The notes under the pieces are model-generated. The model was not told the DNA's origin, made no database searches, and saw nothing but the letters and a program-made list of their open reading frames with translations. Positions 1 to 64,000 of a DNA stretch of 64,000 bases are shown here, piece by piece. Source of the DNA: Selaginella moellendorffii (taxonomy: Eukaryota > Plantae > Lycopodiophyta). The stretch covers positions 2,645,839-2,709,838 of the forward strand of contig NW_003314267.1 of the NCBI RefSeq assembly GCF_000143415.4, read 5' to 3'. Made by a program: the position numbers and the translations under genes. How positions within the stretch are numbered: position 1 is the stretch's first letter; the number at the start of each line of letters is the position of its first letter.

Positions 1-1767
1 ACTTACCCGCTGACACTGGTCTCATCGACGGCAAAGGTTTTCATAGCAGCTTGCATCCTGTCGAAACTGGTGCTTTTCCAAACAAAGTCCACGCTAAAAT
101 TATGAAGCACATCAGTTGGAACCCCCTGCAAGAAAGAAAAAAGTAAATGACACGTTATCTTAGCCAAAGCAACCAATACCTGGCTCGCTCGAAGCTCTAA
201 AGCAACCTCCTCTTGCGCGGTCAGTTTAATCTGAATGAAGTATCTTAGTTAGATCCTCCTATGCACGTCATATATGATATGAATACGGCGGTACTGTACC
301 ACATGCCCAACCGACTGCCAAGCAGGATGAGAACTGTCACCAGAATACCGCAGACGCAGTTCGTCGCCGGGTACAAGCCTCAGTTCATTGTCTTCCTGTA
401 ACGAAAAGACTTAAAAACCTGTGCAACCATCTGCCAGACATACCTTTGGAAACACAAAGTACGCAATGCGCTTTTTGTTCAGCCCAACGTCCCAACGAAC
501 GGTAATGTTGTCCTTACTTTGAGATTCTTTCATCATCTACGATCCAGGCACAAGTTTAGATCAAAGAAGCCAATGAAAAAATCCAACCTTATCGTAATCG
601 GCTTCAAGCTTCACTAGCGGCCCAAAAACATTTTGATACTATTAAGAAAAAACAATAAAGGTAAGTAAAAGAAACTATCTGAAGCAAGAAAATTATCACC
701 TGATAGGCATCTTCGTATTTTAGCGCGACGGGTTGTGGTTCATCATCAACTCCAGGTTTTTCAAGGTCTTCTAATGTCGCATCCGGGTTTGTCTTCCAAA
801 GCTCTTCCACCTTGTTTATTTGTTGCGCGCTGATTTGTCGTGCCCGTAGCTGTTCCTGCTCGGAAGGAACCTGTAGAAGTTCGAAGAGTAAGCGAACGAT
901 CCAGACATAAGAAACGGAAGTACCTTTACAAGCCAGTGAAGAAAACAGCGATCATCTATAAGCGGCTGCCACTGACTTAGATCAAAGTTCATGTCTTTCA
1001 AGCCGCTGACACTTAAGCAAGGCTCACGGCACAAGAGCACTACAACACTCTCGGACTTGGCAGAGATATAACCCAGCAAAAACACATTGCGGCAGCCACA
1101 GTTGTAGCATTCGAGAATAGTTTCTCCGAGCGGGCTATCTTTGTGAAGGCAAACCTCCTTGTGCTTAGCTCGAACCTGCGAAAGAAAGAACCACGTATTA
1201 GCTTCGAAGAAACCAAAGCAAATAAAGAGAGAAACGTACGAGGTGATTCACAATGTGTGAGCCGGAAGTGTTGCCGCGGGAATTACAAAACCACTTGCGG
1301 CAAGTAGGAACGTTGCATCGCGCGACACAAGCCGGGTTGTGTATTCCACAGTACTTGCAAGCGTGCTCTGGAAGCGCCCTCTTGGAATAATCCTGGCTAT
1401 CATCTTCCCCAGTGTCTTCAAAGTTAAGATCACTGATACTTGCCGATAGCGCATTCAAAGCTGCCTGATTGCTCTTGGCCTCTGTCGCAGGATCACTGGC
1501 CCCAGTGCTCGCTGCTGCCGCCGCCGCCGCCGCTGCTCCAGTCGCGGCCGCGGCATCGTCGCCAGCATCCGGCGGCGTGACACTGACGCTGAAGGACGCC
1601 GCCTCTGGCCACACCGACGCCGGACGAACGGGCTGGCTCAGCTCGGTAAACTCTGGATAGTCGAATTCGTCCCCCTGCGTATTGAATTCGAGGAATGTGT
1701 AGGCATCGCTGTGCGATTGCGTCGCAGCGTCGAAGATGCTGTGCGATGGCGCCGATGGAGCCGACAT
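1..1767 (-). CDS. UPF1: Regulator of nonsense transcripts 1 (UPF1 helicase), multi-exon 5' part; runs off the left edge
   Basis: Exon peptides [53 protein letters not shown] (CH zinc domain), [12 protein letters not shown] and [27 protein letters not shown] are UPF1 hallmarks; ATG at 1767; GT-AG introns. Confidence 0.97.
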
Positions 1768-1938
1768 CCTGGAGGAAATCACTGACCTCGCGCCTCGCAG
1801 ACGCACCTCCTCCTCCAGCAAAATAGTTCTGCTGGTGTTGTAACCTAAAATCCCAGGGCTAATCCTTACCGTCGGCTATCGCGCTTACGTGGCACCATTT
1901 TACATTTAGGGCAAGGAAAGCTCTCTAGAAGCTTGGCG

Positions 1939-2751
1939 ATGGGCGCGAGTCACAGCAACCTCGTCCATGCCGCGAGCGAGGAGGCGGGGGTGAAAGCGGC
2001 GGAGCTTCCAGTGGTAGAGACTGCTGCGCCGACCAGACAGGAAGCGGTAAGAAATCTTTCTCCAGCTTTGAGAAATTTCGAGATTCTTGCTCTTCCCTAG
2101 GAATTGCCAGTTCCGACCGAGGAGTCCTCTGACTCTCCTTCTGACTCCACTGCTCATGCATCCAATCCGGATTCTTCTTCTTCCGAGCTCCAAGAAGAAG
2201 AAAAGGAGCATGCATCGCAAGAAGGAGCTGCTGCTGGCGAAGACGCTGGAGACAATGGAGAGAATTTAGTCCAGGAAGAGCCGGAGGAGGAGAAAGAAGA
2301 AGAAGAAGAAGAGCAACCAAAGCCCAAACTCACGGTAAGATCACAAAACTTCTAGTTTTTTCTTCTTTCCTTTCCTTTTTGTTCAATGCTTGGTTCTTTC
2401 GTTCCAGGTCGAGGACGTCTTGAATACAAAGACTGCTCCATTTGATATCCGGTTTCCATCGACCAACCAAACCAAGCACTGCTACACTCGCTACATTGAA
2501 TATCACAAGTAAGTTTCTTTCGCTTCTTCAGTCTTTACAGTTTTTGCAAATAGGTGCCGCAAAGAAAGAGGACCTGACGCTCCGGAGTGTGACAAATATG
2601 CCAGATACTATCGCTCTCTGTGCCCCTCCGAATGGGTAAGTCCTTTTAAATCTGTTCGTGATAGATACAGATGCGTAACTGGTGCTACTATCTACAGATT
2701 GAGAGATGGAACGAGCAGAGGGAGATGGGTGTCTTTCCCGGACCTTATTAG
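1939..2751 (+). CDS. COX6B: Cytochrome c oxidase subunit 6b with long acidic N-terminal extension (5 exons)
   Basis: Spliced: MGASHS..., acidic exon, KTAPFDIRFPSTNQTKHCYTRYIEYH, CRKERGPDAPECDKYARYYRSLCPSEW, IERWNEQREMGVFPGPY*; CX9C-CX10C pattern of COX6B. Confidence 0.92.
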
Positions 2752-2894
2752 GCAGGCTGCCGAGTTCAAATAAAATTTAGCTGGCGAGTACCAAGCACGA
2801 TAAGTAAGTAGACAACTCACATTTTCGAACAAAAACAGGCAGGTGTATCCCGAAAGAATGCGCTGTGAGTGTTCTCCATTCTTTGGTACTCATG

Positions 2895-5027
2895 TCAACC
2901 ACTTTCTTCTTCAATCTCAAGCCAGATCTCAAACGAACTCGGGATCACTGGGTCTGGGAAGTCAGTAGCACTTCCTTCGAGCATTTGCACCACGGTTTTC
3001 ATGCTGGGCCGGTTGATCTCGTCGTCCTGCACGCACCAGAGAGCAGTCTTGGCAGCCCGGCGTAGCTCGTCTTCATCCCACTCTTCAAGACGATCATCTG
3101 GCAACTTCGCGAACTCACCGTTGCGAACTTGCTGAGCAGCCCAGAATGGATAGAAAGGTTGTTTGCTCTGGACGTTCACGTTCCTGCGACCACTGATGAT
3201 CTCCAGCAGCGTCATCCCGTAGCTGTAGACGTCGGCTTTGGGGGTGATGGGCATGTTTGACAGCCACTCTGGTGCAAGGTAGCCGCGGGTTCCTCTCATG
3301 CTCGTCACAACTCGGCTGAACTCTCGTCCCATAAGCTTGGCCAGGCCAAAGTCGCCGACTTTCGGTTTCATCTCAGCGTCCAGGAGAATGTTCTCCGGCT
3401 TGATATCGCAGTGGATGATCCGGTCTCGACACTCCTCGTGAAGATATGCAAGTCCTTTGGCAGTCCCGAGAGCAATTCCGAACCTTTGGGTCCAGCTGAG
3501 CACGATAGAATTTTCAGCATCTCGGTTGAAGAGGCTCCTGTCCAGTGATCCTCTCTCGACGAACTCATACACCAGGAGCCTCTGCAGCGCCCCATCCGCA
3601 CAGAATCCTCGAAGACGGACGAGGTTCATGTGCTGGATGGTGCCGATGGTGCTCACCTCCGCTCGAAACTGCTTGTCATCGAACCTCATCAGCCTCTTGA
3701 CAGCCACGGCCTCGCCTTGGATGCTGCCTTTGAAGACTTCTCCAAAGCCTCCGCTGCCGAGCTGCTTCCTGAAGCCATCGGTGGCCGCATGGAGCTGCTT
3801 GAACGTGAAATGAGCGAGCTCGCCACTAACAAAGTTATAGCCGGAACCATCACTGCTGCCACGTCCGGAGCTCACTCTCTTTGCCTTGCGTCTTCTCCTG
3901 ACGATCACAAACGCCGCTACTCCAGCCAGCAGCAGCAGCAAGACGCCAGCTCCGGCTCCGACTCCGACGGCAACTCCCGAGATCTTGGAAGAACTTCTCC
4001 GTGCTTGGCTCGAGAGAGCGGTGCAGCCTTCGGCCCAGTCCTCGGTTCTCCAGTTGGTGCCGTTGCTCGGGCTCGATCCGGTGGGACAACTACAGGGTGG
4101 ATTCGAGTTGCTCGAGCAAACCGAGTTTGATCCGCAGAGAGAAGTCACGCCGCAGATGTTAGCCGGGACGACCCAGGGGGTGTACCAGTTTCCGTTTCCA
4201 TCCAGCTGCTTCACCTCGATCCTTCCATCGTGCCCGAGGCGAAAGATGGAGTGCTGGAAGCTCTTCTCGAACCAAGTGAAGTATGGAGGATTGGTGGCGT
4301 TGAAGATGAACGTGTAGAGATAGTTGTCGGTCATCTGCGGTACCAGCGAGAAGATCCTGCCGTTCCAGGCACCGGACGTCCAGTACTCCCGCGACGTATC
4401 ATTCGTGGTGGAGATGACGAACTCGGTAGAGGTTCTCATGGTCATGACGAATCGCCCACTAGCCGGAGAGACGCTCGACTTCCAGGCCGTGAGGTTGTCT
4501 CCCAGGAACATCTTCATCCTTGGGACCCAGGCATCCGCCGGGTGATCGAAGCTCTGCCAGGGATACGTCGCGTTATCGTCACTCGGATCGAAGGAGTCGT
4601 CAGTGAGGACGAAGTTGCCCGAATCCAGGAGTACCGCTTGGGTGGTTCCCGAGTTCCTGGAGCTGGGAGCGCCAGACCATATGATACTCCCCCTATCGAT
4701 GATCTGGAGCTCGCCTTCGCTCGTGAGGAGGAGCGAGGCGTTGGAACTCACCGGGTCATCGCGATTTGCGATCCAGATGGGGATGAATTCGCTGGTTCTT
4801 GTGTTGAAGGAGATGCCCAAGTAGAGATCACTGCTGCTGCCACTGGTAAGCGAGAAAAACTCGAGCTTGACCGTGCCATTTGTCGAGATGAGGGATTCCG
4901 TGGCGAGCAGGCGCGATCCCAGCGGCATTCGATCAACGGCGAGGGCGATCGAGAGGAGAGCGAGGAAGAGGAATTGGAGCAGCGCCATGATCTTCGCCGA
5001 GACGGCGACAAGGACTCGTGAGGGCAT
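2895..5027 (-). CDS. G-type lectin S-domain receptor-like kinase (SD2-like), intronless, 710 aa
   Basis: Signal peptide, B-lectin (IWIANRD, LLDSGNFVL, WQSFDHPAD), S-locus and EGF Cys region, TM, non-RD kinase (HCDIKPEN, DFG, RGTRGYLAPEW). Confidence 0.95.
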   Translation of the reverse strand: MPSRVLVAVSAKIMALLQFLFLALLSIALAVDRMPLGSRLLATESLISTNGTVKLEFFSLTSGSSSDLYLGISFNTRTSEFIPIWIANRDDPVSSNASLLLTSEGELQIIDRGSIIWSGAPSSRNSGTTQAVLLDSGNFVLTDDSFDPSDDNATYPWQSFDHPADAWVPRMKMFLGDNLTAWKSSVSPASGRFVMTMRTSTEFVISTTNDTSREYWTSGAWNGRIFSLVPQMTDNYLYTFIFNATNPPYFTWFEKSFQHSIFRLGHDGRIEVKQLDGNGNWYTPWVVPANICGVTSLCGSNSVCSSNSNPPCSCPTGSSPSNGTNWRTEDWAEGCTALSSQARRSSSKISGVAVGVGAGAGVLLLLLAGVAAFVIVRRRRKAKRVSSGRGSSDGSGYNFVSGELAHFTFKQLHAATDGFRKQLGSGGFGEVFKGSIQGEAVAVKRLMRFDDKQFRAEVSTIGTIQHMNLVRLRGFCADGALQRLLVYEFVERGSLDRSLFNRDAENSIVLSWTQRFGIALGTAKGLAYLHEECRDRIIHCDIKPENILLDAEMKPKVGDFGLAKLMGREFSRVVTSMRGTRGYLAPEWLSNMPITPKADVYSYGMTLLEIISGRRNVNVQSKQPFYPFWAAQQVRNGEFAKLPDDRLEEWDEDELRRAAKTALWCVQDDEINRPSMKTVVQMLEGSATDFPDPVIPSSFEIWLEIEEESG

Positions 5028-5244
5028 AGCTATATCAGTCTTCCTCTTGTGCGTGTGGTCAATTACTCGTGCTACACTGCCGCGTTTCTAGTAGTGTCAT
5101 TATACGTGATTAAGGTTTGACTAGGTGATGGACTTCTGCTGTCTAAGTCATGGAGGAAACCATCGCGGCAACTCCAATGCTTGATCTTCTCGATGTCCTT
5201 AGGCGATGATCGATTAGAGCTGGGATCACGTCTGCTCACCAGAT

Positions 5245-5393
5245 AGATACTATCGCTCTCTGTGCCCCTCCGAATGGGTAAGTCCTTTCGTTTTTTATCT
5301 GTTCGTGATAGATACAGAAGCGTAATTGTGTGCTACTATCTACAGATTGAGAGATGGAACGAGCAGAGGGAGATGGGTGTCTTTCCCGGACCT
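5245..5393 (+). pseudogene. Duplicated COX6b last two exons (fragment, stop codon deleted)
   Basis: Near-identical to 2603-2746 including the intron; no upstream exons; the TATTAG stop region is absent. Confidence 0.85.
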
Positions 5394-5478
5394 AGACAAC
5401 TCACATTTTCGAACAAAAACAGGCCGGTGTATCCCGAAAGAATGCGCTGTGAGTGTTCTCCATTCTTTGGTGCTCATG

Positions 5479-7596
5479 TCAACCACTTTCTTCTTCAATC
5501 TCAAGCCAGATCTCGAACGAACTCGGGATCACTGGGTCTGGGAAGTCAGTAGCACTTCCTTCGAGCATTTGCACCACGGTTTTCATGCTGGGCCGGTTGA
5601 TCTCGTCGTCCTGCACGCACCAGATAGCAGTCTTAGCAGCCCGGCGTAGCTCGTCTTCATCCCACTCTTCAAGACGATCATCTGGCAACTTCGCGAACTC
5701 ACCGTTGCGAACTTGCTGAGCAGCCCAGAATGGATAGAAAGTTCGGTTGCTCTGGACGTTCATGTTCCTGCGACCACTGATGATCTCCAGCAGCGTCATC
5801 CCGTAGCTGTAGACGTCGGCTTTCGGGGTGATGGGCATGTTTGACAGCCACTCTGGTGCAAGGTAGCCGCGGGTTCCTCTCATGCTCGTCACAACTCGGC
5901 TGAACTCTCGTCCCATAAGCTTGGCCAGGCCAAAGTCGGCAACTTTCGGTTTCATCTCAGCGTCCAGGAGAATGTTCTCCGGCTTGATATCGCAGTGGAT
6001 GATCCGGTCTCGACACTCCTCGTGAAGATATGCAAGTCCTTTGGCAGTCCCGAGAGCAATTCCGAACCTTTGGCTCCAGCTGAGCACGATAGAGTTTTTA
6101 GCATCTCGGTTGAAGAGGCTCCTGTCCAGCGATCCTCTCTCGACGAACTCGTACACCAGGAGCCTCTGCAGTGCCCCATCCGCACAGAATCCTCGAAGAC
6201 GGACGAGGTTTATGTGCTGGATGGTGCCGATGGTGCTCACCTCCGCTCGAAACTGCTTGTCATCGAACCTCATCAGCCTCTTGACAGCCACGGCCTCGCC
6301 TTGGATGCTGCCTTTGAAGACTTCTCCAAAGCCTCCGCTGCCGAGCTGCTTCCTGAAGCCATCGGTCGCCGCATGGAGCTGCTTGAACGTGAAATGAGCG
6401 AGCTCGCCACTAACAAACTTATCATCACTGCTGCTCACTCTCTTTGCCTTGCGTCTTCTCCTGACGATCACAAACGCCGCTACTCCAGCCAGCAGCAGCA
6501 GCACGACGCCAGCTCCGGCTCCGACTCCGACGGCAACTCCCGAGTTCTTGGAAGAACTTCTCCGTGCTTGGCTCGAGAGAGCGGTGCAGCCTTCGGCCCA
6601 GTCCTCGGTTCTCCAGTTGGTGTCGTTGCTCGGGCTCGATCCGGTGGGACAACTACAGGGTGGATTCGAGTTGCTCGAGCAAACCGAGTTTGATCCGCAG
6701 AGAGAAGTCACGTCGCAGATGTTAGCCGGGACGGCCCAGGGGGTGAACCAGTTTCCGTTTCCGTTTCCATACATCCGCTTCACGCTGATCTTTCCATCGT
6801 GCCCGAGGCGAAAGATGGAGTGCTGGAAGCTCGTCTCGAACCAAGTGAAGTATGGAGGATCATTGGTGGCGTTGAAGGTGAAGGTGTAGAGATAGTTATT
6901 CATCTGCGGCACCAGCGAGAAGATCCTGCCGTTCCAGGCACCGGACGTCCAGTACTCCCGCGACGTATCATTCGTGGTGGAGATGACCAACTCGTTAGAG
7001 GTTCTTATGGTCATGACGAATCGCCCACTAGCCGGAGAGACGCTCGACTTCCAGGCCGTGAGGTTGGCTCCCAGGAACATCTTCATCCTTGGGACCCACG
7101 CATCCGCCGGGTGATCGAAGCTCTGCCAGGGATACGTCGCGTTATCGTCTCTAGGATCGAAGGAGTCGCCAGTGAGGACGAAGTTGCCCGAGTCCAGGAG
7201 TACCGCTTGGGTGGTTCCCGAGTTCCTGGAGCTGGGAGTGCCAGACCATATGATACTCCCCCTATCGATGATCTGGAGCTCGCCTTCGCTCGTGAGGAGG
7301 AGCGAGGCGTTGGAACTCACCGGGGCATCGCGATTTGCGATCCAGATGGGGATGAATTCGCTGGTTCTTGTGTTGAAGGAGATGCCCAAGTAGAGATCAC
7401 TGCTGCTGCCTCTGGTAAGCGAGAAAAACTCGAGCTTGACCGTGCCATTTGTCGAGATGAGGGATTCCGTGGCGAGCAGGCGCGATCCCAGCGGCATTCG
7501 ATCGTCGGCGAGCGCGGTCGAGAGGAGAGCGAGGAAGAGGAACTGGAGCAGCGCCATGATCTTCGCCGAGACGGCGACGAGGACTCGTGAGGGCAT
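5479..7596 (-). CDS. G-type lectin S-domain receptor-like kinase, tandem paralog, 705 aa
   Basis: Same domain order as, and high identity to, 2895-5027; intact ORF. Confidence 0.95.
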   Translation of the reverse strand: MPSRVLVAVSAKIMALLQFLFLALLSTALADDRMPLGSRLLATESLISTNGTVKLEFFSLTRGSSSDLYLGISFNTRTSEFIPIWIANRDAPVSSNASLLLTSEGELQIIDRGSIIWSGTPSSRNSGTTQAVLLDSGNFVLTGDSFDPRDDNATYPWQSFDHPADAWVPRMKMFLGANLTAWKSSVSPASGRFVMTIRTSNELVISTTNDTSREYWTSGAWNGRIFSLVPQMNNYLYTFTFNATNDPPYFTWFETSFQHSIFRLGHDGKISVKRMYGNGNGNWFTPWAVPANICDVTSLCGSNSVCSSNSNPPCSCPTGSSPSNDTNWRTEDWAEGCTALSSQARRSSSKNSGVAVGVGAGAGVVLLLLAGVAAFVIVRRRRKAKRVSSSDDKFVSGELAHFTFKQLHAATDGFRKQLGSGGFGEVFKGSIQGEAVAVKRLMRFDDKQFRAEVSTIGTIQHINLVRLRGFCADGALQRLLVYEFVERGSLDRSLFNRDAKNSIVLSWSQRFGIALGTAKGLAYLHEECRDRIIHCDIKPENILLDAEMKPKVADFGLAKLMGREFSRVVTSMRGTRGYLAPEWLSNMPITPKADVYSYGMTLLEIISGRRNMNVQSNRTFYPFWAAQQVRNGEFAKLPDDRLEEWDEDELRRAAKTAIWCVQDDEINRPSMKTVVQMLEGSATDFPDPVIPSSFEIWLEIEEESG

Positions 7597-7695
7597 AGTT
7601 TTCCTCTGGTCAATTACTCGTGCTACACTGCCACGTTTCTAGTGGTGTCATTATACGTGATTAAGGTTTGAGTAGTTGATGAAGGCCTCGAAGTC

Positions 7696-9290
7696 ATGCA
7701 GAAAACCAAATGGTTACCCCAATGCTTGATCTTCTCAATCCCCTTTGGCGATGATCTATTTGGCAAATGGTACAGTCCGGCTCGACTTCTTCCCAGGCGA
7801 CAATGGTCGTTTCTACTTGGGCATCTCGTTCACCAGGTTAGCCGGCGACTTCATCCCCATCTGGATTGCAAATCGCGACACTCCGGTGAGTTCCAAGGCC
7901 TCGCTCCTTCTCACTCACAAAGGCGAGCTCCACGTCGCCGGAGTTCTGGACGTCGGGTGCCTGGAACACCTAGGAGATAAACGAAAACTATACCTTCGCC
8001 TTCAACACCAGCAATGATCCTCCTTAGATCACTTGGTTCGAGAAGAGCTTCCAGCACTCCATCCTTCGTCTCGGACATGATGGAAGGATCGACTCGATGT
8101 GCTCGTATACTTCTCTGATGCCATGTAGTTGTCCCACTGGGTCGAGACCAGCCAACGAGGACTGGGCTCAAGGGTGCACCACTTATTCCAAGATCTCCAG
8201 AATTGCTGTCGGAGTTGGAGCTGGAGCCGCGTTGCTACTGTTGCTTGGACTTATAATCGGCATCATGAAAATTCTCAAGACCAAGACAGTCCCAAGCAGT
8301 GGCAAGTGTAAGAGCGACGACTTTGCTGGTGGCGAGCTCGCTCATTTCACGCCCAAGCAGCTCCATGCAGCCACGGATGGTTTCAAGCAGCGGTCTTCAA
8401 AGGGTGTTACATCCAAGGAGAGGCTGTGGCTGTCGAGAGGCTGATCAAGTTCGAACCAGAGCTGAGCACCATTGGGACCCTTCAACACGTCAACCTCGTC
8501 CGGCTTCGAGGATATTGTGGCAAAGAAAGGCTCCTGGTGTACGAGTTCGTCGAGGGAGGATCGCAGGACAGGAGCCTCTTCAACCGAGATCTAAACGGTG
8601 CTGAAAACTCGGTCGTGCTCAGCTGGAGCCAAAGGTTCGGGATTGCTCTCGGGACTGCCAAAGGACTTCCATATCTTCACGAGGAGTGTCGAGACCGGAT
8701 CATCCACTACGCCATCAAGCCCGAGAACATCCTCCTGGACGCCAAGATGAAACCCAAAGTTGCCGACTTTGGCCTGGGCAACGAGAGTTTAGCCGAGTTG
8801 TGACGAGCATGAGAGGAACCCGCTTTAAACCTATGATATTGATCGACTGCGACATCGCCATTGCTCCTGTCTATCGGCTACCCTGCACCAGAGTGGCTGT
8901 CAAACATGCCCATAACCCCGAAAGCCGACGTCTACAGCTACGGGATGACGCTGCTGGAGATCATCAGTGGTCGCAGGAACATCGACTTCCGAAACGACCA
9001 GATCGTCTTCTATCCCCTGTGGGCTTCTCAGCAAGTTTGCAACGGTGAGTTCTCGAAGTTGCCAGGTGATCGTCTCGAAGAGTGGAATGAAAAAGAGCTA
9101 CGCTATTTGGTGCATCCAAGACAGCGAGAAGAATCGAAAACCGTGGTGGAAATGCTCGAGGGAAACACCAAGGCTTATTTTCCAGAGCCGTGTGTTCCAA
9201 GTTCTCTCGACTTGTGGCTTGATATTCAAGAAGAAACAACCATGCCAGTAGACAACGAAGATCAAACACAAAATCTTTCGAGCTCAAATT
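7696..9290 (+). pseudogene. Degraded SD-RLK pseudogene, head-to-head with 5479-7596
   Basis: Fragments FYLGISF..IPIWIANRD, QHVNLVRLRGYC, IIHYAIKPEN (catalytic Asp lost) and PEWLSNMPITPKADVYSYG lie in different frames, with deletions and an insertion in the activation segment. Confidence 0.9.
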
Positions 9291-9353
9291 TTAAATTTAA
9301 ATATTCCGTTTGCTTGTTTAAATATTCCTTTGGCTGGAGCCCTAGTTTGAGCT

Positions 9354-9812
9354 ATGGCGGTGGAGCTCGGCTCAGACGTGGAGCCCGAGTCTTCCACGTT
9401 CTGCATCAATGACGAAGATCACACCTTCGGCAACTCTATTCGCTACGTTCTCAACGGCGAGTAAGCGCTCTATTCTTCTTCTTCTTTGCTCGAATCTCTG
9501 GATTCTTTCGATTTCTCCAGCCCTCGCGTCACATTTTGTGGCTACAGCGTTCCTCATCCATCCGACAACCGTGTAAACGTTCGTGTGCAAACCACAGGCA
9601 AGTAACGGAGAAGATCGATCAACTCTCTCCTTTCTCTCAATTCTTTCTCGTGTTTGTAGACGATGGATCATATGTTTATTTTTTTTACAGGTGAATCTGC
9701 AAAGTCCGTCTTTAAGGATGCTCTGCGAGACCTCGTTCTCATTTGTGATCACGTATGCAGCGCGTTTGACGACTCCGTCGCGAGTTTCAAGCGTAGCCAC
9801 CAGCAGCAGTAA
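9354..9812 (+). CDS. RPAC2: RNA polymerase I/III subunit AC19 (RPAC2, RPB11 family), 3 exons
   Basis: Spliced MAVELGSDVEPESSTFCINDEDHTFGNSIRYVLNG, PRVTFCGYSVPHPSDNRVNVRVQTTG, ESAKSVFKDALRDL; EDHT.GN and GYSVPHP motifs; the second intron needs a GC donor. Confidence 0.9.
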
Positions 9813-9868
9813 AATCGTTCCTCGATCGTCGAAGAACGTTTGCGAAGTTTAAGTTGCTGGCTCGATCG

Positions 9869-11371
9869 TCAAGCGTTTGCCGTCGTCACCACTTCTTCGC
9901 TTTTGCTATCCTCGTTCTCTGTTACGTCGCCGTCGTCTATCTCTTCGTCGTGTTGCTCCACGGGTTTTTGTTTCCTGTGCTCGCAACCTTTTGCTTCGTC
10001 ATCGATCGCCATACTTTCACTCTCGTGTTGTTCTTGGGCTGGAGTAGCTTTTGGTTCTGGCTGTGCTTCTTGTGGCACGATTGGTGATCGATAAAACGCT
10101 GCTGCTGTGGAGCTTTGCTGGAGAGCGGCGGCTGCGAACTCGCTCGCCCAAATCCCACTTACAACAACGACCTGTGCTCCTCCCGGTTCAGAGGTCTGTG
10201 ACGTGGTCACCGTGGGCCTTCTCGTATGCAACCGGTATTTCTAGACGTTCCCAAAAGTCAGTGCCAGTTCAGAGATGGAAAAAGTTTTGCCTACCTGAAG
10301 ATGGCTCTTGACTTCGTCGTTCGTGAGTCCATCTACTTTCATGATCTCTCTTATCTGCTTAGGCGTAGCGACTGTCACCAACAAACCGAGCTTGTCATCA
10401 GAGATTGAGCAAGAAGGAAAAACGTTTTACCGTGAGAACCTCCAAGTTGCTGCAGTGCGTTTAAGAATCGCCTGTGGAGCTCCGGGGACCAACACCGCCG
10501 AGCTTTACGTTGGCTGTTTGATTCAAACTGGGAGGATGTGGTGCTGCGAGCTGCCGGGGTCGTCGCTTCTACAGTCCGCTTCTCCACAGTGGGACGAGTT
10601 TCTTCGACTACGCCACTCCGTGGACTACTTTCCGAGGACGAGAGCGTCAATCCAGCATCGCTAGTGCTTCTCAAGCCCGGTTTCTCCTCAGTGCTTGGAG
10701 CTGCTCTCACGAAAGGTGAGAACGCACCGCCAGAGTTTGCAAAGATTCCCGGGACTGCGTGCTTGGCTTGAGGACGTGTTGGGGATTCTTTCTGAAAAAA
10801 ACGACAAGATCATCAAAAGAACTTCTATAAACAATAGATTTCTACCTGTGTTTTGATTTGTTTCGCCTCACTCCACAGCTGAACCTGGGCCATCCAGCTT
10901 GGTTTGTCTAGGTCCGGATCACAAGCTTTCTCGTCTCGTTTAGATTCCTCCAAAGTTTTTGGTGGAATAAATTCCTCGAGCACGGAATCAGACTTCGCTG
11001 TGACACTGTCGTGTCCGATCGCTTCGTCTCTGTAAGAGCAGCTTAGTTTTAGCAGCGAAGAAGCAGTGGATGCATCGTTGTGCTGCTGCTCGGCCAAGTG
11101 GAGTTTCAAGGCTTCTATGGCTGGAAAACAAGAACAAGCCAAGATATTGTCACACACGGCTCTAAAATCTTGCTGGAGAAGAAATCCACTTACCCTCCGT
11201 GATGATGTCCATGCACAGCGGGAGCTCTCGCTTAAAAGCCTCGATCTTTCGGCGCTCCCCTTCCAAGGCCGTCACGCAGCCTTCGAGATTATCTCCGCCG
11301 AAAGAGAATGCCTTGGCCGATCCGCACGGATTCAGCTGCAGCTTCCATCCTAATGCTAGCGCGGAGCTCAT
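9869..11371 (-). CDS. GARP/G2-like MYB transcription factor, HRS1/HHO/NIGT1 family
   Basis: N-terminal coiled coil [26 protein letters not shown] and [11 protein letters not shown] motifs; GARP domain [59 protein letters not shown]. Confidence 0.92.
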
Positions 11372-11640
11372 CCTTGCAATCTATCCTGCGATCAAGCATT
11401 CGGCATTAGGCGCTCCCGATTAAATCGCAACGAGAGATTGTGCGCACAAACCTGGCCCCGCGATCGATCAAAGTTCGTAGAACAAGAATCGCCGCTCGAG
11501 CGATCGCCCTGACCTAGATGCCGAGAGAATGCTGTTAGCTCGCTACCATTTCCCAAATTCCCACGTTTTCTTCTCCCTCTTTTCGAGCAGCTTTTCTGCC
11601 GGTTGACGCGTACGTCCGCCTATTTGACGGGTACGATCAA

Positions 11641-11820
11641 GAATATCCCGGATAAGGATAAGGTATATCCGAATAGGCGGAAGGATCTCCTATTCGCACT
11701 CGTGAAAGGTCGCCGCGTAAGAGAATCTATGAATATCCATGGCTTACAATATTCCAGGTTCGAATATCCAGTAGATTCGGCTAGAATCCACGTTTTAATC
11801 CTGTCTCACGTGGAAGATTC
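11641..11820. promoter_or_regulatory. Cluster of four P1BS (GNATATNC) sites plus GAATC/GATTC sites in the divergent GARP-MLO intergenic region
   Basis: GAATATCC at 11641, GTATATCC at 11663, GAATATCC at 11731 and 11762; AGAATC/AGATTC near 11722, 11773, 11784 and 11815. Confidence 0.65.
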
Positions 11821-12255
11821 CTTTAGGGTTCTTGAGGGATTTTGAAAATTTCCGCCAAAAGTTTTTTTTTCTCATGAAACGGGGCTTAGGGCTTGTTGAT
11901 CTACCAGCGAGGCAGTCAAATCCTTGTGCCATCAAGGACGGCGCAGCAGCTGACCTTTCAAGATCACGAGAGCGACGGGACGACTTTGGCGAGGTAGGCC
12001 ATGGATTTGGAGCGCTGGCTAACCACAGATTTCATCGCCAAGGGGAAATCGGGGGTCATTCACACACGCATTGCGAGAAAGCGGTAGCAGCTCAGTTCCG
12101 GGGTCCATATCGGAATTCCCCGCGCAACGCCAAGCAATCAATGCTGTGATGGTGAAGTTCGCCGCGCGTCTTCTTCTTGACGTGCTGCTGAGCTTCGGCT
12201 GTGATTTTGCTGCCCTGGGCGAGAAGAGGGCTTTTCGGGCGAGCATATTTTCGCC

Positions 12256-14984
12256 ATGGCAGGTGGAGGGGGAAGCGATCCTTCTACGAACACCAGGTCG
12301 CTCGAGTATACCCCAACATGGGCTGTGGCAGCAGTGTGTTTCATGTTCGTCATCGTTTCTTTGATCGGCGAGCGATCGTTGCATCATCTGGGAATTGTAA
12401 GGATTACTCTGTTTCGTTTTTCTTTTTTTCTTCGAATCAAGTTCTAACTTTTCTTTCTTCATCACAGTGGCTTTCCAGAACAAAGCGGAAGCCTCTTAGA
12501 ACAGCATTGGAGAAAATGAAAGAAGGTAAGGAGTTTTCTATGCGAATTTGGTGCAAGTTTACATTCTTATTGGAGCTTTTCTTGGTGGCTACAACAGAGC
12601 TGATGCTACTGGGATTTATTTCTCTGATCATCACCGTCACTGCGTCCTATATTTCCAAGATATGTATAAGATCGTCATTCTATGATAAGCAGCGAATGCC
12701 TTGCAAGCTGCCTCACAAAGGCGACGCTACATATGATCGAATGATGGGCACAAGTTTGCTGGAAATCCCTCGTCGAGAACTGGCATCCACAGCGCATTCT
12801 TGTCCAAAGGTAAGCGATCAATATCTTTTCGAGAGAGCCTTCAAAGTGAAAATTTTGAACAGGAACACGAGCCTTTTGTCTCGTTCCTGGGCTTGGAACA
12901 GCTCCACCGCTTCATCTTTGTCATGGCAGTAACTCACGTCATCTATTCATGCTTGACAATGCTCCTGGCTATTATGAAGGTTCGTTCTCGATCAGAAATT
13001 TTGAGGACTTCGTCTGAATTGTGTCTCCTTTCCTTACTTGATTTTACAGGTATATAGCTGGAGGCCTTGGGAGCAAGAGGCCTTTGCCCACGCAGACAAT
13101 CAAGAAAATCTTGCAGGTGAACATTTGTCAAGAGAGAGAATTCTTCCTGTTTTAATTGTGTTCTTGGCTAATGCAGCGCTGACCAGGAACTTAACACTCA
13201 AAAGGCAATCTACGTTCGTAGCGTGTCAGACGAGCACACCCGGCGCCAGCAACAGGCTTCTTCTCTATTTTGTTTGTACAGTTGTTGTTAGTCGCCATGT
13301 TTGGTGCTGACTTCTTTTTTCAGATTTGCTTTTTCCGTCAATTCGGTCTTTCGGTCACAAAGCCGGACTATCTTGCATTGAGGATGGGGTTTCTCACGGC
13401 ACGTCTCTTCGGTGCTAATTTTGATGCGGTTGAGATGACACTTCCATTTTGCAGAAGCATAATCTTGGACCGAAGTATGACTTTCATCTTTACATGATTC
13501 GATCAATGGAGGACGAGTTTAAAGATATCATTGGAATAAGGTAAACCGTAGCAAGACTTTCAGAGCATAATGCTAATTTCTAAGTTTCTCTCAGTCCGCT
13601 CTTGTGGATCTTTGTTGTCTTGTTCATGCTCTTCAATGTGGAAGGTAAGGCATTCTTTTGTTTAAAGACATTGTTATATGTGACATTTGATATTTTGCAG
13701 GGACAAACTTATACTTTTGGATTTCTTTCCTTCCTATTGTGGTACGTTCTTAACTTTACTGCGACCAAGGATTCTTGACAGACAACGTAGCATGCAGATG
13801 GTTCTTGTCGTCGGCACTAAATTGCAACATATCATAGCGACGCTTGCCCTGGACAACTCTGGTTTATCTGGTCCGCTTAATGGATTCAACTTGAGACCTC
13901 GTGATGAACTCTTCTGGTTCAAGAGGCCACGTCTTTTGTTGCGCGTCATACACTTCATACTTTTCCAGGTGGGATAAACGGTCTCAACTTTTTTCTTACG
14001 TGAGTATTGCAGGTTGGTTTCGAGCTTGCAACGTTCTTTTGGATCTGGGTAATTTTGCTTATTCATTCCCACAGGACGTTTCTAATGGCTTGTATTAACT
14101 CTAGTGGCAATTTGGCTGGCACTCCTGCTACATGAGTCGAAGAACTTTCGTGTATGTTCGGGTGTTTTCTGGGTAAGTGAGATTTGACTTTGCACCCAGA
14201 CGTGTCCAGCTGACAAGCTTTTCTCTTCCAGATTGCTTGTGCAGATTCTGTGCAGCTACAGTACGTTGCCGCTCTACGCAATTGTCACGCAGGTACTGTC
14301 TCAAAAGTCTCTAATACAACGACTGACTTCTTTTATGCACAGATGGGCTCGAACAACAAAAAGTTAGCTGCTCTGAAAAGCTTTGGCAACTCTCTGTACG
14401 TGGGCAAAGGGCAAGACAATAACGAGATTGGCTTCGTGCCAGAAAAACAAGCACCTTACAGCTACGAGCTGGGACCACTTCACAAACCCAGGACCGCAAG
14501 TGACGCAGCTAGCTATTTCAGCTCCGAGAGCACGTACCACAGCAAGCACAACAGCGTCGAACTGGACACCAGCGGCATCGAGGAATGGTACTTGAGCAAG
14601 CTCGGGGGCTATGGACGGGATTCCAGGCACTTGAGCTCGCGAGGCAGCGAGATCACAGGACCGCACAGCAAGCACAACAGCTTTGTGGCGGAGAGTTTCA
14701 GCGTCAAGCACAGCAAGCACAACAGCATGGAGATACAGACGAGCACAGGAGGATTCTCCCAGCCGGGGATTGTGGACAGCAACTTTAGCTTCAAAGTGAC
14801 AACCGATGTAGTTATCCCAACCGATGATACTGCCGGGCTTCTGAGCGAGCACAGCGCTAGTGACGAGGCCGAGAGAGCAGTATCAAGACCACCACCAATC
14901 CACAGCAAACACGGGAGCTACAGCTCGGGAGGAGTCGACAACGATTCAAGTGCTCGTCACAGCAAGCACAGAAGCGTCAGTTAA
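12256..14984 (+). CDS. MLO: MLO family 7-TM protein with long atypical C-terminal tail (~15 exons)
   Basis: [100 protein letters not shown]. Confidence 0.95.
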
Positions 14985-15039
14985 AACACAAGGAAAGAAA
15001 AGAACCAAAAAGAAAAAACCGAAGCAAGAAAAAGTTTAA

Positions 15040-15180
15040 GAGTGACAAAGTTGGCTATGAGTTCATGAGTTCTTCCGCAATGATTTCTCCACCCTCTCAA
15101 GAGCATCGTAAACTTCCTTCCGAGCGTACCACGTCCCAAGCTTCCATACGAGTTTGCTAGCAAGGTTGCAAGAATCAATC
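15040..15180 (-). pseudogene. Short degenerate copy of the 3' end of the neighbouring PPR gene
   Basis: CTTCCTTCCGAGCGTACCACGTCCCAAGCTTCCATACGAG matches 17358-17400 (CTTCCTTCCGAGCGTCCCACATTCCCAAGCTTCCATACAA). Confidence 0.65.
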
Positions 15181-15260
15181 ATTTGGTAAGTGTATATGTA
15201 TCTTACGTAAATCTCTTACAAATCTTTCATAAGATCGCCTCCAAGTTAAAGGATTTAGAT

Positions 15261-15949
15261 TCAAGGAAGAGTCATAGATGTAGCAGCTCCAGTAAGCTGC
15301 TCTTTCATACGCTGGTGAGCAGCTTCTGGGGCTGCATCAGCGTGCCGCTCAATATGATCATCATCTCCGTCATCCTCTTCAAGGTTTTCATTCTTTCTGC
15401 TTTGGTTCTTTAGAATCACTTTGGCAGCCCTTTTATCTTTCTTGCTGCATCCAACGCTGCCGCTCTGACTGTAAAACTTCTTCATCACCTTGTTGCTGTT
15501 GAGGAGATCCACATCGGAAAGGTGGCCGCATGCTGCACACTTAAGACTTATCATCTTGTCCAGCAGAATATCAGTCTCCGGATTTCCGCACTTGTAACAC
15601 TGAACATACTTCTCAATGAACCTGTCCAAGAGATCACACAGCTTTGGAGTTTCATGAGCGCCATTGACAATGAAAGTGTTGGTTTTGTCGTTGAAACTGG
15701 ATTGTGCGCCAAGCTCACAGCCAAAGAACCTTGTTACATGTGCCGGGGAGCGTGAAAGTGCCTTAGCCACTTCCACCATATTCACAATGCTTGTCTTAAT
15801 GCCATTGCCACGCCCGTGGATCTTGGTTGCCAGCTTTGGCATTTTGTACCTGCGTGCATTGGTCACCCATTAGAGCAAGTATTTCACAAACAATACCTGT
15901 AGAAAGCATCATTGTTGTTTCTAGAGCCAATATTCTGAAGTTCCATCAT
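15261..15949 (-). CDS. eIF5-like protein, N-terminal GAP/zinc domain only (no W2 domain); 2 exons
   Basis: MMELQNIGSRNNNDAFYR/YKMPKLATKIHGRGNGIKT, FFGCELGAQ, NGAHE, CYKCGNPET..CAAC; intron 15850-15896; stops after QRMKEQL. Confidence 0.85.
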
Positions 15950-16324
15950 ATCTCCAGGTGAAAGAATTTTTGAGTCAGTGGTTTTTTAGCTAAATCAAAC
16001 GATAGTCACAATATTTTTATGTTCTTCTTTTTATGGTTTGAATAAATCCTATCCAATATATATTATTATTAAGATATTGTCATTATTTTATGCATGTATA
16101 TATACACATGTAAATATTAAATTATTCCTATATACCTTAAAGCTCTTGTATTTTAAAAAGTTCTCTCAACAAATACTAATAAGTTTTGATGAAAGTTTAA
16201 AGTGAAAAATAATTTAATTGAAGAATGTACTAATTTATTATTACTCATCCATTTTATATCTCTAACCAACATTCTTTCATATTTGTTAATCTATATTATT
16301 TAAAGTTTTTTTATTTCATATATC

Positions 16325-16438
16325 TTTATGCCTCATTTATGAACATTGACAGATTAAATAATATGTAAAATACTTAAACAAACTTTAAAATATTTTATAT
16401 ATTATTTAATCAATCAATGTTCATAAATGAGGCATAAA
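16325..16438. repeat. Near-perfect inverted repeat (hairpin) inside an AT-rich island
   Basis: TTTATGCCTCATTTATGAACATTGACAGATTAAATAATAT pairs with ATATTATTTAATCAATCAATGTTCATAAATGAGGCATAAA (2 mismatches in 40 bp), with further pairing toward the loop. Confidence 0.85.
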
Positions 16439-17283
16439 TATAAAATCACATTAAATTATAATATTATAGTATTATAGTTCTATTCTGAAGAAAAAATTAA
16501 TTTACAAAATATTAGCTTTCATCGGTTCTATGATCCAAGTAAGCCCCTTGAAAAGTTTAATAAGTACAAAACAGTAAAAAATTAAATATAGTATAAAATA
16601 ATATATTAATATTTATTTGCTACAAATTATTTTTTAGGGAAATTTAAAGTTTGTAACTATAAATATCTGGGTGACATATGTTTTCCAATATAATAATAAA
16701 TCAATATTTGATATATTATAATAGCATAATCTTTATTTTTAGAAATTTAATAAACAATTGCTTAAAATTCTGTTACATTTATTTAAATAACTATAAATAT
16801 TTTGAAAATTTGAAATTAATTTAATTATTTAACATTTTAAATGCTCTCGCTAAAATTTAGATATAACTAGGATTTTAAAGGTTTTGATTCATTTATTAAA
16901 TAAGTTATTAGAAAGAACTTCTCAATTAATTTTCTTCATCTATAATTGATTCTAGTTTTTATAAGAAATATCTTATTTTAATCTTTTTATAACACATCAT
17001 GGGCACCTATAATTATTGGGATTATCCATGTCTATAGCAAAAGTCTTTCTTCATTTTCTTTTCTATATATGGCCAATCTCCTCTCTCTTGTCCCAATTAA
17101 CTCATCCAGAAGTGTTGCCTAAAATGATCTCAGGCACGACCACCGTGATCCTTCTTGCACTCACAGCTTACCTGATGGGTGGTCATTTCACTCTTGTTGA
17201 ACTCGTTGAGATCAACAAACATATTTGCTCGACCAAAAACTTTTCCATTTCCATGAGTTCTTCCGCCTCATTGAAGACAATTG

Positions 17284-19395
17284 CTATGAAAACTTTTCCA
17301 TTTCCATTAGTTCTTCCGTGTTGTTTTCTCCTCTCCCTCTCGCAAGAGCGTCAAAAACTTCCTTCCGAGCGTCCCACATTCCCAAGCTTCCATACAAATT
17401 AGCCATGAGAACGTATCCCACCTCCACCACCTCGGTACTCGCCTCGAGCAGGGACTCAAACGCTAGCTTCGCTACGCCGAAGTTCTTCCAACGGCAGCCA
17501 GCGGCCAACACCGTCGTCCATGTCAATCCAGTCGGCCTCACAGGCATGGAATCCACCATCGCCACTGCTTCCTCCAGCCGGTTTGCTCGACCCAGCAAAT
17601 CGATCACGCAGTGGTAATGTTCCAGTCCCGGTTGAATGCCATAACTCGAGCTCATAACTTGGAAGTATTCCATGCCTCTCTCGACGAGCCCCGCGTGTCC
17701 ACAGCTCGATATCACTGATAGAAACGTGATACCGTCGGGCTCCACGCCTTCGTCTAGCATGCTCTGGAAGTAGCTTAGAACTTGGTGGACGCTTCCCTGG
17801 CGACTTAATCCCGCTAGCAATGAACTCCAAGTTACCGTGTCGTTCCTGTCGATCGAATGGAAAACCTGGCAAGCTTCGTTGATGCTCCCACACCTGCTGT
17901 AGAAATCGACCAGGCAGCCGGCTAGAGAAGAGTTGTTTTCCAGTGATCCAGTCCTGCAAATCCCCGCGTGGAGTGCCTTCCCGAGCTGGAGAGCTGCTTT
18001 GCCTCCGCAGGCCTTGAGAGCAGCACCGTAAGTTCGAGCGTCCGGGGAGATTCTCTCCACCAGGATCATCCGTTCGAGGAGCTCCAGTGCCATCTCGCTC
18101 TCGCCACTCTCGGCGTATCCCAGCAGCAGCGAGTTCCAAGTGACGAGAGCGCGCACGGCCATCTTGTCGAAAACTCTGCGAGCGTCCGGCATGGAGTTAC
18201 ACTTGGTGTACATGTCGAGGAGGCTCGTCGTCACGTAGATATCGTCCCTCGTCGCAGCTCCGAATGAGTGGATCGCCATTCCAGTCTCCAAAGACGCGAT
18301 CTTCACAGCTTTTCTATCGACTTCACTGCTCTGTTCCTCCACTGCCATGCTGCTGCACGCCTTGAAAGCAGCGACGAAAGTCCGATCGTTTGGCTTGAAT
18401 CCTTCGCAAACCATCGCCAAGAAGAGCTCCACTGCTCTTCGTCCATGTCCGTTCTCCGCGTAACCAAGCAGCATCGCATTCCAGGAGATGATATCCCGGC
18501 GAGTGATCCTGGAAAACACTCCTACGGCATCGTCCATGCTTCCAAAGTTGGCGTACATGTCACACAGCGATGTCGCTACGAAAGTATCACGGTCGAGGCG
18601 ACCATTCTTTGCAGCATGCAAGTGAAGAGCAAAGCCTCTCTCCAAACACCTGATCTTCACAGCCTTTCCATCACCACCGAGTATCTTCTTCTCTTCCCTG
18701 GCGGAGATCTTCGTGCATGACTTTACCGCAGCAACGTAAGCTCTGGAATCCGCGTAAACGTTTCTCTCTCCCACCATTCTCTCGAAAAGCTCCAGCCCAG
18801 CCTCGCCATCTCCACTCTCGGCATGGCCGAGGATCAGCGAAGTCCACGACACGATATCTGGATTCTCCATCCGGAAGAACACTTGCGAGGAGTCCACCAC
18901 GCTGCCACACCTCGCGTACATGTCGATCAAAACATTGGCCACGAACTTATCTCTCACGTCCAAGTAAGATCTCGCTGCTCGAGCGTGAAGATCCATGCCA
19001 ATCTCCAGCGCTCTAGCCTTGACAGCCACTCCATCCAGCTCCAACTCCATCGCTGGATCTCCCGCCGCCAATGCCAGACACGCCTTGATCGCTGCCACAA
19101 AAGTCCTGGCATCTGGCTCGCATTCCATCCGCGAGAAGAGCTCCAGGGCGATCTCTCCCTGGGCATTGGTGGCATAGGCGAGAATGAGAGCGTTCCAGAC
19201 GGCGGCATCGAGGTCATGGCGAGGGATCCTGTCAAAGAGGGCGCGGGCATCAGCCACATTTCCTTGCTTTGCAAGCCTACTGATCGATCTGCTTGCCTGG
19301 AAGAGCTGATTCTTGTGGAGCTCGCGCCGGCGATTCGACTCGTCCTCCGGGAGCTGGAGATGGCGGTGACGCCGCGCTGCTACCGCCATGTCCAT
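17284..19395 (-). CDS. PLS-class pentatricopeptide repeat protein with partial E domain, intronless
   Basis: Repeated LIDMYARCG/VSWTSLILGHA and PDGITFLSVISSCGHAGLVERG..PGLEHYHCVIDLLGRANRLEEA; E-like YVLMANLYGSLGMW; no DYW domain; start taken at MDMAVAA. Confidence 0.92.
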   Translation of the reverse strand: MDMAVAARRHRHLQLPEDESNRRRELHKNQLFQASRSISRLAKQGNVADARALFDRIPRHDLDAAVWNALILAYATNAQGEIALELFSRMECEPDARTFVAAIKACLALAAGDPAMELELDGVAVKARALEIGMDLHARAARSYLDVRDKFVANVLIDMYARCGSVVDSSQVFFRMENPDIVSWTSLILGHAESGDGEAGLELFERMVGERNVYADSRAYVAAVKSCTKISAREEKKILGGDGKAVKIRCLERGFALHLHAAKNGRLDRDTFVATSLCDMYANFGSMDDAVGVFSRITRRDIISWNAMLLGYAENGHGRRAVELFLAMVCEGFKPNDRTFVAAFKACSSMAVEEQSSEVDRKAVKIASLETGMAIHSFGAATRDDIYVTTSLLDMYTKCNSMPDARRVFDKMAVRALVTWNSLLLGYAESGESEMALELLERMILVERISPDARTYGAALKACGGKAALQLGKALHAGICRTGSLENNSSLAGCLVDFYSRCGSINEACQVFHSIDRNDTVTWSSLLAGLSRQGSVHQVLSYFQSMLDEGVEPDGITFLSVISSCGHAGLVERGMEYFQVMSSSYGIQPGLEHYHCVIDLLGRANRLEEAVAMVDSMPVRPTGLTWTTVLAAGCRWKNFGVAKLAFESLLEASTEVVEVGYVLMANLYGSLGMWDARKEVFDALARGRGENNTEELMEMEKFS

Positions 19396-19885
19396 AAGCC
19401 CTAAACGTGAGAATAAAACTGTGAAACGCAAACTCCAATCGATTAGCAATATCCATTCCATCCCTTTGGGAGAATACAAGCAAAGTAATAAAAAAACCAT
19501 AGGAGACTTTACTATTTTCCAGTGAGCCGAAAGAACCCCATTGTTCTCCACGTGCTTTAGTGCTCCTATTTGGTCAAACTTCTGGAACTTTAAAGTTGAA
19601 AGCTTATATAGAAAGTGAGCCAAGAATGCTACAAGCAAACGTGATTGATAAACCAAAAATTCTCCATTGATCCAGACACCAAACCAACAGGCCAACTTGA
19701 AACACGAATAAATCGTTGAAATGCTTTGGGCTGCCACATCATACCATCTAGTTGAATCTAGCCGCCAGCAAAATCGCGATGAAATTTTACACTGACCATG
19801 CTACGGCCGATCTAGCGGAATGAAAGCGCTCCGGTTTCCCAAAGAATGCGCGCTGCTAAAGCGCCGCTTTCCGGAAGATCGAGAC

Positions 19886-19887
<2 letters not shown>

Positions 19888-19919
<32 letters not shown>
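19888..19919 (+). repeat. (GA)16 microsatellite / GAGA element upstream of the Fic-like gene
   Basis: Uninterrupted GA run read directly. Confidence 0.95.
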
Positions 19920-19923
<4 letters not shown>

Positions 19924-19996
19924 GGTTTAGCGCCAAGGCATATACCCCGATTTAAAACTGACTAAGGCTTACCAGATCCTAGGGTTTTGAGTGGGG

Positions 19997-20638
19997 ATGG
20001 GCTACTCGACGCAGCCATGGCGCAGCAGCAAGATAGGGCTGCTGGAATTCGTGGACGTCTCAGGCAGGATGATGGAGAATTTTCTTCTTCCAGGGGATGA
20101 GAGCCAGAGTGACAGGGAGTACCTGGAGATCAATCTTGCCCACGCGGGTTTGGGCGGGCGGCAGGCGGCCGAGGCGCGGCAGCTGCTCGACGCGGTGGAT
20201 TTTGCCAGGAGATGGAGCATCGAAATGGGCGATCTGGTGGAGATCCAGCGCCGCGTGGTGGGGAGATCAAGCGAGGGATTGCCATGGCTTGTGAGTTGGC
20301 TTGTGAGGTGGGCTTTCCCAGATTTTAGGAGCAACGAGGCCCGTGACGAGCTGCGCGACGCAATCCTTCCCAAGCTCAACGCGCGCCTTGCCCAGTCGCA
20401 AGACCCTCTCGAGCGAGTCAAGGCGGCGGCATGGTTTTCTAAGTGCTTGACGAGCCTGCGGCCCTTTGTCGATGGAAACGCTCGCGTTGGCGAGGTGGTA
20501 GTGTCGATCATCCTCAAGGATTGGGCTCCTTTTCCTCTCAGGATACACGATCGTGGATGGCTGCGCGAGCAATCAATTCCAAGGGATGGTATTGGAGAAG
20601 AGGAGCTTGCAGCCTTGATCCTCCAGCGGGCCGCATAA
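19997..20638 (+). CDS. Fic/DOC-domain protein with degenerate active site (pseudo-Fic), intronless, ~213 aa
   Basis: KAAAWFSKCLTSLRPFVDGNARVGEVVVSIIL matches the Fic helix-loop-helix (HPFxDGNGRxxR) with H->R, G->A and R->E; shares PFP and LAAL motifs with the 31706 Fic. Confidence 0.75.
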   Translation: MGYSTQPWRSSKIGLLEFVDVSGRMMENFLLPGDESQSDREYLEINLAHAGLGGRQAAEARQLLDAVDFARRWSIEMGDLVEIQRRVVGRSSEGLPWLVSWLVRWAFPDFRSNEARDELRDAILPKLNARLAQSQDPLERVKAAAWFSKCLTSLRPFVDGNARVGEVVVSIILKDWAPFPLRIHDRGWLREQSIPRDGIGEEELAALILQRAA

Positions 20639-20744
20639 TCGATATGTTCTTCCTTAGTCATGGCTTTCAATTCTCTCGAGATCTTTGAACGTGAATCTTT
20701 TAAACTTGCCTAGAATATCCGAATCGTCCGCTACTTGTGGACGC

Positions 20745-21790
20745 GGTGGAGTCGTCTTCCGGATGGAGAATCCAGATATCGTCGCTGATCCTAGGCCATG
20801 CCGTGGAGATGGCGAGGCTAGGTTGGAGCTTTTCGATGGTGGCGGAGAGAAACGTTTGCGCGGATTCCAGATGGTAAAGTCAGATCTCCGCCAGGGAAGA
20901 GAAGAAGAAACTCGGTGGTGATGGAAAGGCTGTGAAGATCAGGTGTTTGGAGAGAGGCTTTTCTCTTCATTCTCACGCTGCGAAGAAAAAATAGCGACAT
21001 CGCTGGGATACACGCAGAACAGACAGGGACGAAGAGCAGTGGAGCTCTTTCTCGGCGATGGTTTGCGAAGGATTCAAGCCAAACGGTCGGACTTTCATCG
21101 CTGCTTTCAAGGCGTGCAGCAGCATGACAGTGGAGGAACAGAGCAGCGAATTTGATAAGAAAGCTGTGAAGATCGCGGCTTTGGAGACTGGCATGGCGAT
21201 CCACTCATTTGGCGCTAAGACGAGGGACGACATCTACGTGACGACGAGCCTCCTCTCGATAAGATGGCCGTGCAACTTGCAACTCCGAGAGAGTGGCGAG
21301 AGCGAGATGGCACTGGAGCTCCTGGAACGGATGATCCTGATCGAGAGAATCTCCGCAGAGGCTCGAACTTACGGATGCTGCTCTCATAGCCCGACGATAT
21401 CATGTTTCTATCAGTGATATCGAGCTGTGGATACGCGGGGCTCGTCGAGAAAGGCATGGAATACTTCCAAGTTATGAGCCGAATTATGGCATTCAACCGG
21501 GACTGGAACACACTAACACTGCGTGATCGATTTACTGGAGCGTCCCACATTCCCAAGCAAGTTAGCCATGAGAAACCACCAGGGACCCAAATGCTAGCTT
21601 TGCCACTCTCAAGTTCTTCCACTGGCAGCCCGCGGCTAGCACCGTCGTCCATGTCAATCCAGTCGGCCTCACAGGTATGGAATCCACCATCGCCGCCGCT
21701 TCCTCCAGCCGGTTTGGAAGGATCGCCTCTCTTGCGCGAGTGAGAGGAGAAAACAAACTCATGGAAACTATGGAAAGGTTTTCATAGCAA
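20745..21790 (+). pseudogene. Inverted, deleted and frameshifted copy of the 17284-19395 PPR gene, with an internal micro-inversion
   Basis: VFRMENPDIV, MVCEGFKPNGRTF..ETGMAIHSFG and SVISSCGYAGLVEKGMEYFQVMS match the PPR; ~21539-21717 is flipped relative to its flanks. Confidence 0.88.
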
Positions 21791-22334
21791 CCGTGATGAA
21801 TGCCGGTTGAATGACAGACACCTCTGGGGCAAGATAGAGACGACCACCCAACAGGACATGAATGAAGAATGCGATTTAGAAGATCAAGACGCTGCAAAAA
21901 TACCCAAAAACTATTGGAACGCTGGTCTACTTTGTATATGTCCGAGATCGTCCTAGGCTCGAGAGCGGAAATGATTGACAATACACATTTATGTTTATAT
22001 GATGATAACTTTATTCTAATGCCTATATCCTGCCATCAACTTCTGTGTTTGTAGACCTCTTCTGGTAAGCCTGTCCTTCGCAGCGTCTGTGACTCTTTTC
22101 CAAACCCTTCCAACGCACCACCTTTGCACAGTCATTGGCAATGCTTGACAAAGACCTTGGAAACATAAACAGCTGCACAATCACATCCGAGTAGTCACGG
22201 TCTCTGAAACATTCAAGGCTCTCTAAATTCTCTGGAAACTTCCTCCGGAAAGCTTTTGGGTAGTGGAGAGGAAGAGCGGATGGTTGTCGCCGTAGAAATC
22301 AACTTTTATTTCCACTCGGAGTGGAATCAATGAC

Positions 22335-23275
22335 TTGAACCAGATGATGGAAGCCGACAGGAGATACGTGCTACTTGACAGCCAGGAGCGCGTGAGAGAC
22401 TACTGCAGTCCGTATCACAGGAGGTTGCACATCGAGGTAGGCGAGCGAGACAATTTCAAGGGTGGTGCATGGGTTCCATATTACGATTATCTGCTGAAGA
22501 ATCCCAAGGGTTGGCGGACCACGGTGGTATATGGTTGTAGGATGTTTAAGGCAACATCAGAATCGAACCCTTTTTTTCTCCTCCCAAGTATGCAGCTTGG
22601 ATTGGCGACCTTCGGAACAAGGTCGTGGATGGAATTTTCTTCCTTCCGTTGGTGTGGAACTTGCATGCTATGACAGGGCTGTTGCTTCCAGGGATTCACA
22701 GGGCAAGCTGCATTTCTTTGCTCTACAGGCTACAACGAATGAGAAATCCCACAGGCCCAGTGTTGGGGAGTTCATGAATCTTGGAGTGGTGGAGAAATGG
22801 ATATCTTTTGAGGACAAGTCATCGGGATGGCAGCCCAAGCACGACTGGACATTGCATTATACATTGTCTGCTTGAACCAGTCCAGATTCGGTGATTTTGC
22901 GTCTTCCAAATGGGAAATACTTTGGCATGGCTGGATATACAGTTCCTTTTCAGGACGCTTTTCGCCACAGCCTCCATCATGGCCTCCAAGAGACGCTCAA
23001 GCAAGTCACAATGAAGTAAGAGCCTTCAAATGGCATCTGCCAAAAGAGCAGCAGTAATATGAGTTCTTGTGTCACTATTGGAGGAAAAAAAACTTGTAAT
23101 ATTACAACAGAAAGAAACACACACATATCTCAGTGAGAGTATCTTGAGCAAGACAGGGCTCCACAGGGAGACTGGGGACAAAAACATCCTTGGGTTGTTG
23201 GAGGAGAGCTGGAGAAGAGATGAATTGCTCAGCAAACTCAATTTTATGAGGGAAATCAGAAAAATGACCAGCTAA
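22335..23275 (+). pseudogene. Possible degraded gene of unknown family
   Basis: Chain of short + strand ORFs with protein-like composition (YYDYLLKNPKGWRTT, KLHFFALQATT, WQPKHDW); no recognised domain. Confidence 0.25.
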
Positions 23276-23337
23276 CTTTGACTTGACCAGATTAATGACG
23301 TGGACACCACGACCTTGGGTCAGCACACGACGATATA

Positions 23338-25485
23338 ATGGCCTCTCAAATCGTCGTCATGGTCACGGCAAAGATCATGGCGCTGCTCCAATTCCTCTTC
23401 CTCTCTCTCCTCCCGCTCGCGCTCGCATACGATCGAATGCCTCTGGGATCGTCCCTGCTCACCACTGAATCTCTCATTTCGGCAAATGGCAGAGTGAAGC
23501 TCGAGTTTTTCTCCCCAACCGGAGGCAACAGCAGTGATCTCTACTTAGGCATCTCCTTCAACACCACAACCAGAGAAATCATGGAATTCATCCCCATCTG
23601 GATTGCAAACCGCGACACTCCGGTGACTTCCAACGCCTCGCTCCTCCTCACTAGCAAAGGGGAGCTCCAAATCATCGATAGGGGAAGTATCATATGGTCT
23701 GGCGCTCCCAGCTCCAGCAACTCGGGAATCACCCAAGCGGTGCTCCTAGATTCGGGCAACTTCGTCCTCACTGACAACGCCTTCGATCCTAGAGACGATA
23801 ACGCGACGTATCCCTGGCAGAGCTTCGATCACCCGGCGGATGCCTGGGTCCCAAGGATGAAGATGTTCCTGGGAGCCAACCTCACGGCCTGGAAGTCGAG
23901 CGTCTCTCCGGCTAGTGGGCGATTCGTCATGACCATGAGAACCTCTAACGAGTTCGTCATCTCCACCACGAATGATACGTCGCGGGAGTACTGGACGTCC
24001 GGTGCTTGGAACGGCAAGATCTTCTCGCTGGTACCGCAGATGACCGACAACTATCTCTACACGTTCATCTTCAACGCCACCAATCCTCCATCCTTCACTT
24101 GGTTCGAGAAGAGCTTCCAGCACTCCATCTTTCGCCTCGGGCACGATGGAAGGATCGAGGTGAAGCAGCTGGATGGAAACGGAAACTGGTACACCCCCTG
24201 GGCCGTCCCGGCTAACATCTGCGACGTGACTTCTCTCTGCGGATCAAACTCGGTTTGCTCGAGCAGCTTGAATCCACCCTGTAGTTGTCCCACCGGATCG
24301 AGCCCGAGCAACGACACTAACTGGAGAACCGAGGACTGGGCCGAAGGCTGCACCGCTCTCTCGAGCCAAGCACGGAGAAGTTCTTCCAAGAACTCGGGAG
24401 TTGCCATCGGAGTCGGAGCTGGCATCGTGCTGTTGCTGCTGGCAGGACTAGCGGCGTTTGTGATCGCCAGGAGAAGACGCAAGGCCAAGAGAGTGAGCTC
24501 CAGCAGTGGCAGCAGTAAGAGCGATCAAAGGTCCATCTATAACTTTGTTGAAGGCGAGCTCGCCAATTTCACGTTCAAGCAGCTCCATGCAGCAACCGAT
24601 GGTTTCAAGAAGCGTCTCGGGAGTGGCGGCTTTGGAGAAGTTTTTAAAGGGAGCATCCAAGGCCAGGCCGTGGCTGTCAAAAGACTGATCAAGTTCGATG
24701 ACAAGCAGTTTCGAGCGGAGGTGAGCACCCTTGGCACCGTTCAACACATCGACCTCGTCCGGCTTCGAGGATTCTGTGCCGAGGGAAGGCTCCAGAGGCT
24801 TCTGGTGTACGAGTTCGTCGAGAGAGGATCGCTGGACAGGACCCTCTTCAACCGAGATGCTGAAAACTCTGTCGTGCTCAGCTGGAGCCAAAGGTTCGGG
24901 ATTGCTCTCGGGACGGCCAAGGGACTGGCATACCTTCACGAGGATTGTCGACACCGGATCATCCACTGCGATATCAAGCCAGAGAACATCCTCCTGGACG
25001 CCGAGATGAAACCCAAAATCGCCGACTTTGGCCTGGCCAAGCTTCTGGGACGAGAGTTTAGCCGAGTTGTGACGAGCATGAGAGGAACCCGCGGCTACCT
25101 TGCACCAGAGTGGCTGTCAAACATGCCCATCACCCCCAAAGCCGACGTCTACAGCTACGGTATGACGCTGCTCGAGATCATCAGCGGCCGCAGGAACATC
25201 GACTTCCGAAACGACCAGATCTTCTTCTATCCCCTCTGGGCTGCTGAGCAAGTTTGTAACGGTGAGTTCGCGAAGTTGCCAGATGATCGTCTCGACGAGT
25301 GGGATGAAGAAGAGCTACGCCGGGCTGCCAGAACTGCTATCTGGTGCGTGCAAGACGAGGAGATCAATCGGCCCAGCATGAAAACCGTGGTGCAAATGCT
25401 CGAAGGACGTGCGACTGACTTTCCAGACCCTGTGAAGCCGAGCTCGTTTGAGATCTGGCTTGAGTTTCAAGAACAAAGTGCCTGA
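23338..25485 (+). CDS. G-type lectin S-domain receptor-like kinase, third paralog, 715 aa
   Basis: Same architecture and motifs as 2895 and 5479; intact ORF; opposite strand. Confidence 0.95.
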   Translation: MASQIVVMVTAKIMALLQFLFLSLLPLALAYDRMPLGSSLLTTESLISANGRVKLEFFSPTGGNSSDLYLGISFNTTTREIMEFIPIWIANRDTPVTSNASLLLTSKGELQIIDRGSIIWSGAPSSSNSGITQAVLLDSGNFVLTDNAFDPRDDNATYPWQSFDHPADAWVPRMKMFLGANLTAWKSSVSPASGRFVMTMRTSNEFVISTTNDTSREYWTSGAWNGKIFSLVPQMTDNYLYTFIFNATNPPSFTWFEKSFQHSIFRLGHDGRIEVKQLDGNGNWYTPWAVPANICDVTSLCGSNSVCSSSLNPPCSCPTGSSPSNDTNWRTEDWAEGCTALSSQARRSSSKNSGVAIGVGAGIVLLLLAGLAAFVIARRRRKAKRVSSSSGSSKSDQRSIYNFVEGELANFTFKQLHAATDGFKKRLGSGGFGEVFKGSIQGQAVAVKRLIKFDDKQFRAEVSTLGTVQHIDLVRLRGFCAEGRLQRLLVYEFVERGSLDRTLFNRDAENSVVLSWSQRFGIALGTAKGLAYLHEDCRHRIIHCDIKPENILLDAEMKPKIADFGLAKLLGREFSRVVTSMRGTRGYLAPEWLSNMPITPKADVYSYGMTLLEIISGRRNIDFRNDQIFFYPLWAAEQVCNGEFAKLPDDRLDEWDEEELRRAARTAIWCVQDEEINRPSMKTVVQMLEGRATDFPDPVKPSSFEIWLEFQEQSA

Positions 25486-25773
25486 CAAGCGTAGTGGCAT
25501 GGATTAAGAAAGAAGTCAGATCAGCGATTTCTTTTGGAATCTCGGTTGGATTTTCCAGCCAGGAAACCCACCAAACGGAAGACCAGAAAAGCAAAAGAAT
25601 TAGTAAAGGAACTCGTATTGCTGTAGTAGCCCTGATTGAAGGAAGAAGTCGCCCTCCTCGTGCTCGAGAGATCTTCCTAGAATGCGGCCGCCATTTGAGA
25701 CGACCCAAGTGGCAAAGTATGCGTGTCCAGGTTCGTAGTTTTCTATGGATTGGGCTTGTGGGTGATCGCCACC

Positions 25774-28700
25774 ATGGATCGAATCTCTCTCCTCCTCTTT
25801 TTCTCGCTCGTCTCGCTCGTGATCCATCAAACTAGCCTCGAAGTTTCAGCTCAACCAGGTGAGTGAGAAGAAAATCTCTTCCCCTACCTTGAAGTTCTTC
25901 CCTGCTAAAGCAAGGAACTCTTTTATCCTTTTGGCAGGATTTTTGAGCTTGGATTGTGGAGCGAATGCAAGCTATACGGATCCAGCCACCGGAATTCGGT
26001 GGCAGCCAGACGCTTTCTTCCTCTCGAGTGGAGCAAGTAACAGCGTCATCCAACAGGTATCAAACTCTTCCGTCCGGAATCCATACAGGCAGCTTCGATC
26101 TTTTCCTGGACCCGATCGCAAGAGCTGCTACTCGCTTCCTGTGAATGCCAGCCAGCGCTATCTCATCCGAGCAACTTTTCTCTATGGAAACTACGATGGC
26201 CGAAACACTGCTCCCGAGTTTACCATATATCTCAACGTTACGCGCTGGGCCGAAGTGAGGGTGGAAGATATCAACCGTGAAGTTTTCGTGGAGATGCTGT
26301 TTCTCTCCCCCGGATCGACGCTGGAAGCTTGTCTTGTGAGTGGAGGAACTGGAGTTCCATTTATCTCTACTCTCGAGCTTAGACAACTGATTGGATCCAT
26401 GTACTCGGCTCCATACGAAGGTCGAGCTCACCTCCAACATATCGTTCGCATCAACTTTGGAGCTCTCACAACCGACGACGTGAGGTAAGAAAAATCACCA
26501 GAGTTTTTCCTTTCTACAACTTTGCAGCAAAACTTTCAGGTATCCGGATGATATAGTCGATCGAAGATGGCAGTCGGATCTTACCAGGCCAAACAATCTC
26601 GCCGCGGAAGCTCCCGGGACGATCCGAGTGAACACAACTTCGACGGTAGGAGTGGATACGGCTGCCGAGAGGCCTCCCGAGCGTGTCATGCAAACCGCAG
26701 TGGTGGGATCCAATGGAAGCTTGACGTATCGCTACTTGATCCCAGAGTTCCCGGCGTTTGCTTTCGGAAGAACTTACTTTGCGGAGATCCAAGAGTTGAG
26801 AGCCAGGGACGTTCGAGCTTTCACCTTCATCCTGCCCAACGATACGTTCTTTCGAAACCAAGTTGTGAACCTCCGGAATGACATCGGTGCGTTTCAAGCC
26901 TACGAACCTGGATATGACAACATCTCTTTGCCTGGAATCATAAACTTTGCTTTCCAGAGAACGGCGGAGGCAAACTTGGGTCCTATACTCAACGCCATGG
27001 AGGTGCTGAGGATTGTAAACAGGCAATCTCCCACAAACTTGGACGATGGTACTCAAGTTCTTCATTTTCTACGCTTTCATTTCATATGATCCTTTTTTTG
27101 CAGTGAATTCCCTCGGCCAATTCATTCAGCAGTTTGGACTCTCTGGGACGGGAGATCCATGTCTTCCCGTGATGTGGAACTGGATAACTTGCAGCAACGA
27201 TGGAATTCCGAGAGTTAATGGAATGTAAGCTTTGAAAATGTTTACCATTGTTTTGTTCAAGTTCGAAGCTTGTTTTTGTGCTGAACAGAATACTTCCAAA
27301 CAGTAACTTGAATGGTACAATCCCTGCTGGTGTTTCTCAAATGACAGGCTTAAACATATTGTAAGATCTTCGTCCAGTTTTGTTTCTCATCTCACGTCTT
27401 ACGTTTCTTCTCTTCCCGCAGAGATCTCCGAAACAATTCCTTGTCAGGTTCTATACCCGATATGAGTCGACTCTCTGTCTTGAGACAACTGTAAGTTTAG
27501 TGAATTGTCCTAGGAAGGTATTTGAGCGTCTAAGTTCCAGGCATCTCGAAAGCAATCGTCTTAGCGGAGACTTTCCGGAATCTCTCCAAAATATACAAAC
27601 ACTCCAACTACTGTAAGTAGCTCTTGTCAATCCAATATTTTATAGACTCCATTCATTTCTCCTGTTGCTAGATACATCCAGAACAACCTTTTAACTGGAA
27701 GTATACCCGAGGACCTTCTAAACAGGCGTGGCTTGGATTTCCAGTACTCTGGAAATCCAAACCTGTGTACCAGGGATTGCTCGAACAATAACTCACGATC
27801 GAGAGTTATCGGAGGAATTGTTGGTGGATTGATAGGAGGGATACTTCTCTGCGCGGCAGCAGCAACAGCAATATACTTCCTGTTCTTGAGAAAGAAGCCG
27901 AGATCATATAAGGGAAGCACTCCATCAAAAACTACTGCGGACCAGCGTAAGTCCTGAAAGTTTCGTTCTCTGGTTTCTTGCATTTCGTCTCTAACGAAGG
28001 AAAAACTCTCTAGCAGCGGACTCTTTCACGTCCATGATCTCCACACACCAGTCTCACGGATCCGACAGTGGGAGCTTCGTCCAGGAGCAACCAAGCGATG
28101 CGTATCGCTACTCGTTCCAAGAGATGAAAGAAGCATCAAACAACTTTGGCAACAAGATTGGCTCCGGTGGTTTTGGAACTGTCTACTATGGAAGGCTCAA
28201 GAACGGCAGAGAAGTTGCGATCAAAGTGTTATCAGCGACGTCGCACCAAGGAGCCAGAGAATTCTCCAACGAAGTAAGTTCTTTCTTCTTCCTCTTGGAC
28301 CTTTCAATGAACTTGGCTCTTTCAGGTAACTCTCTTGTCTCGCATTCACCACCGTAACTTGGTTTCGTTCTTGGGATTTTGCCAAGAAGGAAGAGAACGA
28401 ATCCTCGTGTACGAGTTCATGCACATAGGAACGCTGAGAGATTGCCTCTACGGTATGTGATTCTCGAGATCGAGCAAAGCACAAGTGCTAAGATTTTATT
28501 GTTCTTTGCCAGGTAAAGAAGAAGATCGACTCGTCCTGGACTGGACTTCGAGGCTCAAAGTTCTTTTGGACGCAGCAAAAGGTCTGGAAGTTGTCCAAAA
28601 AGAACTTTTTTTATCTTCTTCTTCTTCTTCTTCTATCCAGGCCTAGATTATCTCCACACTGGATGCAATCCGAGCATCATCCACCGAGATGTCAAGAGCA

Positions 28701-29449
28701 GCAACATTCTCATCAGTGACAAGAAAACTGGCAAAGTTGCCGACTTTGGCCTCTCCAAAATGACCTCGGAAGGGTCGAGCCTCGTCTCCACCACTGTCAA
28801 AGGAACAGTGGGATACTTGGATCCCGAGTAAGAGCTCTTCTCTCTTCTTCTACTTCTGTCTCTAAAGCTCGATCCTCTCTTCGCAGATACTACATGAACC
28901 AACGCCTCACCGAGAAGAGCGATGTCTATAGCTTTGGAATCGTTCTCCTCGAGACCATCTCCGCGAGAGAGCCTCTCAGTCCCGAGCTCTTCGAGCCGGA
29001 ATCCAACATCGTCCAGTGGGTCAGTGCGATCTCTCGCGTAGTTCTTCTTCGATCGAGCTCATGGATTCCTCTTCTTCTTCTTCCAGGCTCGAGCGGCTCT
29101 CCAAAAGGGGGACATAAAGAGCATCGTGGATCCAGCGCTTGGCGACGCTCCCCGGATGGAATCTCTGTGGAAGGTCGGCGAGATCGCAATGTATTGCGTG
29201 GAGCCGCATGGGGTGAATCGACCAACGATGGCGGAGGTGGCGCGCGAGCTCCAGGAGGCTCTGGATCTCGAAGAAGAGCCGGTCGGCCTCGAATCATCGC
29301 CAAAACCACACAATCCCGACCAATTCGACGATGACGTAGAATCATCGCGAGCAGCAGCAGCGGGAACTCCCTACCACCTGGATGCGCCCAGAAATCCACG
29401 GTCGACCATGGATCTAAGCTCGGTCTTCGCCCAACCCCACGCCCGGTGA
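25774..29449 (+). CDS. Malectin-like domain LRR receptor-like kinase (LRR-I family)
   Basis: Signal peptide [67 protein letters not shown] motif, LRR exons, TM, RD kinase ([19 protein letters not shown]), ends FAQPHAR. Confidence 0.95.
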
Positions 29450-29522
29450 GGGTGTTCTTGGCGCCCAAATTCAAAATATCTTCGTTTGGAGGATATTCGC
29501 TAGGGTTTATGACGAGGGCGGT

Positions 29523-31638
29523 ATGCTCCTCGCGAATCCACTGCCTTGTTTCAAGGCTTTGGAGCTTCAGCACAGATTTTCTCCGAGAATTCGAGCGCTG
29601 CGCTCCCGGTGGCGCGGCGCCAGAGCATGCTCATCGTCGGCGCCATTCGAGACTAGTAAGTGGAATTTGGTTGTGAGTTTTGTGGTTTTCTTCTGCTGCT
29701 ACAAGTCGGGCCAGCAGCAGGAGCAGCCTTGGAAGAGAATTCGTGGTGAGAACTTGATATTCTTCTCAGGTTTAGCTGCGAGCTAGATTTTTATGGCGTG
29801 ATTTTTGGAATTTCTCGCTAGATGAGCAAGAAGAATTTGATGCTGGTTTTATCCATAATTTTTCCGGGCTTGTATCTAAAGGGACTGAGAAGCTCCCACA
29901 TTTGAGGAACCGGGTGGAGCGTATGATGCAGGCTATCCAGCTGAGGAAAGCAATAAACTACAACATCCCCGCTTCAAAGGTCTGATTTCTTTCCTTGTTT
30001 TCTCTACAGTCTCATAGAATTCTTCTGTTTGCAGATCTTGGAAGCTCTCACCGCTGCTAATTGTCACGAGCCATACTGCTACGAGCGCATAGAACTTCTC
30101 GGCGATGCGTATCTCAAGTGGGCCGTGAGCACCAGACTCTATCTAAAGTTCTCAGATTTTCCGGAAGGAGAGCTCACGATCACGCGTGGAAAGATCATCT
30201 CAAACTCGGCGCTTCACTACCTTGCCTTGGAGAAAGGACTTGAGACTTACGTGAGGATAAATCCTTTCGTGCCTGGAAGAGAGCCCACGGATCTCCAAGA
30301 GCTCTCAAGTAAAGTCCTGGCAAACGTGGTGGAAGCACTGATCGGAGCTTACTACGTCCACCATGGCGACAAAGGTGCTCGGCACGTAGTGGAGTGGCTT
30401 GGTATCGAGACAGGCTTTAGCGATGCCGAGCTCCAGATCGCCAGGGCTGGAAGTGTTGTTTCTCCAGAGGTTCTCAATTCGATCGACTTTGAGGGGCTGG
30501 AAAACACACTCGGGTATAGTTTTAGATCGAGAAATCTGCTCGCTCAGGCTCTCACGCACTCTTCTTCTCGGCAAGCTTCCATGGTTCCTATTTACGAGCG
30601 TCTCGAGTTTATAGGTGATGCTGTGCTGGACCATCTCTTGACAAGGCACATATACTTCTCCTACAAGGACTTACATCCCGGGCGCTTGACAGACTTGCGC
30701 TGTGCAGCTCTTAACAGCGAGAGTTTTGCTCGAGCAATGGTCAAGCACAAGCTCCATGCTCATATCTTGCACGAATCGAATGACTTCCACTCTCAAGTAA
30801 GTTGTTGATCTCTTTTCTTTAGTTTTGTTTGGACGAGTAGTTTCCTTTGCAGCGCAGATAAAAACTTATGCGAAACATGCGCTTAATATGGAAGAGAATG
30901 CCATCTATTCGTATGGTTTTGGAGCTGTCAAGGCACCGAAGGTGTTAGGAGATGTTTTCCAATCACTCGTTGGGGCAGTCTACATTGACAGTGGCTTAAA
31001 CTTGGATCAAGTCTGGAAGGTCTGTTGTTTTTCTTTTTTCCTTTCTTTCTCTTAAACATGAAATCGCAGGTTTTTGAGCCATTGCTACAGCCGCTGGTGA
31101 CACCAGAAGCAGTTCCAATCCATCCAGTCCGCGAGCTCTACGAGCTCTGTGACAAGCACTTGAAAAAACTGGAATGGGATTACTCCTTGTCCGGGGATCT
31201 GTTCCTAGCCAGGGCTCTCGTCGGAAACAAAGTTCTCGGCCGTGGTACAAACGTCCAAAAAAAGATGGCGAAGAAGCTGGCGGCCATCAATGCAATAGCG
31301 AAGCTCGACAAAAGCGCGTCCCCTCTAACACCGTCTCAAGAAGAAAAAGCGAGTGGAGAATTCTCAAGACAGGCGCTACATGAGCTGTGCTCTCAGAGAG
31401 GTTGGCCATGTCCAGACTACAAGTAAGTTTCTAGTTTTCTCCATCTTTTTATCGATCTTCGTTTTGCAGCACACACAGTGAAACCGGGCCGGCCCACGCA
31501 AAGATGTTTACATGCACAGCATCGGTTCGTATCGAGCAAGGAGAGAAACAAGAATGCATCGGTCAGCCAAGGCCTACGATCAACAAGGCCAAAGACTCGG
31601 CAGCAAGGGTGCTTATGGAAACTTTGCAAAAAAGTTAA
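29523..31638 (+). CDS. Truncated DCL1-derived RNase III protein: connector helix, RNase IIIa, RNase IIIb and two dsRBDs; no helicase, DUF283 or PAZ
   Basis: LPHLRNRVERMMQAIQLR..IPASK/ILEALTAANCHEPYCYERIELLGDAYLKWAVS, YERLEFIGDAVLDHL, PGRLTDLRCAA, PIHPVRELYELC, FSRQALHELCSQRGWP, GPAHAKMF..ECIGQP..KAKDSAA all follow plant DCL1; exon 1 is inferred. Confidence 0.88.
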
Positions 31639-31705
31639 GTCTTTTCGTTCTTTGTAGAGCTTTGATCATTTCAACGAAAGTTAAAAATTTCATGTTTTTA
31701 CAAGG

Positions 31706-32797
31706 CTAGAAGGTGGCAAAACTTTGAGAGCCAAGAGCATCGAAAAATCTCTTCCATCCAACGTAGACTCCCTCGATAACCAGCGCAGCTAGATCCGCTG
31801 GAGGATAAATCCTGGCATTGGCAACATTTTCCTCCGCCACTACAATCCGAGAGGCACCAGCGCCATCGCTGCGAACCATCTCAAACTTTTGCTCCTCCTG
31901 AGCTCTCGCGAAACATTCATAGTAGTCCCTCTTGTCCACGAAAGGAGGTTCATCCGCATTGCCATCGCTTCTCTCCACGAGGAGAACATTGGGAAACGGC
32001 ATCACGCTGCGAAGGAGTGCTGCTAGAACGATCCTCCCAACCCGGCCATTCCCGTCCAGGAAAGGATGGACGTTCTCAAACTCGAAGAAGACCCTGGCAC
32101 CAAACTTGAGGATCGCCTCCAAGCTCTCGGCCGAGAACTCCGCCTCGTCGATGGCGATGAGCTCCTTGAGTTCTTCGTTGGAGCTCGCCACCAGCTCTTC
32201 CAGCGCTGCTTCCACTCGCGTCGGCCACAAAAAGACGTGAATTCCACCCGCTAGCGTCCTGGTAAACACCACTTCGTGCATCTCTCGCCTCAAGTGTGCT
32301 GCAAACTCGGGCTTTGTGCTCGCCATGAGCTCCTGGTGAGCTTCCAAGATCTTTGGAACACTGAGGAGCTCGACCACTGTGCCATTCTCTTGGTGATCCG
32401 GAAAGAAAATCCTCAAGGCTCGGTCGAGGCAGCGCACGGCTTCCAGCCTCCTATCGGATTGAATCACATCTCCCAGCTCAAGAGCTTTGCCCCGAAGAAT
32501 GGCTTCCCTCGTCTCCTCAAAGGTGTCAAATCCCTCTCCCTCGATCTTGTTTACCTGGAAGAGGTACTGCGACAGAGCCTCGGGGCCATAGCTCTCTCTC
32601 GCCCACCGCTTGTGCTCCTCCGGGAGCTGCCTGTATCGATCTCGGAATTCGTGGATCCTAGAGACGAGCTCGCTAGTGCTCACTGCGTCGCTGGATCGCC
32701 AGAATGGATTCGCCGAGACCTCGTAGTCCGCCTTTCCCGACGCCCGTGCGTCTACTGCGATCACAAGAGCGATCGCGAGGATGAATCGAAGGAGCAT
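31706..32797 (-). CDS. Fic-domain (AMPylase-type) protein with N-terminal signal peptide, intronless, 363 aa
   Basis: Canonical HPFLDGNGRVGR motif; VNKIEG resembles the (S/T)xxxE(G/N) inhibitory helix; hydrophobic N-terminus MLLRFILAIALVIAVDARA. Confidence 0.9.
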   Translation of the reverse strand: MLLRFILAIALVIAVDARASGKADYEVSANPFWRSSDAVSTSELVSRIHEFRDRYRQLPEEHKRWARESYGPEALSQYLFQVNKIEGEGFDTFEETREAILRGKALELGDVIQSDRRLEAVRCLDRALRIFFPDHQENGTVVELLSVPKILEAHQELMASTKPEFAAHLRREMHEVVFTRTLAGGIHVFLWPTRVEAALEELVASSNEELKELIAIDEAEFSAESLEAILKFGARVFFEFENVHPFLDGNGRVGRIVLAALLRSVMPFPNVLLVERSDGNADEPPFVDKRDYYECFARAQEEQKFEMVRSDGAGASRIVVAEENVANARIYPPADLAALVIEGVYVGWKRFFDALGSQSFATF

Positions 32798-33074
32798 CGC
32801 TCAACCCTATTCTCTCGCTGACAAACCCTAATACAAACTTTTTATATTCCCTAGTTTAAATAGGATAATATATATTTAGGGGCTCGCCATTCTTCCATAA
32901 GCCCTAAAACCAGAGCGCCAAATTCAAATTTAAACGTGGAGGGACCATCTTACAAGTTCTTTCTTTTTTTTTTTTTTGGCCTTTCTCTTTGGGGAGAACG
33001 AATGTACACAAACTTGGTCCCTTTCCTCACTAGAGCAGATAAACTAAGCCTTGGAAAATTAGTCATCCGCTCTC

Positions 33075-36000
33075 TCAACTCTCACTCTTTCTTCCTTCCA
33101 ATTTATGCTCGTCTTGATCATGATCTTGGTGTTGATGATTTTGCTGCTGTTGATCGCTTTCCTGCTGCTGCGGTTGCACTGCAGCTTGTTCCTGTTGCCG
33201 CTTCATCACCCCTTTCTCGAGCACATCCACGGGAACGTAAGCGAATCCTTTCGGCAAAAGCCTGTTGTGCATCGAGGCCTCAGTGGGGGTCATTATCTTC
33301 TCTCGACCCAAAGGCTCCGAGTGCTGCACAAACAAGGTGACAATCAGTCACGAACCACAAAAGAGGAAAAGACAGAGACGCTACCCGGTTGAATCTTCTG
33401 AGCTTCTTTTGATCCCGGATTCCGGTGTTTGCGTCTGCTTTCGTCGTCGACCATGTCAACTCTTTGGTGTTGTTATTTCTTCCGGCCGGCCAGATAGGTT
33501 CCGTCAGCCTCGACTCGGCAGTCCAAGGCACGTCCAAAAGGCTATCGCTGTACAGTGGCCCGTTTCCTTCACCTGGTTTTTGATGATTCACAGCTTGATC
33601 CACCGAGTGTCCTCCCACGACAGCTACAAGCTGATTAATGTACAAATCTTTAATACAATGTGTCAGCTCCCGCTGGAAAGAACACAACGAGGCTTAGAAT
33701 GCATCAAAAGAAACAACCGCGGAAGTGGTCTACCTTGATCCGCTCTCTCTTGCAGATGCGCTCGCAAATAAGCCGAACCCGCTCAAACTCAACCTATGAA
33801 ACACCTTCAGCAAAAGGGAGAGAAGAACAGGAGAAGCTTTTATACCCGAATCTGCCGCAGTGCATTTATCTCGTCCGGAGAACCATACTGCTTCAGCTCC
33901 GCCTGAGAGACGAAATCAGCTGACTGAACAGAGTTTTGACCAATTAGTGCGCGTGAAATATGTTTGAAAAAGGTGGACTAAGCAAACCTTTGCTCTCTGT
34001 TGAGGACTGTGACGCTCACAAAATGCTCGGTAATGAGCTCTGCCATTGATATTTCTCGCGCTGATATAAAGCCCAGAGTCTCGTGCACACATAGGATGGA
34101 AAGCACCGGAGCAGTGACCGAAGTTGCACTGGTAGTAAAAAAACATAAAGGTCCGTAACGATATTCGAGTTAAAAAGACTCCAAACCTTGATACATGCTC
34201 CTTGTTGTTGCTGGCAGATGGTGCACGTTAAGTTAAGCCGCTCACTCGGGACGGCCTCCTGAAAAACATTCTGCTTTAGATCCCTCTAAAGCTGGAAAGT
34301 GCAGATTAAACTCACCAGTCCTCCAATTGGACACGATTGCTCTCGTCCGAAAGTTGTCTTCGGCACCCACTGAAAGAAACACAATTACAGCGATGCTCGG
34401 AAGACGAAAGTTGAGACATTACCAGAGCGCAAAAAACATGCACCCAACGTCCATCCGATGATTTCTTGAATGCACCATACGCAATAGGACATAGAGCGCA
34501 TTGAACACCCGGTGCTATCCGATCGCCATCTTCCATTAGCTTCACTGGCTGGTACTGGAGCTCGGTACAAGGCTGACAATACCAAGGAGCTGTAGGGAAA
34601 GGGTGAATACCATAGCAATCTTGATGGACTGCAACCTGCACACACACCATAGTTGCCACATATGTTTGCAGAGAAAAACAAAAAGAGAAAACGCTTACGT
34701 TGCACCGGTGGCAGTGGACGATCCTATTCAGCCGTAGAGATTCGTTGCTACTGCACACGTCGCACGCGTACTGGTCTTCATGCCTGTAGAAAGCGGGTTG
34801 CACTCTAAAGGACGACGAAACGTTGAGCCTCGGTGGTTTCGGTACAGGCGGCTTGAACGGACGCACATAGGGAGAATGCGGGTTGCCATGGTTGAGCTTA
34901 TACTCTGCCGTCGCGTCTTGAGTAGGATAGTACGGGTCATCGTGCGTCGCGAGATCCCGTTTCACATATCCTGTCCTCGGCGATGCAGCAGCAGCAGCAG
35001 TAGCAGCAGCCAATACGGCCTGAGCTTCTCTATCTTTTTTCTCTTTCCTGCCTTGTTTTCGAGCTTCCTTGACATCAGCTAGAAACTGACTGACAAAAAG
35101 CAGATCTTGCAGTTGTTTTCTCGCAGCTTGCCGCTCCTTGGATAGCTGGCACAGTATTCTAGAAATCAATCGCTCTGTAAAAAAACAAGAGAAAGAAGCG
35201 TTGAGAAAGTTTCAGCTTATGGTCAATGTGACATACCTGACATGACACGATTTGATTGTGCTCGATCGATCAGCTGGTTTTGCAGAAGGAATATTTCTGC
35301 TTCCACCTCGTCCTGTGGACACCAATCCAGTACACCGAGATGCTTGGCTTTACGCAACTGCTGCCACTGCTCATCCAGACTATTTCTGTCCGAGGTACTG
35401 CACTCAAGTTCCTCCTGACCAGAAAATGAGCAGTCTAGTGTCTGGGAATTTGATAAGTTCGGTTCCATGTGTAACAGCCTTTTCATGACCCCAGGAATTA
35501 CGTACAATTGCTGATCCGTTCCCCCAGCGCTGGAGAAGCAACAATATCAGTATAAATTACTATACAGAAGCTCCAAACACTCACTCGATTGAGTCTTCAT
35601 GATCTTGCGGACTAGAAGCTTCCAACCCAGGGCTATCACTGTCAAAAATCCCATTTGACATCTCATTGTCAAAGAGCCGACTCTGGTTTTGCATAACTGT
35701 CATCATTGGCTTTTGGATCTCCTCTCCTTGCAAACTTTCAGCCACAGATGGTCTGTCGTCCTGCATTGACGTATAGAAAGATCATTCATCAAATTCAAAT
35801 GGAACTAAACGATCTTACCGCTTCGTCGCCGAACGAACCAAAGTCTTCCTCAACTTGAAGTAGCTGGCAGTTTATTTTCACAGGACCAGTTGAAAACGTT
35901 GCTGTATTTTCAGGGGAGTTGCCGTGACTCGGACTTAATTCATCGCTGTAGCCATTTTTCTTCAGTTTGGAAACAGATTGTCCGCTGTCACTCCCACTTA

Positions 36001-37816
36001 CACTGCACTTTAGAAGTGAAGAATAAGTGCACAGCCACGCAGAAATACTGGTGTTTATTTTACTTTCGTCTTCATGTAGCTTCCCCTAAGCCAATAAAAC
36101 CACGTAAGAAATGTGTTCGCGAAAGCTAGTGTAATACCTCTAGCCACAGTAGCAGCGTGGACTGGGGAACGTCAACTTCGGAGGCAATGGTTTCCATCGA
36201 AATACCGATAGTTTGTGTCACCTGCTCGAGGCATTGCTGATGGTCACATCTAAAAGAAAAAAAACATACCTTTTTTACGTTGGCAATCAGCTCCTCTTGA
36301 ACTGGCTGATTGGATGGACTTCTTTCGTTACTTGGCGATTGGGTAGCTTCTACACTAGCATTGCCTTTCAAAACAGCGTCAACTGCTTGATTATTCTGTC
36401 CAGCTTTTCCTGTATTTCCAGTGACAACAGCATTTACAATTTTGTCATCTGAAGACCCTTCCTTCAAGGCTACTGGCTCTACTGGCTTTGCAACTCGAAT
36501 CGCCGAGTGCTTGGGACAATAGGCACGTAAATCGACCTGCTTATACATCGCATGTTAATAGAAATAAAGAAAACAAGAAATTGCAATCTTACCTCGTCGG
36601 TATCTTCTCGACTTGAAACTTCCATCAAGAGCTTGGCATCCCTTGCACACAGAGGGTGAAATGCCGTTGCACACAAACCTGTTGGAAACACAAAATAACA
36701 CTCAATGACGACAAGAGAGAAGAACGTATGTCGCTTACCGTGGCTACACTGAATGCAGGCACCGTGCCTTTCCTTGCACACAATGCAAACCAGCCGCCAC
36801 CTTTCCTCCCTAACCCCTTCCACATTTTTCACTGGCTCCATGGCCACCGTGTCCTGAAGGAAAGTCTCGGGCACCCACTGCGTGCAAAAGAGATGCGCAA
36901 AGCGTGTCTGCTTGGAAGAAGAGTCGGCCTCCACAGCTACTGGCTTCAGTGCACCTCGTTTGCAAGGGCAAAGAACGCAGCTGAAAGAGCCTTGGTCATC
37001 AGCTTCCACAGCACCACCACTTCTCTGACGATAGGCACACCACGAGCACAACCACTGGCCGTCGGGAATGCTTTGAACACCATAGCATTCCTGGTGGACG
37101 GCGACGTTGCACGACTCGCAGAAAATAATCTGATTCCATGCGTCACTGTCCCCGCTGCTGCAAACATGGCACTGATCCTCCTCCTCGATATCAACCGGCG
37201 AGATGACCGTCGTTATGGTGTCCGGAGTCACGAGAGTTGCCTTTCTTCTCTTGCTCACGGGGCTGGCAGTAAGAAGCTTGCGCTTGATACCTCTAGCCGA
37301 CTTATTCTCCTCGGAGCTCCCCTCGACCTTAAACTTCCTATCCTCCTCGGCCCATATATCCAAGTACCTACGTCCGCGAGGCCGGACGTTGAAGCAAGAG
37401 TCCTGTGCTACCGACGAATCTATAACCCCGAAGCTCGTCCGAGGGAAGAGCAGCTTCACATCCTCGGCAATCACCTCTCGAAAGTAATCCTCCATCTGGA
37501 CCCAGAACATCCGAGGATTCCCATCGTCGAGATCACCAAACTCTCGCTTCTTACTCACGGCCTGCGTCTTCCGAGCTCGATTCTTCCGCTTTGGATCACC
37601 GGCGTTTGGAAGCTTTACCAGCGGACCACTGAAACCAGCTCCAGCACCGCCAGCATTTCCAGCTTCGTCACCAGCAAAAGGTGACTTCACCGCTAGAGCT
37701 TTGACTGCCTGTGAGTAAATATCCATGCCCCGACCCTGCGATAACTTTGGCCCAGTTTGATCGCTCCTATGAGACAAGCTGCTGGAAACACCACCCTCGG
37801 CACCCCGTCCCATCAT
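33075..37816 (-). CDS. PHD-finger chromatin protein with two PZP (PHD / Zn-knuckle / PHD) modules, JADE/BRPF-like
   Basis: FWVQMEDYFRE, CHVCSSG..CESCNVAVHQECYG..WLCSWC, CVLCP..HLFCTQWVPE..AFHPLCAR; second module CDVC..VHQDCYG..CALCP..WVHVFCA..AFHPMCAR; many short introns. Confidence 0.9.
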
Positions 37817-38268
37817 TCTAATCGGGCTTCATGTCGATTTGTCGAGAGAGATGGAAGATTCTCTCAAGCCCGGGATTAGGGCTCCTCCGCTGGCAGCAAA
37901 CCCTAGGGCCGATTCCTAGGAGGGAGGAGAGGAGAGATCTGGCATCATACCTCGAGTGCCGCCGCGCGACGCCGTGCGTCGGGCGTCGCCGAATCGATCC
38001 GGCCACATTCCCATGCTCCTCTCATTTTCGTGTGTTTTTTTCTCGAAGAAACCCTACTATTTGAGCCCTAAAGCTGGAGCCCTTAAGATAGGCGAATTTG
38101 CTTTCGTCTTTAGAATAAATTGGTGCTCCATCTGGGCTCCATCTTTGCTGGTATGGAGCTTTCTTTCCACTCCGCTCGACTCGACACTCACGCACTCACT
38201 CTCACTCACTCACTCTACACGGTGGTTTTGCTTTGTTCTTTCTTCCGCTCAATCAATCCTTGATCGAT

Positions 38269-38918
38269 TTAATCGTCCTTGACCATGTTGAGAGGCTCGC
38301 TGAGAACAATCTTTGGAAGATCATACTTGGCACCTGGTTTGGATGAGAAAAGAGAAAACAAAGAACGTTAAGTTGTCCTCGAAGGAAGCGAGTGGAAAAA
38401 CTTTAGAACCTCGTTCGTCGTAGCACGTTGATAGATCGTCCGTGGTGACGATGATCCCAGCGCTGTCCACAATCGTCTGTGCCAAGCTCAGATCTGCCTC
38501 GGCAGCAGCCTTGAGAGCGTCCCAGATCTCTGAAAGTTTCCACACAATTGACAAGGTGAGTGAGAGCGAGAGAAAAAAAGAAAGAACCAGCTAAGCTCTA
38601 GAGGAAAGCTTTACTTGATCCTCTGCTACGAAACAGGGATCCAGAAAAACTTCGAGGACAAATCTAGAAGACGATGGACAAGAAGAGCAAACATCCGAGA
38701 GGAGAAAGAGTTACCTCGCTGGCCACCATAATGTGGTGCAGTGTCCCAGAATTCTTCGCGCATTTTCTTGAGCTGGCCTCTGGTGATGGCCTCCGGATGC
38801 TTCCACGGCTTAGGTTTCTTCAATTTCTTGTCATGCCCTGATTGGAACCAGGAAATCAGCGAAAATTTCCATGCCAAGCTCGAGACGCACCTTTCCTCGA
38901 CGAGATCACACAACCCAT
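38269..38918 (-). CDS. Ubiquitin-binding domain protein, UBTD/DC-UbP-like (4 exons)
   Basis: MGCVISSRK, MREEFWDTAPHYGGQR, EIWDALKAAAE..CYDERG, AKYDLPK..SEPLNM. Confidence 0.88.
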
Positions 38919-39223
38919 GCCCTACCAGGTACCAGCAGCAATCAGCCGCTCCAACATCAAATCCTCCAGCTCGGGCGACGATCTTCCCGTTGGAATTGGA
39001 GCGCGGCGCCTAGCTCCTCGCCGAAATTCTACCTCGCCGCGATCATCCGCGAAGACCTAACAGCAAAGCGAACGCCAAGATCATCCCCGCAAGAACACAC
39101 GCGCAAAAGAGCCTAGGTAGAGGTAAAAAATAAAAAAAACGTGGAGGGATTTGTTACTTGCAATCCTAGCCGCGACGATATGCGGCCACAGTCGTGACAC
39201 GTAGCAGCTAGGGTTTATGCGCG

Positions 39224-39564
39224 ATGGCCAAGTCGTGCAAAGGGCTCGCCAGGGAGCTCGTCAAGTGCTTGGGCGAGTCTGTGTGCTACCAGGTTAGGGT
39301 TCTATGGGCCGATTCGCAGTGAATGATTGATTGATTGATCGCTCTAGGAGGAGAAGCGATCGTTGCGGGATTGCGCCGGGGAGCATCCTCCCAAGATCGC
39401 TCCTGCCTGTGTGGGTTTGCGAGAAACTTACGCCAAATGCAAGCGCGGCCAGGTGAATTTGCGAGATTTTACGCAATCGATCGCTCACAGCTCACAATGG
39501 AGGAATTTGTCTTTGCTACCAGGTGGACATGAGAACTCGCATTCAAGGAAACAAAGGCTACTAG
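39224..39564 (+). CDS. COA5: Cytochrome c oxidase assembly factor 5 (PET191), 3 exons
   Basis: MAKSCKGLARELVKCLGESVCYQ, EEKRSLRDCA..CVGLRETYAKCKRGQ, VDMRTRIQGNKGY*; twin CX9C and the CKRGQVDMR signature. Confidence 0.92.
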
Positions 39565-39683
39565 AAGAAGCCCTGATGTCTTAGAAATACGAAGGAAACT
39601 TGGCCGAAGAACGGTATATTCCATCCCCAGATCCAACGGCTGTTTTTAAACGCTCCCTTGATTTCCCGCCATTTTCATTGTCT

Positions 39684-42600
39684 TTAGCCCTCTTGGATCA
39701 TCCGGGCGTAGGCGCCGCGCGGATCCGCCATGAGGTGGTCGTGGCTGCCCAGCTCCACGATTCGGCCCTGCTGGAGCACGGCGATGGCGTGCGCATGCCG
39801 CACGGTGGACAATCGGTGAGCGATCACTAGGGTTGTGCGATTCCTCCTCTCCAGGATCTCGTCTAAAGCTTGCTGCACGGCTCTCTCAGATTCCGAGTCC
39901 AGCGCGCTCGTCGCCTCGTCCAGCATAAGAATTGCTGGATCCTTGATCACGGCCCTGGCGATGGCGATTCTCTGCTTTTGCCCTCCCGAGAGCTGGACGC
40001 CGCGCTCTCCAACGCTCGTTTCGTAGCCTTGAGGTAAGCTGCTGATAAACCCGTGAGCATTTGCGATCCTGGCTGCTGCGATTGTCTCTTCTTCCGTTGC
40101 ATTGTCTTTGCCGTATGTGATGTTTGATCGTATGCTTGTCGAGAAGAGAGATGGTTCCTGGTTGACGAGGCTTATGTGCTTCCTGAGCCATCGTAAGTTG
40201 TAGTTCCTGAGGTTGTGGCCGTCTAGAAGCACGCGTCCAGCGGTTGGGTCGTAGAATCTCATCACTAGCTGGATGACTGAGCTCTTGCCTGATCCGCTCG
40301 AGCCTACCAGCGCGACAGTCATTCCGGCTCTCATGTGAAGATTAAACTTTGAGAGTACTGGTACCAGTGGTCTGCTGGGATAGCTAAAGTCGACTTCGAT
40401 GAACTCGACTTCTCCGAGTATGTCGTCTGACTTCCTGCTGTGTGGTTCATCTGGTCTCATTTGTGTCTTTCTTCTGGTAATTTTCTGTAAGCAAGCGACT
40501 GAGTGAAGTGCCTTGGTGATGTCTGGGAAGAGATTGAGAGCCTCTGCGAGAACGTAGCCTGTCCATGCCAGTATCTGAAAGACCTTGAGAGCGTCCGCGT
40601 AGTTGCTGCGTCCTTTTTTAACTAGCAGCGAGACGTACCACAGTCCGGTTGCATTCGCAAGGTGGAGTCCACACTGCGAGAGTCCGAAGAGGATGCCACC
40701 TTTCTGAGCACGTATGAAGCTCTGCTTGAGTGGCTGACTCAACTGGTCCTGAAACACACCGAGGATCTTGGCTTCAGCGCAGAATGATGCTAGAGTTCTT
40801 ATGTTGCTGACTGCTTCGCCAGCGACGTTGCTTGCTTTTGCATGTAGCTTTTCCAGGTCTCCTGCGAAGCCTTTTTGCAGGAATCCTTGCTGCAAGAGTG
40901 GTTATGTCTATTGTGCACTGGGATGAAAAGCATGCATACCTTCATTGACCCGCCGACCATTGAAAACGGAAACGTAGCAATGGTTATTATTGCCATTTCC
41001 CATTTTATTCTGAACCCGAGTGCCATAGCCAAGCAGATTGATGTGGTGTATTGAAGTAGCAAGCACACCCTGTCACTCATTGCTGTTCGGACGCTTGATG
41101 CATTCGAGGAAAGTTGAGCCGTGAGTGCATTGCTTGTATTTTCTTCCTTGTCAAACCACTCTATTTCGTTCTCCAAAATGGCTGTCAACAAGTCGAGAGT
41201 GAGCGATGTTTGTGGCGTGTTGCTCCTACCTGTAAAAGCATGTTCTTCGAGTTTTTGACTGATGCTTTCCGCTGCCTTAGCATATAAATAATGCTGAAAA
41301 ATGTTCGTGCAGATGGCAGTAGCTCCCAGCGCAGTGATAATTGCGCACCATCTGTTCACTTTGTGCATGGACCCGGGCTGGTAGTAAAGTTGGACTACCT
41401 CGATGAGGAAAAGAGCGAATAGCGGATTGATGCAGCCTGTAACCAGAGCTGCTACACTGCCCGTTGATAACTCAAGCCAGTTTCTCCCTGCCAACTTACA
41501 AAGTTGCCACAGCGAACTCCAGCGACGCAGCTCAATTTCGGACTGTTGGTTTTTTGGTTCCTGTGAAAGAAGCGGGGAGTTGCCTGTGCGGTCTAGAGAA
41601 GGTCTGTAGGGAGACAAGCTCGAAGGTTGAAAATACGTCTCTGGCCTGTTCACCACAAGTAAGCAGCTGAATTTTCAGAGCACAAACTTTCGTGATTACT
41701 CACTGTTTATGGTTGTCCTTGTTCCTTTCTTGTAGACGCACCAGTGTAGCATATGCTCCTTCCTTTTGAAGAAGCTGCTCGTGAGTTCCAAGCTCAATCA
41801 CCTTGCCTTTTGAGAAAACTGCAATTTTCTTGGCGTTCTGAATCGTGGAGAGTCGGTGTGCAACAGTTATCGCCGTGCGATTCACCATGACAGCGTCAAG
41901 AGCGTCCTTCACCTTATGCTCCGATTCGATATCCAGTGCACTTGTTGCTTCGTCGAGCAGCAAAATGGTAGGATTCTTAACGATCATCCTCGCTAATGCA
42001 ATTCGTTGCTTTTGACCACCAGAGAGCTGCGCAGTACTATATCCCACCTAGTTTCCCGCCGACGATTCTTGAGAACATCAACAGGTATTTAGCTTCTCTC
42101 TTACCTGAGTCTCAAAACGTTCAGGCAGCTGCATGATAAATCCGATTGCATTTGATGCTGTAGCAGCAGCTTCAATTTCTTCATCAGTTGCATCTATCTT
42201 TCCAAGTCTGATGTTTTCTTTTATGCTGGTGGCAAACAGGACGGGTTCTTGTGCTACCACGCCAATGTTCTTTCTCAACCATTTGAGTTGTAGGTGCGCT
42301 ATATTCCTTCCATCTAGTCGTATTTCTCCTGATATTTTGTGTTTTCCGTTTTTTCTCAGAGAGCTTCAAGAGGTGATTTAAAAAAGTACCTGAAATTGGA
42401 TTGTAGAATCGCTGAAGAAGAGAGATTACTGTGCTCTTCCCTGAGCCGCTTTCACCGACCAACGCCACAGAACTTCCAGCGGGTACTTCAAGGGACAAGC
42501 CTTGAAATATTGTAACGTCCGGGCGTGCTGGATAGTGGAAGTGGATTTCATCGAACTCGATATATCCATCCAGCTTTTCAGGGACCTCGCCCTCAATATT

Positions 42601-43977
42601 TCTGCTGTCGATCTTTGACGCACGGTCGATGATATTGAAGATGTTGTAAGCTGCTACTCTGCCTCTCGAGAATACCTGCAACTCTGGAGTTGTCTGTCCA
42701 AGGGCCCTGGTACGTAAAAATTTAACATAAGTTCTTCATGATCTGCTCTGACTGATGTGCTTGCAGCTTACATGCCACCAAAGACGATGCAAAACACCGC
42801 AGTCAGAATCTTCCCTCCGTCGATGTGTCCTTTGGAGACGAGAATGCTACCGCACCAGAGCTCCAATGCCCAAGAACAGTTGACAATTCCAAGCGTAAGT
42901 CCAAGTCCCATCCCTCGGATCAACCCGCCTCTTTCCCCGATTTTCCTAGCGGCTTGTAGCGCATCAGAGAAGGAGGTGAGAGCACGAGACTCTTGAACGA
43001 AAGAGTAGACCGTTCTGATCTGTGATATTGTCTGTCTAGCAGGAAACAATGTAACGGTGAGAAGAACCACGGCGAGACGAATCCTTTTACCTGCTCGGCA
43101 ATGGAGCTTGCTTGAGCATGCGACGCCTGGCTCCGTGTAAACATTGCGGTGTACAACCGGGTGTACACGGCCCCAGTTCCGGCAAGCAGTGGTACCGTAG
43201 CAATCGCCAGGAGTGCTATTTGCCAGCCATTGAAAAGCGCCACTACGACTCCGCCGATGAAAGTCGCCATGTTGTGTATGAATCCACCAACCTGTTTTCA
43301 TCATCACGTTTATTCTGCGAGTCTGTCTACAACTTGAGGTACCTTCTCGCCCATCGCATCTTGAACTAGAAGTATATCACTGGCTATGTGATTAACGATG
43401 CTTCCCGTGTTTGCTTCAGTATCGAAGAACGCAACCTCTTGGTGCAGCAGTGACTCCAGGTATCTCACTCGGATCCGGCTCGACTGTCGCTCCCCCGTGT
43501 ACAGCCAACACCAAACTTCTGCTCGGGCCAACAAGATCAAGAGAGAAGGAGCAAGGAGAAATCAGTCAGCTCTCACCTAGCCAAGTGACCCATCCAGAAT
43601 TGAGCGCCACGATAAACATAGCGATCGCGAACTGCCAGGTAATTAAGCATTACTTTTCAAAGTTCCCCGGAAGAACACTGAGCTTTGCTTTTCGTGCTTA
43701 CTTTCAACACAGCCGATCCCGCCGCATCCCTGTCACTCTGATTTGTGGCGAGAGCATTGACGATCCGGCCAAAGTAGTACATGTTGATCGGAAGAACGAG
43801 GCCGTGCGCGATGGCTGCCAAGCTTCCGGTTGCCATGAGCAAGCAATCGAGGCCATCGGCATACTTGAAGAGCTTCCGGAAAGAGACCTGCATTTTTTTT
43901 TGATGGAATGGGTGGGAGCTGCAAAGTGACACACTAATAAGAACGAAAGATGGTGGATATGCTCCAAGAATCTCCAT
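39684..43977 (-). CDS. Full-length ABCB (MDR/PGP) transporter; exact start uncertain
   Basis: [24 protein letters not shown], two NBDs (GESGSGKST and GSSGSGKSS; [10 protein letters not shown]; [10 protein letters not shown]), TMD-NBD-TMD-NBD order. Confidence 0.95.
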
Positions 43978-44111
43978 TCCAACAACAGTGAACTCCGCCG
44001 CCGTCGATCTTTAACTTTAACAATAAGGTCCGTTTGCACGTAAACTATTTTATTCGTTATTAAAGTTCTTCCAGATATAATTATAGCTTATGGTTTTTGT
44101 TATGAAACTTT

Positions 44112-44984
44112 TTATATGACGCATTGTGTGGCCATTTTACAAGTCAATTGCTGGTATGGATCTCCACACATTTGGCGAGTCCCATCCTCAAAGAAACTGG
44201 AAGAAAGGGCTCTCTCGGCACTCCATCTCTCCTCCGGCTCCCAAACCAGCATGTTGTCCAGCAGCTCAAGAATATCTTCGTCGCCAATCTCCCTGTGGAG
44301 CCTCTCCTTGATCTCCTCTACCACCCTGTAAAGCTCTCTGGCGGCGTGGCTCTCGCGTACAACGCTGAAAGGGTTGTACCCTAGAACCAGCTCCGCGAGG
44401 ATCACTCCAGCGCCCCACACGTCCACGCCACTTCCCAGCTCTTGGGTGTCGCCCAGGATGATCTCCGGCGCGTTGTAGGCCAGCGTTCCAATCGTTTCTG
44501 GGTCTCTTGGGGGCGTCGTCACCCTTCTCGCGTGATCAAAGTCGCACAGCTTCACCTTGGTGCCCTCCTTGTTGATCAGGACGTTGGCGGTCTTGATGTC
44601 CTGATGAACGATGCCATGCTCGTGCATGTAGGCTAGGGCTTGAAGGATCTGCTCGATGATCGTCTTGATCTCCTCCCTGTTGAGGGTTCTCTTCATAAGC
44701 ATGCCCAATCTCTTCTTGAACTTGTAGAGATCCCCAAACATGTGCTCGAACACCATGTACGTTTTACCTCCAATCGAGCCCACGTCCAGAAGCTTGACGA
44801 TGTTTCCATGTTGACATTCTTGCAGAAGACCATAGACCAGCTTCGTTTCCTCGTGTAGATTTAGATGCTCTACCATCTCTTTGATGGCGACCTTCTCCAT
44901 AGTGTCGAGATTTATCCCCTCTCTCACCGTTCCACCGGTACCACGCCCCAGCCTTGTCGAGTAATCGATTGAGTATCGCGTCAT
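44112..44984 (-). CDS. Intronless CDK/CMGC-like Ser/Thr kinase with atypical motifs, 290 aa
   Basis: GRGTGG, VAIK, IVKLLDV, HQDIKTAN, LCDFD, TLAYNAPE, VDVWGAGVILAEL. Confidence 0.85.
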   Translation of the reverse strand: MTRYSIDYSTRLGRGTGGTVREGINLDTMEKVAIKEMVEHLNLHEETKLVYGLLQECQHGNIVKLLDVGSIGGKTYMVFEHMFGDLYKFKKRLGMLMKRTLNREEIKTIIEQILQALAYMHEHGIVHQDIKTANVLINKEGTKVKLCDFDHARRVTTPPRDPETIGTLAYNAPEIILGDTQELGSGVDVWGAGVILAELVLGYNPFSVVRESHAARELYRVVEEIKERLHREIGDEDILELLDNMLVWEPEERWSAERALSSSFFEDGTRQMCGDPYQQLTCKMATQCVI

Positions 44985-45111
44985 CTCTCTTACTTCGTTG
45001 TGACGATAAAAATTAAGGGTGAGCTCATTAGCACGACGCTTTAGTACAAAGTTTTCCCTTTTTGACTAACTAAATGAAGCCCTCCTTTTTCTGTTAAAGA
45101 ATATATTTAAA

Positions 45112-47441
45112 TTACTTATTAAAAGTTAACAGATATCTTGAATATCCAGATTCGATATCCACCTTGTCAGGCCTTTGTGTTACTTGTAGCTCGCTCTCTA
45201 CTGATGATACTTCTGGCACTGCTCGTAGCTCCTGTCCAAAAGAAGCAATCGCGCTGCGGTCTATGGTGCTCACGTCCATCACGCTGCTGTGATCTTTGTT
45301 TCTCTTCTTTGCTGCCTTCTTCCAGTTGTGAATCGAGTCCACTATGTGTTCCTGAAATATTGCTCTCTTGTAGTTGGATCCCATCTATGCACGAGCATTG
45401 TCGTCAGTATACATGCGGTGAGATTTAAAACTTTGCTTACCTGTGTCACAAGAGCATAGAGAGGTAACGTGCTATAGCTGCATAGTATTTGCACCAAGAA
45501 CCTGATCACCAGACAATGTTACCTCTACCTGATTCACGCAAAACTTTCAAACTTACCCGGTGACAACTCGCGAATACGAGAAGATCCTATTCTGCATCAA
45601 GCAAGAGTCCCAGCCGAATTGCCACTGAAAAATGCATTCCAGGATTACTTAACTTCCTTACAGCATTTCATTATAACTTACCCAAACCCAAAGAAAAGTG
45701 GCCAATTCAAAAGCGTCCTGTAAAAACGCAAGAGATGTCACTGTGGTGCCAATTCAAGCGGCAGAAGCCAAACCAAACCTGGAAGAGAATGAAATGGATC
45801 AGATGTAGCATCAATCGTGGTTTGTTGAACCAAAACAGTGTGTCTCGAGGTTTTAAACCTGCTATCCGTGGGCCAGACAATCCAGAATCTTCCAAAGCCA
45901 ACTTAGCGATTACATATTGGAGTTTCGCTCCGACCACTAAAACCATCTGACATGGCAAAGTTTAGAAGAGATAAATTAAAACCAAAAAGAAACAAAAGAA
46001 AAGAAAAACATTATACCACGATGGGAACAAGTGACATCCAGAAAAATAAGTTGACACCTGAACAAGATTATGTTACAAACAAGAAGCGGAAATAGAAAAA
46101 TTGCTGACCATGAACATCAAAAAGGAAAAAACAGACAACAAACGTCCAGAAAATGACGCTGCAAAGAGCAAAGAGAAAAAAAAGAGTGTGGCATTAGCAT
46201 TGTACCAAGCACAGAACTAAATACCTTATTCCAACAATATCTTTGAACTCATCCTCCAATGATCGAATCATGTAGCTGTGAAAATCATATCTCGGGCGTG
46301 TCTTATGCTTCTGCAACAACTCAGTGTTATTTCTTAGAGACTTTGTGATCAACTTACCGTCACAAAGCCCATACGCAAGGCCAAATAGTCCGATTTGGTT
46401 ACCGACTGGCCAAATTGACGGAAGAAACAGAGCTGCAAAGACAGGAGCTTATCAAGAACTGCTCGCTCCATGATCAGAGACTACTCACCACACCAAGCAA
46501 GAGGCTGTTCCTGCTCCACAAGGAAGATGCATGGTAAGCAGCAAATGTTGATTGACGCTTTAGAGTCAAGGTTTTAGTTAACTCTGGCAATTTCAAGGTT
46601 TTAGTTAAAGAAGTTGATTTCTTTTCTGAATACGAGCATTAGTCTTACCAGCTAGCTGTTCCTGATTGTCCACATGAGTGTGAGCTTCTTCTTCCCATTT
46701 TATCCAAGTATGGACCTAATAAAACACTAAAACCGTCAGTAAAATCACGAGGTTCACATTGACGAACCTTCATAATAGCCAAGAGCATAGTCAGACATGA
46801 GTATAAAATGTGAGTGACAGCCATGACGAATAGAAACCTGTGTAGTTGTTCAAGGCCCAGGAAAGAGATAAATGGTTCGTGGCCCTAGACAAAGAACAGG
46901 ATCTTACGAAAACAAGACCAAGCCAATTGAATGAATTTACAAACCTCCGTGCAAGAGTTTTCTAGTGAAGCGAGTTCCCTCCGCCGATTGCTTACGAGCA
47001 AGTGATCAGCCTCTTTCTTGGAGGAGGATGGGAGGTGACAAGGCATGCGTTGCTTATCAAAAAAGGACGATTTGATGCAGATCTTTGAGACGTAAGACGC
47101 GGTTATGGTGATAAGAAGTGAGATGAATCCCAGCAGCATCAACTCTGAAACAAGCATTCGTCGTTGCCATCAGAGCGTGCTTGAACAAACGAACCTTCTT
47201 TGATCTTCTCCAGTGCGGCATAGAGTGGTTTCCTCTTTGTTCTGGAGAGCCACTGCCAATCCAAGTCACATAAGATTGTTAGAGAACGATAGATCGTTAC
47301 GAAATCGGGAAGAATTACTTGTCCGAGATGGTGTAGAGATCTCTCTCCTAGCAGCGAAATAACAACGAACAACGTACACACTATCGCTACTGACCATGTA
47401 GGAGTTAACTCTAGAGATCTTGAAGCGCTGCCACCTGCCAT
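45112..47441 (-). CDS. MLO: MLO family protein with canonical calmodulin-binding tail
   Basis: [64 protein letters not shown]; intron positions match 12256-14984. Confidence 0.95.
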
Positions 47442-47601
47442 AGCTCTATCTAATACGCAGGGAGGAAATGAAACATACGCGCGCTCGAAGATATAAGTAT
47501 GTTTGGTCGAGAAAGAAATCCACACGAAAACGTGTTGGGAGTGGCCGGCCGGCCACATATCCTCCACAGACACAGGAAGGAGGAGCGAAAGGCTTCCAGC
47601 A

Positions 47602-47925
47602 CTAGCGACAAGGCACAGCGCCAAATTCTTCTATAGTTTTGGTCGCCAGGGTGAGAATATCCATGAAAGCACTCAACGACGCTCTCAGGAATCTGGCCTC
47701 TGTGGCGGAGAATGCGACCACCAGACGCTCACCTCTGGCCGAGATTGCTCGCTTCACTTTGTCGGGCTGAAGCTCCGCGTCCACGGCCAGCACCGCCATC
47801 ACAAGCCGCGCCGAATCCTCGCTCGCGTACTGGACCTCCAGTGTGCACGAAAACGGCGAGATCGCTGCTGCCGCCGCCGCCGCCTCCAGCGCTGCCGGGG
47901 CGCCCGAAATCACTACACCCGCCAT
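47602..47925 (-). CDS. PCC1: KEOPS/EKC subunit Pcc1 (LAGE3/CTAG family)
   Basis: CTLEVQYASEDSARLVMAVLAVDAELQPDKVKR..LVVAFSATEARFLRASLSAFMDILTLATKTIEEF. Confidence 0.88.
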   Translation of the reverse strand: MAGVVISGAPAALEAAAAAAAISPFSCTLEVQYASEDSARLVMAVLAVDAELQPDKVKRAISARGERLVVAFSATEARFLRASLSAFMDILTLATKTIEEFGAVPCR

Positions 47926-48010
47926 GGCCAAGAAATATTTCGCTAAAACCCTAAGTGTGACAATGTACGGCAATAGACCCCCATTGTACAGTTATTCAGT
48001 ACGGCAAGCC

Positions 48011-51000
48011 TGTTGCAACATGTACGGCACAATTTTCTATCCCGTTGTAGCGGGTCTGTGGCCCCTGACGTGGTTCATGGTAAATCTGAGGTGAGGTTAG
48101 ATTCCTAGATTGTCATCTTTGTTTCAACTAAGAGTCATTTCTGTCCATGGTCAATTTTAAAATTGATTGTGATTCTAAAATTGTATAAACTAGGCTAGCA
48201 TAGCATGACAAAATCATGGCCAAAAAGCTTGATGTTCACTAATATTTAGAGATTGTGAATCATGAGACATGAGTTAGCTTGGTTTTGGGAAGAGAAATGT
48301 GAGTGTGGAGTGACTATGATGCTGTGATGAGATGAATTATATGTAATTACTGTGTGTCGTACTGATTTTGACTAAGATGGGGATTTTGGCTAGAGTAAAA
48401 GATAAGTATTTAAATCAATTTGGTCACACAATGGGATAGCCCTGTTGACACAAACCACGGGAATATTCTAAGAATATTCTATGGCCTGTGGGATTTAAGG
48501 CCGTAATGCCTTTAAGGGTTGGGAGGTTGGCTTAGGGTTCGCTCTCTTGTTCGTTTCAGTGGTATTGGAGCAGCACGTTCTTTTGGGGATGGCGGGTGAG
48601 CAAGACATTGATCCTGATGAGGAGTATGGCGTTAGTGATGATAGCCATGACGATGCGAAAGAGACTCTTGATGATGTTGTTGTGCGGCAAGGATGCCAGA
48701 TTTCTAAGGTTTAGAGCGACATAAAGGAGGTTAAGGATTCCGTCAATCTCATTAAGGATTTCTTGCTTCGCATGATGAAACGTGTATGTACATTCCCCAA
48801 TGTCCCGTAGGGACTAATACAAAAACCGGGCATGCTGCCCGAATCTCATGCTACCTAGTGGGGTCTCCCTCATCTAAAGTGGGACTAGGCCTGCAGTAAA
48901 AGCGGCTGCGGATTTCTTGCTTCGCATGAACCCTCAAGGGTTGAATCAATTTCATGTCCGTGATTACCATTGGTACGTCAAGCATGCCAAGGATTATGGT
49001 ATCGTGGAATGGAAATCATCACCAGATGTTTGTGATAGTCAAGAGGTTGATTCTTGGTTGGAATTGTGGGAAAGTCGTTGGTCTTACAATCCTTGTGAGG
49101 ATAAGGTGAAAATAGATTTCTTTGTGATGAAGCTTACGGGCCATGCTTCTTCGTGGTGGAAGAACTACATCAAAGCTAATCTGAAGCTGACTTCTTGGAC
49201 TGATTTGACAAAGGTTTTCCGCGCTTCGTTTGTCAAGAAGTTTGAAGAAGTTGATCTTGTGAATTAGTTGTTAGAGATCCGGCAAGGGACTCTGTCTTTG
49301 GATGCGTATGCCCACAAGTTCCGTGATCTTTGCCTTAGTCTCACAGGCATCTATAATGAGCTGCTAAAGGTGCAATGTTTTATCAAAGGATTGAGCTCGG
49401 TGGATGTGCAGTAGAAGGTCAAGAAGGATTTTCCAGCAACATTGACTGATGCTATCACTAAGGCTAGATCTTTTCGCCCGAACCGTCAGTCAACTTGGTC
49501 AACTATGGTCAACGAGATGGTCTACGGAGTAGTCAACGTGATGACCAGCTCACCAATGCTTCATATTCGGGGAAGAAACAACCGTTGTTCTGTTATGGCT
49601 CGAAGCATGAAGATGGTAGTGAGGCTAAGAAACTTCGTTTGGACCAGCGAGAGAAGGACAAAGTGGAGGGCAATTGTTTTCGTTGCTATAGAGCTAGACA
49701 TCAAAGCAAGGATTGTTCTGAAGGGGTCAAAGAATAATAATGTGACTGTGGTGGAAATTATAGGCAATGATGTGAGTGATAGTGCTTTTGGGGCCGTATT
49801 GCTTCAAGTTAGGCATTGTCTCGCATTCATGAGCCACAAGTTTGATGCCACACAATGGAATTGACCTACTCGAGAATGCCAATATTATCTATATAGATCG
49901 GACTTCTATGTAGATTCAAATCATCAATCTCTCCAGATGTGGATCTTTGAGGCCGCCTTGCTCGTTGGCAAGAGTTCCTGCAGGAAATGTCTGTTAAGAT
50001 CCGGTACAAGCATGGAGGTGACAATAAGGTGGCTGATGCGTTATCTAGGATGGTAAATTCTATCTCATTCGTGAAGCTATCCAGAGATCTCTTGGATGAG
50101 CTTAAGGAGTTTGCTGACTTCGACTTCTTTATCACTGATATTCGCGCAAAGGTTTTGTTGAGGGACGCCTCTACGGATTTGAAGGGTGACAAGTTTGCGT
50201 CATTCGAAATACGAGATGGAATTCTGGTGAAGAAGGGACGTGTAGTGGTTCCTCGTGTTGACAAACTCATCAAACGGATTTTTGTTGAGTGTCATGATGT
50301 GCCAAGTGTTGGGCATCCGGGGGTATTGAGAACGTATATGTTGGTGAAGAGGCATTTCTTTTGGCCTGGGATGAAGTCAAATGTTGAGAAGTACGTACGT
50401 GGTTGTTTGACCTGCCAAGCGGTCAAAGTTGATCATCAGAAGCTTGCTAGCCTCTATCATCCTTTACGTGTACCCGAGAATAAGTGAGATAGCATCTCGA
50501 TGGACTTTATCACTGGTTTGCCCAAAACCTTTCGAGGAAATGATGCTATTTGGGTTGTTGTGGATCGTTTGACGAAGATGGCTCACTTCTTCCCTGTGAA
50601 GACAACGATAAAAACTTCTGAACTTGCTCAGTTGTTTGTAGACCGGTTTATTCAGTCTCTATGGTTTGCCAGGTGACATTGTGAGTGATCGGGATCCTAA
50701 GTTTATGTCCAAGTTTTGGCAAATGGTCTTTGAGAAACTAAAAACTAAACTGAGCATGAGTAGTGGTGAGCATCCACAATCTGATGGGCAAACAGAGTGC
50801 ATGAATCAGCTATTAGAAGATATGCTACGGTCTTTTGTGGGAAACTTGACTCAACAGGGAGTATGGGAGAAATACTTGCCTTTACTTCAGTTTGCTTACA
50901 ATAGTGCTCATCAATCAGCTATTGGCATGTCCCCTTTTATGGCGATGTATGGCTATGAGCCTAGGTCTCATGTGAGTTTGAATTTGGCTTTGGTTCGGGT

Positions 51001-51287
51001 TCCTCATGCTTGTGATTTCCTGGAGGATATGCAAGACAAGCTTGAGTTGGCAAAATTGAACATGAGGCAAGCTCAAGAACAAGACAAAAGATTGGCTAAT
51101 GAGCATCATCGTCATCAAGAGTACAAAGTTGGTGACAAGGTTTTCCTTAAGCTGTCGGATGCACAACGGTCTCTAAAAGGAGGTGGCAGTGCCAAGTTGT
51201 CTCCACGGTATTGTGGACCTTGGACAATTTTACAGTGTGTAGGGGATCTTGCATACACTTCGGACTTGCCAATTAGTTCGAAGATTC
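48011..51287 (+). mobile_element. Degenerate Ty3/gypsy element A: 5' LTR (start uncertain, ends ..TTTCA 48558), PBS, gag, RNaseH remnant and integrase; protease and RT deleted; 3' end lost
   Basis: PBS TGGTATTGGAGC at 48560; gag KLTGHASSWW and knuckle CFRCYRARHQSKDC; SDSAFGAVLLQ; integrase CHDVPSVGHPG..CLTC, IVSDRDPKF, HPQSDGQTE, KLSPRYCGPW; many stops and frameshifts. Confidence 0.88.
48776..48909 (-). mobile_element. 5'-truncated non-LTR (LINE-like) insertion in the gag of element A
   Basis: Flanked by direct repeat GGATTTCTTGCTTCGCATGA (48756-48775 and 48910-48929); reverse complement of 52936-53069. Confidence 0.85.
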
Positions 51288-52084
51288 TGTAAGCCACAAA
51301 TTTTTCCTTTCCAATTTGCCAGCTTATCTCGTCTATCTGACCAACTCTACCTTGGCTTGTGCTAAGTTCCCTCGCCAAGGTTCTCGCCTATGGTACCAGC
51401 TCCTACTTGGTCCTACTTGGTTTCAGCTACTCACTGCACGAGCAACGGAGTGTTAGCCATCCATCTACGGATTCCCAAATCTCTCCCAATACCCCTCCCC
51501 GGGTTAGACTGGACTTAAGGTTCGGCTACACTCCCCACAGGCACAAGCAGCCAAGCACACCAAGCCTCCAGATTCCTAACACCCCTTGGTACCACAAGAC
51601 TTGATCATGGGACCCTCTAAATCCCAAGCCTTGGGTGCAGCACTTGCTTCGGGACGTCGGGGCGAAACACCATGGCCTAACGGCCCGGTATGAGTACCTC
51701 CACCCCCCCCCCCCCATCCCGAAGAAAGGTCCAAGCCCCTAGGAAGGGCGAGGACCAATGAGCCGCATGGGACTCAAGTGGGGCACCACTCCACATGAGT
51801 CGGGAGCACCGCAGTCGGTTTCCCTTTCGGGAGTGGGAGCTGCTCTTGAGCACTTCCTTGGATGGCCCCTCCGGCACGAGCGAAGTCCATGCTCACTCCC
51901 ACCCAAGGTTCCTCGGTCCCAGTCTCAACCTCATAGTCGGTTTGGAACGCCAACTGGAGAGTCCCTTCAAACTGGTTCCTGGACCTCACTATCCCTACTA
52001 TACTTTTGGAACCCCCTGCAGCCCCCCCCCCCTTGGGAGACACACGCTTTGGGCTTTCACCCCTTGAGCTGTATTAGTATGTGG

Positions 52085-52340
52085 ACTTAGTCTTAGAATC
52101 AATCTTGGACTCGATCTCGGACCCGACTTCGGACTCGGTCTCGGACTCGATCTCAGACTCGATCTCGGACCCCATCTCGGACTCGACTTCGGACTCGACC
52201 TCGGACTCGGTCTCGGACCCGATTTGGGTCTCGGACTCCGTCTCGAACTCGGTCTCGATCTCGGTCTCTGATTCGGCCTCGGCTCGATCCCGGACTCTAT
52301 CTCGAACTCGGTCTCAGAGTCGGTCTTGGACTAGATCTTC
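52085..52340. repeat. Degenerate 12-bp (2x6) tandem array, GACTCGATCTCG-like, within the element B repeat
   Basis: Runs of GGACTCGATCTC / GGACTCGGTCTC / GGACCCGATTTC; paralogous array at ~58672-58950. Confidence 0.85.
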
Positions 52341-52683
52341 AACTCGGTCCCATCCGATGAACTCTTTGTCATTTCGGTCAAGCTTTCGGGGATCCTTTAG
52401 CCTACGACATCTCGGGGAGTCGGTTCCTTACAACTCCACCACCCATAGAAGAAGTTCAATGCCCACATCAAACGTCTCTTTTTATCCTACGACTTGTTGA
52501 CCATGTCTCCGGGGGCATCCCCCCACTTAGCGGTGTGCCTAAGTTAGCCTCCCCGGCCAAGAGCCCATGACAACGAAATATAGGTGTCCCTATACCCCTC
52601 ACCTCACCACGCCCTAGTATGGGGTCGGGACTTGAACCCAGCCCTGCTTTACTAGGGGGTTGAGACTCAAACCCAACCTCCGT

Positions 52684-53069
52684 GACACAGGTCAGAGTAT
52701 CACAGGTGCTGGCGGAGTGGTGGAGACTTACATTGGCGGCAGTACGGCTTCACCATACTATCCTCCGGGATAGGGGGAAGCTTGAGAGGCTCGAGGAGTG
52801 GCAGAAAGCATGGATGCCATGTTTTGGTAGAGGAGATCACAAGGAGGTTCGTTGGAGATGGCACCCCCCGGAGTCGATCTTGCGGTCAGCACGAAGGGGG
52901 GACGTGGATCTGGATGCGATACGACGGAGACGACCGCAGCCGCTTTTACTGCAGGCCTAGTCCCACTTTAGATGAGGGAGACCCCACTAGGTAGCATGAG
53001 ATTCGGGCAGCATGCCCGGTTTTTGTATTAGTCCCTACGGGACATTGGGGAATGTACATACACGTTTCA
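52684..53069 (+). mobile_element. 5'-truncated non-LTR (LINE-like) insertion carrying an ORF 3' end and 3' UTR
   Basis: TSD TCAAACCCAACCTCCGT (52667-52683 and 53070-53086); absent from the paralogous site at 59285; ORF tail ..WQKAWMPCFG..LLLQA*. Confidence 0.85.
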
Positions 53070-56000
53070 TCAAACCCAACCTCCGTAGAATACGTCTACG
53101 GATTCGACATCCCCGCGGGGAGTCGGGTGTAGTGCCCTACGCCTGGTCGACCTATCCAACCCATGCTAATTAGCTTACCTTCGGCGCGCCTTCGGGTCCT
53201 AACATATGCCACGTGCTCAACTTTGCAAATTGATATTTTTAATTGAACTTTGCATAAGTACATAGAGTTCTGCCTTGCAGAAATTCCTCCACTAGATCTC
53301 GTGCGTTCGCTAGGTTCTCCTCCAGTTCCCATGTTGCTTCACAGTGTGGAAATCCTTTCCACTTCACATGGAACTCTCTCACCTCGCGTCCTTGTTGCTT
53401 GCTCTTGCGCACATTGAGGATGGCCTCGACTTCGTATTCCTCTTCCCCTTGGATAACCTCAGGTAAAGGTCTTACTTGGTCCTTGCGAAGTGGATCCTCA
53501 AAGTACAGCTTAAGTAAGTTCATGTGGAACACTGGGTGCATTTCCCCATCTCTCGAGGAAGTCGGAGTCGGTAAGCCACTTTACCGATTCGTGCCTCAAT
53601 CTCGTAAGGCCCCACGAACCTGCTTAAGGAACTCAAGATCAATTCATTTACAGGAATACATGCATTTTTACCTTTGGGTCAACTTCCGGCTGATCCCACT
53701 TGGTAGCCTGAGATTTTTGGTGTTCAGCCACACCTTCTCCCCAGCTTGGAACTCTACATCCCGGCACTTTTGGTTTGCGTACTTGGTTTGTCTTTGTTAA
53801 GCCCGTTCCAAGGAATCCCTCACTAGATTCCAAATGTTGAGTCTTTCCGCCGTGAATGCCTCCACTGCGGGTAGCTCTCCATGATACTCGGCCACGTTGA
53901 GTTCCACAGGACCTTCAATAGCTCGCCCATTGATGACTTCCCATGGACTCACCCCGATACTCGAATGTGGTGACTTGTTATAACACATTTCTGCAAGTCC
54001 CAAATGACTTACCCAATCGGTCTGGTCTCCCAAGACATAGCATCGCAAATTATCCTCCAGCTGCCTATTCACCCTTTCCGTTTGTCCGTCTGTCAAGAAG
54101 TGTTAGTGCCACCAAACTTGACTTAATACCCCTTACCTGTCTGTGGGTGATAGGCTGTGCTGAATTTCAACTTGGTGCGATACTGTTCTAGGAGAGTCCT
54201 CCAGAACCTACTAGTGAAGATCTTATCCCGATCTGAGATGATCTCTTCCGGCCTTCCCTGCACTCGAACCACTTGTTCGAAGAACAGTTTCGCCACACCT
54301 TCCGCATCCACTTCCGTTGTGGTGGGTATGAAATGTGCCATTTTTGAAAATCGGTCCACCACCACGAATATTGCATCAAACCTCTCGCTTAAGGGGAGAA
54401 GACATTTCCACGGGCGATTTGGAATTGGGATGCTTTGCAACAAGCCCCCACTAGCCTTAGTCACGGCTTTTACCTGCTGACATGTTGGACATGTCTTTAC
54501 ATAGTCTTGGACATCCTTAGCTATATCTGGCCAATGGTACTTCCTCTTCAGTAAGCCCATCGTCTTGGGCACTCCGCCATGTCCCGCAAGAGGTCCCTCA
54601 TGACACTCTTCTAAGGCTACCTTCCTTAGTTCCCCTTCTGGAACATACACCCTCGTTTGCTTGTAATAGATGAGTCCGTTGCGTTCCACATAGCCTGTTT
54701 TCTCTTCTGTTGGCAGCTCACCTCTCTGGTGAGCTTCCCGTGCCTCTAGATTCCTCAGCAACACTTCTTGTGCTAGACCATCGTTCTCATATGCTGTCCG
54801 CACATCGTCCCAGAAGGTTGCTGTTGCGCTGGATATTGCTAACCTCAAGCTCGCTTTTTGACTTAGCGCATCCGCCACGATGTTGCTCTTCCCAAGATTG
54901 TATAGAATTTCACAATCAAACTCGGCCAAGGCATTGGCCCACCAACCTTGTTTCCCTCTCAGGTCGGGCTGTGACAAAAATGTTTCATTGCCACATTGTC
55001 CGTATAAACCTTGAAGTGTCTCCCAAGGTAGTGTCGCCACTCCTTGAACGCCTTGACCACCGCAAACAATTCCTTCTCGTGGGCAGGCCACTTCTGTTGA
55101 GCCTTGTCCAACTTCTTCGAGAAGAACGCTACTGCATGGTTGTCTTGCTTCAAAACTGCGCCCAACGCAAAGTCTGAAGCATTCGTTTTTACCTCAAAGT
55201 CCTTACCAAAGTTTGGTAATGCCAATACGGGAGCCTTCCTCAACTTCCCTTTGAGGTGGACAAATGCCGCCTCGCATTCCGCTGTCCATACCATCTTCCC
55301 TTTTCCTGTTTGGTCCATTAAGGGCAGGGCTACTCTCGAATAGTGTCTGATAAACTTTCGATAATAGTTGCATAGCCCTAGGAATGCCCTCAAATCGTGT
55401 ACATTCGATGGTCGCTCCCATTCCTGGATCGCTTGGACCTTCTCCGGGTCCACCTTGAGCCCGTCCTGGCCCACCACATGCCCGAGAAACTTTACCTCTT
55501 GTTGAGCAAAGTCACATTTGCTCTCTTTAGTATACAGTTTGTGTTCCCTTAGTTTCTCAAACACCTTCGCCAAGTGTTCGGCATGCTCCTCTAGCGTCTC
55601 GCTATAGATCAGGATGTCGTCGATATAGATAACCACGAAGTGATCCAGATAGGGTACAAAGATGTGGTTCATCAGTGCCGAAAACGTTGCCGGCGCATTG
55701 CATAACCCGAAGGGCATCACGAGAAACTCGAAGCTCCCATACGTCGTTCGACAGGTTGTCTTCTCGACATCTTCCTCAGCTACCCTGATCTGGTAGTATC
55801 CTGACCTTAGGTCAATCCTCGAGAAGTATTTTGCCTTTCCCAACCTATCGAACAGGTCCTCAATCCTGGGCAAAGGGTACTTGTTCTTCTTTGTATACTT
55901 GTTGAGCAACCGGTAGTCTATGCACATGCGCATAGATCCATCTTTATTTTTCACAAATAACACCGGCACCCCATATGGCGACTTGCTCAACCTAACATAC

Positions 56001-59000
56001 CCTTTGTCCACCAACTCCTCTAGTTGGCGCTTGAGCTCCTCGAGTTGTTTCTCGTTCAAACGATAGGGGGGACGAACCACCGCCTCAGCACCCTCGACCA
56101 GCTCAATCTTATGTTCTATCAGTCGTGCGGGGGGCAACCCCGCCGGTAACTCCTCAGGCATGGTATCCTGGAATTGGTCCAACACCCGTTGGATCACTAA
56201 AGGTACTTCTTCCGTTCCTGTCTTTTTTTTACTCTTCACCGAGAGTAAGCACAAAAATGCTACCTTAGTTCCTTTAGTGAGTTGTCCTCTCGTGGACACC
56301 AGGTTTAAGCAAGATTCTTTGGCCTTGCTTTGCTCTACCTTTAGATCCTGGGCCTCCACCCTGGACCTTCTTCCTTGGGCATTCGCCAGTACCACAAGGT
56401 TTCTACCTTGTCCATGTAGGGCTACCACGAACCGTTGAACTAGTCCATTCCGAAGATCACGTCAAATCCCGCCATGTCTATCACGGTGAAATCCATGTCC
56501 ACTTTCCATGTCCCTACTTCGACTCTCGCTTGTCGAAGTACCTCATCGGTGCTTTGGCTACCTTGAACAAACTCTATAGTCCTTGGTTCGCCTAGCCGCT
56601 ACACCGTTAGTCCGGCTTGCTGGACTATGTCTGCAGCCACAAAATTATCCAAAGCACCCGTGTCAATAAGGATCTTAACAAAGCTACCTCCGAGCTTCCC
56701 CTGGAGGGCTAGTAGATGTCGTGAACGACTCTCTACTAAAGTTGCTCGTGTAATGAGTAACTTTGAGTTAGGGACTGAATCACATACCTCAATTTGGACT
56801 TCACCCGACTTGATGGCCATATTAGCTCTGGCCTTCTTCGGGTAGGGACATTCCCTCAAAAAGTGTCCCGCTGCACCGCAGTTGTAGCATACGTTGTTTC
56901 CCACGCTACTATACAACTTGACCTTCTTATCCGTGGGTTTGTCTCTTTTCGCTTGACTCCCCCACGTACTCGCTCGCTGGCCACCAGATTTGCCTTTCTG
57001 GAACCCCGAGGACTCATTCTTAGAGAAACTCTTCTTGAATTTCCCTCTGCTAAATGTTCCCCTTGGTTTGGCCCCTTTGCTAAACGTGGATCCCAACCCC
57101 GTCGTGTTCCCCTTTCGCAAGTTATCATTGAAATGCACCTTGATGGCTGCATCCAATGCTTCCTTATAGTTGGTCGGGTTCCACCGCATCACCTCACCAC
57201 GAGCCCAGGTTTGCAAACCTGATATGAAGGCATGGAACGCGTCCATATCCCCCATGTTCATGACAAATATCCTCTTTGCCATAAACCCATTCACATACTC
57301 CTGAATGGTTCCGGTCTGCTTCAACCTACTCAGCTCGTCTCTTAGATGCAAAGTAGCATTCGGAGGAACGTAAGTCGCGCGGATCCTCACCTTCATCATT
57401 TCCCAAGTGGCCACCGGTCCTTCATTGGCCTCTGTCGTTCTCCACCAAGACTTGGCATTATCTGCCAAGTATGGTTTTGCACATGGGACCTTCTCCAAGC
57501 TTGGTAACCGCAACGCTCGGAAGTAGTCCTCCATATCATAAAACCAATCCTCCACCACTTTATAGTCATTCACTCCCTTGAAGACCGGTGGGGGCTTTGG
57601 TTTGTACTTGGGAACTGCCTGAGGGATTGATTCCACTTCAGTCTGTTCGACTTTGTTTGGTTCTGCCTCAGACTCTACCGAAGGGTCCGCACCCTCTGCG
57701 CTGCCAGCATCCGTAGTCTTTTGCTTTTTCTTCCGCTTCTCGTCACGCTTTAACTTGCGTACGACAGTCTCTAGCAGGGCATTAGTTTGTGCCAATTGTC
57801 CTTCTAGAACGTCCAATCGAGCCTTGGACGACCGAAGACTCTTGTTTGGAAGTTGCCTCACTGGAGTCTTCCTCATGCAAGGATTCTGTAAGCCACAAAT
57901 TTTTCCTTTCCAATTTGCCAGCCTACCTTGTCTATCCGTCCAACACTGCCTTGGCTTTTGCTAAGTTCCCTCGCCAAGGTTCTCGCCTATGGTACCAGCT
58001 CCTACTTGGTTTCAGCTACTCACTGCACGAGCAACGGAGTGTTAGCCATCCTTCCACGGATTCCCAAATCACTCCCAATCCCCCTCCCCGGGTTAGACTG
58101 GACTTAAGGTTCGGCTACACTCCCCGCAAGCACAAGCAGCCAAGCACACCAAGCTTCCAGGTTCCTAACATCCCTTGGTACCACAAGACTTGATCATGGG
58201 ACCCTCTAAATCCCAAGTCTTGAGTGCAACACTTGCTTCGGGATGCCGGGGCGAAACACCGTGGCCTAGCGGTCCGGTATGGGTACCTCTCGCCCCCCAC
58301 TTCCATCCCGAAGGAAGGCCCAAGCCCCTAGGAAGGGCGAGGACCAATGAGCCGCATGGTACTCAAGTGGGGCACCACTCCACATGAGTCGGGAGCACCG
58401 CAGTCGGTTTCCCTTTCGGGAGTGGGAGCTGCTCTTGAGCACTTCCTTGGATGGCCCCTCCGGCACCAGCCAAGTCCATGCTCACTCCCACCCAAGGCCC
58501 CTCGGTCCCAGTCTCAACCTCAAGTCGGTTTGGAAGCCCAACTGGAGAGTCCCTTCAAAACTGGTTCCTGGACCTCACTATCCCTACTATACTTTTGGAA
58601 CCCCCTGCAGCCCCCCCCCCCTGGGAGACGCATGCTTTGGGCTTTCACCCCTTGACCCGTATTAGTATTTGGACTTAGTCTCTGGCTCGATCTCGGACCC
58701 GATTTCGGATCCGACTTCGGATTCGGGTTCGGACTCGATCACGGACTTGATCTCGGACCCGATCTCGGACCTGACCTCGGACTCGACCTCGGACTCGGTC
58801 TCGGACCCGATTTCGGATCTCGGACTCCATCTCGAACTCGGTCTCGAACTCGGACTCGAACTCGGTCCCCGAGTCGGTCTCGGACTCGATTCCAGACTCT
58901 ATCTCTAACTCGGTCCTAGAGTCGATCTTGGACTCAATCCTCGACTTGGTCCCATCCGATGAACTCTTTGTCATTTCGGTCAAGCTTTTAGGGATCCTTT

Positions 59001-59285
59001 AGCCTACGACATCTCGGGTAGTCGGTTCCTTACAACTCCACCACCCATAGAAGAAGTTCGATGCCCACATCGAACGTCTCGTTTTATCCTACGACTTGTT
59101 GTCCATGTCTCCGGGGGCATCCCCCCACTTAGCGGTGTGCCTAAGTTAGCCTCCCCGGCCAAGAGCCCATGACAACGGAATATAGGTGTCCCTATACTCC
59201 TCACCTCACCACGCCCTAGTATAGGGTCGGGACTTGAACCCAGCCTTGCTTTACTAGGGGGTTGGGACTCGAACCCAACCTCCGT

Positions 59286-62200
59286 AGAATACGTCTACGG
59301 ATTCGACATCCCCGCGGGGAGTCGGGCGTAGTGCCCTACGCCTGGTCGACCTATCCAACCCATGCTAATTAGCTTACCTTTGGCGCACCTTCGGGTCCTA
59401 ACATATGCCACGTGCTCAACTTTGCAAATTGATATTTTTAATTGAACTTTGCATAAGTACATAGAGTTCTGCCTTGCAGAAATTCCTCCACTAGATCTCG
59501 CGCGTTCGCTAGGTTCTCCTCCAGTTCCCATGTTGCTTCGCAGTGTGGAAATCCTTTCCACTTCACATGGAACTCTCTCACCTCGCGTCCTTGTTGCTTG
59601 CTCTTGCGCACATTGAGGATGGCCTCGACTTCGTATTCCTCTTCCCCTTGGATAACCTCAGGTAAAGGTCTTACTTGGTCCTTGCGAAGTGGATCCTCAA
59701 AGTACAGCTTAAGTAAGTTCATGTGGAACACTGGGTGCATTTCCCCATCTCTCGAGGAAGTCGGAGTCGGTAAGCCACTTTACCGATTCGTGCCTCAATC
59801 TCGTAAGGCCCCGCGAACCTGCTTAAGGAACTCAAGATCAATTCATTTACAGGAATACATGCATTTTTACCTTTGGGTCAACTTCCGGCTGATCCCACTT
59901 GGTAGTCTGAGGTTCTTGGTGTTCAGCCACACCTTCTCCCCAGCTTGGAACTCTACATCCCGACGCTTCTGGTTCGCGTATTTGGTTTGCCTTTGTTGAG
60001 CCCGTTCCAAGGAATCCCTCACTAGATTCCAAATGTTGAGTCTTTCCGCCGTGAATGCCTCCACTGCGGGCAACTCTCCATGATACTCGGCCACGCCGAG
60101 TTCCACAGGACCTTCAATAGTGTAAGGCTCCTGAGTTTGGACTTCCCGGGAGGTCACCCAGCCCAGTACTATTCAAACCCAAGGACGCTTAACCCCAAGT
60201 ATCCCAAGACCCTTAACCGTTTGGAAAAGGGGGTGCACTCTTGTTCATGGGCCCTTTCCCTCTATATTTGAACCCCATGGACCGTCTCTCACGTCGTTCC
60301 CTTTGGTTGCTTACAATCCACCACGCTTCCCTGCAAGTTCACGCCCTCGTGAACGGAAGCTGAGAGCCGCAGCTCTCCCGAGAGCCCCGCTCTCTTGACA
60401 CCCTACCCCTCGGGTCGAGCCCAGCGGGAGCAAACTGGACCAGCCATCTTGACACCCTACCCCTCGGGTCGAGCCCAGCGGGAGCAAACTGGACCAGCCA
60501 GATGTCAATCAACATGTGGTGTGATTCCCTTAGCCAACCAACAGAGTCGGACCCGAGACCCTCTGATACCAAATGTAAGGCTCCTGAGTTTGGACTTCCC
60601 GGGAGGTCACCCAGCCCAGTACTATTCAAACCCAAGGACGCTTAACCCCAAGTATCCCAAGACCCTTAACCGTTTGGAAAAGGGGGTGCACTCTTGTTCA
60701 TGGGCCCTTTCCCTCTATATTTGAACCCCATGGACCGTCTCTCAAGTCGTTCCCTTTGGTTGCTTACAAATAGCTCGCCCATTGATGACTTCCCATGGAC
60801 TCACCCCGATACTCGAATGTGGTGAGTTGTTATAACACATTTCCGCAAGTCCCAAATGACTTACCCAATCGGTCTGGTCTCTCGAGACATAGCATCGCAA
60901 ATAATCCTCCAGCTGCCTATTCACCCTTTCCGTTTGTCCGTCTGTCAAGAAGTGTTAGTGCCAACAACTTGACTCAATACCCCATACCTGTCTGTGGGTG
61001 ATAGGCTGTGCTGAATTTCAACTTGGTGTGATACTGTTCCAGAAGAGTCCTCCAGAACCTACTGGTGAAGATCTTATCTCGATCTGAGATGATCTCTTCC
61101 GGTCTTCCCCGCACTCGAACCACTTGTTCGAAGAACAGCTTTGCCACACCTTCCGCATCCACCTCTGTTGTGGTGGGTATGAAGTGTGCCATTTTCGAAA
61201 ATCGGTACACCACCACAAATATCGCATCAAACCCCTCACTTGGGGGGGAGTCCCGTGATGAAGTCCATCGTAAGACATTTCCACGGGCGATCTGGAATTG
61301 GGATGCTTTGCAACAAGCCCCCACTAGCCTTGGTCACGGCTTTTACCTGCTGACATGTTGGACATGTCTTTACATAGTCTTGGACGTCCTTAGCCATATC
61401 TGGCCAATGGTACTTCCTTTTGAGTAAGCCCATCGTCTTGGGCACTCCACCGTGTCCCGCAAGAGGTCCGTCATGACACTCTTCTAAGGCCACCTTCCTT
61501 AGTTCCCCTTCTGGAACATACACCCTCGTTTGCTTGTAATAAATGAGTCCGTTGCGTTCTGCATAGCCCGTTTTCTCTTCCGTTGGCAGCTCACCTCTCT
61601 GGTGAGCTTCCCGTGCCTTTAGATTCCTCAGCAACACTTCCTGTGCTAGACCATCGTTCTCATATGTTGTCCGCACATCGTCCCAGAAGGTTGCTGTTGC
61701 GCTGGATATTGCCAACTTCAAGCTTGCTTTTCGACTTAGCGCATCCGCCACGATGTTGCTCTTCCCAGGCTTGTACAGAATTTCGCAATCAAACTCGGCC
61801 AAGGCATTGGCCCACCGACCTTGTTTCCCTCTTAGGTCGGGCTGTGACAAGAAGTGTTTCGTTGCCACATTGTCCGTGTAAACCTTGAAGTGTCTCCCAA
61901 GGTAGTGTCGCCACTCCTTGAGTGCCTTGACCACCGCAAACAATTCCTTCTCGTGGGCAGGCCACTTCCGTTGAGCCTTGTCCAGCTTCTTCAAGAAGAA
62001 CGCTACCGGATGGTTGTCTTGCTTCAGAACTGCGCCCAACGCAAAGTCTGAAGCATCCGTTTCTACCTCAAAGTCCTTACCAAAGTCTGGTAATGCCAAT
62101 ATGGGAGCCTTCCTCAACTTCCCTTTGAGGTGGACGAATGCCGCCTCGCATTCTGCTGTCCATACCATCTTCCCTTTTCCTGTTTGGTCCGTTAAGGGCA

Positions 62201-63290
62201 AAGCTACTCTCGAATAGTGTCTGATAAACTTTCGATAGTAGTTGCATAGCCCCAGGAACGCCCTCAACTCATGTACATTCGATGGTCGCTCCCATTCCTG
62301 GATCGCTTGGACCTTCTCCGGGTCCACCTTGAGCCCGTCCTGGCCCACCACATGCTCGAGAAACTTTACCTCTTGTTGAGCAAAGTCACATTTGCTCTCT
62401 TTAGCATACAGTTTGTGTTCCCTTAGTTTCTCAAACACCTTCGCCAAGTGTTCGGCATGCTCCTCTAGCGTCTCGCTATAGATCAGGATGTCGTCAATAT
62501 AGACGACCACGAAGTGATCCAGATAGGGTACAAAGATGTGGTTCATCAACGCCGAAAACGTTGCCGGTGCATTGCACAGCCCAAAGGGCATCACTAGAAA
62601 CTCGAAGCTCCCATACCTCGTTCGACAGGTTGTCTTCTCGACATCTTCCTCAGCTACCCTGATCTGGTAGTATCCTGACCTTAGGTCAATCCTCGAGAAG
62701 TATTTTGCCTTTCCCAACCTATCGAACAGGTCCTCAATCCTTGGCAAAGGGTACTTGTTCTTCTTGGTATACTTGTTGAGCAACCGGTAATCTATGCACA
62801 TGCGCATAGATCCATCTTTCTTTTTCACAAATAATACCGGCGCCCCATACGGCGACTTGCTCAACCTAACATACCCTTTGTCCACCAACACCTCTAGTTG
62901 GCACTTGAGCTCCTTGAGTTCCTTTTTGTTCAAACGATAGGGTGGACGAACCACCGCCTCAGTGCCCTCAACCAGCTCAATCTTATGTTCTATCGGTCGT
63001 GCAGGGGGCAACCCCGCCGGTAGCTCCTCCGGCATGGTATCCTGGAATTGGTCCAACACTCACTGGATCACTAAAGGCACTTCTTCCGTTCTCGCCTTTT
63101 TGTCACTCTTCACCGAGAGTAAGCACAAAAAAGCTGCCTTAGTTCCTTTAGTGAGTTGTCCTCTCGTGGACACCAGGTTTAAGCAGGATTCTTTGGCCTT
63201 GCTTTGCCCTACCTTTAGATCCTGGGCTTCCACCCTAGATCTTCTTCCTTGGGCATTCGCCAGTACCACAAGGTTTCTACCTTGTCCATG
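59286..63290 (-). mobile_element. Ty3/gypsy chromovirus B, copy 2 (RT-RH-IN-chromodomain), in tandem with copy 1 and 5'-truncated at ~63290
   Basis: 607-aa RT/RH/IN ORF 61236-63059 (YIDD, ETDASD, HHCC); 59286-60120 nearly identical to 53087-53921. Confidence 0.93.
60121..60768 (-). mobile_element. Cassandra-type TRIM: 195-bp TG..CA LTRs (60121-60315 and 60574-60768) carrying 5S-rRNA-like promoter boxes
   Basis: TSD AATAG (60116-60120 and 60769-60773); PBS TGGTATCAGAG on the minus strand; PPT-like tract; LTR reverse complement GTTAAGCGTCCTTGGG..TAGTACTGGGCTGGGTGACCTCCCGGGAAGTCC resembles 5S A and C boxes. Confidence 0.92.
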
Positions 63291-63733
63291 TAAGCTCTAT
63301 TTCGTTAAAGTGGGAATTGTCATTATCCCACTTGTAAAATAAGGTTTCCAAACCTTTATATAGTATATAAATATAACAAAATTCAACTGCATTGAGGCAC
63401 ATGCCATTTTATTTTAAACAAGGAAATGTCTACTCAATCACTTCTCCTCCCCCTGCCACTGCTTCACCTCTCTCTTCTCCTTGTCATCGTCGTCCAATTT
63501 CTTTCCATCCTTTTAATATTGGCTCAGTTGCTCCGAGTCTAGGTGGAGCCCAAGTCCCCATTCAATCTTTACTTTCCCATTATTAATAAAACAACTTCGT
63601 AGACTTCCAATAACATGTTGTAACACTTCTAGTATAATGCAAATCCTCTCAAAGAATTGTCTTTTAATATTAATACAATGGCATGGAACCCCATGCCATA
63701 ATAAGTTACATTTTTAAATAAATACATGCCATC

Positions 63734-64000
63734 TCAGACTGTTATTTTTTGCCTCCAACGCCTATACAATAATCTTGGAATTTCATCACTCTCCACACTA
63801 TCAGGATTTAAACCCAATAGTAATGCCATCTCTTCTCTAATACGTCCACGCTCATGTTCAGTGGTCGAAGAACCCATCCGGTTGAGCAGATTATGGAGAT
63901 GCGGATAGTGCTTGGCTAGACAATATACATGCCATAAATGATGACTGGTGTCTGTCCGATCAAATGGCTTCTGATATACCGTTCCATCTGCCATTTGGTT
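63734..64000 (-). CDS. 3' end of an unidentified ORF running off the right edge
   Basis: At least 86 codons of protein-like sequence in AT-rich DNA; no recognised motif. Confidence 0.3.
   Translation of the reverse strand, partial: NQMADGTVYQKPFDRTDTSHHLWHVYCLAKHYPHLHNLLNRMGSSTTEHERGRIREEMALLLGLNPDSVESDEIPRLLYRRWRQKITV

Follow-up and report, generated by a model that had tools for sequence, protein, structure and literature searches.

A gene of Selaginella moellendorffii lying within the window, a 64-kb (64,000-nucleotide) stretch of genomic DNA, encodes a shortened Dicer that consists of the catalytic module and both dsRBDs of DCL1, and this gene is transcribed, spliced and intact in both haplotypes. 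We consider it reasonably likely that this intact, expressed duplicate of the 3' part of DCL1 makes a dsRNA binder or nickase which cannot dice and which would tune small-RNA precursors. The gene corresponds to RefSeq XP_002965641.2 (608 aa, “endoribonuclease Dicer homolog 1”), and our RNA-derived model is identical to the RefSeq protein.

Gene structure and transcripts

Spliced RNA contigs from four runs of four studies back a model of six exons on the forward (+) strand, separated by five GT..AG introns of 47 to 76 nt. The contigs hold about 0.65-0.70 of the sampled words, the level expected for spliced mRNA. Four of the five introns are present as joints in the contigs, and intron 31020-31069 is seen only as a gap between contig pieces, because its joint falls at a repeat and the joint row was skipped. 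The five introns, the contigs and the 608-aa reading frame identical to RefSeq bear out the preliminary description of this DNA, which held the frames and introns to be intact; its placement of the gene start at 29822 had to be given up, since both the spliced contigs and RefSeq put the start of coding at 29523 in an upstream exon. Position 29822 is where exon 2 begins (phase 1), and the ATG found there was rejected as start codon: it is out of frame, opens an ORF of only 27 codons and is replaced by the RNA-supported exon 1.

Exon 1 (29523..29745) carries the ATG at 29523 and a basic leader of 74 aa, and is defined by the RefSeq model and by the joint from 29745 to 29822 (GT..AG) in RNA contigs of runs X3, X9 and X13, across which the frame continues into exon 2. 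No homology to DCL1 was found in the leader, which has eight Arg and Lys against one Asp or Glu over its first 40 residues and is modelled by AF2 with a pLDDT below 50. An out-of-frame ATG lies 14 nt upstream of the annotated start. Exon 1 overlaps the apparent 3' UTR of the upstream kinase gene (kinase gene end at 29449). Intron 1 (29746..29821, 76 nt, GT..AG) is retained in a contig of run X1. Exon 2 (29822..29979) encodes what remains of the Dicer connector helix, with homology to Arabidopsis DCL1 (AtDCL1) residues about 1316-1358, and exon 3 (30035..30796) covers RNase IIIa (minus its insert), continues through the IIIa-IIIb linker and ends two thirds of the way into RNase IIIb, as delimited by Pfam, the AtDCL1 alignment and RNA joints. 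Intron 3 (30797..30857, 61 nt) lies where AtDCL1 has its intron after residue 1659. Contigs of X1 and X9 (two of four assemblies) retain it with 12 nt deleted, and such retention would truncate the protein inside IIIb. According to Pfam and the RNA contigs, the end of RNase IIIb is encoded by exon 4 (30858..31019), dsRBD1 with its KKMAKKLAA motif kept, a short inter-dsRBD linker and the start of dsRBD2 by exon 5 (31070..31422), and the remainder of dsRBD2, with the GPAHAK and KAKDSAA motifs kept, by exon 6 (31470..31638), which ends in the stop codon TAA at 31636-31638.

Domain architecture and relation to DCL1

Pfam analysis of the 608-aa protein returned two Ribonuclease_3 and two dsrm/DND1_DSRM domains and nothing else, in the order connector helix, RNase IIIa, RNase IIIb and two dsRBDs. 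Canonical Dicers and DCLs (class 3 RNase III) have an N-terminal helicase, DUF283 and PAZ, none of which was detected by Pfam in the protein, and a tblastn search with full-length DCL1 as query found no remnants of the three in the 64-kb window. The other hallmark of canonical Dicers, a tandem RNase III intramolecular dimer followed by dsRBD(s), is present by Pfam and by the AF2 model, whose core has a pLDDT of 80-97 and which Foldseek matches to RNase III modules from Dicer and plant DCLs. Pfam and tblastn thus agree with the architecture first proposed, DCL1-like from the connector through both RNase III domains and both dsRBDs and devoid of helicase, DUF283 and PAZ. The accompanying claim that the IIIa insert and the linker are much shortened was right for the insert, as the approximately 54 residues of AtDCL1 1441-1494 are absent from the aligned Selaginella protein, and wrong for the IIIa-IIIb linker, which has 164 residues vs 163 in AtDCL1; the linker between the two dsRBDs is about 18 aa shorter than in AtDCL1.

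The protein is colinear with canonical plant DCL1 (Arabidopsis DCL1, 7eld) over connector helix, IIIa, IIIb, dsRBD1 and dsRBD2, its segments being 44-60% identical to it, and differs from it in the missing helicase, DUF283, PAZ and IIIa insert, in the 74-aa leader, in the Asn and Gln of its two catalytic centres and in evolving several times faster. A phmmer search of PDB gave AtDCL1 (7eld) as the best match with E 2.4e-74, followed by DCL3 (8e-48) and DCL4 (1e-45). In segment-by-segment BLAST, DCL1 was best for every segment, including the Dicer-specific connector, which is 48% identical to AtDCL1 1316-1361. All four core introns (127/128, 381/382, 435/436 and codon 553) correspond to AtDCL1 introns (1358/1359, 1659/1660, 1715/1716 and 1851), so the gene structure is inherited; retroposition was rejected as origin because these four ancestral introns are kept. 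Two ML trees grouped the protein with DCL1 over DCL2, DCL3 and DCL4, inside a DCL1 clade supported by 97/94 (13-row clade) and 93/87 (19-row clade). A compact DCL1 gene from Logan assembly L001 served in these comparisons as the nearest non-seed-plant stand-in, taking the place of the canonical DCL1 of S. moellendorffii. The protein sits at the base of the DCL1 clade on a branch of about 0.9 changes per site, and this basal placement on a long branch leaves the depth of the split from DCL1 uncertain. The phmmer, BLAST, intron and tree results concur with the DCL1 derivation suggested beforehand, and they indicate that a DNA-level duplication copied the 3' part of DCL1, connector helix through stop codon, and that the gene gained a new first exon.

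Catalytic centres and predicted activity

Canonical Dicers have four metal-binding acids (E, D, D, E) in each RNase III centre. In the Selaginella protein these residues are E, D, N, E in IIIa and E, D, D, Q in IIIb. The IIIa motif reads SSKVLANVVEALIGA vs SSKTLADVVEALIGV in Arabidopsis DCL1, where the AAC codon of N224 (30323..30325, + strand) takes the place equivalent to E. coli D114 (AtDCL1 'LADVVEAL'), and the IIIb motif reads APKVLGDVFQSLVGA vs APKVLGDIVESIAGA, where the CAA codon of Q416 (30960..30962, + strand) takes the place of E. coli E117 and human Dicer E1813. IIIa keeps its three other acids (E147, D151 and E227), as does IIIb (E318, D322 and D413), which makes six of the eight. 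Both motifs read exactly as reported earlier (D to N in IIIa, E to Q in IIIb), and the concern voiced there that the substitutions might be sequencing errors can be dropped, as N224 and Q416 are unchanged in four RNA data sets and both haplotypes. Among about 320 RNase III proteins collected, Gln at the IIIb Glu site occurs only in the Selaginella protein and in the mDCL family (P. patens mDCL and Marchantia MpMDCL, the MpDCL1b of Csicsely et al.; PMC10721683, PMC11799827, PMC13738684). Asn at the D114-type position is natural in some bacterial RNase III proteins of the collected set.

Both positions have been characterised in other RNase III enzymes. E. coli E117A and E117Q lose Mg-dependent cleavage and retain dsRNA binding (PMC6121014), deep mutational scanning showed that E117 tolerates no change and that D114 is the sole tolerant active-site position (PMC10037077), and hotspot substitutions of human DICER1 E1813 stop 5p-strand cleavage as 3p cleavage goes on (PMC4712775). 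The literature therefore supports the biochemical premise of the preliminary description, namely that loss of E117 blocks cleavage and keeps binding and that loss of D114 is milder (PMC6121014, PMC10037077). By analogy, Q416 in place of the metal-binding Glu would abolish the Mg-dependent cut of one strand and leave dsRNA binding unharmed, and N224, at the most tolerant catalytic position, would probably only weaken the IIIa centre. Extrapolating from E. coli RNase III and from human DICER1, we infer that a protein with both changes cannot dice, and lacking PAZ and helicase it would not measure from an RNA end. The Selaginella protein thus probably binds dsRNA or only nicks it: it would nick at most the strand lying in the IIIa centre, and more likely its main activity would be to bind dsRNA or hairpins. 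As the least certain step, it may modulate small-RNA precursor processing, its dsRBDs occupying stems or DCL1 partner proteins. The closest mutant parallels are E. coli E117Q and E117K, which bind without cleaving, and the DICER1 E1813 mutants, which cleave one strand (PMC6121014, PMC10037077, PMC4712775); all are changed at the same metal-binding Glu as Q416, but they arose in full enzymes, in the laboratory or as somatic mutations, whereas in Selaginella the change is natural and fixed, and the truncated paralogue that carries it also has D to N in its other centre.

Competing readings and other truncated Dicers

A broader reading, which we regard as possible and put forward only tentatively, is that land plants repeatedly made one-centre mini-Dicers from the DCL1 lineage and that the Selaginella protein would be an independent strand-specific nickase or non-cutting decoy: the competent centre would be IIIa in mDCL, IIIb in the Diphasiastrum mini-Dicer and in the type of liverwort Mp7g16380, and a weakened IIIa in Selaginella. 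Such a protein would tune the access of full DCLs to hairpins and dsRNA, and the new basic leader might send it to an organelle. Catalytically inactive RNase III-domain RNA-binding factors such as chloroplast RNC1 are targeted to organelles and take part in RNA splicing or processing without cleavage. Diphasiastrum complanatum has a structural counterpart, O6H91_12G015000 (609 aa). It was the only lycophyte protein found to be similar, and it has the same architecture, a similar length, a near-same truncation point in the connector and the four core intron positions of the Selaginella gene. However, it is 42% identical to the Selaginella protein, retains the IIIa insert, and has the opposite centre disabled (IIIa with GD to GG and D to K, IIIb intact), with K and E at the sites of N224 and Q416. 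It groups closer to canonical DCL1; the near-same truncation point would speak for a lycophyte-wide orthologue pair, but a joint clade of the two proteins is marginally rejected by the AU test (p 0.031). No synteny between the two was visible within 10 kb, and the shared introns are uninformative because all of them are ancestral DCL1 introns. Conifer-specific short DCL1 variants likewise lack the N-terminus and PAZ and keep the RNase III and dsRBD domains (PMC5144951); compared by description, they differ in that the S. moellendorffii sequences fall outside the conifer group, and catalytic residues are undiscussed in that report.

That the gene is an expressed but functionless partial DCL1 duplicate drifting towards a pseudogene, with both catalytic changes part of a general decay, appears unlikely. 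Of 354 DCL1-invariant positions, 203 are kept and 134 changed, the branch in the ML trees is long, and the haplotypes alone differ by seven nonsynonymous and four synonymous changes, all of which would fit decay, as would the retained-intron contigs of two runs and the out-of-frame upstream ATG. In addition, no orthologue was found in other Selaginella species or elsewhere outside S. moellendorffii in a search with the 608-aa protein, the matches being DCL1 fragments and the Diphasiastrum protein, and a word-index protein search with the 254-aa exon gave DCL1 fragments only and no close relative within its length window. On the other hand, both haplotypes and a third, more divergent RNA source have an intact ORF with none of the five splice sites lost, and the second haplotype (XP_002989272.2) keeps N224 and Q416 among its seven residue differences. 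Pooled variants comprise 11 nonsynonymous and 12 synonymous changes (pN/pS about 0.27, binomial p 0.002), and such constraint counts against a dead pseudogene. Retention of six of the eight metal-binding acids and of the RNA-binding motifs of both dsRBDs, together with a core that AF2 folds confidently, also speaks against general decay. A long branch and lost DCL1-invariant positions are also the outcome expected from relaxed constraint.

Distinctly less probable is that the protein still works as a double-strand dsRNA endonuclease, a Drosha-like or RTL-like mini RNase III that relies on Mn2+, a compensating residue or an RNase III partner. The equivalent E to Q mutant of Sinorhizobium (S. 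meliloti) RNase III, E125Q, does cut with Mn2+ (PMC6121014), the D114 position is change-tolerant (PMC10037077) and is Asn in some bacterial enzymes, and the remaining catalytic residues are conserved. However, E. coli E117 accepts no substitution (PMC10037077), E117Q is inactive in Mg2+ (PMC6121014), substitutions of DICER1 E1813 abolish IIIb cleavage (PMC4712775), and the confinement of the IIIb Gln to this protein and mDCL also argues against a working enzyme.

It is very improbable that the protein is a lycophyte member of the RTL2/RTL3 (RNASE THREE-LIKE) lineage and no DCL1 derivative. RTL2/3 are weakly supported neighbours of the DCL1 clade in the tree, and a forced clade with them, on three RTL sequences only, costs a delta lnL of 6.4 and is not rejected by the AU test (p 0.107); of the phylogenetic expectation set out at the start, placement in the DCL1 clade (97/94, 93/87) held, with the exclusion of RTL2/3 short of significance. 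RTL2/3 proteins have an IIIb-type RNase III without Dicer connector or IIIa, yet the Selaginella protein has both, and the RTL sequences match neither; its segments are 46-60% identical to DCL1 vs 27-38% to RTL proteins, and the four core introns are all at AtDCL1 positions.

Membership of the mDCL (MpDCL1b/MpMDCL) family can hardly be entertained and was ruled out by architecture, trees and AU test: although both are helicase-less plant Dicer derivatives with IIIa intact or nearly so, the catalytic Glu of IIIb is Gln or Lys in all five mDCL proteins examined as it is Gln at Q416, and a truncated S. moellendorffii DCL has been placed beside mDCL, basal to DCL1 (PMC5144951), the mDCL proteins have a PAZ, two RNase III domains and no dsRBD whereas the Selaginella protein has no PAZ and two dsRBDs, they form a separate clade (100/100) with which joint monophyly is rejected (16 log-likelihood units, p 0.018), and every Selaginella segment is nearer to canonical DCL1. 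The truncated DCL of that report may be the present gene or its older partial model. Given the separate clade and the rejected monophyly, the IIIb E to Q change common to mDCL and the Selaginella protein is best read as convergence.

Truncated plant Dicers have thus been described before (mDCL, Marchantia DCL1b, conifer short DCL1s). The Selaginella gene adds a clean expressed case that preserves the DCL1 catalytic module and both dsRBDs, with one defined substitution per centre, both already characterised in E. coli RNase III and that of the IIIb Glu also in human DICER1. As the duplicate that we favour as a binder or nickase, its product offers a testable natural model and a candidate for a non-dicing Dicer that still binds or nicks. 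In different lineages, each of the other truncated proteins compared has one centre disabled or missing, which together with the Selaginella gene suggests that Dicer derivatives with one centre recur as a regulatory device and are not annotation noise.

Gene model and transcripts

The largest exon served as query in an exhaustive protein search, which yielded a 608-aa protein near-identical to it over the exon span. The gene, a mini-Dicer at 29523-31638 on the plus strand, is thus already annotated (RefSeq name "endoribonuclease Dicer homolog 1"). RefSeq holds two 608-aa entries on two scaffolds: XP_002965641.2, identical to the protein assembled from the window, and XP_002989272.2, which has 7 differing residues and presumably represents the other haplotype of a two-haplotype assembly. 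Older partial models cover 524 aa (SELMODRAFT_84784, SELMODRAFT_129431). Among sampled words of the stretch, a fraction of about 0.65-0.70 was found in public run assemblies, matching the expectation for spliced mRNA.

Contigs from four public RNA runs of four studies (X1, X3, X9 and X13) were compared with the window over 29000-31900. The contigs carry GT..AG joints at 29745/29822, 29979/30035, 30796/30858 and 31422/31470, and contig pieces break at 31017/31068, placing a fifth intron at 31020-31069. The six plus-strand exons supported by RNA are therefore 29523-29745 (with the in-frame ATG at 29523), 29822-29979, 30035-30796, 30858-31019, 31070-31422 and 31470-31638. The preliminary description had let the gene begin at 29822, but this base opens exon 2, which is in phase 1; the ATG there lies out of the DCL1-like frame and opens a short ORF only. 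Exon 1 supplies a basic leader of 74 aa without DCL1 homology, whose composition makes organelle targeting a possibility. The impression of intact frames and introns was borne out, the ORF and splice sites being whole in both haplotypes as well as in an additional RNA source of greater divergence. The mini-Dicer is a genuine, expressed gene.

RNA contigs run unbroken over 29086-29750, from the last exon of an upstream receptor-like kinase gene (stop codon 29447-29449) into exon 1, which implies overlapping transcription units or partial expression of the mini-Dicer through read-through. On the kinase side, the X9 contig has roughly threefold depth and stops close to 29720. In addition, an out-of-frame ATG at 29509, which precedes the annotated start by 14 nt, opens a 56-codon ORF overlapping that start. 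Contigs of X3 and X13 lack intron 3 (30797-30857) and those of X1 and X9 retain it, with a 12-nt deletion at 30820, which may represent allele-specific splicing; the retaining isoform would end the protein just past "HSQ", inside the second RNase III domain (IIIb). The mini-Dicer is directly followed by a 363-aa intronless ORF on the minus strand (31706-32797), so that the two genes face each other tail to tail.

Derivation from DCL1

Pfam assigned two Ribonuclease_3 domains and two dsRBDs to the protein and no other domain. When full-length DCL1 of Arabidopsis and another full-length DCL1 from an angiosperm served as tblastn queries, the C-terminal part alone was matched, and no remnants of helicase, DUF283 or PAZ were found in the 64-kb window; both analyses agree with the proposed absence of these three domains. 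Of the shortening suggested for the insert in the first RNase III domain (IIIa) and for the linker, only the former stood: the IIIa insert is gone (the alignment to AtDCL1, PDB 7eld, jumps from 1440 to 1495), whereas the IIIa-IIIb linker is equal in length. The inter-dsRBD linker is ~18 residues shorter than in AtDCL1.

The best solved relative by sequence is AtDCL1 (E 2.4e-74), with DCL3 (8e-48) and DCL4 (1e-45) far behind. Segment by segment, every part of the mini-Dicer is closest to canonical DCL1, with identities of 48% for the connector, 60% for the first part of IIIa, 52-55% for IIIb, 46% for dsRBD1 and 47-48% for dsRBD2. RTL2/3 sequences reach 27-38% identity and the connector finds no match in them. 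Four introns in the DCL1-homologous part occupy AtDCL1 positions (after residues 1358, 1659 and 1715 and in codon 1851), which indicates a partial duplication at the DNA level and rules out retroposition. The start of exon 2 falls within one larger DCL1 exon, and exon 1 is new.

In a first tree (50 rows, 567 columns; IQ-TREE, site-heterogeneous model) both haplotypes fell within the DCL1 clade (97/94), as sister to a clade (97/96) that unites all canonical DCL1s with the Diphasiastrum mini-Dicer and a liverwort protein of the Mp7g16380 type. The placement recurred (supports 93/87 and 96/98) in a second tree, for which further DCL1 fragments were added and the number of distant outgroups was reduced. 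The mini-Dicer branch is long, at about 0.9 changes per column, so its basal placement may be a rate artefact. AU tests on the first tree, in which groups were forced together with the mini-Dicer, rejected the mDCL family (delta lnL 16.0, p-AU 0.018), marginally rejected the Diphasiastrum protein (delta lnL 8.3, p-AU 0.031) and did not reject RTL2/3, represented by three RTL sequences only (delta lnL 6.4, p-AU 0.107). An RTL2/3 affinity is thus compatible with the AU test, whereas the ML trees, domain content and gene structure favour DCL1. Taken with the best match, the segment identities and the four shared intron positions, the trees make the derivation from DCL1 well supported.

Catalytic centres and putative activity

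Both proposed substitutions are present, D->N in the IIIa motif LANVVEAL (N224, codon 30323-30325) and E->Q in the IIIb motif GDVFQSL (Q416, codon 30960-30962), and the remaining metal-binding acids are retained (E147, D151 and E227 in IIIa; E318, D322 and D413 in IIIb). Since the two codons are invariant between haplotypes and in four RNA sources with 23 other coding differences, sequencing error is ruled out. Just upstream of catalytic D413, at 30941-30942, we observed the nonsynonymous changes K409N (X13) and V410L (X1), with D413 and Q416 the same.

N224 corresponds to D114 and Q416 to E117 of E. coli RNase III, and the premise that loss of E117 blocks cleavage and keeps binding, loss of D114 being milder, agrees with the literature. 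E117A and E117Q abolish Mg-dependent cleavage and leave dsRNA binding uncompromised (PMC6121014), while in a deep mutational scan E41, D45 and E117 tolerated no change and, of the active-site residues, D114 alone proved tolerant, with near wild-type fitness for D114G (PMC10037077). Substitutions of human DICER1 E1813, the counterpart of Q416, and of other IIIb hotspots stop 5p-strand cleavage and let 3p cleavage continue, and E1813Q is among the alleles observed (PMC4712775). Asn at the D114-type position occurs naturally in a few bacterial RNase III proteins of our collected set. By analogy, Q416 would render the IIIb centre dead in Mg2+, N224 would leave the IIIa centre weakened, possibly active, and a protein without PAZ or helicase would not measure from ends. 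So constituted, the mini-Dicer would at most nick whichever strand occupies the IIIa centre; more likely it is a binder of dsRNA or hairpins. Such a reading from residues to activity is a reasonable prediction; in the equivalent E->Q mutant of Sinorhizobium, Mn2+ cleavage persists (PMC6121014).

A function is supported by the intact ORF and splice sites, by a pN/pS of about 0.27 (11 nonsynonymous and 12 synonymous pooled variants, about 3.4:1 being expected by sites; binomial p 0.002), by retained RNA-binding motifs in the dsRBDs (KKxAK-type and GPxH) and by a confident AF2 core (pLDDT 80-97) that matches Dicer catalytic modules. Relaxed constraint or no function is favoured, on the other hand, by the retention of only 203 of the 354 positions invariant in canonical DCL1, by the 7 nonsynonymous and 4 synonymous differences between haplotypes, and by the protein collection, where within the searchable length range no orthologue was found in another species.

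Relation to other truncated plant Dicers

Truncated Dicers are already known from plants. The mDCL of P. patens, a protein with PAZ and RNase III domains but without helicase, has an effect on 23/24-nt siRNAs (PMC10721683, PMC5144951); in Marchantia, the counterpart goes by two names, MpDCL1b in Csicsely et al. and MpMDCL in a 2026 paper (PMC11799827, PMC13738684). Furthermore, the separate Marchantia gene Mp7g16380 encodes a single RNase III domain plus two dsRBDs (PMC13738684), and conifers possess short DCL1s without N-terminus and PAZ (PMC5144951). The truncated S. moellendorffii DCL of PMC5144951, a paper in which the word "catalytic" is absent, may be the mini-Dicer described here.

We compared five mDCL proteins (P0182, P0356-P0359), two from Riccia and one each from Marchantia paleacea, Calypogeia and Sphagnum fallax (14G057500, a homologue according to Csicsely et al.). 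All five have PAZ, an intact IIIa, no dsRBD and a degenerate IIIb centre (catalytic E->Q or K, in some with the signature E or D also lost). A substituted IIIb Glu is common to mDCL and the mini-Dicer, whereas of the two only mDCL has PAZ and lacks dsRBDs; together with the AU test, this rejects mDCL membership. As the mini-Dicer lies outside that family, convergence is the best reading of its E->Q.

The Diphasiastrum complanatum protein (609 aa; CM055103.1-derived locus L002:10001-15699) is truncated at nearly the same place as the mini-Dicer and matches it in architecture and in the four intron positions inherited from DCL1, but its disabled centre is the other one, IIIa (GD->GG and D->K), IIIb being intact. 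In the liverwort Mp7g16380-type protein, IIIa is lost. Each of three truncated types of the DCL1 lineage retains a single fully intact centre; in the Selaginella mini-Dicer, one centre is nearly intact. On Logan contig SRR33208241_2670 (L001:3700-11750) we also noted a compact gene for full-length DCL1 whose introns measure about 90-100 nt and which lacks the RNase IIIb intron common to Arabidopsis DCL1 and the Selaginella and Diphasiastrum mini-Dicers. What is new in the Selaginella gene is the combination of DCL1 derivation, absence of PAZ, retention of both dsRBDs and one substitution per centre, independent of mDCL.

Follow-up and report, generated by a model that had tools for sequence, protein, structure and literature searches.

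A single-exon gene of Selaginella moellendorffii encoding a Fic-domain protein with an intact active-site motif and a putative signal peptide

The locus and its transcript

The window, a DNA stretch of 64,000 nucleotides, comes from the lycophyte Selaginella moellendorffii, and not from a flowering plant. On its reverse strand, positions 31706-32797 hold an intronless coding sequence for a Fic-domain protein, running from an ATG through 363 codons to a stop, as identified in the ORF listing, with Pfam and in RNA contigs. An in-frame TGA is found 6 nt upstream of this ATG, and the next in-frame methionine is residue 158; because of the TGA, translation can begin at M1 only. The ORF is well beyond chance, with an E-value of 1.1e-12 for the Pfam Fic domain, homologues to E 1e-203, and a predicted Fic fold with a Z-score of ~25.

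In RNA assemblies, taken from four studies, the ORF is represented in unspliced form, and unbroken contigs cross it in X1, X5 and X6. A single X5 contig (record 9) spans 31610-32806, while X1 extends to 32808 and X6 to 32819. The minimum transcript is therefore placed at 31610-32819 (reverse strand), with a 5′ UTR of at least 9-22 nt and a 3′ UTR of at least 96 nt, in assembled contigs that fix neither the true transcript ends nor the strand, and from which rare isoforms are dropped. The X1 depth is zero over 32840-33006, and a TATA-like element, TAAATATATATTA, can be read at 32866-32878 (reverse strand), 69-81 nt upstream of the ATG. The position of this candidate promoter element agrees with the point that the RNA contigs reach on the 5′ side.

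On each side, 170-200 nt away, lies a spliced plant gene. Both neighbours possess introns with GT..AG ends, 12 of which are skipped in the same RNA contigs that leave the Fic ORF unspliced, and contigs that carry the Fic ORF continue into the neighbouring gene. The second haplotype shows the same neighbours and an intact ORF, with 7 nucleotide differences (4 synonymous and 2 non-synonymous codon changes). The GC content of the gene is 55.7%, and its GC3 64.8%, compared with a window mean of 49.2%.

Fic domain, active site and predicted structure

The Pfam Fic profile (PF02661) matches residues 145-262 with a score of 49 bits against a cut-off of 24, over profile positions 2-93 of 93. The Fic/Fido superfamily is defined by the motif HPFx[D/E]GN[G/K]R (PMC2686095), and this pattern is satisfied by HPFLDGNGRVGR, at residues H244-R255 (32033-32068, reverse strand, as verified in the codon table). 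Residues H244, P245, G249, N250 and R252 are invariant among 71 family members. The flap beta-hairpin is predicted at residues ~177-190 (32228-32269, reverse strand) and includes the GGIHVF of a GGIHVF..P sequence at 184-192. In the predicted model, its strands correspond to residues 178-180 and 186-188, with a pLDDT of 85-92, and H187, F189, W191 and P192 of this region are invariant in the plant alignment.

A putative inhibitory-helix motif, VNKIEG, spans V82-G87 (32537-32554, reverse strand). With phmmer, residues 43-273 match FIC-1 of C. elegans, and in this alignment the motif stands opposite TVAIEG and places E86 on the inhibitory glutamate; the entry for a hyperactive FIC-1 mutant, 5jj7, is E274G, in the same chain as the aligned TVAIEG. 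E86 is invariant in the plant family, and is located at the end of a predicted helix (residues 60-85, pLDDT >90). The class II inhibitory motif, which Engel et al., a work cited in PMC4454073, are said to have defined in 2012, is reportedly [S/T]xxxE[G/N]; against this pattern, VNKIEG has the Glu and the Gly but a Val at the first position, and the paralogs have EQ or EK. An NGT sequon (N137-T139, 32381-32389, reverse strand) is located in a variable surface loop, residues 132-146, that has lower model confidence and is not conserved among paralogs; it would be relevant only if the protein enters the ER.

The AlphaFold model, generated from a 71-sequence alignment, has a pLDDT of 84.6 and a pTM of 0.86, and shows the hairpin and helices in the Fic order; it replaces an earlier prediction from 5 plant sequences (pLDDT 65.8). 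Its best Foldseek matches are FICD and FIC-1 (E ~1e-8, probability 1.00), and VIA-align superposes it on residues 186-441 of human FICD with a Z-score of 24-25 and an rmsd of 2.7-3.5 Å over 237-252 residues. A structure search of the ESM Atlas returned generic bacterial Fic clusters, and NCBIfam gave matches to SoFic, AnkX and NmFic, all sub-threshold. A Pfam match to RPAP1_N (16.6 bits, below cut-off) was rejected as chance.

The features that the original prediction had named, from a hydrophobic N-terminus (residues 1-19) and an intronless frame of 363 residues to the catalytic motif and the sequon, are all present, and the Pfam and expression results fall in line with it: the Fic fold and transcription are both seen, and no well-described orthologs are found throughout land plants. 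That this is a real, expressed gene, whose product has the Fic fold with an intact motif, is practically certain.

The annotated intron

The GenBank model of this gene, SELMODRAFT_407185, treats a 99-nt segment (32007-32105, reverse strand) as a GT..AG intron. This segment is coding and contains the whole catalytic loop; in the model, LEAIL-N-VMPF replaces residues 231-264. SELMODRAFT_407185 has no Pfam Fic match and no Fic annotation because the catalytic loop is excised, and the intact 363-residue protein was not found in a collection of 15 billion proteins. The GenBank models of the gene, of its allele and of at least two paralogs all delete the loop in this way. It follows that domain surveys miss such genes, and that plant Fic counts are underestimates.

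Could the GenBank model be correct, the 99 nt being removed as an exitron to yield, as the main product, a catalytically dead Fic-like scaffold? The segment does possess GT and AG boundaries and a length that is a multiple of three, the models of several paralogs likewise drop the motif region, and the X11 contigs break within it, at 32026 and 32072. However, no splice joint is found at 32007-32105 in any of the four RNA runs, where contigs either cross the segment or enter it from both sides. Single contigs pass straight through in three runs, and those of X11 enter by 19 and 35 nt from either side, overrunning the proposed junctions; their break is explained by an allelic difference at 32024. 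The segment also codes for the most conserved residues of the family, with conservation at the protein level in ferns and animals. I therefore regard an exitron as highly improbable, and the public model, in which the catalytic loop is spliced out, is wrong. A minor spliced form lacking the loop may exist below the resolution of the contig assembly.

The N-terminus

Residues 1-19 (32741-32797, reverse strand) resemble a signal peptide: MLLR forms the n-region, a hydrophobic core of 11 residues follows, and ARA precedes S20, in accord with both the n/h/c pattern and the -3/-1 rule. The Kyte-Doolittle mean over 11 residues peaks at 3.4 for residues 5-15 and is below 0 by residues 14-24, and residues 2-18 are modelled as a lone helix of low pLDDT. 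No KDEL or HDEL is present at the C-terminus (...SFATF). The hydrophobic leader is unique to the window paralog, and is found neither in the aligned paralogs nor in the fern sequences. Judging from these N-terminal features, secretory targeting of the window protein is plausible, and I tend to favour it. The Selaginella Fic family as a whole is, from its sequences, not secretory, the leader being confined to this one paralog.

FICD uses an N-terminal membrane anchor (PMC2686095), and the 11-residue core of the window protein could also serve as an uncleaved, type II anchor of this kind. Alternatively, the leader may be non-targeting and the enzyme cytosolic like its paralogs, which, together with the fern sequences and the invertebrate relatives, begin at the PxWR region without any leader. 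Against both possibilities, a core of only ~11-12 residues is short for a membrane span, the polar stretch that follows it and the small residues at -3/-1 (A-R-A before S) are typical of cleavage, and the leader is kept identical in both haplotypes. An anchored or cytosolic protein is thus unlikely, and a cleavable signal peptide is the reading that I retain.

Gene family and phylogeny

The S. moellendorffii genome contains ~10 or more Fic loci, some arranged in tandem, and related genes occur in the fern Adiantum; the window gene is not an isolated oddity. All Selaginella members are intronless, in an intron-rich genome, and the paralogs and the fern sequence retain HPFxDGNGRxGR within uninterrupted ORFs. 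The dN/dS ratio among paralogs is 0.12-0.26, with dS near saturation, and purifying selection on the family is evident from these codon comparisons. A degenerate Fic-like ORF is located 11 kb from the gene.

A family-specific PxWR motif is found at P31-R34 (32696-32707, reverse strand), with P31 and W33 invariant in the plant alignment. It opens a longer pattern, PxW[RKQ] followed by TS..ML, that corresponds to PFWRSSDAVSTSELV at residues 31-45 of the window protein. The PxWR motif is present in 64 of the 122 plant and eukaryote-type rows, and in none of the 30 prokaryote-type rows.

In the IQ-TREE phylogeny (LG+C20), the plant sequences fall into a single clade (SH-aLRT 94), in which the Selaginella and fern groups are sisters (99 and 100). 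The prokaryote-type sequences are split from the plant and eukaryote-type ones with an SH-aLRT of 94, in an unrooted tree from a quick search that does not include FICD and whose deep branches are backed by SH-aLRT only; the same grouping is found with FastTree, at a weak support of 52. Most of the eukaryote-type rows are unlabelled metagenome or transcriptome proteins, the cluster members of 20 representatives supplying no names, and the named ones (Asterias, Mercenaria and Sinanodonta) come from chromosome-scale animal assemblies. A profile search with the 71 sequences is dominated by bacterial Fic proteins that share HPFxDGNGR words, and it also names the Asterias proteins. The plant Fic family groups with stand-alone invertebrate Fic proteins, apart from the prokaryotic ones, as far as these sequences are concerned, and the tree pattern fits a presence of Fic before the lycophyte/fern split.

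The bacterial and archaeal genomes of 185,579 species contain none of the family-specific N- and C-terminal motifs (213 pattern matches, no relatives), a scan with the plant profile that rules out close prokaryotic kin only. Viral contigs gave generic Fic cores, whose identity does not exceed 32% over 100 residues or more and rises above this only on short motif stretches, and offer no evidence for a viral donor; one giant-virus bin matches residues 222-363 at 25%.

These results also bear on whether the gene could be a bacterial contaminant, or could have reached Selaginella from bacteria only very recently. In favour of this, introns are absent, the GC content of the gene is somewhat above the window mean, and Fic proteins are mainly bacterial. 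On the other hand, spliced plant genes flank it closely on both sides, one of them sharing its RNA contigs, and the neighbours are the same in both haplotypes. The gene is most closely related to further genes of Selaginella and of ferns, and next to those of animals, and its family motifs are missing from every bacterial and archaeal genome scanned. Genomic context, haplotypes and tree together rule this out, leaving it a negligible probability, in agreement with the earlier view that the gene sits between normal plant genes and that contamination is unlikely. The original prediction had also offered two origins, horizontal acquisition or ancient retention. Of these, the tree agrees with retention from before the lycophyte/fern split, and no sign of recent bacterial transfer is seen. 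It had further stated that no characterised Fic family is known in flowering plants. Fic proteins of plants have not gone entirely unrecorded: a few Selaginella paralogs bear automatic UniProt or RefSeq names (Fido, fic-1), and a 2015 survey mentions plant Fic.

Proposed activity and roles

If the established Fic mechanism applies, His244 would activate a Ser, Thr or Tyr hydroxyl of the target to attack the alpha-phosphate of ATP, with the target held by the flap hairpin (~177-190). Asp248 and Asn250 would bind Mg and the phosphates, with Arg252 and Arg255 contacting the beta and gamma phosphates. The preceding helix carries Glu86, which would vie with the gamma-phosphate for Arg255; as a consequence the resting enzyme would transfer AMP poorly and, like FICD, may act in AMP removal instead. 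By analogy with known Fic enzymes, AMP transfer is reasonably probable for the window protein, from a sequence that cannot tell it from UMP, phosphocholine or removal-only chemistry. The N-terminus suggests that a cleavable signal peptide was gained by the window paralog alone. Its product would then enter the ER and, having no retention signal, may proceed to the apoplast or the vacuole. Taken as one statement, it is likely that the locus is a functional, single-exon nuclear gene with a wrong public model, and that it encodes a self-inhibited (class II-like), stand-alone Fic protein with AMP-transfer activity and a cleavable signal peptide.

What such a protein would do is more speculative, and this applies to both the chaperone target and the defence-toxin role initially suggested. 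The same fold and active site could serve in conflict or defence, as a secreted, toxin-like Fic protein directed against microbes or herbivores, or as part of a fast-expanding self/non-self system, be it by AMPylation, UMPylation, phosphocholination or de-AMPylation only. The many loci in one genome, some in tandem, and their lack of introns would be in keeping with this, as would the patchy spread among eukaryotes, the invertebrate relatives that occur in tandem triplets or adjoin Bro-N and KilA-N genes, the secretion-type N-terminus in this copy alone with no ER retention signal, and the degenerate ORF nearby. However, the inhibitory glutamate is kept, whereas many secreted bacterial Fic toxins are not self-inhibited; the dN/dS values give no arms-race signal at the whole-gene level, extracellular ATP is scarce, and no target is known. 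I consider a role in conflict or defence possible, but lean against it.

A broader scenario, which I put forward tentatively and find doubtful in its entirety, is that a eukaryotic Fic family, lost in seed plants, persisted in early vascular plants (lycophytes and ferns), and that one Selaginella copy was independently redirected to the secretory pathway. This would have produced a plant ER or apoplast AMPylation/de-AMPylation switch, convergent with animal FICD, whose targets could be chaperones of the BiP type, or which could be exported to AMPylate in defence.

The Fic-type enzyme class is usually said to be absent from plants. The locus shows that an intact, expressed Fic enzyme gene exists in a land plant, in a family common to ferns. 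As one intronless, clonable gene, it opens a test of plant AMPylation outside the SelO-type enzymes, of a possible repeated origin of ER-type Fic regulation, and of the reason for the apparent lack of Fic in seed plants. It also holds a lesson for annotation, namely that false introns over the catalytic loop hide plant Fic genes from domain surveys.

Comparison with known Fic systems

FICD/HYPE in human and FIC-1 in C. elegans are metazoan ER Fic enzymes that AMPylate and de-AMPylate BiP. They are the best structural match to the predicted model of the window protein (Z-score 24-25 over FICD residues 186-441), and have the inhibitory helix, flap hairpin, catalytic loop and C-terminal helices in the same order. 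They also share the complete catalytic motif, the regulatory glutamate aligned with E86, and a hydrophobic N-terminus that would lead to the secretory pathway. In contrast to FICD, the window protein has no TPR repeats, as Pfam finds Fic only and the structural match begins at FICD residue 186 or later, past the TPR region. At the sequence level it resembles FICD only weakly (E 0.007, compared with 1e-5 for a bacterial Fic), the N-terminus resembles a cleavable signal rather than an anchor, and the protein belongs to another clade, marked by an N-terminal PxWR motif of its own, and to a multi-copy family, while FICD is single-copy. Orthology to FICD is rejected for want of TPR repeats and of close sequence kinship.

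In bacterial class II Fic proteins (SoFic from Shewanella, CdFic from Clostridioides difficile, and BT_2513), the inhibitory glutamate is N-terminal to the core and in the same chain, as in the window protein. CdFic is the best sequence match in the PDB (E 1.2e-5), with SNKIEG opposite VNKIEG, and the Z-scores of this group against the model are 17-24. Unlike these, the window protein possesses neither Fic_N (PF13784) nor the C-terminal winged-helix domain, and its gene is eukaryotic and nuclear, of a family whose terminal motifs do not occur in the prokaryotic species scanned.

Within the same genome, a few Fic loci already bear names, namely the RefSeq entry XP_024542721 (adenosine monophosphate-protein transferase fic-1) and the UniProt entries D8SRP9, D8SRP7 and D8SF41 (Fido domain-containing protein). 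They belong to the same plant clade and retain the motif intact, with a match to Pfam Fic, but form a distant subfamily (~31% identity for XP_024542721) and lack the signal-peptide-like leader.

A profile search places stand-alone Fic proteins of invertebrates, all uncharacterised, closest among the non-plant relatives (E 1e-31 to 1e-15): Asterias rubens LOC117301629, Mercenaria mercenaria LOC128554084 and LOC123529401, and a Sinanodonta woodiana Fido domain-containing protein. They are only 20-27% identical to the window protein, a signal-peptide-like N-terminus is missing from all those inspected, and most read HPFxDGNGRxCR where the plant proteins have GR. Nevertheless, these are, like the window protein, single-domain proteins, each translated from one ORF, and their genes often lie in tandem; in the tree they join the plant clade, across the split from the prokaryote-type Fic proteins, and they have the N-terminal PxWR...TS..ML motif in common with that clade.

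An intact Fic gene and its public model

The window Fic gene is a single 363-codon ORF on the minus strand (31706..32797), in which every motif named in the original prediction could be read: a hydrophobic N-terminus (residues 1–19), VNKIEG (82–87), an NGT sequon (137–139), GGIHVF..P (184–192) and the catalytic motif HPFLDGNGRVGR (244–255), with no KDEL/HDEL at the C-terminus of the 363-aa protein. The Pfam Fic HMM, proposed as a check, matched at 49 bits, well above its gathering score of 24 (E 1.1e-12, covering positions 2–93 of the 93 in the profile), and the Pfam scan returned nothing else of note. An in-frame TGA lies two codons 5' of the ATG and the following in-frame Met is residue 158, so that any full-length product carries the hydrophobic leader. 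The host is not a flowering plant: the top database matches are hypothetical proteins of the lycophyte Selaginella moellendorffii, SELMODRAFT_407185 (330 aa) and 447619 (second haplotype).

Alignment to the 330-aa GenBank model revealed that it lacks residues 231–263, the whole catalytic loop among them, because a 99-nt in-frame segment bounded by GT at 32105 and AG at 32007–32008 was taken by the annotators for an intron. With this segment removed, the model gives no Pfam Fic match at all, and the intact 363-aa sequence is absent from a 15-billion-protein collection. I aligned four RNA assembly runs from four studies (X1, X5, X6 and X11) to positions 29500–34500. These have the character of RNA: the contigs leave out four GT..AG introns in the plus-strand neighbour (five joints, one an alternative acceptor) and seven introns with CT..AC ends in the minus-strand one. 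Unbroken contigs, which show neither strand nor true transcript ends, span the Fic ORF in X1 (31470–32808), X5 (31610–32806, a stand-alone contig of 1197 nt) and X6 (31470–32819). No joint inside the ORF was reported in the four runs, assembled contigs being prone to drop rare isoforms. In X11, two contigs stop at 32026 and 32072, within the supposed intron rather than at either end of it; an allelic difference at 32024 lies beside these stops. The intron was therefore rejected: the unbroken contigs without a joint indicate that the gene is transcribed, as had been proposed for checking, and retains its catalytic loop, and the gene is intronless as originally claimed. A TATA-like element (32866–32878, minus strand) and a stretch of zero depth in X1 (32840–33006) fit a short 5' UTR.

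The window gene is thus concealed by a wrong public model. From the models of two Selaginella paralogs, SELMODRAFT_414686 and 444864, the motif region is likewise missing, while their loci (3878–4882 in L001 and 4001–5071 in L002) are single uninterrupted ORFs with HPFRDGNGRIGR and HPFKDGNGRIGR; the allele model 447619 omits it too, and the ORF at that locus (L090, 3001–4092) is intact. All three loci encode an intact HPFxDGNGRxGR. Motif loss in at least two paralog models and the allele model looks like a systematic annotation artefact, owing to which domain surveys miss the family.

Genomic setting

The second haplotype bears the same 363-codon ORF, differing at 7 nt; of the resulting codon changes, 4 are synonymous and 2 non-synonymous. 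Its neighbours match as well: a PHD-finger gene, an RNase III/dsRBD gene and a malectin-like receptor kinase. Since both haplotypes share ORF and neighbours, and variants of both are present in the RNA contigs, contamination, already judged unlikely in the original prediction, is excluded.

The Fic gene converges with a truncated, Dicer-like RNase III/dsRBD gene on the plus strand (31470–31710). RNA contigs of X1 and X6 cross between the two and run into this neighbour, hence the 3' ends of both genes overlap, which could produce double-stranded RNA adjoining the Dicer-like gene. The plus-strand neighbour also shows alternative acceptors for its intron at 30796–30858, at 30853 (X5) or 30858 (X1, X11); X6 keeps this intron and has a 12-nt deletion at 30820.

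A second Fic-like ORF (19991–20638, plus strand, 215 aa) lies 11 kb from the main gene. It shows 30% identity to residues 206–269 of the main protein, and scores 22.2 bits with Pfam Fic, just under the cut-off of 24. Its motif, LRPFVDGNARVGE, is degenerate (His replaced by Arg, Gly by Ala and the last Arg by Glu), and the ORF may represent either a pseudoenzyme or a copy in decay.

Predicted fold and active site

With 5 sequences as input, structure prediction gave a weak model (pLDDT 65.8); with 71 family members, the pLDDT rose to 84.6 and the pTM was 0.86. The latter model comprises a lone N-terminal helix (2–18), helices 41–56 and 60–85, the latter ending at VNKIEG, a beta-hairpin (178–180 and 186–188), the motif-bearing helix-loop-helix (223–243, loop 244–249, 250–264) and C-terminal helices (289–300 and 334–356). 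Structure prediction confirmed the Fic fold: the best Foldseek matches are human FICD and C. elegans FIC-1 (E about 1e-8), and VIA-align superposed 237–252 residues on FICD residues 186–441 (Z 24–25, rmsd 2.7–3.5 Å). The conserved C-terminal part is therefore within a FICD-like Fic domain, and not a new domain.

In the phmmer alignment of residues 43–273 to FIC-1, E86 coincides with the TVAIEG Glu that is altered in the hyperactive E274G structure. The first position of VNKIEG is Val instead of Ser/Thr. In the paralogs the inhibitory-motif Glu is invariant, and is followed by Gln or Lys (EQ or EK).

A Fic family in Selaginella and ferns

An exhaustive profile search over 1.84 billion representatives retrieved many Selaginella paralogs and two proteins of the fern Adiantum nelumboides; together with database look-ups and locus reading, this defines a multi-locus Fic family in Selaginella. 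Transcriptome proteins P0004, P0012 and P0025 belong with the Selaginella and fern members; the two of them that were included in the tree cluster with the fern. About a hundred further proteins (E 1e-31 to 1e-11) have in common an N-terminal PxWR motif (P31–R34 in the window protein), and mostly HPFxDGNGRxCR; the labelled ones are from Asterias rubens, A. amurensis, Mercenaria mercenaria and Sinanodonta woodiana (animals with chromosome-scale assemblies), with one more from EukProt. An ESM Atlas feature search led to eukaryotic Fido clusters, most commonly from Mollusca and Ascomycota.

Several loci show local repetition. On L091, tandem Selaginella genes XP_024542721 and SELMODRAFT_421387 (3001–3966 and 4702–5835) are a local amplification of a second Fic subfamily; the allelic scaffold bears 425001, 424999, LOC9639754 and LOC9639673. 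The 5' part of the Adiantum gene is repeated (L003, 5281–6885) in three overlapping or adjacent ORFs, each with an ARYEQLH segment and two with FLFQVNKIEKGGFDTYA; as a result, the annotated protein starts downstream of the PxWR region. A 620-kb metagenome contig, which looks animal-like, bears three tandem eukaryote-type genes, each a single ORF (L004, 2138–8927), adjoining a carboxypeptidase M14 gene and SH2 fragments.

I built trees with FastTree (152 rows) and IQ-TREE LG+C20 (54 rows); both are unrooted, and their sampling excludes FICD and the Fic proteins of fungi and Dictyostelium. All plant sequences fall into a single clade (SH-aLRT 94), in which Adiantum 068990 and two fern-like transcripts are the sister group of the window gene, 414686 and 444864 (support 99 and 100), and a second subgroup contains Selaginella as well as Adiantum. 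Prokaryote-type Fic is set apart from plant and eukaryote-type sequences by a split with support 94; PxW[RKQ] occurs in 64 of 122 rows of the latter, versus 0 of 30 prokaryote-type rows. Among the paralogs dN/dS is 0.12–0.26, with dS near saturation. In my reading, the family was already present before the lycophyte/fern divergence, and lies within a patchy, mostly intronless eukaryotic Fic lineage separate from FICD; seed plants appear to lack it, as far as the searched data go.

Ultimately, the family may stem from an old bacterial transfer or have been spread by mobile elements. The two plant-specific motifs occurred together in none of the genomes of 185,579 bacterial and archaeal species, and the viral contigs scanned held generic Fic cores only. 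Separately, the eukaryote-type gene P0032 lies between Bro-N and KilA-N genes on a 3.1-Mb contig (L005/L006, 3754–11305), amid many short ORFs without Pfam match. These surroundings look like a virus-derived or mobile island, a hint that mobile elements may spread this lineage among eukaryotes. A protein from giant-virus metagenome bin GVMAG-M-3300021444-4 (L031, 3001–3315) shows 25% identity to residues 222–363 of the main protein, including the C-terminal helices beyond the catalytic loop.

A predicted secretory leader

The 22–25-residue N-terminal extension is found in the window paralog only, in both haplotypes. It consists of a basic n-region (MLLR) and an 11-residue hydrophobic core (mean hydropathy 3.4), with A-R-A directly before S20. 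Judged by established rules, this pattern would match a cleavable signal peptide. Paralogs, fern members and animal relatives begin directly at the PxWR region, suggesting that the ancestral state was probably cytosolic. The predicted secretory leader is previously undescribed. The NGT sequon, in a variable loop, would carry meaning only for a protein that enters the ER.

Relation to known Fic proteins

A 2025 review described the eukaryotic FIC protein as absent from plants and fungi (PMC12409994), and the 2009 Fido paper listed metazoa and a few fungi (PMC2686095). An "E2" clade uniting Fic proteins from Dictyostelium, plants and fungi is mentioned in the supplement to Khater and Mohanty 2015, with no species named in the retrieved passages (PMC4454073). 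Among the Selaginella paralogs, D8SRP9, D8SRP7 and D8SF41 are entered in UniProt as "Fido domain-containing protein", while XP_024542721 appears in RefSeq as "adenosine monophosphate-protein transferase fic-1". A literature search found nothing combining Selaginella with "Fic domain", and, by title and abstract, none of the five papers that use "Fido domain-containing protein" concerns a Fic protein encoded by a plant. Plant Fic genes thus have database entries and a mention in one survey, yet are uncharacterised.

Beyond the fold, motif, aligned Glu, expression and selective constraint established for the window gene, the well-studied Fic mechanism suggests how its product may act. His244 would be the base, Asp248 and Asn250 would act with Mg, and Arg252 and Arg255 on the phosphates, while the flap would hold the target; self-inhibition or possibly de-AMPylation may be expected, presumably in a secretory location. 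Unlike FICD, the protein lacks TPR repeats, and it has closer relatives than FICD; orthology was rejected on these two grounds. By analogy, its catalysis would nonetheless be like that of FICD and class II Fic enzymes.

Follow-up and report, generated by a model that had tools for sequence, protein, structure and literature searches.

Intron loss is a classic proof of retrotransposition, as reverse transcription of a spliced RNA drops its introns. How, then, can a Ty3/gypsy retrotransposon keep two spliceosomal-type introns within its integrase? The question is raised by a 64,000-nucleotide stretch of Selaginella moellendorffii DNA (hereafter the window, to which all coordinates refer), in which a first-pass annotation had read two short GT-AG segments of a chromovirus as introns and had proposed that their splicing gates transposition. 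Here we establish that these introns exist, that they are removed exactly in what is likely RNA, that they are present in DNA copies throughout the family, and that they are absent from its relatives.

Two short introns divide the integrase reading frame

In the first of two copies of the element, intron 1 (54090-54136, minus strand; 47 nt, phase 1) extends from a GTAAGG donor through CACTAAC to a TTGACAG acceptor, and intron 2 (53620-53671, minus strand; 52 nt, phase 2) from a GTAAAA donor to a TAAGCAG acceptor. The corresponding segments of copy 2 lie at 60942-60987 (minus strand; 46 nt, GTATGG donor) and 59819-59870 (minus strand; 52 nt, identical to copy 1), and all four were located where the first-pass annotation had placed them. 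Intron 1 divides the Asp codon within HPQT-D-GQTERVN, while intron 2 divides an Arg codon ahead of F-V-GPY, which conforms to the F-x-GPY motif. None of the four lengths (47, 52, 46 and 52 nt) is divisible by 3, and every read-through meets a stop at most five codons into the segment, in agreement with the claim that the unspliced reading shifts frame and terminates. The complementary claim, that exact excision restores the integrase motif, is borne out by alignment to the Ty3 polyprotein (PDB 7q5b): the exon 1 piece (E 9e-29) ends at Gag-Pol residue 1267 and the exon 2 piece, a weak match (E 0.041), begins at residue 1269, leaving exactly one codon between them, the one that is split. The piece downstream of intron 2 enters the Pfam SH3 model, which describes Tf2-type integrases, at position 24 of 64, showing that intron 2 interrupts the SH3 module.

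Both segments have the GT-AG ends and host-like size of U2-type introns. The host comparison rests on five intron candidates of 48-63 nt, hand-picked in the window from sequence alone, and is in keeping with the size match noted earlier; the CTAAC branch-point-like motif that had been pointed out in the first segment is indeed there, and is present in intron 1 only. GC content is 43% in intron 1 and 33% in intron 2, versus 50% in exon 2. Direct repeats of 5 nt (GACAG) and 4 nt (AGGT) span the ends of introns 1 and 2, respectively, and are partly forced by the splice consensus; such terminal repeats are known from recent intron gains. A search of the window sequence found no pairing or repeat longer than 11 nt between the introns and the remaining element.

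Exact removal of both introns in RNA-like contigs

Eight sequencing runs, of 24 listed, were compared with the element; two others that were guessed to be RNA (X17 and X19) were left out. Four of the eight (X15, X16, X18 and X20) are likewise only guessed to be RNA, although the skips themselves support that status. Intron 2 is skipped in three of these four RNA-like runs (X15, X18 and X20), which come from three studies and differ in their variant patterns, and two of them, X15 and X18, also lack intron 1, with base-exact ends (54089 to 54137). Record 8 of X15, 2500 nt in length, lacks both introns, with aligned segments 54418-54137, 54089-53670 and 53617-53420 that are contiguous in record coordinates, and skips are also found in records 9 and 11 of X18 and record 12 of X20. 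The intron 2 skip, which reads 53617/53670, equals 53620-53671 moved by 2 nt through the ambiguity of the AG/GT junction. Exact skips in independent contigs put the segments beyond chance. The spliced forms that the introns predict were therefore found, both segments being skipped at the predicted ends among three RNA-like runs.

Not every contig is fully spliced. The X20 contig lacks intron 2 but still contains intron 1, as the 46-nt variant of copy 2; it meets foreign sequence at 54170, 34 nt upstream of intron 1, from which it follows that at least one spliced transcript arose from a broken or read-through copy. A 614-nt contig of X16, at 33 differences, reads through intron 1 without a gap, and contigs of this run seem to enter both ends of intron 2; the X16 contigs may be unspliced RNA or DNA. 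Intron 1 as kept in X16 and X20 may also reflect ordinary host intron retention, which is described as frequent in S. moellendorffii, along with a mean intron length of 285 bp, in the available text of PMC5310277. The window copy stands apart from all three RNA-like contigs, and from much of the DNA, at its exon 2 stop and exon 3 frameshift. The raw RNA runs X22, X23 and X24 yielded 6, 2 and 0 reads of the family, respectively, with no joint and too few to test splicing, and the family looks nearly silent in them.

Architecture of the element and its tandem array

The coding part of exon 1 in copy 1 (54137-57877, minus strand) comprises gag, a CCHC knuckle, a protease motif, RT, RNase H, and the integrase zinc finger and core as far as HPQT. 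Pfam matches (PF03732, PF00098, PF00078, PF17919, PF17921 and PF00665) identify gag, the CCHC knuckle, RT, RNase H and integrase, protease is recognized from its DTG motif alone, and the resulting order, gag-PR-RT-RH-IN, is that of Ty3/gypsy elements. Exon 2 (53672-54089, minus strand; 418 nt) encodes the end of the integrase core, the linker and the start of the SH3 module; the Glu of GQTE that it contributes is the third catalytic residue of DDE integrases. The coding part of exon 3 (53239-53619, minus strand) supplies the remaining SH3 (GPY/F) module (PF24626, E 8e-9) and a chromodomain (PF00385, E 9e-16, 53242-53541). Intron 1 precedes the catalytic Glu and intron 2 precedes the larger part of the SH3 module as well as the chromodomain, whose position at the integrase C terminus is that of a chromovirus and which is reached only through both splices. 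Both window copies are degenerate. Exon 1 of copy 1 is disrupted by stops, frameshifts and a short deletion, exon 2 of copy 1 has one stop, and a frameshift in exon 3 is common to both copies.

On the minus strand, the array begins with copy 2 (59438-63292), a 5′-truncated pol of the same family as copy 1, and continues through repeated sequence consisting of 3′ UTR, LTR and leader (57882-59385, minus strand) into copy 1, followed by a third LTR and leader unit (51283-52683, minus strand) that is cut at the gag start and abuts a different retroelement, element A. The tandem array shows 1.4-kb direct repeats and a purine tract; no target-site duplication is visible in it. The LTR likely occupies approximately 59119-58006, as judged from the purine tract just ahead of it, and contains a poly-G tract at 58621; reading the whole 1.5-kb repeat as LTR was rejected, since no purine tract lies ahead of it and it exceeds the published length (see below). 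No long inverted repeat marking the LTR ends was found. Nor was a clean tRNA-Met primer site found in the window copies; in comparison with the primer site of a Cassandra element in the window, the best match is 9/11, at 57997. A candidate leader intron of 138 nt (57886-58023, minus strand; GTGAGT...TTACAG), predicted from its sequence, spans this primer-site-like match, and a short upstream ORF terminates at its donor. Further features of the likely LTR are hexamer-like tandem repeats of variable length (58660-58940 and 52080-52340) and, near its 3′ end, two 8-nt palindromes (TGGTACCA) 186 nt apart.

How much copy 2 adds to the evidence depends on the intron considered. The copies differ at 124 of 2264 positions (5.5%) upstream of intron 1, at 0 of 52 in intron 2 and at 3 of 381 in exon 3. 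Because the tract of intron 2 and exon 3 is near-identical and the exon 3 frameshift is common to both, we rejected copy 2 as separate evidence for intron 2. The earlier statement that both segments recur in copy 2 is thus correct as to their presence, but for intron 2 the recurrence has little weight as proof.

The array has also received other sequences. Exon 2 of copy 2 contains a small LTR element of Cassandra type (60121-60769, minus strand) with two 196-bp LTRs that are 99.5% alike and have a 5S rRNA match in each, a tRNA-Met-type primer site and a 5-bp target duplication (CTATT); it also contains a short tandem duplication in its interior. In copy 1, the 3′ UTR carries a 390-bp insert (52684-53072) between 15-nt direct repeats, of which 139 bp recur inverted and 100% identical in the gag of element A (48773-48911), between direct repeats of ∼19 nt; by its structure, the insert resembles filler DNA copied from a template during break repair. 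Element A itself (48560-51292, plus strand) is a degenerate Ty3/gypsy element with gag, little or no RT, and integrase, and it meets the third LTR-leader unit at a shared 5-nt sequence.

The introns are retained in DNA copies across the family

In the DNA run X1, which derives from a different sample than the RNA-like runs, 10,638 family contigs were aligned over 1001 bases. Summed depth in bins wholly within the introns was 0.98 of the median (29 bins) for intron 1 and 0.86 for intron 2. The segments are therefore not confined to the tandem pair, a possibility that the first-pass annotation had itself raised as fatal to its reading; they are family-wide, at a depth like that of their flanks. 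Another check that it proposed, for intronless copies, gave no such DNA form: none of the best 15 of 24 listed joints removes an intron, and the joints of the RNA-like runs are expected in the remaining nine. A further 300 loose-end rows beyond these joints also limit this result. These 15 are all from X1, one contig each, at depths of 129-415, and nine of them lie at 129-138, which we take as about single-copy. Rare deletions are thus detectable at that depth, and any intronless form would have to lie below it. Summed depth is itself no copy number, but even at a 31-fold overcount it would imply ∼200 copies or more, in agreement with the copy number published for SM1-Galahad (see below).

The variation among these copies is unevenly placed. 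Besides the window copy's own breaks, two indels are listed in the 1001 bases, and both fall within the 99 bases of intron: 1 nt at 53665 (18 contigs) and 1 nt at 54114 (2 contigs and X20). This confinement fits selection on the exon frames, with intron length left free. Family copies differ by ∼5%, and the DNA differences are C>T or G>A at 174 of 233 places. The GTATGG donor variant of intron 1 (54133) makes up ∼28% of family depth in X1; this donor may splice differently from GTAAGG, X20 having kept that variant unspliced.

Relatives have a continuous integrase

Relatives were sampled as 83 loci in metagenome and viral contigs, whose best segments are 35-48% identical to the element. At site 1, the pieces flanking the intron position are one codon apart in 73 of 83 loci, 8 others being not measurable and 2 having short deletions; at site 2, they are one codon apart in 22 of 83, with 61 not measurable. 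No insert was found at either site among the measurable loci. Proteins gave a similar picture, although protein sets are biased to continuous genes and DNA loci are not: 77 members of a first set (n = 120) span site 1 by motif, 76 of which continue with D/N-G/S, and in a second set of 146 new proteins 127 span it and 123 continue in this way, the other 4 being substitutions. Element A is continuous at both motifs. Since both the relatives and element A are continuous, the comparison indicates that the introns were likely gained in this lineage. Protein collections hold no close family protein (best match 43-52%), none of 86 candidates in a weak search for longer proteins contained exon 2, and the exact DNA pattern had no match in metagenome contigs.

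The element is likely SM1-Galahad

A kinase gene neighbouring the element encodes a product with 97% identity over 99% to an S. moellendorffii protein, versus 45% for the next species. The window contains a cluster of single-exon G-type lectin receptor kinases (2895-9412 and 23299-25485) consisting of a tandem pair, a pseudogene and an inverted paralogue, as well as two intronless ORFs (19991-20638 and 31706-32800, both minus strand) with the motifs RPFVDGNARV and HPFLDGNGRV, which we take to be Fic-like.

SM1-Galahad is described in PMC3350952, as far as its text is available, as a Galadriel-clade chromovirus of S. moellendorffii with hundreds of copies at 95% similarity and LTRs of >1 kb with poly-G, a primer site and a purine tract; no intact copy and no target-site duplication are reported in that text. 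Its ORFs of 3885, 316 and 309 bp, the first ending in the integrase core and the last with the chromodomain, are read there as three separate ORFs, and the strings 'intron' and 'splic' are absent from the main text. The same source describes a sister family, SM2-Galahad, with one continuous ORF, an intact copy and hundreds of copies. Measured from ATG to stop, the window ORFs come to about 3860-3890 (start uncertain), 318 and 308 bp. The two descriptions therefore agree in the host, in a gag-pol ORF that ends in the integrase core and is followed by two short ORFs, with sizes within 1%, in a group I chromodomain in the last ORF and a chromo-box substitution (F-H-V-K-W-K-G in the window), in an LTR of >1 kb with poly-G, and in the many copies ∼95% alike. 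A point of difference is the 13-bp tRNA-Met primer site of the published element, for which the best match located in the window copies is 9/11. By description, the window element is likely SM1-Galahad, and it would then belong to the Galadriel clade, following PMC3350952.

A model for splicing and copying, and its alternatives

We consider it quite probable that unspliced RNA of this family, likely SM1-Galahad, is the template for new copies and that spliced RNA is the mRNA for full integrase. According to this model, unspliced RNA would direct synthesis of Gag-PR-RT-RNase H together with an integrase that terminates within intron 1, five codons past the donor, and would thus lack the catalytic Glu and be inactive. 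Removal of intron 1 alone would complete the catalytic core but supply neither the chromodomain nor most of the SH3 module, and removal of both introns would yield the whole integrase. How much integrase is made in proportion to Gag and RT, themselves encoded in a single frame, would then depend on the rate of splicing. In an RNA of the X20 type, with intron 1 but without intron 2, translation would end a long way 5′ of a splice junction, and such RNA could be subject to nonsense-mediated decay, an established pathway.

Spread by reverse transcription would imply that the templates of the family were unspliced. Intronless DNA forms are absent above about single-copy depth, whereas intronless insertions that led to no further copies should still show up; this suggests that spliced RNA is kept out before integration, rather than merely lost later. 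Exclusion might operate through capture of unspliced RNA by Gag, or through splicing of the leader, coupled to that of the introns, with loss of the primer site. A further, tentative extension, which we think possible but doubtful, is a two-step control by the spliceosome in which intron 1 gates catalysis and intron 2 gates chromatin targeting, with the coupled leader splice removing the primer site and blocking intron loss; were it true, partial splicing could alter insertion sites. The first-pass proposal of splicing-gated transposition is thus supported, indirectly, by the spliced RNA-like contigs and the family-wide introns, but it has a precedent in Ogre, and the notion of a regulated 'switch' goes beyond the evidence.

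The same observations must be weighed against other histories. The introns could be real and the family non-autonomous for integrase, with SM2-Galahad mobilizing its unspliced RNA and the product of host splicing no longer of consequence. A potential helper is at hand, since SM2-Galahad is described as having a single ORF and hundreds of copies, an intact one among them (PMC3350952, available text); copies of the element family are only ∼5% apart, so open exons could be leftovers, and expression in the three raw RNA runs is very low. We nevertheless regard this as unlikely: two separate gains each restore the frame to the codon, the listed indels sit in introns and not in exons, and the non-copying of spliced RNA is left unexplained.

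We judge it quite improbable that DNA-level processes spread the family once a single master copy had acquired the introns, be it through duplication (tandem or segmental), gene conversion or cut-and-paste of the Ginger kind; spliced RNA would in that case not have to be kept away from reverse transcription. Such a history would suit the three-unit tandem array, the near-identical tract around intron 2, the fact that the available text on SM1-Galahad reports no target-site duplication (PMC3350952), and the existence of gypsy-derived DNA transposons such as Ginger1 (PMC6839031, in part); it fits poorly with gag, RT and RNase H still being present, or with the published hundreds of 95%-similar copies with LTRs, primer site and purine tract (PMC3350952), and the C>T and G>A changes at 174 of 233 places are those expected of many copies decaying separately. 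There is, finally, a very slight chance that the segments are plain insertions and that the skipping contigs represent rare intronless DNA copies of other accessions, or assembly artefacts. RNA status is guessed, the DNA run comes from another sample, and the joints are known for the best 15 of 24; against this, the GT-AG ends are exact across three studies, X20 lacks one segment yet has the other, and no such joint appears in the DNA run among those best 15 of 24.

Relation to known systems

Ginger transposases contain introns, and a DNA transposon of Ginger type was considered for the window element and rejected on the presence of gag, RT and RNase H. Ginger and GingerRoot resemble it in their gypsy-like integrase but are described, in the part of PMC6839031 available, as having no gag, RT, LTRs or RNA stage, whereas gag, RT and LTRs are all found here. 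Splicing-gated pol is already known from Ogre, where some of the transcripts lose an intron situated between Gag-PR and RT (PMC6317226). The likeness is considerable, as in both cases the intron lies in the polyprotein gene, is kept in the genome, and is spliced in a subset of transcripts to give the full polyprotein (PMC6317226, PMC12786077 and PMC2533021, each as available in part). By the same partial sources, Ogre has one intron of ∼274 bp that gates RT-RH-IN and belongs to the Tat lineage of legumes, which is not chromoviral; the chromovirus of the window has two introns of 46-52 nt within integrase, which would gate only its catalysis and targeting domains. Membership in Ogre was rejected on the position of the introns in integrase and the presence of a chromodomain: the element works like Ogre but is not one. 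In EVADE and other Ty1/copia elements, alternative splicing separates genomic RNA from a subgenomic mRNA, and there, according to the available text of PMC5580714, the spliced RNA is an mRNA for Gag alone and all enzymes are encoded by the unspliced RNA, the reverse of the arrangement proposed here.

Among plant LTR elements, a 2025 review, in its available portion, credits functional introns to Ogre and EVADE only (PMC12786077). In the literature outside subscription journals and Repbase entries, no Ty3/gypsy integrase with introns came to light, and the available portions of PMC3783388, PMC5890265, PMC6875170, PMC12477816 and PMC11963269 contain no relevant statement. It is thus the position in a chromovirus integrase, with two minimal introns, that was not found reported in these sources.

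Significance

The introns explain the odd annotation of SM1-Galahad, in the published description available, as an element of three ORFs. They also set the family an unusual task, as near-identical RNAs, 99 nt apart in ∼6 kb, must be sorted between translation and copying, and the selection of genome RNA thereby becomes testable in a natural system. With SM2-Galahad reported as an intronless sister family, the element offers two intron gains that can be dated. In species whose introns are very short, seemingly 'broken' elements may likewise be spliced rather than dead.
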